From Girardia tigrina (taxonomy: Eukaryota), in NCBI GenBank assembly GCA_001938485.1, contig MQRK01244381.1, positions 38,689 to 102,688 of the forward strand: a stretch of 64,000 bases of DNA. Reading direction: 5' to 3'. A model generated the notes under the pieces. It was not told the DNA's origin, did no database searches, and saw only the letters and a program-made list of their open reading frames with translations. This document shows, in pieces, positions 1 through 64,000 of this stretch. Each line of letters begins with the position of its first letter. Positions within the stretch are counted from its first letter, which is position 1. The position numbers and the translations under genes were made by a program.

Positions 1-259
1 TGAGCAACAGACCCCAAAGAGAAAGACGAAAACCGAAATATTTGAACGAGTATGTGGTAGATATAGATTCTTGTGATGAAGAATCTGGGGGGAGTGTTAC
101 ATGTTAAATTTATTTCTTACAATGAAATATTTAACATGAAAAAATATAGATAATTATTTGTTTAAATAATATCTATTTTGAAAGTATAGTTAGTTTAAAA
201 TAAATTTTAATAGATTTGTGATTCGTTGTTACACCTTAATAATATCATCAAGCGTTACA
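1..259 (+). mobile_element. Ty3/Gypsy LTR retrotransposon 3' end (integrase tail, polypurine tract, start of 3' LTR)
   Basis: RPQRERRKPKYLNEYV integrase-tail motif, then PPT ...GGGGGGAG immediately followed by TGTTAC at 95; LTR end approximate. Confidence 0.6.
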
Positions 260-359
260 AACTAGAACCACATAAATTCAGATCACTCTTAAGTTCATAT
301 AATACAGATTTTTATGCACGATGAATGATTAAAGTACGTATTTGTTCATGAAAAAGTTA

Positions 360-568
360 CCATATTTCCTCGAATAAACGGCGCACCGTTTATTAAAATG
401 TAAGGTTTTTGGGTTCAATTTTTTATTCTATTTTATTTTAAATTGAGATCAAATGTATTTCTAAAAAAATGGAATTTACCTACAAATCAAGACGCAGACA
501 TAGACAATGATGAATGTGGTAAAATGAAAGAGAATTAATTGGGGCGCCGTTTAATTCAGGAAATGCGG
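360..568. mobile_element. TA-flanked MITE (Tc1/mariner-pogo type)
   Basis: Imperfect TIRs CCATATTTCCTCGAATAAACGGCGC / GCGCCGTTTAATTCAGGAAATGCGG with TA on both sides. Confidence 0.65.
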
Positions 569-600
569 TAATTAAAAAATCAGTAAAATAATGTGAAATA

Positions 601-1101
601 TTGGGTCGAGGAATAAGTTCCCGCCGTTTTTTTAAAAATTAAATTTTTATTTTTTAACAAAAAAGTTACTACAAATTAATCACAAATATAATCTCCGCCA
701 TTGTTTACGACTTCTTCCCAACGTTCAACGAGTTTTTCAATGCCTCTTTGGTAGAAATCGCCCGGTCTTGACTCGAAGAATTCAGCCAGCCAAACTTGCA
801 GTTCTCCATCATTGTTGAACGAAACACCACACAAAGCGTTAGAAAGCGAACGGAAAAGATAAAAGTCAGATGGAGCTAAGTCAGGAGGATGCGGTAATAC
901 TTCCCAACCAAGCGTTTGAAAGGCTTCTTTTGTCATTCTGGCAATATGAGGACGTGCATTGTCGTGTTGCAAAATAACACCATGTTGTCGATCCGGATGT
1001 TTTTGTCTTATAGGGGTGTTGAGTCTATGCAGCTGTTAATTAAATTGATTAAAAATTGATTAAAAATTCAAAAAAGGGCGGGAACTTATTTTTCAACCTA
1101 A
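601..1101 (-). mobile_element. Internally deleted mariner element
   Basis: TIRs TTGGGTCGAGGAATAAGTTCCCGCC / GGCGGGAACTTATTTTTCAACCTAA, TA flanks; retains only the C-terminal transposase (QHDNARPH...DLAPSDFYLF). Confidence 0.85.
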
Positions 1102-2149
1102 TATTTAAAAAACTAAAAAATTAATATTAATTTTGATAAGAAAAAAGAGTTGAAAAATAATTATTAAAAATATTGATTAACTTTTTTAACATTGAAAAAT
1201 GATGTTTAAGATATTTTGTAATTTTTATTAGTCCAATAATGGATAACCTAAAGCAAATGAGAAACATTTTTAAAATTAAATAAACTTTTATTCACATTTT
1301 ATCTCATTCCTAATAGTTATTGTCTCGTTTTAATTCTAATTCTTGTAGAAAAATGAGAAAGTTTTTAATGTTCTTTAAATCAATTTCTGTTTAATAAAAC
1401 AAGAAAATGATTTAATTTATCAAAAAATATTATTTTTTTCAAGTAATGTTCTGGTGCAAATAATGTTACAATCTAGTTCTGTATCACTAAAAATCAGAAA
1501 AAAATAATTTATATTATTAAAAATTGTTAAAAAATAAATTTCTAAATAAAGTTTTATTATTATTTTATTCACATAAGAAGTTTCAAGATCCTTAATGGTT
1601 GAAGAGTTACGGTAAACGTGATTCATTATTGTGCAACACACAAGTTTGTAAGATTCTTAAACTTTTACAAAAAAATATTTAAAATTATTATTTTTTTACA
1701 TATTTATTGGAATTATTTATTGGAGTTGGCGCAGTTGCAGCGGAGAAACTTTGGAGGGGGAATGACTAATTTTATCTGACTGTTCAATCTCCATGCACAA
1801 TCTGTGAACAAACACACCTGTTTGACTACATCTCACCACCCACCAATCATTATTGCACAGATTTTAACTCCGTGTTCATTGAACAACCAATTGAGGCTGG
1901 TCTCAACCCAAACGTCAGTAAAATGAAAATATTTCAATTCCGAACCCAGAGTTCGATACCACAGAGAAACGACTATGTTAGATGATCTATTGTTGGTAAT
2001 TATCAATTAATTCTTTGACTTATTTTTCAAAGTTGTTCAATGAAGAACTATAGTTGAAGTTGCCTTTTAAATAATCAGACTTCGAACATTTGGAGTTAAA
2101 AAGGTTAATAAAAACATTATTTGGATTTCTGTGATAGCATGCATCCATA

Positions 2150-2990
2150 AATCTTACCAAGCTTGAAATGGCTGCCCTTTAATCAGCATTGTCAAAACTC
2201 CATATTCTCCATCATTTTCTATGACATCTTTCCACTTAGAAACGAAATTTTTTATACCTTGCTTATAAAAATTCTGATATTTAGAATCAAAAAACTCTTG
2301 TAAACCGTTTTTTACACCATCCAGTAAACCATTATTTTCCACATAGATAATGTTGCATCAATCTGAATAAATGAAAATCAGATGGTGCAATGTCTGAACT
2401 ATAGGGTGGATGGGGTAGAATTTCCCACCCATACTCCTAGATTTTGCTGCGAGTGTTCTTTGCAACGTACAGCCATGTATTGTCTTGCTGCTATTCTTAT
2501 TTGCTATTACCGGAAGTTTAATAGAGATTTGTTCTTACAAACTTGCCAATTGAGCACAATAAATATCCGAGGTAATTGTTTCACCAGGTTTCAGCAGTTC
2601 AAAGTAAATAATCCCACCACACGCATAACAGAAAGTTTTTCTATGAATGTTGGATTTTGGAGTTGACGATGAAGCTTGACCACGTGATAACCATTCCCTG
2701 CATTTTTTTAGGATTATCATACATTACACACTTTTCGTCGCCATTGACTATTCTTTCAAGAAAAGGGTCATTGCTATGTCTGGAAAGCAATGAAGAGCAG
2801 ATTGCTAACCGCTTAACTTTATGTTGTTCAGTAAGTTGGTGTGGTACCCACACTTTTTTTTCCTTTTCGATATTTATAGAGAAAGCAATACCACAAATGC
2901 TCTTCCTCCACAATTTTCTTTGCCATTTCAGTATAACTTTAGATAATTTTACGGTTCTTGAAAAAATTAAAGACGAGATACTAAACAAAC
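2150..2990 (-). mobile_element. Decayed mariner transposase
   Basis: WVPHQL, IVNGDEKC, YFELLKPGET and KQGIKNFVSKW fragments with frameshifts. Confidence 0.8.
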
Positions 2991-3287
2991 AAAAATGTAT
3001 AAAACAGAAAATGTGCTTCTAAAAGTGAGTGATCTGCAGCTAGTTACATTCAGTAGACAAAAATCTGATATCCAATATGATATTACCTTAATTGTTTAAC
3101 TGACAGGACAACTATATAAATAATTCAAAGAAATCTTTATCGAACTGACAGTCCAGAAATTATAATTAACACTAAAAGAAAAACAAATCTCATGAATGAA
3201 TATTTAACAATTTAAAGATCAAAGTCGTTCGTGATAATTTTTATGTCTAATTCCTTTCATAAATACTTTTTATTTAAGTAATTTAAC

Positions 3288-3422
3288 GGTATGCCATTCG
3301 TTCATCCCAACCCATTCATCCCAAGTTCATTCATTCTGCGTTCGTTCATTCCAAACCTGTTCGACCCGCGTCTGTTCATCCCCGTTCATTCATCCCAGAT
3401 TTTTTCGTTTGTTCATCCCAAA
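3288..3422 (+). repeat. Degenerate ~15-bp tandem array with core TTCATCCC
   Basis: About 8 copies of GTTCATCCC/ATTCATCCC; may be a DNA-transposon subterminal array. Confidence 0.6.
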
Positions 3423-4733
3423 TTTATTTTAAAGGACCAGCTTTGGTAGATTTACCTTTTTTGTTTTTTTTAATTTCTTTTTTTCTTCTTTTTTTGTGTA
3501 AGATAACATATAAACATGACATTTAAATACAAAATAGTTACACACACATCCTAGAATTTAATTGAAAAAACTTATTTATCTTATAAAAGAAAGTGAAGTT
3601 TAGCAGAGTACAAAAGTAAGCAGATAAAAGTGTTGGGTATAGGGGACAGGTATTATATTTATTTAATAAAAGATCTTTATTTACTTATTCCTTTTATTCT
3701 TAATTTAGTAATTTATTAATTTAGAATTTATATTTCTTCAAAACCAAATCAAAAGACAACAATTTATCAAAATAATAATATTTTAAATCTATCACAATAC
3801 AAATAATAAAACTTCACACAAAGAAAGAAAATATATAAAAAATTATTTAAATAAGCCCCTTAACCATGTTGTATTCAATTTATTTAACCAAATAAATTTA
3901 TTTTATTCCAAATTTGATTCTATAGTAGAAAATATCGTTCCCGTTTTTCCAAAAGATATTTCCAAAGAAAAAAGTTTTATATTTAGAGAACATTGCATCG
4001 AAAGTTCGTTTTAACTTTGGCATATTTCAGCGGTTATGAAAAAAAGAAGGAGCGTTACCTTTTTTTCTTTCTGTTATCTTTATGACTCTATGTTCAGTTG
4101 ATGGATAAATTTTTTTCCTTTTTTTATGATATATTTTTATAAATAATATATCATGTTTATTTAGACTTACACATCTTCCTTCATTTAAAGAGAAAAGGAT
4201 AGAAATATAAACTGTTAGTAAAAAATAGTTTATTTGTTAAAATTTATTATGAAAACAAGATAATTTATGGTGAAATATATACCCCCCCTTTATACCTAAA
4301 TTATTTTAAAAAAATACAAAAACAGCAAAAACTGTTCTATTTACCGATTTTAATAAAAAATTCATTCTATCTTAACTAACATCATCGATATTCAGTTTGT
4401 AATTTGTTTTTAATAAATTTATATATCTAAGCTTGAAAAAGATTAATTTTTTAATCAAAATATTAAAATACTTCAATAGAATAATATTTTAATAATGATG
4501 ACGTATAAGTTTGAAAGACATGGTTATTTATTCTTAAAACTATAAAAGTCAATGATCCATTTTCATAAAAATATAATATATAAATCGAAAAATTTTATTT
4601 AAAATATTTGAATAAATAACTTATTTAAACTATATATATATATATATAGTTTTGAAAATGGATATAATTTGATAATATAATTTGATAATATATATATTGA
4701 TAATATAATTTGATTAAAGCTTTTTTATATAAT

Positions 4734-4777
4734 AATTGGACATGTTTCGATGTTTATATACATCATCATCAGCGATT
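4734..4777 (-). ncRNA. Minimal type I hammerhead ribozyme in Penelope pLTR, intact core
   Basis: Minus strand: AATCG CTGATGA T GATGT-ATATAA-ACATC GAAA CATG TC CAATT (core boxes, 5-bp stem II, palindromic stem III, GUC cleavage triplet). Confidence 0.8.
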
Positions 4778-5138
4778 TTAATACAATTTTAATAGATACA
4801 TTAATTTTAAAAGGTATTTAAGGAATTACATTTATTAAAGTGTTATTGGGTAATAATGGCAAAAATATTTTAATTAAAAATTTTAAGTATTGAAATAACC
4901 TTACTTTGTCCATTCTGAATGTTAATTGATGGGTTGTAGTGTCTTATTAGTAGAGATTCAAAAAACTGTCGTTCGTAATGTGAATCAAATCCCTTTTGTA
5001 GAACAGAAAACTCATCTTTTGAAATAGATGAGGTTCTATCTATACACCATAACCATTGATCAAGAAACTTACTCAATCGACTCATTTGCGAGTGCTCGCT
5101 AATTCGGGTTTTGAGATGACGATTTGTCTCTCCGATGT

Positions 5139-5607
5139 GGGCCTCCCATCTCTGTAATGGTATTGAGCCTAAGGCTCTTTAGAGGGTCCACCCANNNNNN
5201 NNNNNNNNNNNNNNNNNNNNNNNNNNNNNNNNNNNNNNNNNNNNNNNNNNNNNNNNNNNNNNNNNNNNNNNNNNNNNNNNNNNNNNNNNNNNNNNNNNNN
5301 NNNNNNNNNNNNNNNNNNNNNNNNNNNNNNNNNNNNNNNNNNNNNNNNNNNNNNNNNNNNNNNNNNNNNNNNNNNNNNNNNNNNNNNNNNNNNNNNNNNN
5401 NNNNGCTCTTCCTCGTTCTCTTCTTCCAAGTTTTCTTCTCTCTGGGCGTTGGATGTTGGCACTTCTTGATGATTCTTCTGAATATGAATCCTTAGGAAAC
5501 CAGCGGCCTTGTATTCCCTCGGAGAGTGTTGACATTGATATTTTCCTTTCTTCTGACGTGGCTGGGCTTTCTTCTCTCTTTGTTTTCGCGGAATTGGGCC
5601 TGCTCCA
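5139..5607 (-). mobile_element. Inserted unit A: probable 5'-truncated LINE 3' end with a degenerate C2H2 zinc finger
   Basis: Minus frame KGKYQCQHSPREYKAAGFLRIHIQKNH, then an acidic tail; bounded by 12-bp direct repeats; contains an N gap. Confidence 0.55.
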
Positions 5608-5619
5608 TCTCTCCGATGT

Positions 5620-6028
5620 GCACCTCAACTCCTTTCGAGTATTAAGCCTGAGGCTGGGACGCTGATGGTTTTCAACAGGTACTCCCCCAATGTTGGGCTA
5701 AAGCGTACCTTTGTTCCGCCTGTCCGAAGATGCAACGACGTCATTACGACACCCTTCACCGGGATTGATTCATCCCAGATCATNNNNNNNNNNNNNNNNN
5801 NNNNNNNNNNNNNNNNNNNNNNNNNNNNNNNNNNNNNNNNNNNNNNNNNNNNNNNNNNNNNNNNNNNNNNNNNNNNNNNNNNNNNNNNTACGATACATTG
5901 CCGGCTGTTTCCGCAATGAAAGGCTAGCTTTCGGGCACTTTAGCCTAGAGACGGAATCAAACCCTTCTTCTAGTTTCTCAGGGATACTACGTAGAAGTAT
6001 GCCCACTGGCCGCACAGATGATCCCTGA
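5620..6028 (-). mobile_element. Inserted unit B: structured non-coding element, possibly a tRNA-derived SINE
   Basis: A-box-like CGGCCAGTGG and B-box-like GGGTTTGATTCC 38 nt apart near its 5' end, many hairpins, 3' module shared with unit A, bounded by 12-bp direct repeats. Confidence 0.5.
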
Positions 6029-6499
6029 TCTCTCCGATGTACGAGTTTTGACACCCATGACAATCAAATTTATATACCAGATTAGCTTGCAAACCACAAA
6101 CTGTTTTTGATTTATTTGAGAGGAAATTTTGAACTTTGGATGTGACAGAGACTACTTTAAAACTACTTGTTGTTCTACAAATACTCTTCTTAAACGCTCT
6201 AAATCCTTCAGAATATAGTATTTTACTGATTTGTTTGTATTCTTCAGTTAAAGAATTTCAAATTACCTGGTTATTTGATTTTCTGATTAACCAAATATTT
6301 TTTCATCAAATAACTGGTTAGTTGAATTTTTTTGTCTTCTGATAACTTCATTACCTTTTCGTGGTATTAAATGAAAAATATATAATGAAAGAATATTATT
6401 AGCATATTTAAAGGATATTAATTAAAAAGATCATTATAAATATTTATTTACTCGTAAAAAATAATGTTTTAAAAAACAAGTCCATTTAAAGTTTCTTCA

Positions 6500-7630
6500 T
6501 TTAACTGATTTTGAATTTTTGTTTCGAAATTACCAGCGAAAGTGAATATAGACAATGTATCTGTAGAAGTCGGTTGAATAGTCATTAGTACGTTCGACAA
6601 TGTTTAACCTTTCCACTTCGCAATCCTGTAACTTCAAATTTTTTAGATTTGCTTTTAATATCTTTGAAAGGTCTTTTGGCACATATAATAACAAATTAAT
6701 CATACATTGCATATCCTTAAAAGCAGATACTTTTTCAAGAGCCTCTGGAATTCCTTGAACGTCACCATCTTCTATTTTATTTTAATGTTTTAAATAATAA
6801 ATAAAATACGCCATATTTTATTTGTCAAAGGTTTTTCTGCAATTTTCGTTGAAGTTTTGATTTAGGAATGAGAATCATTTATTTGATCTCCCGTTTTGTA
6901 AAAAATACAAAAGAGAAACTAAATTTATTTGACGCTGTTCAGTAGCATGTCTATTGCAAAGCTTCAAACATTTTTTTGAAAGAATGTTGTTTAGTTCGTT
7001 TGATTTGTTAAATAAAAGAACAAATACTCCATCAAAAATCAAGAGATTCGTATCATTTTTACTTACCTTCATTACACCGAGTAAAAATTTGAGTCAAAAT
7101 CTCTAAATTTTCTTTTTTAAATAAAACTGCACCAAGTTCTCTAAAAGCAATATTGATGCAATTAGCAATAAAAAAACATCTTATCGTAGGGATCAATGAG
7201 TTCCATCACGTTTTACAATCAAGTAATAACTTAAGTGATTTTCTCTTTGATTTATTATAAATGTTTTCAATCTTACACCAAATTTTTAAAAAAGTGACAA
7301 TTTTCAGAAATTCCTTACAAAGCTTTCCAATATCTAGGCAAATACAAATAAGACTAGATTTTTCCATTTCAAAATTTATATTTCTGACTATATAAAAATT
7401 GTTTCCATTACTTTTTTACTCTCATTGTCTTTATCATCGCTTTCATTTTTGTTATTTGAAGAAATATCATAAAATACATCTTCCTCGGTGAATTCGTTTT
7501 TCTTATAAAAAAAAATCCCAAGCAGCTAAATGGATTCCATGATTGAAACCTAAATGCTTCAATCGTTTATCCATACTTAGTCATTACTACTGCACCATCA
7601 TATGTTGATGCTACAATATTATTAAAGTAT
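6500..7630 (-). mobile_element. Decayed hAT transposase
   Basis: NIVASTYDGAVVM, NHGIHLA, LLLDCKT*WNSL and PTSTD fragments, in the expected order. Confidence 0.7.
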
Positions 7631-7829
7631 AAAAAAATGATTAATTTTTGCATAAACTAGGGAATTTTGTAATGATTTTTATAGTAATTGGTTATTGGAA
7701 AAAAGGTCAAGACTATCATTAAGCAAATGTAGCGATTATTGAATAACCAGTTAACCGGTTTGAACGGTTATGAAGAATCACTTTGCAAATTTAAGTATCG
7801 TTTAAAATTCCTAATTAATAATCCTTTCA

Positions 7830-8058
7830 TAATAAGTATCAAAGTTTAAAAGTCATTTTCATGCTTTTTATTCAAACTAAAATTTATCTGGCATTCTCTA
7901 ATATGGTCTACAACAGAGATATTAGTATGATTGGTAATTATAGTGCGAATATGATGATTTGTCACTTCAGTGTATATTGATTCACATTTGTGACATTTAT
8001 ATTGATAAATTATAAAAAAAAACAAAGCAAAAGCCTTTTCACATAAACTTTTATTCAA
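7830..8058 (-). mobile_element. Penelope-like GIY-YIG relic
   Basis: IIYQYKCHKCESIY...SVVDHIREC. Confidence 0.65.
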
Positions 8059-8250
8059 ATATACCGGCTCCGGCTACAACGATATCCTCAGTATTAAGAT
8101 AATATATAAACAAAGATTAGTCAACTATTTTAAAATATTTAATTCATTATTACAATTTTTGCATCTTCTAAAAAATTTTGAAATATTTATTTATGATTGG
8201 AAGAAATATTTTTTAAATTTACGAATGATTGATAAATATTTTTTTAATAG

Positions 8251-8494
8251 ATCCAATACAGTGGCCGAGCAATTTATTGGTCTCCTGACAATCCTCAGAG
8301 AGTTGAATTTATCTCAGAAAAAGAGCTTTCATTTTATTATATATTCAAAGAACAAATATTTAAATTTGTCCTCAAAGAATTATTTGCCAACACAAAATAT
8401 CATATTCAAATTAATCCTATTTACACCGTAAATTCCAAATTTGAATCGAATGTCACTTTATCCTCCAGCATCGATTGTGAAACAAAAATAAGCG
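8251..8494 (+). CDS. LAR-like PTP exon: fibronectin type III repeat (C-terminal half)
   Basis: Acceptor ttttaatag|, open frame IQYSGRAIYW...LKELFANTKYHIQINP...CETKIS, donor G|GTAAAT. Confidence 0.8.
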
Positions 8495-11400
8495 GTAAAT
8501 AAATTTACCTAATAAATAATAATGTTTTTCGTTTATTTAATTATTTTTTTAACGATTTATCTAACTTCACTAATTATATTTAAGCTCCTCAGCAAGTACT
8601 TTCTCCCAAAATATTCAATAAAACGGATTATTCTGTCACTCTTAGGTTAAATAGGACGGAGGAAAGATTTGGAAGAATTGACAATTATCATTTACTGATC
8701 GTTCCTTATAAATCAAAAGCTAATACGATTTTCAAGGAATATGATAAATCGTCGAACGATTTCAGTCTTATTGAGTTATCCGCTAATAAAAAGAAGAACT
8801 CAAATGTTCAACCATTTATAGCTTTCACTAAAACCACGGAAGAATTATTTGATAAAAACTCGTTTTCTGATTATACAATTGATTCCAAATTGAAAAAGGA
8901 AGATAAAAATTTATTACACGATGGAAACTTCTACCGCTCATCTCTAAGAGCTTGTACTCAAGTGAGTTATAAACATTATTTATTAATTTTATTATTTAAT
9001 ATACCAATTAGTAAAAAATTGTATTGATATTAAAAGTACTTGACAAACTTATATCTTTGATGCCTTTGATGAAAATAATACATCCATATATGAGCTCTTT
9101 AACTTATGCTATAATCACACCGATGTTTTCGAGTCTCTTAATGATTATCAACCGAACTCACATCATTCAATCTACTAGAAAATCCCTTTTCGAGTAAATT
9201 TAACTCAGGCTATTAGATTTCTTATAATAGATTTTTAATAATGCTAAATTATAAGCACACTATACAGTAGCTCTGATGGAGAACCTTTTGAGCTCGGTAT
9301 GCCAGAATTCGAAAAATCGAAGCATGATTTTCGTGGAGTGTCATACATCACAAAATTTAAGACTAAAAATTAAAAATTATGTTATATTTTTTAAGTAATT
9401 TATTTGTTTAATGCTTTTTTTCACTAACAAAACATTGTTTTGTTCAAAATTAATTAATATATTGGATTAATTCGAATTACGATTGATGAAAAAATTTACA
9501 ATTAATTAATTAAAATTCGTCATTTGGCTATTTTCAGATAAAGAACTTGGCGAAATAATAATATTATCATAACCAACTCTGGCTGTTATAAGAGACAAAC
9601 ATTCGAATAATGAAATTTCTTATCTTTAAAGATGCGTGTCACCAAAAATGAGCTCGCGTGTCATAGGTTTGCCATCACTACAGTATGTGGTAAAGTCAAT
9701 TGCATGAAATGATAGTTTATCTAGAAAATGACGTTGCCTTGCTAGAACCTGAACATCACAGTCAATGATATCATTATATGATTAGGACGATAAATCTTGT
9801 TTTTAATCAAAAGAACATATTTATTTTCTACAACAGTTCATTCAATATCCTGCAAAGATATATTGGTTGGCTGTATTGTGACAATTTTTAACTTACTGAG
9901 TTTAAATCACCTTTTACGGCGTAAGGAATGAAACATTATAAATATTTCTGCAAAATAGTGCTCCAGCTTATACTACTTTAACAAGAAGAGCTTTCCTGGA
10001 TAAGAAAATTTGAGCTGCAGCAATGGGTTTCCCGTAACTTGGATTTTACGTCATCAGACCATGATTAAGGAGGAATTGTACAACCAGATTTTTCAATTCA
10101 ACTGAAAATGTACCACATAATAAAACTGTTTATAAAGAGATTCGGAATGATAAATGTTTCGTGAAAAAAACTATTGTATATCATTGACTCATTTTTCCAT
10201 TCTTTTTATTAGCTCACTTTCTATATATATATATATATATATAAATTTGATGACAATTGACGAAGAAATTATAAATTACACTAGGGGTGGTTGCCATATA
10301 AAAGTTATGAATTAGATGTCTAAAATCGAAGACAACGTTTATTTAAAATAACACAATACATGTAATTTAGAAACCTATTTTTGAAGTCTTTCTACTCAAT
10401 CGATTTTCTTCAAAATTTGCACACTTATTCATTCTCGATGACAATAAATGATTATGTTAAAATTTGATAGTAAAAAAAACTTCTTAATATCCAAAAATGA
10501 GAAAAAAACGGAAAATTCGAAGTTCCCGAAAAATAAGTAGGTTACATTGATTTTTATTGATTTTTTAATTAAAATTTTTTAAATCTTAAATTTTTAAATT
10601 TTAAAAACTTTGTTGGCAAAGTTGAGTTTTATCTGCATAAAGAATGGATATAAAAATTTTAATTTTTGATTTACTAATTGTAACTCATCTTTTATAGGAT
10701 GTCACTCTGAACAATGTTCCAAAATTTTTAATTGATTGTATATTTTTGCAATTAGGGATATGCACTTTACTTTATAATTTTTCAATGAGTTTTTTATGAT
10801 CTTCAATATTACCAGCTCTATTCTCACAGTTTCTGGACAAGTCTTTTAAGAGGACGGCTAGTCTTTCTAATGCAATCTACATCATATTTCATACATTGTA
10901 AGAATGTCCTAAAGCAGGGGAAGTAGTTTAATAGTTAAATTATTGCATGTTATTTCTACTTTAGAACTTGTGATAAGATTCTATATTTTAATTTATTAAT
11001 TGCTCCCTAAATTATTATATACTCTCTATAACGTGTCGAAAATATTAATCAGGAATTTATCGAGAATTTTGGATTTTTATGACATTAAATAATATTAAAT
11101 TTTAAAATATTTTTTAAAAACTTAAAAGAATTTCGAAAAAACAATTGTATTTGACCAATTAATATATAATTACAGTAGATTAAATTTTTTAAAGAGAACA
11201 TTTTTGAGACTTGAAAAAATGTTCTCTTTAATCGATACTTTTTTATAATGATAATTTTTAAAAAATATAAATTTTGAGCCAAAAAGTTCTTTTTAACCGA
11301 TTTTGTTTTCGTTACGCAAGTTCTCTTTATTATTTACCAATTAAAAAAATGGACTCTAAAAGGTTCCTATATTTTTATTCCCTTGAAGATTTTGATACTA

Positions 11401-14400
11401 AGAAACAAAGTTCAGGCAAATCCGGCCCCCCTCACATTACGATCGCGTCTTATTCGTCTTGAAACAAATTAAATAATAACGGAATCAATTAGATTTAAAT
11501 TATTATCAATTTGATTTTGAATAAACTGTCAGTTGAAAATTCTCGTCCTGTAATCGGATCACAATCACTTGTGGTGGGATATTTTTTGATTTTTAGCGAA
11601 ACATGAAAGAATATAAAGCTAATCCCAATCGAACGGGATTAGTCGTGTGGAGTTTTGATGTACTCGATATAAGTTTAAAAACTCTTCTGATGTTTTTCTT
11701 CCTTTTAAAAATAGGAGGAATTGTAGATCAAAATTAGAAACTGTTTCAATATTAATGCTGAGAAATTGACAAAAAATTGACGTATATTCTTAAAATCTCT
11801 TGAAATTTAGTCTAAAAAGTTTATATAATTTCTTGCATATATTCTAAGTATGAGGAAAATGATAAATTCTCTGTATAGTTTAGTTTCTTAATTTAATTTT
11901 TACGAAACACAAAATTTTTGCAAAAAAAACGTTCTGGACATTTTCAAGCACTACAACAAATTTCGGTGTGTATAAAAACCCCCATAATCAGTATTTATTT
12001 CACTTGAAATTTATTTCCTCTTCAGATGATGATGGTTATTTTAATCTTGGTCTTGCTGAAAAATTTTCCCTAAAGAGATTGTTTATGTATAATGCAATGT
12101 TTGGTGTTACAAAAAATATTATTTTGTTTAAGAGTCAGCAAAAGTCACTTCCTGTCTCAATCATAGCCTTTGCTTCACTGACAATGACACAACAACACTT
12201 ATCGAATGGCAGTTCTTTCAGTTGTGCCAGTTGAGTTCTTCAGAAAAAGTAAAATCATCTTGAATAGATCGACTAAAAATAAGAAGTTGTTTCGGAATTT
12301 ATATTATAAATTATCTATCATTATATGATTCCATATATATACGTAGTTTTGATCATTATTTGTTTTGTCTAATGATGACGGGTGATCCATCGAAATTAAT
12401 CACATTTTTTAAAAATAAAATTTTTTTAAATTTTGAATTGTGTTTATATTAAATAATGCTTAAAATAAAAATCTAAATAAAATAATTAAACATAGTTCAT
12501 TTTTTTAATAATAAATATATATACATAAAAGCCTAATGTTTTATCTACGTAACGCTCATATTATTTACTTACAATTGTAAGTAGATAATTAAATTAATTT
12601 AATTTTTTTGTGGCAAAAATTGTTTTACAGGTAAGGGTTTGGGGTAGGGTTTAGGTAAAGGGTAAGGGTTAGGTTATGGTTAGTGTAAATGTTAGTGTCA
12701 GTGTTAGGGTTTGTAAAGAAAACAAAAAAAAATTAAACACCCAATTCGAAACAAAAAATAATAAATTATAACTATGATTTGTTAATTAAAACAAACTTTC
12801 AAAGACAAAATTTAACTCCCCTGTCATACATGACGGGTTTTTTCCTTGTAAAAAATAATTAAATGAGTCAATTAGCTCCAGTATGTATGCCAATATAATT
12901 AAAGAAAAAATATATAAAAATATATAAAAAGAAAATCGCGTGATTGAATGAGATGATTTACTCTGATTGGTTAACTAATAATTAACTAATAATTGAAATT
13001 TTGTCGAGCATTTAATTTGAAATTTTGTTGAATGTCGGATTGAAATTAGTTGTCAAACATTAACTGTTTAAGAATTTTGTCGAACATCAATTTGATTTCG
13101 AAATTTTTTGAACACTATTTATTTTGAAATTTTATTGAATGCTAGTTGCTAATTATTTGAAATTTCATCAAATTATGATTTATTTAAGAAAATTTATCGA
13201 ACTGTTATTTTTAAATTTTGTATTACGAATTTTACTGAATCAGATAAAACAAATTTACTATTCAATGAGCGAACATTTAATCTCCACAATAAAATGGATC
13301 CAGCACGAACACTAAATCCCAGAATTTCAAATCTGACACCAGTACTCTATTGCTACCTTACGGTATTTTGGGCTACCTGGAGATCAGGAAGAACAGAAGT
13401 TGTTTGACATCTGTTGTATCTGTACTCTAATTAACACAACGAAAAATATTCACATAGCTTTTACAAAGAAAATATTTAATGCACATGTAAGTAAACATAA
13501 CTGAAAAAGCGATCTTTATGATGATCTAATAATAATATTACATATTCCATACAATTTAAACCCTAAAATGTACAGTTGAATGTTTTAACTTAAAGTTATC
13601 CGAAATGCCTGAATTAAAATAAAATAAATGAATTATATTCTTTATACTCGAATAAGAGAACTAAAAGAATTACATGATATTACTAAACATCCTCGCTGAA
13701 TTTTATAAAACTAGACCCCATAAAATAAAAAAGAAATATTTTATTTAAATATTAATCTGTAAAGTAATTAAGTCAAAAATTATTTAGAAAGTGTTAAAAT
13801 AAATTAAAAAAGAAAAGAATTTCCTTTTAAGAAAACTCAATAATGTTTAAAACAAATGTCGTGTTTGTTTTAAACTACTCACATAATTAAAATATAAAAT
13901 GATTTTTTTATATTTAAGAAGAATACTTCTAAAATAAGTCAAAAATAATAATATTTCTCAATTAGCTTCTTCAATTATTAAGTGTCAAAGATATTTTTCC
14001 AATTATTACTTTTTCAAAAATAAAATTATTTTGATTATTAAACTTATTTAATTATCTTTATAATGATGATTATTAAAATACTGTTTATAATTTTCACATG
14101 TAAAATTTCATTTATTTGTTAAAATTTTTTATAAAATTAACGAAGAATTTAATTTTAATTGACTTGAATAAAATATGTAAAAATAAATAAAAATTTAGAA
14201 AATTAATTATTAATTTACTTTCTTTTCAGTAGCGATGGCGTAGACAAATTTCGGATAGAAAACTATATTTATTTATTTTTTTCAAATTGTAAAATATATA
14301 TGAAAACAAATTATTAAATTTGAAAATATTAAGAAAAAATATTTAATTTCTTCATACTCAATTAAAATTAAAAAAAATGTTAATTTTTTTATTAAAATAA

Positions 14401-17400
14401 ATTTTTTACTTAAGTATAACTATTAATTGTTATTTATTATTAAGTAATTATTTATTTATTTTTGATTTTTAATAAAATGAAGAAATTCAAACACATGTAA
14501 AACAAACAAGAAACTAATTATTATTTAACCAAATATTTGATAATATTTAATAGGTAAAAATTAATAAAAAGAAATTCAAGAAAATTATTTCTCTGATTTA
14601 AAAAACTGATTTATTAATTTATCTGTAAGTAAATTCATAAATGATAAAAATAATAAAAAAAGTCTACATAAAGATATTCTTATTAACATTCGTTCCTTAT
14701 TTATATACAATGACCTAACTTAGTGAAAAAGGAAAAAACATCTTTTTAGTAACCATTTATTACTTCACGACTGTTTAGTTCTTGATCGAACATCATCAGG
14801 TATATATAGAATTGAATGGCAGGTTAAAAAGTTTACAATTACCCCTTAATGCTCCCATTTGAAATAATTCTTAAATAGAAAATCTTAAAATTTGTTTATA
14901 ACTCGCTCATGATGTCCCATTAGATATTTTGTTACTAAGAAAGAAGTATTGACATTATAAACAAAATTTTAAATTGTTTTTCAACAAAAACAAAGCTCAA
15001 TTAAAATAATTTTGTCACTGTATACAAAATACAAAACAATGCATGTATCTACTGAAAATGTCAGTCTTCAGTTATGCCAATCATAGAAACAGTTGCGCGT
15101 ACGATGTAGACATAGTGGTATTTTACGTTTCGAGTACAAAATATTTTATCACGTTCATACGAACACAGACGACAGCGTTGCTGTTTTTCTCCGAAATTTC
15201 GGAAATAATCAAATAGATCGGATCAAACTGCCTTCTTTGGATTAGCAGTTACAACTTTTCTTCCAATTTCACAGGTGGGTATGTCAAAGGAGATTAATAA
15301 GATGGTCGTTCAAGTTTCTTCGCCATCGTTGCGGGTGTGAGCTTGCTTAGTATTAACAAAGAGTTAGGCTATGTTGCTTGAAAACGTATGAGAGTCATTT
15401 GTTGTCTTTTAAGTAGCTTTTGGATGATACTGTCCTGTCGGTATATTCTACAAGAACTTCATTCTTCTAATCAATCGATTGCTTCATTTTGTCGCGTAAA
15501 AATACTTGATTTACGAATAGTAAAACGTTGGAAGGCCATCAAAATTAAATTTAGAGATTCAGCAATGCAACGAAGAACATAGAGAATCGAGGATAACGGA
15601 AGTTAAGTCCTTCTTCCTATGTTTGAAAATATAAATGTTGAGTGAACAAATAAATCATTCAATGATTATTTAAGAGAAGAAATTAACAACTACATATGGT
15701 AAGAAACGCCCGATGAAATCGAACCAAACCTACAATCGATGAAGTTACAGGATGAATTACTAAAGCATGGGCCATGATCACCCCAGAGATAATACAAAAT
15801 AGTCTTCTTGCATCATACTTAGTGCCTGGTCAAATGATTTCAGAAACTTTAATTTATAAACATCAAATTTATGGTGAGAAAATTAAAAATACTATGGAAA
15901 AAACAGAATCATTCCGTGAATTGGAGAGATTTGGCAAGTATATTGCATGATCAAACTGTTTTTTGAATAAATTTTGTTATTTATCGTTAGACTCATTTGT
16001 TAAAGTTATAAGATTCAATTACTATGCTTATTGTTGATATTTTAAAGTGATGCATTATATATAATTCTAATATGCGAAATTTTATTTAAATTTTTATTAT
16101 TTTTTTAATAAAATTAATACAAGATAATGAGAACAATAGTTTGGTTTTCTTTACATTTATTTATATCGCAATTTGAATTGTCACTAGAACACTCCTCCGT
16201 AAAACTTGCGTAGCTTATCATTGTCCTAGATTGATAATCTTTAATAATATTCTTTAACGTCTTATTATTCAAACAAATTTAAATTACAATTTAATTATTA
16301 CAAGAATAATTTATACTTTAAATTTTAAATAATTTTTATTTATTTTAAGAAATTCTTATTAAAATACTATTTATGAAATATTAGTTTAATTTTAAAGTGT
16401 TTATTTAAATTTTAATAATTTTAATTATATATATATAATTAATTGCTTTTATTTAATTATTGTTTTATAAACTTTATTTAGTTGTTTAATTTACTTAAAC
16501 TTATTTAATTATTAATTTAATTTATTTACATTATCTTTCCAAAACTGACAAAATGTTCTATCAACCATAAATTAATTTCGCTTATGCGAATTTTCACATT
16601 TTCATGTTTTTTATCTGTTTCGGGCTTACTATATATCGCCGTTGACATAATTGGTTGTGAGTTGAATAAAACCCTTATCATACCAGCGGACAACGGACAC
16701 ATGTCGTTGAATGTTGCATACCCAGTCCGAGGAGACTATTCCTTCTTTTCTCAACTTGCTTTCTGGTTTCAGAGTTTTGTTTAAGCCCTTTTGTCGATTT
16801 GATGGAAGAGTGCCTAGAGCATTCCAGTCAAGTAAATGCATCTTCTCCAGCAATGTTTATCCAGTTAAATAATTATCGAATGCAATTTGATGGTGGTCCC
16901 TTTTTAATAATAACCCTTCCAGAAGATTGAGAATAATATTGCCTCTAATTCGATACACACTTTAGACACCATCAGACTTTCCTGTGGACACATTGATTAT
17001 ATAACGCAATCCGTTTGTACCGCAAACGGCCCACACTTTTATCCTTATTTGATGGGGTTTATTGGAAATGTACTTTTTGACTGGTGACCACTCTCCATAA
17101 ATATTAGTATTTTTCCAGGTTTCAGATGTATTTTTCCGTTTTCTATAGTAGAAAATCATAATGTGTCTTAAATGTTCCGATTTTTTCTCCATTTTAAAAT
17201 GATATTTGAATTTTAAATTTTCCATTACTTAAATAAATTTTTCTATAAAACAATAGATATGGATACTTACTTTATATAAAAACTGTAGATTTTTGAATAA
17301 GTTATATAGCTAATAATGTCCGTTTACGTTACCTATGTGCTAAACAAGCATTACTTTTCGGTCAATCATATATATATTCTGTTGATCAAATAAGTCGACT

Positions 17401-20400
17401 TTTATTATTTTTTTTCTTATCAAGTTTCTCCAAAAACTTATTAACCCTGACCATTTATCAAGCTTTTCAATTTCCTCTACAACAAAATATTACTTTGTTT
17501 TGATGCAAATCAACCTTCATAGCAATCAAAAATGTTTCTAATTTCGTTGATCGTTGTTTTTTTCCAGCCATATTCTCATACAACTATCATTTTTATACCA
17601 TCATTTAAAATGGGGTACGAAATCGATCGCATTTATGAACAGATAATAATAGCAAAGAATTAGTACACCGATCTAAAAAATTCTTTATTTTTCATTTTCC
17701 CATAACAAATAGCCCTGTTAACCATACTTCCTGCTCGCACTTTTAGAAGGTTTTATTAAAACAAAAGTTTAGAATTTATTTTACAACTTTTTAAATATAA
17801 TTTTTAACGATTCAATCTTAAGAACCTCACTCATTATCAAAGTTTTTTACAGAAATTACGTGAAAACTTTATGGACAATCTTAAATGTAGATATGATTTT
17901 TACGAAATATGGTTTTAAATTGTTTTTTTTAATTCAAAACACTTTCAGACTGAAGAAGGTCAATCCCATTGTACAACCAGTCCATGGTCAGAGATGTTCT
18001 TCATTTTTTTTAATCAACCTGAAGGGCCTGTTAGTCAAACTAGAAAAATAGAAAAATCTACTACAAAAGCAAGATTTAATGAACAAGGAATAATAACCTT
18101 ATCAATTACCTTATCCGGCATCATACTAGCCTTAGTGGGTATTGTAATCGGTTGTATTGTCCATAAAAGAAAAGCATCAAATAAAAAATGGGAGAATCCT
18201 GGTCGATCAAGTGCACCGGAAATACTGCAAGATGCACAAATGACACCCTTAGTTGACATCAATGTTCCTAAATTAGATCAAGAAATTCATATGTTAAGAA
18301 CTGATCAAAATTATGCATTTGATTCCAATAATGATGTGATAAATTTCAAAGGATATATGATTAACAATACCATATTAAAAAATCATTTTGACTCTCCAAT
18401 TCAGTTGAAATCTAAACCCTTTTTAAATAATCCAGATGCTGCTCCAGATATTGTGAATGTTTGCGATGGATTCAATTTCTATAACCACGATATACCTCAA
18501 CTTTCATTAAATATGTCATCAAAATACGGTAATTTTTATTTTTATCTAACAAAGTATCATATAAGTTTCGAAACAAAAGATTTATGCAAAAATAATAATA
18601 TTAATTTTTAAAAACATTTTTTTGATTTTATTAAAATAATAATAATAATAATATATATGCCGTTTATTTTGAGTCTTAATTCCAATGGCCAATTATTTTC
18701 CGTTGTCAGTGGTTGTCTATATAACTTCAAGTTCGCAAATACCTTACACTTAAACTATGGAACACTGCATAATATGTTCCTTTCCCTGGAAGAAAGGAAT
18801 TTATGATCACGAATTGCGTATAATTTTCTCAGAGCGAACATGTGTGAAAAGTGATGCCAGTGCCTTCAAGGGACCCGCGACATTCATGCGGAAATTGGTG
18901 CATGATTTCTGCATCATTTCATGACAGAGGATGAAATATCCCTATCCTTCTATATCCAAAAATATAGGACATCATTAAAAGAATGGAAACTCTAGGAAGG
19001 AGGGAGCTCTCGGAAGTTAAGGAGGGCATTTTTTCAGCTGAATAGATTATAATTATAAACGGTTACACAGCCAACAAAATCAATGACAAAGATTAAAGCC
19101 CGACGATCAGATAAGGTTCTTTTTGCATAACAATGCCTCCGTGCAAAGATCCACTATGGCTCATGCTGCTGTTCAGTGAATCCTCCCTTCTGCTCAGAAG
19201 ATTTCTTCATGTTCTGTCCTCCCCCTGAAGAAATATCTAAAAGGAAAATGATTTGCTGAAAAAGAGAATGTGATGCAAACATCGACCTCATTTCTTATCG
19301 AAAGCTCACTAACTGATTAAAAAAACCTTTTCCGATTTAGTCGAATGTTGGACTATGTGCTTTGAGAATGATGGAGTTAACGTTAAAAAAAAGCTTGTTC
19401 TCTTATTCTATCTACGTCATGCTTAAGAAATACACGCATTTTGTCTACGGAATTTTCGACTTCACCACGTAGAAATTTGTGAAACAAAATGAAAAAAAGC
19501 TGTTAAAAGTTTTTTCTATGTTATATGTATTCTCAAGGTATTGTTATCATCTTACCATAGTGAGTTCTGCAAAGTGAGTTCTTCCATAACAAATATGGCC
19601 TTTTTGTGCAGATTTTCTTGGTAATTTACAAGATAATGCAGAAAAAAGAAAATAATTTCTAGCGAAATATACTTTACTAATTGCCACTTATTTCTTTTCA
19701 AAATTTATTAGACATTTAAGACAATGGTAAACTTTACAGACAATATTTAAAGAGTTGACCTCTAGTTTACTGTTCAATGTAATCAATGAATTGTTCATTT
19801 TTTGATAAAGATGAAAAGGGAAATGTTTTGGATTCATGATTCTCTCTTTCTTTTCTTTTGAATTAGAATCAAAATTGAGATCATTATCTGTTTTAAAAAA
19901 ATATTTTTTTCCTTTTCCTTATTATATATCTATTGGATAATAATTAAATTCGTTTAAATATTAATTATTTTTGTGATAATAATTATATTTTTGAAAAATA
20001 TCTTTAAAGATTTATAAGAAATAAAATGTTGAGTGTTCAACAGTCGTTGTAACTTCCATATCAAATAATCTGAATTTAATAAACAATATTTTTGCACAGT
20101 TTCTTACCAGAAACTAGCAGCTTTGTCTGTATATGTATGTATATATGTATATATTTATCACATCTCAATAACTGCTAGACGCTTTCAAAACTCTAGAAAC
20201 TATATTTTTTGGATAGGTCTTGTTAATCCTTATATGGACCTGTATATTAAACCAAGGTCACTCAAGGGCAAACCAGATGTAAAAATTGCTAAATATAAAT
20301 ATCGATATCATTTATAATTATTAAAAATAGATTGTGTATAAAAATTAATTTGCACGCTTTCTAATTTTTAAAATTTTATAATTAAACGTTAAATTTTATT

Positions 20401-23400
20401 TTTAAAAATGTTGTATACACATATATATATATATATATATATATATNNNNNNNNNNNNNNNNNNNNNNNNNNNNNNNNNNNNNNNNNNNNNNNNNNATAT
20501 ATATATATATATATATAGTATTTCCAGTATCATTTAAGATTTTTCAATAAAATTAAAAGCTTTTATTGTTATTAAAATAAATGATGAATAAAATAAATCA
20601 ATACAGAAAAATCATTTTAATCTTTTACGCCATAAATTTTTTCATATTAACTGCAATGGATAACCAAATATAGCCTGAAGAAACTCAAAATACTACCAAT
20701 GCAAGAAGAACAAAGAAGAGAATTAGCAATGAAGTTAGACAACTAGTTATTGAGAAAATAAACTCCGGAGAAGATACGAAAACTAAAATAGCACGAGATC
20801 TCAGACTTAATTACAAAACCGTGGTTTCAATAGATAGGGTTTACAAACAAACAGGAAGAATCTTGAAGTTAGAAACGAAAAACAATCACGTTTGAAAAAT
20901 TACTCAAGAAATCAGCTTTTTTATCGAAAATTTAATTGAAAGAAATAATACGTGGTGCGCTCAATAAGTAGTGAGTCTAACATAAAAATAATAATCCGAT
21001 TCTAATGAAATTTATTTTTCATAACAAGCAAGTTATAAAGGTATAATTTCTCAAAGGATTCTCCATTCACACCAACACATTTTTTCTAGCGCACAACAAG
21101 GTCCAGAAAGGTTTTTTCGAAGAGTATCGGTGGCTGTTGAGCAAGAAATTTGAGACTGCTCCTTCAAGTCTTCTTTCGTAACAAAATTTTGACCCTTGAG
21201 AGCTCGCTTGGTGGTTGAAGAGATGATAATCGGATGGCGTCAGATCCGGGCTGTATGGAGGGTGTGAGAGCAGGGTGAGGCCACAACCCTCAATTGATGA
21301 CATTGACAGCCCACTTGTGTGGATGGGTGCATTGTCATGCAAATAATATAACTCACAAACTCTGCTCTTCCTTCTTAGCTTTCTGGCCTGTAGCACGAGC
21401 CAGGAGTAGTATTTACTGTTGATACGAACACCAGTTTCCGCAAAATCAGCGAGGATCATTCCATTTGAATCCCAAAAAGTAGTGAGCATGAGAGCCTTTT
21501 TGTGAGAGGTTGATGATCGCATCTTCTTCGAACACCTTTCCCCTGGCAGCTTCTACTCTTGAAACTCACGTCTTGATTCTGGGACATAAAGGGCAAGTGG
21601 TGTTTCATCCATTGTCATAATATTCTGTAAGAAGCGGTCTCCAATACGTTCATAGATGTTTAAGTTTTCCTGGCAGCACATCAATCGCCGATCCTTCATA
21701 TCTGCAGTTAAAAACCGTGGCACGAAGCGTGAACACGATTTTCTAATTCCAGTTTCCACAAGCAGTGATTGTATCGTACCTGTGCTGACATTTAATCGCA
21801 TTGTCGGTGGTGATTTGTCGCTCACATTGCACGATTTTCTTGAGTTTTTTCGCTATTTCGCCAATTTCACGTGACCTACCTGACTTTTCTTCATCAAAAC
21901 ATACGTTCGACCATCTCGAATATGGTTGAACCATCGTTTGACAGTAGATATGGATGGACTCTCTTCGCCATAAACAGAACTAAGCTCCACGAATATTTCT
22001 TCCAAGCTTTTCCCTTTCATTAACAAGAAACAAATAACACTTCGATATTAAATAAATTAAACAAATAACACTTACAATGACATTTTCGAATTTAAGCGCT
22101 CTCTAAACTAAACACAAATAATAGATTAAAACAAATATCAGAAATATTACCTTAATAACTTGCTTGTTATGAAAAAAAATTATTGAAATCAGAATATTAT
22201 TTCTATGTTAGGCTCCCTACTTATTGAGCGCACCACGTACAATAACAAAATAACAGATGAAATTTGGAATATATTTGAAGTTAGTTTTTCAGTTGAAACG
22301 ATTAGGAAACATCTTAATAAATTAAAAATTGCTCTTAAAAGAAGCAGTCTTGTTCTTAGTTAGAGTAAATGACGAAGAAAGACTTGTGTTGAGAAAAGTA
22401 TATGCTGTAAATTTCCTTACCAAATTTTCAGTCGATGATAGAAAAAAATATTTTTATTGATGAAAGTGGATTTAACCTGCATCTTAGAAGAAATTATGGA
22501 AGAAGTTTATCAGGTAAAAGGGTTTACAATGTTGTTCCTGCAATTAAAGGAAGGAATATAACACTTTTAATGGCCTTAAATAGTGAACGTATTATTTATT
22601 ATCAAATTATTCAAGGTAGTTGTAGTAGTGCAATCTTTTCTGAATTTTTAATCGAACTTAATCAAAAATTGGTTGATACTTACCAAATAACTGATGGAAA
22701 ATTGATTATGGATAACACTCGGCCACACACATCAGAAAACACGAGAATAAATATTGCGCAATGAACCAAAATTTATATCACCGTATGAATTTATGCTGAA
22801 TCCAATTGAATTTAGTTTCAGCAAAATAAAAAATTCCATTAGAACAGTAATGAATCAAAATTTAATTGAAGATTTTGGAGAAGTTATTGTAAATGGTACT
22901 GGATCTGTGAAACTGGATGGTTGTAATTGATGGTATAGGTTAATTAAGAGAAACAGTGCTCTTGCAATGCACAAACACAGGTTTGAATAAAATTGTGTTG
23001 CTTGTTTGAAATATGTTTTATATATTTTATTACCTATAAAAACACTTGAAATTTTTTATTTGAAATAAATTTGTTAATGTCTTAATTTATAATTAAAAAG
23101 TCTTAAATGATATTGGAAATGCTATATTAAACTATTCTATTTTAAAATGTATAATATTTTGCTATTTCATATAAGATTTATTTTGAATTTTTAAGGTATT
23201 ATAATTTTTTAAAACTTATTTTGAATACTTTCTTTTATCTTTAATTTTATAAATTCATGAATCTACTTCTTTTTTATTTTTTATTTAATTTGTAAAACTA
23301 TTAATTCTGTTTGAACATTTTCAACATCTTCTCCACAGTTTCATCTCAAAAGTATTTAATTTATTATTTTAAAATCTCTTTTTAAATAATATTCACTTAT

Positions 23401-24508
23401 TTAATTTATAGCGTATGTAAAATGTTTTCAACAATATTTTTTTAACTTTAATTTTATTGCAGTATTTTAATCGCACAATTATCAAATTTTAATGAATTAT
23501 CGTTTAAAAATTTTTATATTTTACCACGTTTTTCTTAGCTTCGTTTCTTGTCTGTCTGTCTGTCTGGAACAAATCTTGCGATTGATTTTTCGACCACTTT
23601 CAGTCATCCAATTGAGCTGAATTTTTTTATACAGGCTTGTTTCCGATGACAATACAATATTTTAAAACATTTACATTACGGATGTACGGAAAAAATTAAT
23701 AAATTGAACAAATATTGTGAAAATCAAGTGATAATTAAGTGTAGAAGTATTAAAATTAGGTTTAAAAATTATTTTGAAATAAAACTTGCTTTTANNNNNN
23801 NNNNNNNNNNNNNNNNNNNNNNNNNNNNNNNNNNNNNNNNNNNNNNNNNNNNNNNNNNNNNNNNNNNNNNNNNNNNNNNNNNNNNNNNNNNNNNNNNNNN
23901 NNNNNNNNNNNNNNNNNNNNNNNNNNNNNNNNNCAACCACGTTTTTCAAGCATTACCAATGCACTAAAAAGAGGAAAATATTTTTTTTCTAGACATGTGA
24001 GAAATTTTATACCTAACCAAAAACGTGGGGCATAGAAATGATCGATTGTTACCAAAAAGCAGTAAAGAGGAAATAGCAGTTACTATTAGCAGTAATTCAG
24101 AAATCCGCCCCACGTTTTTGGTTAGGTATAAAATTTCTCACATGTCTAGAAAAAAAATATTTTCCTCTTTTTAGTGCATTGGTAATGCTTGAAAAACGTG
24201 GTTGTTTTTATAAAAAAATTTTTTATTAATAATATTTTTCTTTTTCAAATTCAAAATATTTACGAGCTTAACGAATTCCAAACAGGGATTTTTGAGTAGA
24301 TTCTTGAGACTTATATGACACAAAAAAAATTTTTAACTTAAAATAGATTGAGTTTGTAGTAAGTCAGTCGTTGATAATCGATTTGAACATCATATACGTT
24401 TTCCATAACATAGAAATATAAGCTAAGTTTATGAGATAACATGATTTTTTCTTCTTTAAGGAAAAGGATACAACAAGAATAATGTAGCACAATTAGACTA
24501 GTGTCTTA

Positions 24509-24550
<42 letters not shown>

Positions 24551-27500
24551 CCTTTAATGCATTTTAAACACGTTCTATTAGTTTTTTATTTTTAGTGAAA
24601 TATAAATTAATTTCTGAGAGACTCAGTTATTCAAGCTCATAAAGTAAGACGTAATCAGCAAGAAATAACGCGACGTCTTGGTACAACTCTTACAACAGTT
24701 AACTGTTATTTAAGGAAGTATGAAGAAACAGAAAAAAAGAAGATTTTGAAGACTGTGAGAAACAAGATACCACTCAACAAATCCCGACAACCGAGACAAA
24801 CTCAGCATGAAAATTGACCAAAAGTAGACACACGACAGAAAACTAATTTTAAAATTCCTAAAAAATTTGATTATAATTTTTTTCTTAAATATCTAATAAG
24901 AGAATGCGATGTTCTTATAATAATCACTTTTATAAATACAAGTTGAGTTTCTATACTAATAATATATACATGTGACTAAATTAGATTTATGGGCCTCGAT
25001 ATAAAATATATACATATATAATTATTATCTAATTATAATTGTCATTATTATATTGTTTCAGAATTTGGTATACGGATTTTCATTCTGTTAATAATTAACG
25101 AGGTCACTTTGTGTTTATAAAAACCGGAACCTTTCAAAAAAGTTGTTTTCGCCGCCAAAGATTATAAAAGCTTTATACGACTGATTACTAAATATAATGA
25201 TTTGACGAAATATTTTATATTCTATTAACTATTACACTTTGTTTTAATCTACTGCTCAAATAGAGACTCTTTTATCACTACATTGGAAATGAATTTATAA
25301 TTTATAAATTGATAAATTAATGATAAATTAATTAATCATAGTCAATATAATTAGCCTAGTCAATCATTAAAAATAATAATTTTTTATTGTTAATTTTTGT
25401 TAATTTTTTTTCTCAGTAATTCCAATCGGAAAGTTATCCGAATATGTCGGTGCTCTGAAGAACTACGATTCACTAAAGTTAATGCAAGAATTCGAAGATT
25501 TAAATAAAGAAACCTTCGATAAATATGCGTCCATAAACTCAAATTTGGCGCGAAACAAACTGAAAAACCGATATGCAAACGTTATTGCTTACGACCATAG
25601 TCTTGTTGTTTTACAAAACCAGTTGGACCGAGAAAGTGGTAACTACATCAACGCAAATTATATTGATGGATATGGAAAGCAAAATGAATATATTGCAACT
25701 CAGGTTAGAACATATCTTTTTACAAACAATTAAATAATAATATAATTTTAATAATTATTGCCATATTATTGTATAATGTCATATTAGATAACAGTTGAAG
25801 GACGGTGACGATACATTGTATTAAATTTAGATACATTTTTGAAAAATAATTTTGTTAAATCATTTTAAAGTAATTGATTATTGTACATGTTTCGAAAATC
25901 CTTTTTTCCGTCATTTGGAATTATATTTGTTAGTCATAATGTTATTTTTTTATAACAAGGGAAAATTTATTTATCTTCACTTAAGATATTATTGAATAAT
26001 AACTTTCTTTGTCCATTTTGAATGTTTATTAATTAAAAGACTCATAAATAAATATTCAAAATGGACAAAGTGAAGCCGTTTCAAATCTTAAATGAAAATT
26101 TTTTAAATATTTATTGAATCAAAACTTGTTTTGTCTCTTTGGCATCATCAGTTTTGAATTCTAATCAACTGCTATTGCTCATATAGTTAGAAGACCATTG
26201 CCTAATTTATGTCTTACGTTCAAATACTTTAATATGATTGGATGAATCTCTTTGCAGGTTTCAACTAGATTTCAAAAACTAATTAAACAGCGCTTCAGTA
26301 ATTATCCTTTTATAAAATATAATCAAACTTACAGATTAAAATATTTACCGTGGTATTTGGAAAACTATCTGATACTGGTTTATACAGTATGCTTAATAGT
26401 TTTTGTGATCCAAAATATAATAGAAATACAATCGAAGGTTTAGTTCCTAGAATATTGAGTTTAACATCTTCATTTAATTTTCTTGATAATGAAATTTTTA
26501 TTCTTCCCAATAGACTCTACTACAATGATTATAATAATAAAAAGATTCCCAATAACCTCAATCAAAATACCATCGAGTCATTTTATTTAAAATCAAATAA
26601 TATCAACCACATAACCAATGTATCAAAAAGGAAAAATACAACAAAATTACTTTTAAAATTTCCGTTTTCTGAAGGATCCAAAGAGCTTAAACGTGCTCAA
26701 GCAGGAGTTAAAATTAAAATATTACTTTCAACTAATAAAATTTTCAAATATTTTTCTTATAAAGCTAAAACATCATTGGGTAGCAAATGTTATACATTGG
26801 AGAGAAAATTAATCACTTCCGAACTAGAAATGCTGAACATACGCAATTAAGTAGAAACGGCTCAATTATTGATATTTTGAAGTGTCATAGAAATTGTTAA
26901 AAAATACATGCAAGTGATTTTCGGGTTTAATCAGTAACTTTGATTATAATTATGAAATGATAATTACTGAAGCGCTGTTAAATAAGTTTTTTTTAAATCT
27001 ATTTTTAACGCGCAATTAGATTCATCTTATAATATTAGAGTATCTTATCGTAAGACATGAATGACATTATGGTCTTTTAACTATATATGCAATATCATTT
27101 GTTTATAATTCAGACATGATGATGGCATAAAGGCGAAACATGTTTTGTAAAAATAAAATTTTTAAATAGCCTTATTCCCTTTTATCATTAAATGTGCCAT
27201 TATTTAATCAAAATGTTGAATGTATATATATATATATATATATATGTTATTAAATTATATTTATTAAAAAATGCAAGAGTTTTTCAATGTTGAAATTCAC
27301 AAATTTCTTCTGGTATACGATTGATGTTGTAAATGGTAGTAAAATTGGTAAATATGATTTACCGGAATACCCTTTAAAATATATTAAAATAGAAATAAAA
27401 CTCTAAACTGAAGGTGTCTTTCTTAATTTTAATTATGTATTAAGCTTCTTTGAACGAATGTCTATTAGGGCTTACACAAAAACTGAAACAATTATTAATA

Positions 27501-30500
27501 AATATGGATATTGTAAAAAATCTGCTCATAGGGGCAGAACTTTAGCAAGTGCAATTTAAGGGGCGGATTTTTTATTAGTGTAATTTTAATGCTAAAATCG
27601 TTATGTGTAATATTTGGGGCTGAATATTTATAAGTATAATTTTTACCCATTTCAGGTACTTTTATGAACCCAAGGCAAGATGCCTTTTAAATGCAGATGT
27701 TAACGAATTTTATTCTTTAGATCATGAGGTATAATAAAATCAATAATGTTGTGTTCTCATTGTCATCAACAAATGGTATGGACTAAGAAGAAAACATCCT
27801 TGGACAAATATGTCTGGAAATGTCGAATAAAAACTTGTTCTTAATACAAGATAACCTTGACCATAAGAACAGGTTCTTTATTGGTCATTTCATTGATAAG
27901 TTTGAGAACTTGGTTAGATATTCTCTACAAATAGTCAAATGAATAGTCTATAGTTTTAATTTTAAAATCTTTAACTATTTCAAGACCTACATTAACCAAA
28001 ATTTTGAAATGTTTAATATTATGTATCAGCATATGTTTTGATATTAATCCTGTTAGCCTGGGGGGGGGGATGATAAAGTCTGTCAAAGTGATGAAAGTCT
28101 GTTTTGTCATAAACAAAATTATCTTTGAGATAGAGTTCCTAATGAACAAATTTGAGTTTTCGGAATTGTGGATACATAATATGTACCCGCTAAAGGATAT
28201 ATGATAGTGGTACCAAATAGGGCAGTTGCTACTTTAAAGCCTATTATCCAACAAGAAGTTGTTTCAGGATCCATTATTCATAGCGATGAATGGAGAGCCT
28301 ATTATAATCTTGAAGTTTTGGGATATATACACAATACCACAAATCATTCAGTTAACTTCGTGGAACCACTTACAGTCGTTCACATTCAAAATATGAATCT
28401 TATTGGGCTAAAAACAAAAGGAGATAACTACAGAGGAGACAGTTTTAACAACACTTTAGAATTAATAAAATATTTCTTTCAATAAAAATTGTGTTGGGGG
28501 TAGTAGTTTTATAAGTGTAATTTTAAGGGCAAGACTTTAACTAGTGCAATTTAAGGAGCGGAATTTTTACAAGTGTTTTTAAGGGGCAGATTTTTTAATG
28601 TGTCATTTGCAAGATACATAAAATGTCTTTCTTACTCACTTTGTAAATCAACTTTTTATATTTTCAAAGGCTCTATGAATTTGAATGTTTTAATGTACAG
28701 TTAAACTTTCACTTACGATATTTGGTATTATTTGTATTTAAATCCGTGAAATTAAATTTTAAAAGCAAATTTAGTTTTATAAAAATAATATACAAAACGA
28801 TTAGATGAAATATTTTTAGAATATTTAATGTAAAATTTACAAATCATATTAAAAATACAACCTTTGGGCAAATCATTACAAGTTTGATTTTCGGGGCGTT
28901 TTTTAACATATGTATTTTGTAAAAAGTTTTACATTTAACTTTTAAAATTAAATTTTAAATTAAAATAAATCCTAATAAAAATTTGATTTTTTTTAATATT
29001 CTTGAAAATATTAATTAATTAAAAATATAAATTAATTAAATAATAGTAATAAACATATTAATTAAAATAATTATTTTATCTTATAAATCAGATTTTCTTA
29101 GTTAGATAAATGAAAACTATTTTCAAATACAAATGGAATTCCTAAAGTATAAGTCGACATTTTACAACCTATTTTAATTGTAAATTATGGGAATATATTT
29201 ACTATTTTATTTATTTTTTCATGAAAAGTTAATAAATTTAATTTCCCTAGAAGTCTCTTGATGACTATTTCGACATTGGTACATTAACCAAGTTTTGTTT
29301 TTACTGATTTATTAGTTTTCTTTCCCATAAAGTCTCACAAAAACAGAAGAAGCAGTGACAATCAAACGCAAATTTTCTTTTGAAAAATAAAAATCTGCAA
29401 TATTTTATAAAAAAAACAAAAAAAGATGTTGTTTTGTTTATCATTTAATTCTTTTTAATTTCGTTTGATGGAATTGTTTAATTTATTATTTGGAAAATTG
29501 TTTTCTATTTTTCATTTTTAGGATTTGTATTAACTCGAATTTACTCATATTTTTTAATTGTATTTTGGAGATTATTCAAGTCGAAAAAGTGTTTTTACTT
29601 ACAGAAGAATCTTTTTAAATTAATATGATATAGAAAACAACTTGTGTTAAATATTTTTAAAAAAAATATAATAATTGCTGAGACATTTTTCACAAAACTA
29701 ATACTGCGTTTTACACTGGACGAATCCATGGTAAGTTTTACCAAAAGGCAGAATAAAAATATAAAACTTAAAACAAAATTCACAACATTAATTTAAAAGG
29801 TAAAAGAAACGTAAAATTCGAAAACACTTAGATTTTAAAATCTAATAGAAAAATTTAAATAGTATATTAGTTAATTTCAGTTCTTTTTTTACTAAAAGTA
29901 GAAGAACGAAAGATCTAAGACATCTTCAATCAACATCCTTTTTGAAATAGCTTTCAATAAAATATTATTTTATAAAAATAAGTTTTCGATTTAGGTTTAT
30001 CTAGTATTCTTAGTTGGTTCACTTTCAACAAATTCATTTTTTCTACTTTAAATGAAATACGTGGTATGTCCAATAAGTACCCGATTTGACAAAGTTTTAT
30101 TACACAACAAGCTTAACATATGTAGACATAATTTTTCAACAAAATGTCCATTTTGCTCAACATACTTCCTTCGACAAATAAATAACTCAAAAACGCCCTT
30201 TTGAAATATTCTTAAGAGAATACGGTGATGAAATCCTCTACGGTAACCTTCAAGTCGTCTTTGGATACAAACTGGATGCCTCTCAAATGCTTCTTTAAGT
30301 ATCTAAAGAGGTAAAAATCGCATAGTGAAAAATCTAGACTGTACGACGAATGATCCGCATGCAAGATTCTAGTACCATCAACTGTGGCTTGAGAAATGCC
30401 TGCCGTGTACACTGACGGCATTGCTGTGGAGAAACCATAGTAGTGTGTTCTTCTGCTTCTGTTGATTCTTTTTGGCGGTTACTACAAGTTGGTTATAATA

Positions 30501-33500
30501 GACAGCGTTGATGTTGATTCACTTATCTACAAAATCATTGAGAATGACACCTTTATGATCCCAGAAAATGTAAAGCACAATCGCTCGTCTATGACTTGTC
30601 TTCGTTCACATCTTCAAAGATGGCTTCTTTCCAGGCACTTTTTATTCTGCTGATTCACGTTTTGTTTCCAGAAAATACATTCTGAATGTGAGGAATATTT
30701 GAAATTGTCTGAATGTTTGAATGTATTGATGTTGTATATTAATTTGAGTATGCTGAACTCAGAATGGTGATTCTCCCACTCAGATGGAAATTGGTATTTT
30801 TTTAAATTTAAAATGTATGAGGGGTTAATTTAAATTTGTATCTCGCCAAAATAATTAATTTTTTTAATTTAAAAGTTAAAATATTTTTATGTTAATATGC
30901 TTATTAAATATTTTAAAATTAAAAATGATATAATAAAGCAACTATTAAAAATCCAAATACTTATTTAAAAATAAAATATGTTTTAGTGTATCTATTAAAT
31001 ATCTTAAAATTAAAAATGATAAGAAAACCATTAAAGATTAAATAATTATTTATAAATGTGAGGGATAATTTGGAATGTTATAAGTTTGTTGATTGTATGC
31101 TGTTTAGATTTGTGACTCTCCTAATCAGAAGGGATTGATATGTTATTTGATTAATTATTTGAATCTAATGAAATTAATTTAATGATATTAATTTTAAGTA
31201 CTAATTAATTAAAGTTTGATAATTATGAATTTTAATAATATTTTCAGTAAACAATTTTAACTTATTAAATTTAATATATTTTAAAAATTAATGTTCATTT
31301 AAAAAATTACATAATGTCTTTTTATCCAATAAATTATGAGAAATTAAAATTTAATATTAAAATTTCCCATTCATTGTTTTTTAGATTTGAATACATTAAC
31401 AAAAAACAATATCGATCAAAGAAAGATGACCTCTGAAAATTGTTGTGAAGAATCTGTTTGTGTTGTAAATAAATGTTTGCATTCAAATTGTGATGTTGTT
31501 AATAATAAATAAAAATATTTTTACAGTCATAACAATTTATATATTTTAATAGAAGTTATGAAACAACTTTAAATTTTAAAATAAATTTTTAGTTTTAATG
31601 TTAAACTTATTTAATAAATTTAAAGTTTAAAACTTGTTAAATTTTAAAAATTGAATCGAAAAGAAATTACTAGATTAATTGTAGCGAGATAATTGATTTT
31701 ACAGAAAAATTTGTTCAAATATGTGAATTGTTGTTATGATAAATATTGTGATGTTAAATTATGAGTTCTGAATTTGATAATAATGAAAGTGACATAAAAC
31801 AAAGTGATTGACTATTCGAACATAATTAAAATAATAATTTGATAAGTTTATATTTTTTAAATTAACAATTTAAAGTAAGTTTAATATTTTTTCAGAAAAG
31901 AAAACATTTAATTAAATTTAAATTAATCCCATAAGATTTAAATTAAATTCATTTTTAATAATTTGATAACATTTTCATAATTATGTGTTTTTATTTAGAA
32001 ATGATTTAAATTATTATTTTTAATTAATATTTTTAAAAAATAAATATTTTAAAAAGATTTAGAAAAATTGATAGAATAATCATGATTGAAAATAAAATAA
32101 CGAAACTAATTAGAGCGATGTCAAACGATGAAGGATCTTCTGGGAGTTGTAATGACTCTAAATGTGATAGTAATAAAAATTCAAATGAGAATTATCTCAA
32201 TGTTCTTAATACTGAGTAGGGTTTTCTACTCCGTAATTAAATTGTCCAAGAAAGTCTCACCCTGCTGGTACCTCAGATTCAAGTTTTGATAACTGCATTC
32301 CAAGCGGTTTCAATTCCTTTTACCAGTCAAAAAGCGGGGTACGAATCGGATGCACAGTTTTCTGATTCCTATGGATTTCAATTTGGCGTGGGATGTACCA
32401 ACACTGATGTTGAACTTCGCCACTCAACATTTAAAAAATCCATTTAAGACAAAATTAAATAATATCATACCAAAAAAATTTTTGGTGTACAAGCTTTTAT
32501 AATTTGTCATATATTTGCGGTTCTGTATCTATTTCACCCACTTCCCACATTTTTTGACTGAATTATCAAANNNNNNNNNNNNNNNNNNNNNNNNNNNNNN
32601 NNNNNNNNNNNNNNNNNNNNNNNNNNNNNNNNNNNNNNNNNNNNNNNNNNNNNNNNNNNNNNNNNNNNNNNNNNNNNNNNNNNNNNNNNNNNNNNNNNNN
32701 NNNNNNNNNNNNNNNNNNNNNNNNNNNNNNNNNNNNNNNNNNNNNNNNNNNNNNNNNNNNNNNNNNNNNNNNNNNGGTTTTTTTGCAAAATAAATTAAAA
32801 AAAATATTTTTTTTCAAAAATTTTCAAGGAAAAGTGTATTGTCATCTAGAATACATCACTCCTGAAAATTTCAAGTCACCAGCACAACGGGAAGGGGGTG
32901 AAATTTCGATCGCAAGATTTGATCCATACAGACAAACAAACAAATGAAACGTAATAAAAGCTTGTAATTAAAAAAATTTTTTACTGTTTTTTATATAAAT
33001 GAGAAAAACGTTTGTTTCAACTTATACGAATAGGTTACTACCCTAGACCCTACAATAAAAATACTTTTTTACAAAAATACTATATTTTATTTGTATATGA
33101 TTATTGGCATGAAAAATTATGCAGTGTTTCGTATACAAAACCTTATAATCACTAGAAGTTTTACTGACATTTACTGAGAAGATTTATTAAGAAGATCGTT
33201 TATTTTTTTTAATTTAACTTGTTTGAAATTATTAATACAACTTAGATTTCAGTTTAAATATATAATTTATTTTGTAGGGCCCTCTTTCAGAAACAATAAA
33301 TGATTTTTGGCAAATGATTTGGGAACAAAAGACGTCTATAATTGTTATGCTCATAAAGATTGAAGATTCAGAATCGAAAAAATGTGAAGTTTACTGGCCA
33401 AAAAAGGGTACCAGGATTTATTTGGACATGGAAGTGACACTTATGTCGACAATAAATAGAGCTTATTACATTATCAGAAAATTTCAAGTCAAACAAAACG

Positions 33501-36500
33501 GGTTATTTTAATATATTTATTTTTATTTGAATTGGAAATGCGATTCAAGTTGCTCATGATTTTTTATTAGCTTTTAAAACAACAAACTTTTTACAAAGTT
33601 TAAATTAAATTAGATCCATTGTTCACCGCTTTTTATTTGGGACATCATACATTTTTATTTTTTAAATTCATTTTACTTTTTTTATAATTTTAGATTTGTT
33701 GTTGAGAAACGATCATTTAGATTGATTCTAAATTTATTTAATCAAATGTTAATTTTTTTACATGTTAAAAATTAGTTAAGTTTATAATTATTAAAAGTAT
33801 AACAAAACAATATTTTAAAGTTTTATCCAAAAAGACAACTCTTACGTTCCAAAAAATAACTTATATACAGGGAGGAGAATCTTTTCTATATTTATTTTGT
33901 CATTAATTTGTCAATATTGAATCGCTGGACTCAAATTGTAAAGTGCAAAAGTTGAATAATTGGATTTTACATCAGTTGAATGAAAAGCAGAAATAAAACA
34001 GTTTGGATGCTTGCTTGATGATGCTTTCTCGTTAACAATGTGATCACTTTTTGAATCAAATCGTCACTTTTGATGAAAAATGGATCCAATATGATAATTA
34101 TATAAGTTTTTTTTGACTCATTCAACTTTTGTTGAATACTTCGATTGTTTAATTCAAAGGATGGCAAAATACGGCTTGCAGATATGTTGCGATCTTATTT
34201 TGGTGGTAATTTTGTTCCATTATCCTTCTCACTTTATTTCTGAAATTATATTCGAAGTATTTGACTTGAAATTAGGATGATCACACGCCATTATTGCCAT
34301 TTTAGGAGTATATGGAATGACGCTTAGAAAAAATGAGCTTTAAAATAACACTTTTGTAAGAAGACCTAAATCAAATTTTCCTAACAATTTACAATTAATA
34401 TGTACTCTAAAACTTCTAATAATCCACAAGTACAGATATTTTTTCTGATCAAGTTTTTTTCTCGGGAGCTTTTCCTCCACTGCTAATTATTCCCCAGGCT
34501 GAAATGGGTTGATATTGCTTGGGATACTATTTCAAAAGAACTTATTACAAAAAGTTTTTATTCATGTTTCTTAGATGAAGGAATGAGTTTGTTCATTGTC
34601 AAAGATGCACAATTTGGTATCAAATTTAGAACAAAATATTGTGCTAGTATGAGGACTATGCGGAATCTAGCTATTCAGAAATTGATGAATAAATTTGATT
34701 TTCTAAAATTTTTATTTTGATTTTTAAAAATTTATAATAATCCTCTATGTCCATGTTTTTCCATCTTTTTTTAAAAACATAGAATAATCCCCCAGGGGGA
34801 TTATTGGAAGTTTTAGAGTATGATTTTTTAATAAATCGATTGAGTCACTTGATCTAGGAATACTCACTAAATCATTAATTAAATAATATTTTAAAATATT
34901 AATTTTTTTTACTTTAGGTTTTCTACAAAGCGTCAAGTATATCATTTACAGTTCACCGGATGGCCCGATCAAGGAATTCCAATTCTTTGCGCACCATTCA
35001 TCTCATTTATTAAAATTTATCGAAATTTTAATAAATTGGATTGCGGACCAACAGTGGTACATTGTTCGGCAGGTGTTGGAAGAACCGGTAAATAATCTTA
35101 CTAGCATATGGTTTTCATATGATAATTTGAGATAAGCAAAAAAGATTTTTGGCAAAAATTTATATCACTTAAAGTTTACAAGATGGTCCGATACAAAATT
35201 GCAATTATTTGTGCATCAATCACTTCAATTATTAAAATTATGAATCTGAGTAACTTAACCTATTAATTCACTAAACTTTTGAACGTTTCCTTCTTAACAA
35301 AAGGTCATCAGGTGGATCGTTCATTGATAGAACAAATTTTAAACATTTAAAACCAAAAGAGCGACTGCATTAAACACAGAAAATTACAAATTAGTTGTAA
35401 TATTTTGAATTTAAAAATAATTACCAAAACTTACAAAATTCAAAGTATTTTCAAGAATAAATATGCAATTCCTTTGCGTTTGTTCTCCGAATTTGTATAT
35501 CAATTTACATATCAACATCCACATACATATGAGATACATGACTTTATTTCTGTTAGTGGATTCCGGAGCACAAACGATTGGATTACTAAAAAAGAATGTG
35601 ATAAGAATAATGATGGAAATTTGGAAGTTTGGAGGTCAGATTCTAAAAGAACTATTTTTAAAGTACTGGATATTAAGCTTGAAGATGATTTAAGTCCACC
35701 AAAATATATTGCAAATTATAATAAAATTTAATTTTAAAGGTTTGCATATGTATTTTATTTGAATTGATAATTTGAAATATATTTTCCTATTACCCATTAT
35801 CTGACGCAATTTTAAAATACCAACAAAATAAATTAAGGTTAAACCTTCAACCTGAAGTTTACAATGATTTAAAATATATTTTTAGTTATGATACTTTCAA
35901 CTTATAAAAATAAAAATTACTTTTTGTTTGAAATTTTAAAGAAAACTCTTAATAAATATTTTTAAAAATGTTAAGAAATAAAACAATATTTTGTATTTAT
36001 TATTATTTTAAATAGAATGCTTATTTTTTACTATGGACTTACATCGCTCCCTCATTTTACAATCCATGTTTTTCCAAAAAATGTGGGTAAACTTTAGTTT
36101 TTAAAGTTTTGTAGGGAGGTGGCTCCTATAAGAATGAGATTCTTAAAAAACAAAAAAAATAAAAAATAATCATATAAAATAATGATTTATTATAATAAAA
36201 ATTTTAGAAAACAGAAAATATTCTTTTAAAATTTCGAAATATGCTAAAAAATAATATAAATATATTTTATTGTATGGGAAATTGTTTATAAACCGATTCA
36301 TCAAACATTCTAATTGTTTTGTCGATAATCATTTACAGATCTTAGGGGATTATAGAAATATACAGTACTATATAATTCTCTTTTAGATTGTGGATAGTTG
36401 TGGCATAACTAAAATAAATAAAAAATCCATACGGATAAAATGTGTTGAATTCCGAGAAGACAGGGTCCACAAAATTTGGTCATGTTTACCAATACAGTTA

Positions 36501-39500
36501 TTCTGAAAGTTGCCCTCTGACCCGTTTCTAGAGATACCTAGAAAATGAGAAGGTGCTAGGTTTTATTGTAGAATTCAGGAAATTAAGTTTTTCATTTTGC
36601 AATGTGTCTTACAACGAAGGATATAACTGATACTAATACAAATTATGATATGATTCACCCGTTATCGTTTCTCTCAAAAGAAATACCGAAATTAAGGAAT
36701 TGAATTTAAATGACAATGCTGCATGAAAGTTTTTAGTGCTTAAAAAGTGGGTTGCTATAACGGTTAGTAAAACCATTTATATGAAAGAGGGCGTTATTTC
36801 TAAAAAAAATTTATCTTTTTTTTCATTACTTTGAATGTTTTGATACATCTAACTCACAAATTTCATATGTATATCATTTTTTTTCATCTTTCAAATGTTG
36901 TGTTAGGGTTTGTTGAAAAGTGTTATACTTCTTCTTTTCAAAATGCCAACAACTGATGACTTGCTTATGAAAGTCTTGCAAGTAATCTGGAGATGAGTAG
37001 AATATGGCTGATTTTTATGGAAGCTAACAGTGCAATGATTGTTACATTATCTGTTGAGGTTTTAGAGCGTATTAGAGGTTCCATATCTTAGATATTGTCA
37101 GTTAATTTAAATTTAGAAATTAAACGCAATATGGTTGAGTGAAGGTAGGGTTACGTCCTCTGTTCATATTTTTAATTCAACAACAGCTTTCCAAGCAGCA
37201 TTATAATCACGAAATGTACCAGACAAAACCCCAAACTCAAACTTCCTTTTTAAAATTAATCTGCCATGTGCATTCATTATATTAAATGTTTCTAAAATGT
37301 AATAGCTAAAATATTTATAACATTTTTCTCAATAGTAAGAATTTAATTGTAAAATGGGTGGGTTAAAGTGAATAACTACGAATAAATATTAGTAAGAAAA
37401 CATTAATAACTTAATGAGTGCATACATTTATACCCAAATGGCTAATAATCTGAAAATCAGGACATGACTCCTTACATATAATGTTACCACAAAAATAATA
37501 TTACTTGATTCACATCACTTTTCTACGCTGTCCAGCACACTTTACTTAAGTCAAATATAATTATTTTACCTATGTCAGCCCGTATATATTAATCAAACAT
37601 GAGATACGAAATACGTTTTTTATTTATCCTTTAAAATGATTTTTTAATTATTAGGCGTTACAAGTTCTATGAAAAGTTTATAGAATATTATGGGTCTTTC
37701 TTTAAGTATAATAATTTTGCATTTTTTAACAACAGTTTTATAAATAACTTGATGAATGTTGATGTATGATATTATTCAGGTGTCTTCATTGCAGTTGATA
37801 GTCAAATGGAAAGAATTAGACATGAAAAATCTGTTAATTTATATGAAGAAATTAAAAATATGCGCAAAAACAGAAATTATATGGTTCAAACGGAAGCTCA
37901 ATATGGATTTATTTATGATGTATTGCTAGAATGGAGTCTGGATAATACATCAGATATTAATCCTGATATGCTCATTAGTCATATAAAAACCAAATCACAG
38001 ATAGTAGAATGTCAAACACTAACAGGTTTTGAAGTGGAATTCCAAAGGCTCAACCTTCAGTCATCAAATATTACTGCCAATATGTCTAAAATCTACGGAA
38101 GTTCAACCGTTAGTAATAATTCTTTTATGAGACACATATTAAGATGATAATTTATTTATATTTATATACAATCGGTTAATATTTATTTATTTATAAAAAT
38201 TATGTACAAATAAACGTAATTAAAATTTTAAATCTCAAATTGTTTACCAAAGATTATAAATTATATGCCAGCAAAACTCAAAGTCTTAGCAGATACAGAA
38301 AGACTTCTGTTAAAGAAGTATTTTTCTCACAAATATGTTTTAAAATAGAACAAACAAAAATCTTGTAGTTAGGTTGTTACTGTTCGAGTCAAATCAATGA
38401 ACCGAATTGATTATTCAAAGAAAAATTCAAAATTTTAATTTAATTTGTTATGTAAAAAGACCAACATTATCGTAAAAAAAACATTTATTTGAGAAAATTA
38501 ATTAATTTGAATTGAAAAGAATATTATAATTTATTCAGTTGTTTAAACAAATCAATTTTGAAGGTCGTTAATAATAAAGATTGGAAAATAAAAGATTTTG
38601 ATCGAATATCAAATTGATTTTTTGTCTATTTCCTTTTAATTTAAAAATCTTCGGATCTAAATAAAATAATTCAAAAAATGAGTGTAAACAATTACAAGTC
38701 AACAGTTACAAGGAATTGAACTTTCGAATAAAAAGGTATTGAATCTACATCCTTCGAAAAAGTGATTGACTTTTTGGAAAAATTGTTTCACTAATAAATT
38801 ATTTTGGTTCCGATGTAAGACAAAAGCATCCAGATATGATGATAGAGTTTCGATTATTCTTTTGTAATTGTTCGAACGAAAAACTTTCGAATTCATTGTA
38901 CTTGGACCATGCGGTTTTCAGATAACTAACTTGCAATTCATACTGCAAAATCATTTATTATTATGAATGAAAAAAGTGAATAAAAATAATAATTACAAAT
39001 ACAGTATCATCCAGCTGTAATAAAAATCGGATATTGTAAAATTTTTTCGTGGTAGTGCAGAAATGCTTCTACTTTTAATCGGTTAATATAAAATTGGTTA
39101 TAATAAAAAAATCGGTACTTAGAAAGAAAGATTTGCTACATAAGAAAATCATGTTTATATAAAACATGTGGTATAGGATTATGGTTACCGCCTGTAAAGA
39201 ACGTAAACTAGAGAACAAAATTTATTAGATAAAATATTGCTCAGGGTTTCATCACCAATTAAACTTTGAAATCCTCTTTTATATTAAGGCAATATTTTAT
39301 AATATGCCCCGGGGTCAGCTGATGCAATTGAAATTGACATGACATCTGAAAGCAACGGAATTTGAACTCTAGTGATGTCATGAGATGTCACATCATTGAG
39401 CTCAAAGTTCAATATTATTGAATGTGGTGAGGAATGACATCACCATACCGCTATTTATGATTGTTTTTTTATAAAAGGCAGCGGCATGGAAACGGCTAAT

Positions 39501-41155
39501 TGCAGGCTCGACTTTAAAAGATTTTTATTTAAATGCAGATAATACTAGAGGTAACGAGTGCAAAATAAGTTGATTAAAAAATCCGAATTTAATAAAATAT
39601 AGCCTCCGAAAATCTCAATTTACCACTAAAATCACAAAGATAACAAATCAATAGAATATCATTACTAGATATGACAATAATTTCAATACAAAATTTTTCA
39701 TCGTTTCTTTTTCATTTAATTTTTTTACGACTGGGATTTAGTTTGCACACTGATGTTTAAATCCTTCAGAATAAGGTAAGCTCAATATGTGCCCAGTTTG
39801 AAATAATTTTCAATCATAAAACCCTTCCAGACTTTGTCCTAAACTTTCAACCACATGGTGATTAATTGTCTCGTTAGATTGAGCAATCATGATTTGTTCT
39901 CTTTCAATTATTTTTTCTAAAGTCGCAAGAGTGAGTTTCTCTATAAAAGACTTAGAATATCCATTTTTATTCAACAATTACTCAATATTTCAATTTTTTA
40001 TTAGATTTAATAAAAATAGAAAAAGGGACCAATTACGATAAAGTAAACCTTTGGTCGTATTCTATTTATATCTAGACTTACAAAAACTGTATTATGATGT
40101 GCATAAATTTTGATTTTAACCAATAACAGCTGTGGTAAATATTTTCAAAAGATTATGTAGGTTCAAATTAGTGAAATTTTAGAATAAAAATTATTAAACT
40201 TTGATTGATGAATATTAGTGAAATCACTACTAAGGATTGTTACAAAGATGATCCAAATTGTAATTGTTATAAATATTTTAATAAATGTGTGCGTTCTCTT
40301 AACAGTTGCGTTATTTCGCTTTTTTTCTTCTCTGTGATAAAATTAATTTTTTAAAGTAACCATTGAGCAATTATTCTCATTTTATCCATCTGTTATCTTT
40401 TGTTTAAAAAAATTAACTTTGTCATACAATTGTTCCGTTTGTTATTATTTTTAATTTCTTCTAATTATATTAAAAAGAGGAATATTTGTCAGAATGAAGT
40501 ATTCGTATTTTTAATCAATTTCTTTTACCATTTACAATAATTTTAATTTTAATTTGTTTTTTTGTGCTTTTTAATTGCATAAAATTATAATTAAAAGGGA
40601 AATGGAAGAAAAACATGTAGTATACAAAATTATAGATATTTATACAAATAAATATAAATAAATAAGAATATATAAATGTAATATCATGATTTTACAATGA
40701 TCAATTAAAAATTTTCTCTTTCATTTCCACTATAATATATGTAAACTTGGTTTAATTAAAATAAAATGAAAGTCAGTTTAGTTCTTACATTAAGTTATCA
40801 ATAATAATATACAATAAAATATAACAATAAAATGATAAACCCACACTTTTACCGTACCTGACATACCTGAATCGTAAATAATAAATAACCCTTTACAATA
40901 TATAATGTCGAAACGAATTTGAATTAACAAAAAAATTTATATGGCGGAAAGCTCTTTTACTTTTAATTTTCTATTATTACTTACAATGAAAATTTGTCCA
41001 ATAAAAATTCCAAATAAATGTACTTTTCTACAGAAATAAAATACATAGATATTGTTAATTCCTACAAGAACATTAATTAACCTAAATATATTCGACCGAT
41101 TCCAACTTTTACAGCTTTAAACAATAAATATATAAAACAAAATAACATGATTTTA

Positions 41156-41193
<38 letters not shown>

Positions 41194-44100
41194 CAAAACT
41201 TATTTTGCCACGTTTGTGACATATTGAAATAGTCAGATACACATGATGTCCAAATCTTAAACATGTTTGTCTCTGCAATTTATCTTCTTTGTAATATTTT
41301 CTCATCTTGTTAATTTTTCTCTTTTATTCGATCTTTCGGACATTTTCCCCCATCGCCATCGTATTCCCTTAATCATGCTACTTGGACAATTCTATTTGTA
41401 TAACCCATTTGTCCCCTGTATTTTGTGTTCTTTTATTCTCTTCTCTTGTTTCTTCTTTTTTTCATATCTTCCCTTCCCTATAGTTCACGTTTTCTGAATC
41501 TGTTAGGATCCTCATAATATTAGATTCTCACATGTCCTTTTTTTACATTGATTGCATTTGACATTTACGCATTCATGTTTCATATGACCTTCTTCATAGA
41601 AGGCCCAACATGTAGTCGTTATAACTTTAAAATTTCTTCTCGGTTCTTCCACCTTTCTCTCTTTGTACCATGGTTTTGGTTTTATGGTTCTATATTCTAC
41701 CTTTTTCCATTCTTTATCTTTCTTTGTCTCTACGGGCCCACTCTTGTGTTCTTGTCCTTCCGCTCAAATTCGTAAATTTTCTCTTGAATAATCTTCATAT
41801 CTTCTGCTTTTGTTGCATTAAAAAAATATTTCTCTCTTTACTTCTCTATCTTCAATGGTGTTGGCGTAAGCTAGATCGAAAAGTTCTTCTTTCCCTAGTT
41901 TTTTCTCTACTAGTTTCTTTACTAGTTTCTTCAATACTCTTGAATAACTTTAAGGGAACGTTATCCATGATTCTAATCTCTGTAAGTTCTTTCATTATCG
42001 CTAAGACATTCTTTTCTTTAGATAATGCTTTTCTCATCCTCATTTTTCAGCTTTCTCCTTGTGTTTACTCATATTTGCTTATTGCCTCCGGAGTCATGAA
42101 TGCTGCCACTAATACTGATATTCCTTCTTCCTTAAATCCAATGATCTTCGTGTATCTATCGAAGTTTATTATGAATTTTTCCGATTTCGCTTTTGTCCCG
42201 TAACTAACTTAGGTCATTTGATATTTGGTGTTACGTGATCGTGTGTTGCCATTTTAAGAGCACTGACAAAATTACTATACAAACTTTTATTAATATCACA
42301 TTTAGAGTCATCACAACTCTCTGAAGTTCTTTATTATTTGTCACCATTGTTATTAGTGCCATTTCTGAATTTTTAATAATGATTATTCGAAAAAAAATCC
42401 CAATTTTTGAATAACATTTTAATTTTAAAATTTTTTATAAAATTATAAAAAATAATTAAACTAATTTTAATATTATTCAAACCTCTAAAATGTCTTTAAT
42501 TAAAACATTAAACATGATTATTTCAATTTTCGAAAGAGATTACTTACATTAGAAATTAAGTTATATCATTACTTTTTAAATTTAAATTTTATCACATTAT
42601 TAAATTTTCATTAATATTAAAAATGTCAATTAGGTTCGAATGATTAGTTATCGCCAATATAATAAACCCCCAATTTTCAAACTGGAGGGTGGAGAATCAC
42701 AATTCCAATTTCAGCTAACTTAATTAAAAACACAACATTCATACACATTGAATTTTTACACCAGGTTTATTACCTGTGCTTTATCTTTTCATAATTAGAA
42801 TAAAGGATATTAATTAGAGCCCGAAATCATTCCCATGTATCCTTCCATGAGTTCAGTGATGTCTCACAATGAAATCCAAAATTTAGCTTTTCTACTTTCA
42901 ACATTTAACAAAGGAACTTTTCATTTGATTTTTATATTCTTTATTAGAAAAATTTGTCTAAAAATTAAGACCTCAAAACAGGACAATTATTATTTTTATT
43001 ATTCAATTTAATTTTATTGATAAACATTAATTAAACCTATAGGTCAATAAACAAAAAAACAACTCTCCTCATTTAATACCCTTCGACTGGAACCGTGTCA
43101 CATTGTCCTCCATTTCCGGTGTTGATGGATCCGACTATATCAATGCATCTTTTGTCGATAGTTATTCCATGACAAAAGCCTATATTGTTTCCCAAGATCC
43201 TATAGCATCAACAGTAGAAGATTTTTGGAGATTAGTGTGGGATAAAAATTGTTCAATTATCGTTGTTTTGGGTAAAATAGAAGAATTTGTAAAGGTAAAA
43301 TTGATTTTTAATAAAAAATATGTTACTTCATAAAATACTTTTTTATCTGATATAAAAACAATAAAATACAAAAAAAATTTAATAATTTTTTTTGTTTTTA
43401 TATTTATATAAAAATGGAAATAAAACAATATTATATTAAAATTACTGTAAATAAAATTGAATTTTTTTTAAAGCTAATCTCATTAATATTTTACAATTCT
43501 GTACATTCGTCACTTGAAATTTTTAACATTTGCTGAATTTTTTTTAATAATTGAACTATGCGAGATATTTTAGAGACATTTAAATTAAATGATTTAATAA
43601 TAATTTTACGACTGGAGCTAAATTTTCATCACTCTTCATATGAAAGGCAATGGTCAAATTGAGGTCTTTAAGAAATAAAAAATTAGAAAAATATGATCTC
43701 ATATGTGAATATTATACTTCCCTATTTCATTTAATTATAAAATATATTTGTTTCTACTTACCAAATATTATTATAATATTGTTTTTTTATTGTTTACTGA
43801 AATCTAACCGACACATCTCGGTTGAAATTCTTTTTGAAACCCCATGGGTTTTATTGTTTGCTGGTATGTTTACAGTTTTGTACTTTAACTGCTACAGCCA
43901 TTGTTTACCATATATTATTTATATAAAACTAAAAAATGTTAAGTTATGACTACTAAAATCAAAAAAATATTATATTGAAATAAGACCAGACAAAATAAAT
44001 AAATAAATGGGTCTTGATTTATTGATGAAAATATATAATTTGTTATTTCTTCTCGAAGCTCAATGTATCAAATATCCCAAACAGAAATGGGCGAAATTAG

Positions 44101-47100
44101 GATCATAAAAATTAAGTACATAGAACCAATTGTTTTAATTTTTTCTAATATTTTGTTTAATCTTTGATCAGAAAAAAATTTGAAATGATTTTGAAAGTAT
44201 TTCCAAATGTTCGTTCAATCGGCAATACAAAAAAAACGTTTCTAATCATTTAATAATTGTATTAGGTCGTTAAGTATGAAATTTGTAGAACTAAAATCAA
44301 AGTTTTTTGATTATTAATAACACTAATATGATTTTCAGTACATATATAGACATCACAACTCGGATTGCCTCCAGGGTAATCCTCATAAAACCTTCGTAGT
44401 TAGACATCGTTCTTCACTGATAAATTTTAATTCTCTGTCTAAATCTCTAATTATTCGAACAAATTTAAATTACAATTTAATTTATGATTTATATTATAAA
44501 ATAATTTAAAAGTATTTTAATTTATTTTGAATATATTATTTTGATTAAAATATATTGATTTAATTTTAAAGTTTTTATTTACATTTTAAAATTGTCCGAA
44601 TAATCTGACGGTTCAAAACACTTAAAATATCAATCTTTCATCTGAGTGGGAGAAACAAAATCCTAAAACAACATATCAAATACAACATATAATAAATACC
44701 ATTGGAAAATATTCCTCACATAGATAATCTATCAATAAAAATATTTATATCATTCATCAAAGTATGTCCCCATATTATCGACACACTTTTACCATTATTG
44801 AGTCAACTTGTTGAGGCCATTTAAATATAAATTTGGAGGTCAAGAATGTATAACTCTCTGGAAGGTTATTTTTTACGACATCTTTGGAATTGAATTTTTT
44901 TCCTATCAAAGGGTTTTTCAAATTAAGGAATTAATGGTAGTCAGTTGGTACTTGATCTCGTTAGAATGAAGGATGATGCAAAAGTTCCAGCTCAAGTTCC
45001 TGTAGCTTTCTCACTGTCTTAAGTGCAATGTGTCTTTTTTACATTGTCGTGGAGCAAGATGGGAGTCGACTTGTTTAGCAAACGCGACTGTTTTCTTTGC
45101 GTTTTCGTATTATATCTTATAATATGTTGTGATAATAGACTACCCATGCGACATACAACCAAGCACTCACCATCAGATTCTTTTGATGGTTGTTTTGGTT
45201 GGAACTCAGTTTTGTGCTTCATTTGTCCATACTTTTTACCACAAGTTACAATTCGATTCAAAAAGTGAGAACATTTATAATGAGAAAGCATCATCAAGCA
45301 AATATCCAAACGCTTTTATTTCTGCTTTTAATTCAACTCATGTTGAATTGACTTATCCAACCTTTGCACTTCACCAAATTTGAGTCACATGATTCAATAT
45401 GGTTTTGTAACAACAATTGTTAGCGATAAATGATTAAGATTTTTTGAAAGATTTGTCACTACCTTTAAACTCTGACCCAATATTTAACATTTATCAGAGA
45501 GGGTGAGTAATTTTGTAGTTGACTCTAGAATATCGTGGATTTCACAGCACGTCTTCTTCTGCAACACAAATAGCTTGATAACGCTGCGATAATCGACTTC
45601 TAAAATCATCGCTTTGACAAAAATTCAAAATGTCAAAATAAAAATTTTAAAGCGTTTGATAAAATAAAACAATAACTGAAATTAAAACCAATAATTATTT
45701 ATTTTCTGAAATCATTCAATTTTCAGCAATACTGTAAAAGTACATTATCTTAGATTTATTATTATTATTATTTTTCGACACCAACAAATTGAATGGATTA
45801 CGGTAAGCAGAGGGGATAAATAACGTGATAAACAATGTTTAGAATACTTTAAAAAATGTTGGTTCGACGGAAAAAATATTTTAAGTTGCCAAAGGAAAAA
45901 AATAAGAAAATTCAATTCAAAAAATAATAAATTTTGATTGAACAATTAATATTTAAAAAATCAATAAAAGTATTGATTGACAAATTTGGATTTTAAATTA
46001 AAAGGATTAGAAGTTTTCTAGAAACCATCATCACTTCACAATTTCCTTAGCCAATTCCCTCAATTTCCATTTAGTAAAAGAAAGTTCCGAAGAACAACAA
46101 GGAGATCCGAAAGAGATAATAATTAAACAATTCCGTTTTTCCAACAAAAAAGAAAATTAAATAATAATTGTAAACTATAACTATTCCGTCTTTCCTCAAC
46201 CAATCTCTTCAATTTATAACCAGTCAAAGAAAAAAAATCAAATCTCTAATTGGAGACGATAATAATCAAGAAGATCTGAGAAAGATAATAACCTAACAAT
46301 TCAGTTCTAACTAAAAATAAAGCAAGTAACGTGTATTTTTTTAAAAAAACCAATCGACCTGTTTCTTGTTGTTGTGATCGAGAAAAATTTCTTTTTTTCT
46401 TCGATATCTTTCCGTTATAGTTATGAATTATCAATATATTTGTTAATTATTTCGTTTCGAGTTTATTTCAGTTCGTTTGATTAATAAATTAGAAAAGAAA
46501 GCACTTTTAATTATTATGAATTTTTGAGATTGCTTCCTTTGCAAATTGAAGTTTTGTTGATTTTAGGAATGTATTTTTTTAAATAGACGGGTTGAAAAGA
46601 ACAAGATCCCATTACACATCAACGAAATAAGCCTTTCTAATAATTTTGCTACGTGGTTTCATACAGCCATTTGATTTGTGATCGTATAAAACTTATTGAT
46701 CCTTATGGGTTTATAAAATAGTAAATTGATTAAATATATTTTAAAATTGTAATTCTGCTATACTAATGATAAATTTTACTTAGTTTTATTAGAATGTTTA
46801 AATTTGATATTTAAATGAAATTCAATACTGCTACAATGTCTTTGATTATCGATTATTTTAAGATTTTAAACAATTTATAAAAATATCCCTTATTCAATGG
46901 TTTAAAAGACATTTGTAAAATGTTTTTCTATCATATAAAAAATTATATTCATTATCTCATATGACTGCATATCACAGCACCAATAATTTCAGTTTTTAAT
47001 ATTTAATACAAAAAGAGTATAACGTTGTTATAGTCAAATGTATTTAATCACAATAAATACTGTAAAAGGTCAACACAACTTTGCGAATTATGTTTTTGCA

Positions 47101-47592
47101 GTTTTTAAGACTAAACCTTAATTAATTATTTTTTAGATCAATAATAATAGAAAATAAAAGAGGAAACGATTTAATCTAAAAACGCTTTTAACAAAAAATG
47201 AGGAGTTAAATAAACAAGTGGTGCGTTCAATAAGTACCCAAACAAATATAAGAATAATAATACGTTATCCTGCAAGACATTAGTATTGTTCCATATGGTC
47301 ATTAGTGGTCATGAAAAGGATTAGTTTTTTATGTTTATACATGTTTACTTTCCGAGAGCTGTTTGATATTTTTGAATTATTTAATAAATATTCATTATAA
47401 ATATTCTATATATAGTGAGGAAAATCAAAATTTAAATTTTTAAATTTATTATGGAAGATTTTTCATTATCATAACGAACAATTACAAACATTTTACCGAT
47501 TTATACAGGGTGGTCCAATGGTTAAGTATTGCTTTTTGTACAGAAATGGAATCAACTAGTTAACATGATTTTATCCATTCTTTATATTAGCT

Positions 47593-47658
<66 letters not shown>

Positions 47659-49376
47659 ATCTGTGTGTGTATCCATTTAATTTAAAAACATATTTTTGAA
47701 GGTCTTTTACTCAATTAATTTTCTCCAAACTTTGCATATTTACTCATTTTCAATGACAATAAATAATTATGTGAACATTTGACCAAAAAAACTTTTTAAG
47801 GTCTCAAAATTGAGAGAAAACAGTCCCATCAGAGTTCCTGAACAATATTAATATAAAAAAAAATCTAGTTATAAATAATAAGTAGTTTATATTACTCAAA
47901 AAAAATAAAATGAAAAATAAATAAAGTCCACTAAACCGATTTAAAGTAAATCAAAAAAATATTTTTAATATGCATGCTTTATGCGGGCAGAACTCTGTTT
48001 GAACAACATAATTTTCTAATTTTTTTTTATTTTTTTGAAAATATTTTTTAATTAAAACTTTGTTGGCAAAGTAGAGTTTTGTCTGCATGAAGAATGGATA
48101 TAAAAAATTTAATCTCTGTAAACTAACGTACCGAAATTTAGGATTACATAATTTGAAACTTCAGGCCAAAAGGAGTTAAAAAATAACGTAATATTTAGAA
48201 AAAAGATCAATATTGTTAAGACCTGAAATTATTAAATAAAGTATAATGACGATTTTTTTCTCATCCTCCCTCTGTTTGAACAAACGCTCAAATTAAGACT
48301 TTGAATGTTTCGAAAAAGAATATGACCTACCTAAATAATGTAAAATAAAAAATAAAAATTATTTATAACAAGCATAAATTTTTAGTATAATAATATATGT
48401 ATTATTATTTTTATTATTATTACCTTTATTATTTACCCTAAACGCATTTCACCTTCATTTCTTGGAGACCCATAATTAAGCGGGCGCTCCTGGACTTGTT
48501 GTATTAAGGCGTTTTGACGTCTCAATTGATTAAAAAATAGTTTATAAATAAATATATTGTTATAAACTAATTTTCTTAAAGCTTTTTATAAATCGATTAT
48601 TCGGAATATTCTTCATCATCAACAATTATATTAATGTAATAATGTTACTTTTATTTTTAAAAGGAACAAATCTTTTATTTATTTATTTAATTTCAGATTT
48701 TATTGGATAATAATGGCAAAAAAGTTTTAAAAATTTTAATTATTAATGGGTCGTAAGTTACAATGCTCACTAATCCGGATTTTGAGATGATGATTTGTTT
48801 CTCAAATGTTCGAGTTTTTACAACCGTGACGATGAATTTTTAAACCAAATTAGCTTGCAATCCACAAATCGCTTTTGATTTATTCAAGAGGAAGCTTTGA
48901 ATTTTGCATTTATTGAAACAACTTTGACACTACTTATATTCTTGCAAATACTCTTGTTAAATGCTTCTTGATAAATTCCTTCAGAGTCTGGTGTTTTGAT
49001 TATTTGCTTGTGATCTTCAATGTTTTCGTCACTTAGTCCTTTCTTAACCCGTGTTTTTGTACATAATTTGTCTAATGTAATTTTAATGCTGTGATCTATC
49101 TTTTTTTTTGTATACGTGTTATACTTCAAGCGTCTTCTAAGAATATTTAAACTATTAAGAATATTTATTTATTTATTTTGCGGTTTAAAAATTGGAAGAC
49201 AATTTAGAAAGTCTGTGAATGTAGGCCCTTTATCATGCACTCTATATATTTTTCCTCACAAAAGATCTGTAAAGATCTGTGTCTATTGTCCGTCTGCATA
49301 ATTCATTTCGAAATTTCCCATTCATCCTAGTATATACGTATTATATATAAAAGTGTTTATTAATTATTTAAATATA

Positions 49377-49419
<43 letters not shown>

Positions 49420-52400
49420 NNNNNNNNNNNNNNNNNNNNNNNNNNNNNNNNNNNNNNNNNNNNNNNNNNTATATATATATATATAAAATAAAAGAAAATT
49501 TACTTTTCCTGTTAAAAATCCAAAAAACGAAAATTGTGTTTGATCCGGGTATGGCATTATCATTTAAATAAATAAATTCCCATATAATGAAAAAATATAG
49601 AAAGGCGCAAATGCACCGTGATAAATAATAAATTGATTTATTAATATCAAAAAATTGAACAATTTATAATTAAATTTTTTTATTTTTTTAAAATAATAAA
49701 AATTAAAAATTATTTTTTTTTAAAAATAATATTAACAGTTCTGATATAAATATCCTTTTCATTTTGGTATAAAGTAAGAGAAGATTATTATAAAGAAAAA
49801 CTTGTGTTTTTTAGAACTCCTTGGTTGTAAAAATATTTTTGTAACCAAGTCGATAAAGAATTGTTTTTTGAATAAAAGTTATTGATCAAGCTTTGAATAT
49901 GTATTGTTGTTTGAACTCACTTAATTTGGTTAATATAAAATATCTCTAATAAGATAATAATTTATCTTGTGGGATAATTGAAAGAAAGCTTTTGTAAGAC
50001 ATAAATTGAAAGGGTCTCTAGTGAGATTTACTTAGCATCAAACTTCAAGAGAGGCATTGACAATTTTAATATAAAAGCTGTAAGAACTTTTTGAAGATTT
50101 TTCGTAAGAAACAAAAATATGATTTTTTAATAATATCCAACAATATTTATTGCTGAACTTGTTGACCAGCTGATTCCATTCTTGTAGAAAACATCGCATC
50201 GGGTACCCATCAGAACAAACTGAATATTACTCTAATAATTATAAAATTAATTTATGTAACAACTAATAAAACAATTTAAACAAAAGTTTTAATTGAAAGC
50301 AATAGTAAAAAAATTATTTACGCTCTGAAGTATGAGCAAAACACGTAGGATTTAGAATTAAATTTGTTTGTACAATTGTTAATTAAGATATGCAACTAGG
50401 TAAACCCGAATTATTTTTACATCAACCAAAGAAATTTTATAATAAGTACTTTTTACGAAACTAAAGATTATCTATTTAAGGATTTGAGTCTACCATATTG
50501 GCCAGTTCAAAAATCCATTCGTTATCAGTTTTTTGTTGTTGACCCTATGGTCGAGTACAACATGTCCAATTATATAATGCGGGAATTCAAAGTAACCGAT
50601 GCCAGAGATGGAGAGTATCGAACCATTCGGCAATTTCATTACTCCAAATGGCAAAATAATATATGCCCTTGTGATGCTCATTCATTTTTGGAATTCATTC
50701 ATCAGGTTCAAATAACAAAAGATAATTTTGGTCTTGGCAATCCTATACTTGTACATTGCAGGTACCATTGTTTTTGCTATTTAGTTTTGAAAAATTAAAG
50801 ATATATCGTAATATTTAGGGCACGGAATTTAATGATTATTAGTAATAATAATAATTATTAATTATAATATTAATAATAATATTAATTATTATTGTGAGGA
50901 ATATTTTAAATTTGGTATGTTGAAATTGGTTTGTTTAATTTGGTATGTTGAGTTTAGTATTTGGAAATGTGTTTCTCCCACCCAGATAGAAAATTGTTAT
51001 TTTGGATGTTCACGATAATTATTCGAGTATAATTTGTTTTTTAAAGTACAGCATAAGATATTTGAAAAACTTTAAAAATATTAAATCGTTTCAAATTTTC
51101 ATATTATAAATTTAAATAAAGTTAATAGCTTTTAATTAAGTTTTAAATTAAATAAATATTCTTTCTTTACATAAAATCATTTTTACATTCTAATTGCATT
51201 GAAAAGAAAAGTTCGAAAAGCCATGTTGGTGTTCTTAATAATTATTAATAATAGTAATAATCATCATTGATAACAGAATGGGTGGTGCAGGGGTGTGACT
51301 CCGGCGGATTGGTTACGGTGGCGACTCTATTGGCAAAGGGGAAGAACAAAATAATATCTCACCCGGAAAGAGAGGAAATAAAATTTAGAGGAAATAAAAT
51401 AAAGACATTTTTTTGATTTTTAAGGTCATTAAATTCCGTGCCCTAGTAATATTAATATTGAATTAATTGTATTTTTTCAAGAATAAAATCTGCTATCAAT
51501 TTGTTTTATGAAATTTTAATTTCTGTTTTGATGATATCCGAAATCTTTACACCCACAATTCATCCCCAGTAAAATTATTGTTATAATTAATATTCTTATT
51601 ATTGTATAAATCAAGATTTTAAAGTGAAAATTTATTGATCCAAAATTGGTTTCGGATTATGGTTTGCGAATTGCTTTTCAAAATTTAAATTATATGCAAA
51701 AAATAAATTGCAAACAACAATAGATTTATTTTGAGCTCTTTATGGATCTTCAAGACAAAGAAAATCTGCTTGATTTAACTCTCATGCGATCCTCGGGTTA
51801 AATTTCACCCAAAGATGATTTTAAAATTATATAGTTTCTACAATTTCATAACAGAATTTTTAAAAAAGCAGTATTTTTAAGCATTTTAATATGAATTCAT
51901 ATTATTTTCGAAAATAACTTATATTACACTGAGTATTTCCTGAGGACCTCAGTTGTGATGTCTATTAAATGTCGTATTAGGGTCAAAAGCTAAAATTTGA
52001 ATAATATAGGTTAAAAGACAATGTTTTATTGTAAGTTTTAATAATGATCTAACATAAAGTTTGAAATTTTATAGGATTTTTAAACTGATACTCAGAAAAA
52101 TGTAATTTGTCAACAAAATAGAAATTATTTCGTCTTTTCATAATTTGCCTATCATGACTTTATTAAGTCGAAATCGACACTATGAACATATATAAATAAC
52201 TTTTATCATAAATAAGTTTCAAGATGGCTCTAAAAATCGATATCGAAATTAAAATGTTATTATTTGAAAAGATACTTTCCTAAAATTTAATTCTAACGTA
52301 CTATAATGTAATAAAAAGGAGAGAAATTCAAAATGGGAAAATTATTTTGCCATTATCGCTTAGTATAAACATAATACATAAAACATAAATGTTGTGATTC

Positions 52401-55400
52401 GGACTACAACAGAAAAAAATAACTGTTAGAAAAGTAATTAATAATTGAAAAAAAACTAATAAATAATGTTTTTTTGTTTAAATAATCAACTAAATGTACG
52501 ATTATTGATAAAACGAAATCCGGATGAAAATCGTCTTTTAATAACCAAAGTCATCCATTTAAAAATATATTTTACGACAATATATTTCGACGGATCTACC
52601 GTCATGTTCAGGTCACTAATCAATAATCAATTCACCTGTATATAAATACAAAAATGATGAGTGTGTAATCGGTTACATGAAATCATGCTAATCAAAAATT
52701 CTCAATAAGCTGGTTGAGACTGCCGATTGAACATTGATTTTAGGGCAACGTGACCTAATTAACAATGCTTCACACGACACTCTCTCCCAATAACTGTCAA
52801 AATGTTTACACAAAATTTTGAAATTATCAAAATTAACATCACATTTACATTTTTTCCTATGTTCTGCAATATTACTCTTACTCTCTTTTTTACCATGTTC
52901 TTGAATTCGTTTACAGAGATGACGGGCAGTCTCTCCAATGTATGTGGCATCGCACCCATTACATTTATATTCATAAACAATATCAGAACGAAGTGTTAAA
53001 GGTGTAATAGATTTATTACTGAACATATTTTGAATTTTATGAGATCGTGATATAATTTTTAAATTTAATTAATTGTTAGTTGCTTTTAACAATGCATTTT
53101 TAAAGTTTTTAAATCCTTCAGAATAAGGTACAATTAAACAATATTTAGGCATATTATTCATATCTAATAATTCTTCGATTTCTTTCTTAGATCCTAAAAT
53201 CTTTGTTATTTTGCTTAAAATTTTTATTTACATAATCTGAAGTATTTTTATTCAAAACATGCTTAAAATATCCAAAATCAAAACTATGAAAATAAGAAAT
53301 ATTAGATAAATAATAGCCATACATTGCTTCAATCTTTGAAAGAAAGTATGTATGATGTTGTATGGCTATTATTTATCTAATATTTCTTATTTTCATAGTT
53401 TTGATTTCGGATATTTTACGCATGTTTTGAATAAAAATACTTCAGATTAAGTAAATAAAAATTTTAAGCAAAATAACAAAGATTTTAAAACAAAGATATA
53501 AAACAAAATATAAATAAGGAGGAACGATGCGTCAAACTTTCAACAACTCTTGTAAATTAATTGTTTTCGCATTTAGTAATTTATATTCTTTCAAGGATCT
53601 ACAATTTTTTTTACTGAATGAGTTTATTAAGACAAATACATGTTTAAATAAATGTTAAGAATGTAACATTTTATTGAAGTTTTGGCTTTTACATTATCAA
53701 ATTAAAGTTTTTAGTATTGGTATTCAAATTTAATAATTATTTCTTTAACACAATGAAGAATCATGTTCCTAGAAGAATGCCCTTCATTAAGTTAAAAATA
53801 CCAAACTAAAATAACAAGAATTTTCAAATTATTTTATACCATGTAATATAAAAATATTTTAAAATAATTTTAATGCTATAATAATAATAAATAGGTTCGG
53901 ACATACTTGACGAATCATTATTGAATTCAAACTCAAGATGAAGATTAGACAATTTAAAATTTTAATTTTAAATAAATTTTAATTTTATTTCAATACCAAT
54001 TTCTGTTTTTTTAAATGAATTTCCGAGGAACATTATTTTTTATTCACAAACCTTTAAAAATAAATATACAGTGAAAGCCGCTTAATAGGACCACCGGTTA
54101 ATAGGACCAGCCGCTTAATAGGACCAAATTCTGTGGGACCGAACCATTCCATATATTTCGAATATTAAAGCAGTCGCTTAATAGGACCAGTAAAAGTCGG
54201 TTAATGGGACCACTCATGAAACTGTTTGACCCTTCAAACAACATGAAAGTCATGAAAAACGTGTTTCTAGCGTAGGTCATACACCCACCCCAATCAACAT
54301 ACACACACACGTAACAAAGAAGCAGGTCTTGACTGAATTTGTATTTACTGTATTTGTTCTTATCTCTTTAGCTGCAGAGAACACCTGCTACATTTGTAGC
54401 ACACACACACGGGACACAGCAAGAGGAAAAGTGTCCTGTAAGCAAGCGTACAGTTAGTGGCGGCCGCTCAATACACTTACCATCCCAGGCACGCGTGTGT
54501 GTGTCGCCTAACTCGACATCAATCTTGCTAGAGCACAATGGGGAGGGTTGCAGACTGGCTGCTGACGAGAGCTGCAGTAAGCTCACACCCTCTTATGAAA
54601 TCGTCACCACCAACTTCTCTCTTGCTGGAAGGACGCGTCTTCTCTTGCTGTGTGGGAGTGTGCTGTGCGCTGAGTGAGAGAGGATAGAGCAGATTAGAGT
54701 GCAAATTGCCGAATTCTAAGTATGCTGTACAGTAAAGTAGTACAGAACTGTATCACCCAATACTGTACATAGTTAAAACGTTTAACTTACTGTTTATACG
54801 AAGAGTGTGTACTTCAGAGCTCTCAAACTGTTTAGACCATCGCAATCGATTTGCATGCAGTTTTAAAACGATGGCAACATTTAAAAACGCGCAAAATGTT
54901 GTAGCAACTCGAAAAGTGTACTTTGTCAAAAAATAACACCACTTCGCATAATGGGACCAGTCGGTTAATAGGACCAGTTGGGCTTAGGACAAATGTGGTC
55001 CTATTAAGCGGCTTACACTCTATTGTTTAGTATAAATATGAAAAAGTTAAAATGTTAATTTAAATTTCATAATTTTAAAATTTTACAATTGAAAATTATA
55101 TCGTTCAAAAATTTTCGTGAGTACAAAGTCGGAAGAATTATTATATTTATATGCATATATAATGACTATATCTACATTTATTAAAAATATTTTTATTGTA
55201 TTATTTCTCTAAAAACAAAAAAATATTTTTTAAAATAGTGTTAAGAATATATATTCAACATTCAACGATGCTACTTTTATTTGTAAGTATTTAAAATAAA
55301 TATAAATAGTTAAAGTTATTATTATTCCACATTATTTTAAATAAATTTTTATACATTTTCGAATTAATTAATTTTGACATGAAAAGTTTTAATTTATTTA

Positions 55401-58400
55401 AATAGATCTTTAACTGATTTAATATATACATGATACGAAATATTTGATAGAGTAGAGATATTTAATAATTTGTTCAAAATGGGATATTATATTCTCATGA
55501 AGGACGTTTTACTAAAAACCCTAATTCTTTAGAAGAAATTTTATATGCACAAAATAAAAGATCATGCATTTTCATTCATAATTTAAATTTGAAAAAATTT
55601 CCATACTGTTAATGATAATCTTAATCGTAATAAATTTGAGTTTAATAATTGAATATGAACATGTAATAATCCGTAAAAAGGGAAAGTTTTAAAAGACTAA
55701 TGTAACGAAAAATATTTTGTAAGCTTTTCAAATAATTCTTAAAATTTTCCGCGAAAATCATATTATAAAAATATTTTTTATTTTTTAGGGGCATCCTTTC
55801 TTGAAGAATATGCTTTAAGTGGGATTTCAAAACTAATTACCAGGGCCACCAGATTATTGAACTAAAATTTTGAAAAATTGACTTTTATTGATTTTATTGA
55901 CATTTCATGTATTAAATAAAACAATTACATTAAGTTTGGACTTAAAAAATTTAAAAATTGCCTTCTAAAAAGTAATATATTTACCATAAAAATGACTTTT
56001 TATTCGTTTCCATTAATTTTTAAACAATTATACTAAGGCCAGAATTTTTGAATTATGAAACCCATCTTAAAACATATTCAAAAAATCAACTGAAAACAAA
56101 TTTCCTTGTTTTGTAAAATAGTGACAATCAATTTTTACCTCATCATTTTGAATCTAAAAATGCAAATGAAAATAAATGATTATAAAATATTAAATTATTC
56201 TGTTCGGATAATCAAGGTTCTATGTAAAATAATAATTATTAATTTACAATTAATTTAATTTATTAATTAATTATTATTAATTTAATTTTATAATTAATAA
56301 ATTATAATTTATAGGTTGTCAGATATGATATTTGTCGACATTATTACAATAAATTCAAATAGTTATAATTTACAATGACGTAACACATTATTGCTACATA
56401 GCTTTTATTTTTGAACAAATTAATAGAAATTAATGAAAATCAGTGATCACCTAATAATCAGTATTTAAAAAAAAGAAAAGGTATAAATTCAGACTATTAT
56501 GAAATACGAGTTTCTATGTAGAACCTCAGCATGAGAAACCATGCGAAACATCAATAGTGCATTCGGATACAATGCGACTACACAGCAGACAGTCTCAATT
56601 TAGTTTAGGAAATTTGTGAAAGGTGATTCTAATCTCAATAATGAGTCCGGGTACATCCATTGACGCATGTAGACAATGACTAACTGAAGGTAACCGTATG
56701 GTCGGATTCATCACAAAGTGCTCATCATTTATCACTTACGATTGCTATTACAAAGCAAAAATTATTAAATCACGTCACTCAAATTGGTAAAGTTCAAAAG
56801 TTTGATAAGTGGATTCCACATGAGTTGAATGAAAAGCAGAAACAAAAGCATTAAAATGGTGCTTTCTCGTTATAAATGTTATCACTTTTGAATAGAATCG
56901 ACAATTATGATTAAAAGTGGATCATATACGATAACCGCAAAAGTTCAGGAAGAAATAATAAACATAATCCAAAGCACAACATTCATTAAAAAGAAGCTGA
57001 TGGTGAGTGTTTCGTGGTCTGTAGTAGGTGTAATCCATTGACTAATCCAGGAAATTGAGTTGGACCTTCTGCATCATTCTCCATACTCACCAGACCTAGT
57101 CCGAACTAACTACCATTTCTTTCTCAATTTGATTAACTTTGTGATAGGACAAAAATTAATTCTGAAGATATCGTAAAAATGGTCTACCAGAAATTTAAAG
57201 ATTCTCGCCCATTAAAGTTTTGTTCAAATAGCCTCAGCAAGCTGCCGCTCAAATTGCAAAAGTGTTTCAATAATATGGGTGCATACTTTGATGACTGGCA
57301 TAAATATTTATATTGCTAAATTATCAATAAACTTTGTTCTACAAACATGATGACCTAATATATTTGGTTATATTTATTATATGTTCTACTACTGTTTTGT
57401 ATTGTAAATTAAAACGGTATTTTTAAAAATTTATAAGTTAAATTTATATGTTAAATTCTAAATGAAGAAATAAAAAATATTGATATGTGATATACTTTTT
57501 GAATATATGTGTTTATTTTTTATATCAAAGAAATCATTGCGTTATTGTAACGCAAAAATGTATGGGAAATTTCAAGAACGACAGAGCGAAAAATGTGCCA
57601 AGAAAAGGTTGTCTTAATGAGATTCGACGTTGAAATTTGAGGCGAAATCGTGAACATAAAAATTTTGTTAGCGGATTAAAAACAATATAAAGTTTTTCAC
57701 TGATTCAAGTTTTTTTCTATTATTAGATGAGTGAAAAGAAAAATAAGGTGATACGTTTTCCTTTTATATTATTACGTGTTACTCTCGAACATTTAATCCT
57801 CTTCAGGTTTAGTTTTTCTCTAAAAAATGTCATGTTAAGTTGGTCAATTTGACATATTATAATGTTGTTCAAAGGCTTAGTTGTGAAAGTCTTTTCGTGA
57901 TTTTTTCATCCAAGGAATAAAATTTATATAATTCTTACTAAGAAAAGAAATATTAAGCAACTTTTATCAAATACAAGTTAGCTTGAGAATCGGTTTTTCT
58001 ATCAGATCATATATGAAATTCACAAAATTTATAACTAGTATATATAATTTCATAGGATTATTTAAATGATGTACCTTTCTTATAAAGTATCTTTCGCACA
58101 AAAGTTTATATTTCGTTGAATATTCTTCAAAAGTTTTTTTATTCAAATAATTCATTTATTTATGAAATATTGATGCATAATCTTTAAAATAACCCAACCA
58201 AAGGGTAGTTATGTTACCATTTTAACTAATATAAAATATTTAACGTACAGAATATCTTTCGAAAATATTCCTAAAAATTTAAAATCCATTAATATAATTT
58301 ATGTAAATATTAATTTGGAAATATTAAATTTTGAAATGACTTTATACAATAGTTTTTGATTTAAATGAAACATTTTACCTACCTATTGAGTAAAACTGTC

Positions 58401-58669
58401 CTTTTAATTTCAGTTATGGCACAGGAAAATCCGGTATTTTTATTGCAATTAATAACATCCTTGAAAAACTGAAACATGAGAGCCTTATCGATGTTTACGG
58501 AATCGTAAAACTGCTGCAACAACAACGAATCGGTTTGGTTCAAACTGTAGATCAATATAAGTTTTGCTATCTTTCAATCCTAACCCATTTAATTGATGTT
58601 AATCCCGAATTAAAAGCCCAGTTTTGTGGATTTAAAGAGTATATATCTGTAAAAAGTATGTTTATATGA
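8251..58669 (+). CDS. Lar: LAR-family (type IIa) receptor protein tyrosine phosphatase, 5'-partial; join(8251..8494,8585..8961,17949..18528,25417..25703,33278..33501,34918..35087,37780..38108,43043..43294,50481..50761,58414..58669)
   Basis: Manual splicing at GT-AG sites gives one open frame (3000 nt, intron phases 1,0,1,0,2,1,0,0,2): FN3-like repeats, TM helix, D1 with KNRY/YINA/TQGP/DFWQM/WPD/VHCSAGVGRTG/QTEAQY, and D2 with the LAR-diagnostic [29 protein letters not shown]. Confidence 0.92.
8585..8961 (+). CDS. LAR-like PTP exon: membrane-proximal FN3-like/stalk domain
   Basis: APQQVLSP...SVTLRL...FGRIDNYHLLIVP...QPFIAF...LLHDGNFYRSSLRACTQ, following the LAR pattern YxxxIVP...PYIAA...LxxGxxY; donor |GTGAGT. 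Confidence 0.85.
9271..9680. mobile_element. hAT (Charlie-type) MITE, decayed
   Basis: TIR-like TGATGGAGAACCT / AGGTTTGCCATCA; flanks share TACAGTA. Confidence 0.45.
10375..10665 (+). repeat. Dispersed non-autonomous repeat (second copy at ~47690-48115)
   Basis: Shared blocks such as TACTCAAT..ATTTTCT, ATGACAATAAAT and AAAACTTTGTTGGCAAAGT.GAGTTTT.TCTGCAT.AAGAATGGATATAAAAA. Confidence 0.7.
12366..12404 (+). ncRNA. Degenerate minimal hammerhead motif
   Basis: TGT CTAATGA T GACGG-GTGAT-CCATC GAAA TTAA TC ACA; G5 mutated. Confidence 0.5.
12630..12712 (+). repeat. Degenerate TTAGGG-like hexamer array
   Basis: ggtaag ggtttg gggtag ggttta ggtaaa gggtaa gggtta ggttat ggttag ... gttagggttt. Confidence 0.6.
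12993..13240 (+). repeat. Degenerate ~21-26-bp tandem array with core GAAATTTTGTCGAA
   Basis: About 9 recognisable copies. Confidence 0.55.
14766..14802 (-). ncRNA. Degenerate minimal hammerhead motif
   Basis: TAC CTGATGA T GTTC-GATCAA-GAAC TAAA CAG TC GTG; GAAA mutated to TAAA; lies downstream of a KLFN-like Penelope ORF end. Confidence 0.5.
15068..17085 (-). mobile_element. Fragmented piggyBac transposase relic
   Basis: KKYISNKPHQIRIKVW, AFDNY, ALGTLPSNR and VRWYDKGFIQLTTNY (16620-17085), plus the C-terminal Cys-rich QRCRLC...LCLHRTRNCFYDWH (15070-15190). Confidence 0.75.
17949..18528 (+). CDS. LAR-like PTP exon: end of ectodomain, transmembrane helix, juxtamembrane region
   Basis: Acceptor tttcag|, TEEGQSHCTTSPWSE (LAR TSPYS motif), hydrophobic GIITLSITLSGIILALVGIVIGCIV followed by HKRK; donor G|GTAATT. 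Confidence 0.88.
18700..19471 (+). mobile_element. Highly decayed mariner
   Basis: FLHHFMTEDE, FLHNNA and LKKYLKG remnants; 3' TIR-like ...CTTCACCACGTA. Confidence 0.55.
20518..23122 (+). mobile_element. Tc1/IS630-like (DDxE) transposon, decayed, with a nested mariner
   Basis: TIRs GTATTTCCAGTATCATTTAAGA / TCTTAAATGATATTGGAAATGC, TA flanks; IFIDESGFN, LIMDNTRPH, SPYEFMLNPIEFSFSKIK. Confidence 0.85.
20951..22237 (-). mobile_element. Full-length (1287 bp) non-functional mariner with ~100-bp TIRs
   Basis: TA|CGTGGTGCGCTCAATAAGTAG ... CTACTTATTGAGCGCACCACG|TA; RFVPRFL, TMDET, YLHDNAPIH, HPPYSPDLTPSDYHLF. Confidence 0.92.
23520..24210 (+). mobile_element. Helentron-associated non-autonomous (HINE/DINE-1-like) element
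   Basis: 5' ACCACGTTTTT with inverted copies downstream, (GTCT)n microsatellite, core AAATCTTGCG...GATGACAATACA shared with 32465-32968. Confidence 0.6.
25417..25703 (+). CDS. LAR-like PTP exon: wedge and start of D1
   Basis: VIPIGKLSEYVGALK...QEFEDL...KNRYANVIAYDHS...NYINANYIDGY...YIATQ; acceptor tctcag|, donor |GTTAGA. Confidence 0.93.
25880..26030 (-). mobile_element. Penelope pLTR remnant with degenerate hammerhead
   Basis: INIQNGQ ORF end as at 4870-4930; CAAATGA C GGAAA...TTTTC GAAA CATG TA. Confidence 0.55.
26101..27170 (+). mobile_element. 5'-truncated Penelope-like element with an inverted pLTR
   Basis: RT-thumb/linker ORF 26350-26850 (SDTGLYS, FPFSEG, YFSYKAKT); 26101-26310 is a diverged reverse complement of ~26958-27170; both ends carry a hammerhead remnant. 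Confidence 0.8.
27530..28610 (+). mobile_element. Merlin/ISXO2 (IS1595-type) transposon relic
   Basis: VCQSDES, VPNRAVATLKPIIQQEVVSGSIIHSDEWRAY...HNTTNHSVNFVEPLTVVHIQN; ~29-bp tandem repeats at both ends. Confidence 0.8.
30060..30680 (-). mobile_element. Decayed mariner, 3' half
   Basis: HSSYSLDFSLCDFYLFRYLKKHLRG; TIR TA|CGTGGTATGTCCAATAAGTAC. Confidence 0.75.
32240..32430 (-). mobile_element. Mariner fragment related to the 20951-22237 element
   Basis: NISVGT...GIRKLCIRFVPRFLT. Confidence 0.65.
32465..32968 (-). mobile_element. Helentron-associated non-autonomous (HINE-like) element
   Basis: Subterminal inverted repeat TACAAGCTTTTAT (32488 and 32955-32967), 3' hairpin ACCAAAAA..TTTTTGGT, (TTTG/TCTG)n microsatellite, shared core. 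Confidence 0.65.
33278..33501 (+). CDS. LAR-like PTP exon: D1 middle
   Basis: GPLSETINDFWQMIWEQ...IVML...KCEVYWP; acceptor ttgtag|; weak donor GG|GTTATT is the one that fits the phase. Confidence 0.9.
33930..34100 (+). mobile_element. Mariner fragment
   Basis: HQLNEKQK..LDACLMMLSR..FLNQIVTFDEKWIQYDN. Confidence 0.7.
34918..35087 (+). CDS. LAR-like PTP exon: D1 WPD loop and catalytic P-loop (absent from the ORF track)
   Basis: HLQFTGWPDQGIP...GPTVVHCSAGVGRTG; acceptor ctttag|, donor G|GTAAAT. Confidence 0.95.
37780..38108 (+). CDS. LAR-like PTP exon: D1 Q-loop and D1-D2 linker
   Basis: GVFIAVDSQMERI...MRKNRNYMVQTEAQYGFIYDVLLE...TGFEVEFQRL; donor |GTTAGT. Confidence 0.92.
39540..39980 (-). 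mobile_element. Penelope-like RT-tail relic
   Basis: HILSLPYSEGFK and RFSEAI remnants matching the other Penelope copies. Confidence 0.5.
41200..42347 (-). mobile_element. LTR retrotransposon gag relic
   Basis: PBS-like TGGTGACA at ~42340-42347 on the minus strand, K/R/E-rich frame, decayed zinc knuckles (CWAFYEEGH, CKKxGHV). Confidence 0.55.
43043..43294 (+). CDS. LAR-like PTP exon: start of D2
   Basis: VNKQKNN...IPFDWNRVTL...GVDGSDYINASFVDSY...TVEDFWRLVW; acceptor ctatag|, donor AAG|GTAAAA. Confidence 0.93.
44750..45640 (-). mobile_element. Decayed mariner
   Basis: FLNRIVTCGKK and PILLHDNV remnants. Confidence 0.7.
48595..48885 (-). mobile_element. Penelope fragment of the same family as 4734-6330, with an uninterrupted YIG site
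   Basis: NKSKAICGLQANLV...AACTCGAACATTTGAGAAACAAATCATCATCTCAAAA, then the same pLTR sequence. Confidence 0.75.
50481..50761 (+). CDS. LAR-like PTP exon: D2 middle
   Basis: [39 protein letters not shown]...PILVHC; acceptor tttaag|, donor AG|GTACCA. Confidence 0.94.
50816..51445. mobile_element. hAT-type MITE
   Basis: Perfect 20-bp TIR TAGGGCACGGAATTTAATGA and exact 8-bp TSD GTAATATT (50808-50815 and 51446-51453). Confidence 0.9.
52574..52616 (-). ncRNA. Minimal hammerhead motif with one core mutation
   Basis: GTGAC CTGAACA T GACGG-TAGAT-CCGTC GAAA TATA TT GTCGT; stems intact, G8 changed to C. Confidence 0.65.
52574..53323 (-). mobile_element. 5'-truncated Penelope-like element with a well-preserved GIY-YIG domain
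   Basis: VPYSEGF, then ORF 52688-53026 DIVYEYKCNGCDATYIGETARHLCKRIQEH...ERVSCEALLIRSRCPKINVQ; hammerhead downstream. Confidence 0.9.
54069..55020. mobile_element. Non-autonomous pogo/Tigger-type DNA transposon
   Basis: TA|CAGTGAAAGCCGCTTAATAGGACCA ... TGGTCCTATTAAGCGGCTTACACTC|TA; several subterminal TAAT(A/G)GGACCA repeats. Confidence 0.85.
56440..57360 (+). mobile_element. Decayed near-full-length mariner
   Basis: KFDKWIPHELNEKQK, KWIIYDN and HSPYSPDLVRTNYHFF remnants. Confidence 0.8.
58414..58669 (+). CDS. LAR-like PTP exon: end of D2 (terminal or penultimate exon; absent from the ORF track)
   Basis: Acceptor tttcag|, (S)YGTGKSGIFIAINNILEKL...IDVYGIVKLLQQQRIGLVQTVDQYKFCY...; TGA at 58667-58669; possible alternative donor at 58656. 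Confidence 0.88.
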
Positions 58670-58733
58670 TTTCTTCATATCCTTTTAATTTCTGATATCA
58701 AATGTTCTTTTCTAATATCCTGAAGTTTCAAAA

Positions 58734-58774
<41 letters not shown>

Positions 58775-58778
<4 letters not shown>

Positions 58779-61462
58779 TTTTCGATCAACTTTCCAACAA
58801 TTGCAATCAACTTTCCAAAATTAATATTATTAAATTAAAAAAACGTAAAGTTAAAAATTTTATATTAAGAGATTGTTTTAAATTTGAAATAAAGAGATGT
58901 TATTGATAGATTCTAATATATAAGAGTAATGCCAATAGGATGATTTAATTATATTAAGTTGGTCGAAAAATAATGGCGGTTTTTGAGCTTTATACTTTGT
59001 TTATCTACTTTGATATGTATATAATTTTAAATGTTAGTGTTAGATATTATTTGAAATCGTATGCCTAGCTGTATATTCCTATAGTCATTATTAACATATT
59101 GCTGTTATTTTGTAGAATATTTACGGTGCTAAATTAATAATAGAAAAAAATTAAAATTCGAGCAATTTTCTTGTACGAATTTAAACTGGGTCGTAAAGCA
59201 GCAGAAACGGCTCGCAATATCAATAAAGCGTNNNNNNNNNNNNNNNNNNNNNNNNNNNNNNNNNNNNNNNNNNNNNNNNNNNNNNNNNNNNNNNNNNNNN
59301 NNNNNNNNNNNNNNNNNNNNNNNNNNNNNNNNNNNNNNNNNNNNNNNNNNNNNNNNNNNNNNNNNNNNNNNNNNNNNNNNNNNNNNNNNNNNNNNNNNNN
59401 NNNNNNNNNNNNNNNNNNNNNNNNNNNNNNNNNNNNNNNNNNNNNNNNNNNNNNNNNNNNNNNNNNNNNNNNNNNNNNNNNNNNNNNNNNNNNNNNNNNN
59501 NNNNNNNNNNNNNNNNNNNNNNNNNNNNNNNNNNNNNNNNNNNNNNNNNNNNNNNNNNNNNNNNNNNNNNNNNNNNNNNNNNNNNNNNNNNNNNNNNNNN
59601 NNNNNNNNNNNNNNNNNNNNNNNNNNNNNNNNNNNNNNNNNNNNNNNNNNNNNNNNNNNNNNNNNNNNNNNNNNNNNNNNNNNNNNNNNNNNNNNNNNNN
59701 NNNNNNNNNNNNNNNNNNNNNNNNNNNNNNNNNNNNNNNNNNNNNNNNNNNNNNNNNNNNNNNNNNNNNNNNNNNNNNNNNNNNNNNNNNNNNNNNNNNN
59801 NNNNNNNNNNNNNNNNNNNNNNNNNNNNNNNNNNNNNNNNNNNNNNNNNNNNNNNNNNNNNNNNNNNNNNNNNNNNNNNNNNNNNNNNNNNATCCTTCTT
59901 CATGATAACGCTAGACCTCATATTTCAAAAGTGACTCTTCAAAAGCTTAATGAGTTGGGCTATGAAACCCTGCTTCATCCACCATATTCACTAGACCTCT
60001 CGCCAACGGAATTCTACTTTTTCAGGCATTTGTACAACCTCCTACGTGATAAACCTTTCAAAAACCAAAATGATGCTCAAAATGCCTTCCAAGAATTCGT
60101 CGCTTCGAGAACCGATGCATTTTATGCTGATGGAATAAAACAAATTGTTTTTCGTTGGCAAAATGTATTGATGCCAACGGTTCATACTTTGATTAATAAA
60201 CTTTTGTTTCTGTGAATTTGCACGTCTTTGAAGTTTGTGTCCCAAACCGCCATTATTTTTCGACCAACCTAATATTATATAAAATTAGTTCATAAAAAAA
60301 ATTAAATTAAAAAATAATAATTTATAAGAAAAACAAATCGTTTAAAATAAGCATCTTTATTCAAACATTTCTTCTCTTCTTTCAGACCTTATCACATACC
60401 TCAACATTTTACGATAGTATCCATCACAATCATGAGCATTAATTTCCTCAAATCCACGATCAATCAACATGTTCAATTCACTTTCATTATTAGCTTTTCA
60501 GATGATCACAAAGTTTTTCCATTTCGAAAAACATTTGTCGATAGGATTCAAAAATGGTGAATATGGTGGAAGGTATTCAAATTTAAAATCTTGAATTAAA
60601 GATTCAAGGCCTGAATAATGATGTATTCTGGCATTATCCGTAATAAAAATTGGATCTGCTATTGACATTTCACTACATTTAGTTTTTACAAGACCAAGGG
60701 CTGTTTCGAAGGTTTCTCCATTGTAAGGGGTGTCACTTGTCTTGCAAAAAATCATACCATTTTTGTTTATTGCTGCGAGAAGAGAGACGTTTCTTCTCCG
60801 TACAGCAGAAACATCTATGTACGCGGATGTACCTTTTAATGACATCCCTCTTTGTGGTCGTGTTGCAACGGAAAAACCAACTTCATCGAGAAATATCAAA
60901 TTTTCGGCACTATAACAAACTTACAAATCACGAAATTTTTGCGCGTATTCAAATTTTTTTAATGGTAAGATCGACGTTTCGTGGCGCTGGCAAAATTGTA
61001 ATCTGTTTTAATGTATAGTGAAATTTTCCGAGACAACAGTACTGCATGAAACTGTTGTGTCAAATGTATTCAAAATTTTTTCACGAAGTTTTTTTAACGT
61101 TAATGAACAATTTTCATCAACCCATAGTCTGAGTTGATCCTTCTGTGCGCTACTTAGCTTTTAACGGTTGTCGCCACCAACTTTCTTAGGCATAACACTT
61201 CCAGTTTTTTGTAAATTGTTAATTATTTTTACTACTGACCAGTAGTTATGCTTCAATGCATCTGAAATCGCTTTTGTTGATAGTCCTTGCTGAAATTTTG
61301 CCAAGACTTTCGGGTCTCATTGCAAATTTTGGTGAAATTTCTTTTTATCATTATGATTAAATATAAATTTTAATTTAAAATATTAATAACATTAATATTG
61401 GAAAGTCAATTGCAATAATTGGAAAGTCGATTGCAATAATTTGAAAGTTGATCGAAAAACCC
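58775..61462 (-). mobile_element. Tc1/IS630-like (DDxE) transposon inserted in a (TA)n tract, with a nested mariner
   Basis: TIRs GGGTTTTTCGATCAACTTTC / GAAAGTTGATCGAAAAACCC with internal subrepeats; IFLDEVGF, FITDNARIHH, YLPPYSPFLNPIDKCFSKWK. Confidence 0.88.
58954..60272 (+). mobile_element. Full-length mariner (Hsmar1/cecropia-like TIRs), centre lost in an N gap
   Basis: TA|TTAAGTTGGTCGAAAAATAATGGCGGTTT ... AAACCGCCATTATTTTTCGACCAACCTAA|TA; YEFKLGRKAAETARNIN, LLHDNARPH, HPPYSLDLSPTEF. Confidence 0.9.
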
Positions 61463-61466
61463 TATA

Positions 61467-61509
<43 letters not shown>

Positions 61510-61511
<2 letters not shown>

Positions 61512-61700
61512 TAAGGGAGCATATGATTTCAAAAAATCAATTATGAAAAGAACTTCAAGAAATTTTAAATTGAGAGTAATCTTTACCACTAATAAAGTAT
61601 CAAGTTTCTTGTCAAATAAATCTAAAACTTCTTTGAGTGTGCAGGCTAGTATAACAATTTAAATGTCACAAGTGTGAAGCCTTGTACATTTGAGAGAAAT
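61510..61700 (+). mobile_element. Penelope-like linker/GIY-YIG start relic
   Basis: LRVIFTTNKVSSFLSNKSKT...FKCHKCEALYI. Confidence 0.6.
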
Positions 61701-61816
61701 GAATATTAAATCAAAATGTTAAACCATATAAGTTTAAATATATTTTTTCATTTTCTAATTTTTTTTTCAAATGAAATGTTAATTTATTTAATTTTAAGGG
61801 AATTGAATTGACTTAA

Positions 61817-61897
61817 CACGTTGACGGACAGTTGCGTCTATAGCCGTCAATGTAATTTACATTTACAATTACAAAAATTCTACTGTCCGTCAACGTG
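61817..61897. mobile_element. 81-bp TTAA-flanked (piggyBac-type) MITE
   Basis: TTAA|CACGTTGACGGACAGT ... ACTGTCCGTCAACGTG|TTAA, perfect 16-bp TIR. Confidence 0.8.
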
Positions 61898-62374
61898 TTA
61901 ACAACAATTCTTCAAATCACTTTCACTATACGAATTAATATCGATTAAATTTTCGATTATTAATATTTCTCGATTATTATTTTTCTGTAAATCATTTTAG
62001 TTTGTGAAAACAAATGGAAAATATTTTTATATTATTTAATTATCAAAACTCTGATTCGTTAAAATCAAATTTAAACTGTTTTCAAAAAAGTACCAATTAA
62101 ATTAATAAATTATAATTTTTTGCATTACATTAAAAATTAAATATTACATTTTAAACTCATTTTAAATCTTTTTACTTTAAAATTAAATTAAATTATTTTC
62201 AAATAGTAGAAATAAAAGAAAATATCAATCAGCCATCTGGGTAGGAAAGACACAATCTGAATCAACATACAACATGCAAAATATAAAACAACAAACAATT
62301 CGAAACATTCCTGATAATGCGATTTAAGGAGCACCCTTTAAAACTTTGATTTTTCTAAACGGCAAGACAGCTGC

Positions 62375-62600
62375 ACCTTTATTTCTTTCCTTCTTCTGGA
62401 CCTTAGCCTTTTTCCGTCATTACACTAAGTCATACAGAAGCTTTTGTCAGTACTTTCTTTTTGCAGCCACTCATCTCAAACCTTCCAAGTTCTATCCACT
62501 CGATTCATTCAAGTCGTCTACTCATTGTCTCTTCGGTCTTCCTCTTCATTTTTACTTACATTGGTCCATCAATCTTGTTTTCTTAAGGAAAACGTATTTT
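62375..62600 (-). mobile_element. RTE-like LINE 3' fragment
   Basis: RGRPKRQ*VDDL...VAAKRKY* C-terminal motif followed by a purine-rich tail. Confidence 0.6.
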
Positions 62601-63764
62601 TAGGCAGATTAAATTCTATCTAAAAATGTGAACAAATGTGAAGAAAATATTAAATTTTCAAAATAATCAAATTAGTATTGAGCAATTTTTCTTCGGAAAA
62701 TGTATTTTTTGTGTAATAATTTTAATTTAATTTTAATTTATTTTTTTACGTTTCAGATAACAATTAAATATTTGTAATGTGGCGAAAAACTGAAAAGAAA
62801 GCATTAAACATATCCATTGAACATGTTTGGAACAATGAAATACATATTTTTACTTTTATTTTATTTAATTTTGTATATTTTGTGTGATGCACAATTTTCG
62901 AAAGATTCTCAAAATTAGAAAACATTTTATCGAATTTTAAATAATTTTTAAATTTATTAATAGTTATTTGTTACAGTAATTTTATTGTTTTTTTTCTAAG
63001 AAAATACTTTTGTATCAGAAATTAATAATGTTTTTTTTCTGTTGTTATGTGATCAAAAATCAAAGTTTTACTCTTTTTGAAATGCATTTTAATATTGAGA
63101 TTAAATAGAAATTTAACTTTTTTTATTGTTTAATAAAAAATAAAATTGTACAATTTAAATGATGTTATTTACATACATAATCAGATTACTATCTTTTTAT
63201 TTAAATTTTTGTTAATAATTTCGGGTTATTTTATTAATCATGAAGTCCCTATGTTTTGAGAATGTACTTAAAACAAGAATTCTTGTAGATAAAAGGTGAG
63301 CTTTAACATTTTTGTACATCATGTACTCTAAATATTTTTTTACACTTTTTATCCTTTTCAATTGATAAAAAACAAACAATCGTATGCAAAAGAATTTATC
63401 CATTTTATCGACTCAAATATTTTCAAAATCTTGTCAAACTGCCAGACTTACTGTGAAATCTGCCCCCATACTTGTACCAACGAATGAATTGCTAAACATC
63501 CTTTGACTGCATTGAGAAGTACGACATTAGTTCTTGTTTGTTCCATTTTCCATAAATAAATTTTCTATCATATTTTTGAGTATAAAAGAACATTTGTTTG
63601 GATTTGAAAATACTGATTGATAAAGAAACGCCTTAATAGTTGTTGCTTGTACAATTGGATAATTTCGCAAATTGTTCATTTTAAACCAACTATCTTCTGC
63701 TATAAATAAATATTTTCTTAATTTAATTATTTTAAATAGTTTCGAGTAAAAATTTCGAGTTGGT

Positions 63765-64000
63765 GGCCGTTATTGGCGTGGTGACGGGTCTTTCATGGAC
63801 AGTATATAAATTAAGGGTTTGTGTTCGGTTTTTATGAAGAAGCGGTGGCCAATTAAAAACGGTCTAAAATGTTTGATGGCGAAGAAGATCGCGAGCAGTT
63901 CTCGGTCAAACACGGAATAACTTTTCTCGGTGGGGTTGAATTTGCTTGAGAAGAATTCTATGGGGTTTGTGCCAGCTGCAACATTCGAAGAACCTGTAAT
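63765..64000 (-). mobile_element. Ty3/Gypsy RNase H fragment
   Basis: PIEFFSSKFNPTEKSYSVFDRELLAIFFAIKHFRPFLIG...IKTEHKPL. Confidence 0.85.

Follow-up and report, generated by a model that had tools for sequence, protein, structure and literature searches.

Genes of mobile elements can carry group II introns or inteins in their conserved motifs. Among the LINE retroelements, the Tx1 clade has a reverse transcriptase (RT) of the L1 group and two open reading frames (ORFs), and its member Tx1L reportedly inserts into Tx1D; R1 is likewise a two-ORF clade. Most target-specific LINEs are members of the restriction-like endonuclease group, of Tx1 or of R1, and the targets listed for them include transposons (PMC4640811, PMC8869645). 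Those with an AP endonuclease (APE) are named as the groups R1 and Tx1 (PMC4640811). ORF-less bipartite elements built from the 5' and 3' parts of a LINE are reported for RTE, Ingi, Vingi and R2 only (PMC5786205). Ribozymes of retroelements are treated in PMC4035085 and PMC6765202. The active ribozyme of L1Tc has a C at +1, and a competition of an extended P1 with P1.1 has been described for it (PMC3185411). Here, we describe a planarian locus that we take to be a real stack of a truncated, finger-bearing RTE-like LINE and a short ribozyme-headed partner in the endonuclease motif of a Penelope-like element.

The stacked locus and its host element

In the window, i.e. the whole stretch of 64,000 nucleotides of Girardia tigrina DNA that was analyzed, the 12-mer TCTCTCCGATGT is found exactly at 5127, 5608 and 6029 of the plus strand and nowhere else on either strand, as the initial annotation had claimed; 0.002 copies are expected from window composition. 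With up to two mismatches allowed the window contains seven matches, against a mean of 1.93 in shuffled sequences, and seven were reached in 0 of 100 shuffles. The three copies delimit unit A (469 nt, 5139-5607, counting its gap of 210 N) and unit B (409 nt, 5620-6028, counting its gap of 105 N), in agreement with the insert sizes first reported. The junction from B through the 12-mer into A lies inside a single contig of 379 nt (5405-5783) and is contiguous sequence. The GC content is 47-54% in the visible parts of the inserts vs 27% in the flanks. Both insertions seen (2/2) are at the site, and both at this one locus; there are no copies of A or B elsewhere in the window. The 12-bp target site duplication (TSD) is of the size proposed for target-primed insertion and fits the range of RTE elements, which is 7-15 bp and mostly 10-12 bp (PMC6007223). 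The features of the locus are listed in Table 1.

Table 1. Features of the stacked locus, in window coordinates.
Feature	Position	Strand	Remark
Host GIY-YIG endonuclease, downstream of the insertion site to the stop codon	4870-5126	-	88 open codons from 5136; paralog at 48.5-48.8 kb
12-mer, downstream copy	5127-5138	-	target site duplication; codons Y-I-G-E-T
A, 3' end: GGP (probable last ORF codons), then shared 3' module	5139-5194	-	fold; likeness to B
A, assembly gap, 210 N	5195-5404	.	expected: 285-300 nt of ORF including third zinc finger
A, 5' visible part: LINE ORF fragment, zinc finger 2, acidic run	5405-5607	-	P0001 match
12-mer, middle copy	5608-5619	-	between B 3' end and A 5' end
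B, 3' part: body without protein match, then shared 3' module (5655-5620)	5620-5783	-	
B, assembly gap, 105 N	5784-5888	.	
B, 5' end: candidate HDV-like ribozyme fold	5933-6027	-	descriptor scan
B ribozyme, P1	6027-6021/5985-5979	-	7 bp
B ribozyme, P2	6004-5999/5938-5933	-	6 bp
B ribozyme, P3	5998-5996/5988-5986	-	3 bp
B ribozyme, P1.1	5994-5993/5978-5977	-	2 bp
B ribozyme, P4 stem	within 5976-5944	-	
B ribozyme, candidate catalytic C in J4/2	5943	-	
Extra T between 12-mer and P1	6028	-	
12-mer, upstream copy	6029-6040	-	exact match
Host Penelope-like element, upstream of the site (linker, C-x2-C before YIG)	6041-6246	-	degenerate further upstream

The native 12-mer is Penelope coding sequence. 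On the minus strand the frame upstream of the inserts ends in ...KFDCHGCQNSYIGE, with the pattern C-x2-C...YIGE, and it resumes from the last 12-mer as IGETNRHL..., running for 88 codons to a stop, which upholds the claim that a GIY-YIG frame is interrupted at Y-I-G-E-T. A paralog at about 48.5-49.0 kb can be aligned with both flanks, the upstream one being 75% identical to 48800-49019 over 222 nt. This paralog is uninterrupted, as had been said, but it does not carry the exact 12-mer that was ascribed to it, as 3 of the 12 positions differ. The downstream part of the host matches the Pfam GIY-YIG family with an E value of 0.011, under the gathering score. Penelope-type GIY-YIG endonucleases are C-terminal and have two cysteines between GIY and YIG (CCHH) (PMC8557442). 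In the host the C-x2-C before YIG and the first histidine are present; the second histidine is not evident here and is present in the GIY-YIG copy at 52.7 kb. A PLE-type RT gave no Pfam match upstream in the host in three frames read with X at stops, the copy being degenerate, and the label Penelope is a provisional one that is taken from the endonuclease only. The proposal that the inserts inactivate their host is not borne out here: this Penelope copy has many upstream stops and frameshifts, and its decay may have come before or after the insertions. Four other YIG-like sites in the window, all without inserts, lie at 26794, about 48800, 52930 and 61686, with 1, 3, 1 and 2 mismatches to the 12-mer, respectively; the one at 52.9 kb passes the Pfam GIY-YIG cut-off.

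The surroundings contain other coding and mobile sequences. Four plus-strand segments (8584-9027, 17919-18611, 37770-38147 and 50400-50798) are probable exons of a receptor-type tyrosine phosphatase, the last two with Pfam Y_phosphatase matches and the second with a hydrophobic stretch; none of 395 candidates proved to be a homologue of the exon at 17.9 kb. The Penelope copy and both inserts are antisense to this gene. Remnants of mariner-/Tc1-like transposases were recognized by eye at 676-1035, 2641-3018, 21067-21552, 22411-22764, 59144-60215 and 60498-60920, and the transposase at 59-60 kb matches SETMAR and Mos1. At about 54070-55020 there is a GC-rich non-coding element with short subterminal repeat arrays at both ends, which we take to resemble a non-autonomous DNA transposon.

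The two inserted units

Outside a common 3' module, A and B are unrelated, as originally described, but they are not the anonymous inserts they seemed to be: A is coding, and B has a ribozyme-like fold at its start. The visible frame of A is 90% identical to residues 976-1036 of the protein P0001 (61 aligned residues, E 4e-27), a match that covers the end of finger 1 through finger 2 (at 5540-5469), where one finger cysteine is lost (second Cys to Ser). The element is truncated on its 5' side where finger 1 ends, near residue 980 of 1145, and the G-G-P that follows the gap equals the last three residues of P0001 and P0003, a match of three residues only. The truncation and the identical 12-mers on both sides are marks of a non-LTR element. 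Neither A nor B has a poly(A) or microsatellite tail, and both 3' ends abut the 12-mer. With these features A is best described as the last ~550 bases of a 5'-truncated LINE, whose 3' untranslated end would be about 45 nt long. With the minus frame of 5405-5619 as query, three homologues were found among 20 candidates, and a profile search with the A peptide found 7 proteins of 25-33% identity, with the match limited to the finger. The possibility that the finger belongs to the N-terminus of an R2/NeSL-type protein was rejected, because the homologues have it at the C-terminus of an APE-RT protein.

P0001 (1145 aa) and P0003 (1169 aa) share 81% identity; each contains an AP endonuclease, an RT and three C2H2 fingers, with Pfam Exo_endo_phos_2 and RVT_1 above cut-off in both. 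The initial annotation had left the endonuclease of A between the APE and restriction-like types; in its homologues it is an AP endonuclease by Pfam, and N-terminal, and the placement seen in R2, NeSL, R4 and CRE (restriction-like endonuclease after the RT, no APE) was not found. The best match in the PDB is LINE-1 ORF2p, both by sequence and by fold. In an AlphaFold model (mean pLDDT 75, pTM 0.55) the folds are LINE-1-like, and flexible linkers hold three finger-like units that stand apart from one another. The proteins of this lineage are 1080-1230 aa long and gave no match to an RNase H domain. With the longest contigs that encode homologues at 4025 and 4133 nt, an additional ORF1 would hardly fit, and a single ORF is probable.

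The search with P0003 returned 161 matches, 120 of them listed, and the RT tree was built from 119 of these 120 (P0065 was dropped as too short) with FastTree, with local support only, midpoint rooting and no named clade reference. P0001 and P0003 fall in a branch of their own of 17 rows (SH support 99), which holds 16 of the 19 proteins with at least two fingers after the RT among the matches listed. DUF6451, which we take to be a marker of the RTE group, is present in 61 of 120 among the matches listed; in the tree, 59 of the 60 DUF6451 rows are grouped in another branch, which does not include the finger branch, and the deeper position of the latter is unsettled. These DUF6451 neighbors, together with RT and endonuclease motifs that we regard as RTE-like, point to a probable place for the lineage near the RTE group. 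The finger helices are conserved across 16 aligned members, and the APE catalytic motifs and fingers 1 and 2 are conserved across the lineage. Two members carry source labels that assign them to a bacterial assembly; our guess is that they are co-assembled animal DNA. Three APE-RT proteins with two or three C-terminal fingers (P0052, P0068 and P0121) stand outside the main finger branch, a placement from which fingers may have been gained more than once. The C-termini of P0001, P0003 and P0011 have DPVGGLSGG in common, though P0011 is only 52% identical overall, and this common end hints at an RNA-level constraint that overlaps the end of the ORF.

Unit B starts with a candidate HDV-like ribozyme, in which P1, P1.1, P2, P3 and P4 of the nested double pseudoknot are all present. 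The descriptor, written post hoc from the general HDV topology after the fold had been noticed, was passed by 0 of 3000 shuffles of the segment and by two other loci of the window, both A/T-rich. Rfam gave 4 matches around the locus at E values up to 5, all far under the gathering scores, and none window-wide at gathering, so that it missed the ribozyme-like fold; plain folding, which cannot model pseudoknots, found no excess stability (z -0.02). The first base of P1 is a C, and P1 might be lengthened by the extra T in competition with P1.1. B is probably self-cleaving. Weak A-box- and B-box-like motifs at 6012-6002 and 5962-5954 (minus strand) overlap the ribozyme fold. A Pol III promoter in B is not supported, as its A and B boxes have one mismatch each and were equaled by 85 of 2000 shuffles.

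Neither ARAGORN nor Rfam found a tRNA head in B. Of the pair first proposed, a LINE with a dependent short element is supported; a tRNA-derived head is not, the head of B being HDV-ribozyme-like. The visible parts of B match nothing among 128 fetched proteins better than E 0.004, and its 3' part (5620-5783) reached E 0.029 at best in tblastn against the same set. The 164 nt before its 3' end do not encode the C-terminus of the family, whereas the ORF of A reaches to within about 45 nt of the end of A. Two gaps of the assembly can be calibrated: that of A holds 210 N where 285-300 nt are expected (off by 75-90 nt), and one in the mariner gene at 59-60 kb is spanned by 661 nt, compared to an expectation of about 627 by the numbering of SETMAR and Mos1, an approximate figure from two proteins. 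The sizing errors are thus under about 100 nt, and the length of B is probably close to 410 nt. Being short and non-coding, with a LINE-type 3' end, B looks like a SIDE-type or bipartite non-autonomous LINE partner and not a tRNA SINE.

The 3' modules of A and B are identical at 15 of 17 nt, a likeness equaled by 2 of 5000 shuffles, and the module is found nowhere else in the window. In both units it folds into two inner hairpins within a closing stem, with one extra hairpin in B; the folding stability is unremarkable (z -1.4 and 0.44). A twister, pistol or hammerhead ribozyme in the module was considered and dropped; Rfam, which covers these families, found none.

At both 5' junctions the 12-mer is followed by a T (5607 in A, 6028 in B) where the native target has a C. 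Untemplated addition is one reading of this T, for which the agreement of A and B is weak evidence. In A, the last eight bases of the 12-mer and this T read R-R-D, a tripeptide with a single occurrence in the ORF, two residues ahead of the junction (about 0.35% of positions in that frame). On the protein level this suggests microhomology joining at the 5' end of A, with an unexplained loss of 6 nt. The start of B (6016-6021) equals 5114-5119 of the native Penelope element, a run of 6 nt with R-H-L codons at the same offset after the 12-mer, which is also present in the 48.8- and 52.9-kb paralogs. Such a same-offset run was reached in 76 of 20,000 shuffles, or 345 when any of five sites was allowed, and it was noticed post hoc; target mimicry or a target-derived 5' end is possible.

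Proposed targeting of the YIG codons and its alternatives

With one locus only, we put the probability that the insert pair targets the YIG codons of Penelope at roughly 0.6. A single-ORF, RTE-like LINE with three C2H2 fingers would recognize the Y-I-G-E codon site in Penelope-type GIY-YIG genes and insert by target-primed reverse transcription. Judged from the flanks, the first nick of its AP endonuclease would fall on the antisense strand, at the 12-mer's upstream edge, and a second-strand cut 12 nt further on would give the 12-bp duplication. The structured 3' module that is common to A and B would give the LINE protein its grip on the template. Instead of a tail, read-through into the downstream 12-mer could pair with the nicked strand and prime synthesis, by analogy with R1Bm, in which, as in the I factor and R2Ol, priming is said to be helped when the 3' end of the RNA pairs with the nicked target (PMC6007223, citing Anzai 2005). 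Of A only about 550 nt were copied, and this truncated copy may have been joined where the R-R-D codons match the end of the 12-mer. B, a partner of roughly 410 nt with the fold described above, would be freed from a host co-transcript by self-cleavage and would have used the same protein and the same site, in the simplest order as the second insertion, at the retained upstream junction; identical DNA would result from one template jump, from the RNA of A to a B RNA that already had the 12-mer at its end. The three conserved fingers may supply or sharpen DNA recognition, and the multicopy Penelope gene would be a renewable, low-cost target.

Real targeting is favored because of the position of the stack on the YIG motif. 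A random insertion would fall within 6 nt of a YIG-like site on the sense strand with a chance of ~5e-4 (five sites in 62,581 nt), which rises somewhat if any conserved motif of any element is counted. In addition, the 12-mer is abutted by two 3' ends that differ from each other, A corresponds to the C-terminus of a protein with APE, RT and three C2H2 fingers, the tail is missing, unlike in the tabulated RTE families, B has the same-offset run, a post hoc observation, and the target-specific R1 elements and their SIDEs are built in the same way (PMC3414825). Against targeting, the four other YIG-like sites are empty, each being 1-3 of 12 positions off, and the locus was chosen from a scan for oddness, which inflates coincidences. 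The RTE elements that serve as tools insert randomly (PMC13708176), R1 and Tx1 are the APE groups named as target-specific (PMC4640811), and ingi/L1Tc elements form stacks with their short partners, likewise with a 12-bp TSD, at a site specificity that is only relative (PMC3820030). The earlier statement that two successive insertions and a template jump both imply sequence-directed targeting was thus too strong. The C-terminal C2H2 fingers of L1Tc are cited as a nucleic acid chaperone domain (PMC4035085), and fingers therefore need not mean targeting.

The trypanosome precedent, with the same TSD length, a 5' HDV ribozyme and C-terminal C2H2 fingers, suggests a loose specificity for the pair as well, in which a short motif upstream of the nick is recognized genome-wide, A landed in YIG by chance and B followed via the retained motif. 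The order of B upstream of A is as predicted by upstream recognition, RTE elements with a weak upstream signature are described (PMC6007223), and the selection bias of the scan would work in the same direction. We nevertheless consider this unlikely, although it deserves to be taken seriously: the first insertion must land on a conserved catalytic motif (~5e-4 for the YIG sites in the window), the upstream flank has an A run vs the T run of the RTE or ingi6 signatures (PMC6007223, PMC3820030), and the missing tail and the 6-nt match at the same offset are left unexplained.

Two other explanations concern the structure of the units, and the targeting reading could hold under the former of them. 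Gaps interrupt both units, as they do collapsed repeats, and the autonomous element, too, should have a 5' ribozyme (PMC5786205), so that B might be a second full-length LINE with its ORF in an under-sized gap, or the middle contig might be misplaced, with the B 5' and A 3' parts forming one long element. The two gaps of known content, sized within about 35 and 75-90 nt, and the 164 nt before the 3' end of B make this quite improbable. Even a misplaced middle contig leaves two integrations at the motif, because the junction of B, 12-mer and A is contiguous. That the middle 12-mer is decayed finger-1 helix sequence of A, which would make A and B one chimeric element with a chance internal match, seems barely credible. 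The end of the 12-mer and its T do read R-R-D, the tripeptide mentioned above that the ORF contains once, and the last bases of B read K-E-L, which is helix-like; this resemblance of the B 3' end to finger 1 was rejected as chance-level, since 126 of 3000 and 221 of 3000 shuffles did as well. A stretch of about 40 nt would also have to contain several indels, next to 180 nt that have none, and the 3' module of B is complete and in register with that of A. The wider form of the targeting reading is that of an undescribed RTE-like, three-finger LINE lineage with a specificity independent of R1 and Tx1, which homes with its ribozyme-headed partner to the YIG codons of Penelope, and other members of which may use the finger module for fixed targets of their own; on this proposal we are evenly divided.

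Significance and comparison with known systems

If targeting is real, it would be a third origin of target specificity in APE LINEs besides R1 and Tx1 (PMC4640811), and a compact, single-ORF RTE-like case would show how specificity is gained, with the role of the appended C2H2 fingers being directly testable. The catalytic motif of a protein-coding gene is an unusual target, because third codon positions drift, and its use would mean direct conflict or dependence between two classes of retroelements. RTE proteins, which are random integrators, are in development for gene insertion (PMC13708176), and a site-specific, finger-modular relative would be of practical interest. In the literature searched, mostly outside subscription journals and outside Repbase, we found no RTE-type LINE with Penelope as its target and no RTE lineage with three fingers; specificity aside, the combination of a tail-less, three-finger lineage with a partner headed by a ribozyme was not found there either. 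A target-specific LINE with a dependent element is of a known kind, and the novelty would lie in its clade and its target.

Group II introns and inteins, which likewise occupy a conserved catalytic motif in mobile-element genes, are removed by splicing and leave the host gene intact, whereas the inserts A and B disrupt it. The Tx1 clade resembles this locus in that an APE LINE uses multicopy sequence, including another transposon, as a safe site (PMC4640811, PMC8869645); no Tx1 element with a Penelope target was found in the literature searched. RTE LINEs appear to be the nearest protein neighbors and have, as here, TSDs of 10-12 bp and, as is probable here, 5' ribozymes and a single APE-RT ORF (PMC5786205, PMC6007223), but they end in microsatellite-like tails and have a weak insertion preference (PMC6007223, Table 2), while there is no tail here. 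Compared to the described RTEs, the finger branch is without DUF6451 and has two or three C2H2 fingers added. The trypanosome pairs ingi/RIME and L1Tc/NARTc share with the locus a 12-bp TSD and tandem autonomous and non-autonomous copies, and ingi/L1Tc also the 5' HDV-like ribozyme (here a candidate, on B only) and the C-terminal C2H2 fingers (PMC3820030, PMC3185411, PMC4035085). The ingi/L1Tc ribozyme cleaves before the C at +1, and the predicted fold of B likewise begins with C. The ingi/L1Tc elements have an RNase H, proteins of 1500-1760 aa and poly(dA) tails; the proteins of the present lineage have 1080-1230 aa, and neither RNase H nor tail was found.

In anatomy, the locus most closely matches R1 with the R2/R1 SIDEs in tandem at the 28S site. 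In the 28S rDNA of Drosophila an APE LINE is accompanied by a short element with an HDV-like head and 3' segments of the LINE, as appears to be the case here, and the two stand in tandem at one site, separated by a TSD of 14 bp, compared to 12 bp at this locus (PMC3414825). The R1 and SIDE elements target rDNA, whereas the site here is a protein-coding motif of another retroelement, and the LINE probably combines a single ORF with an RTE-like RT.
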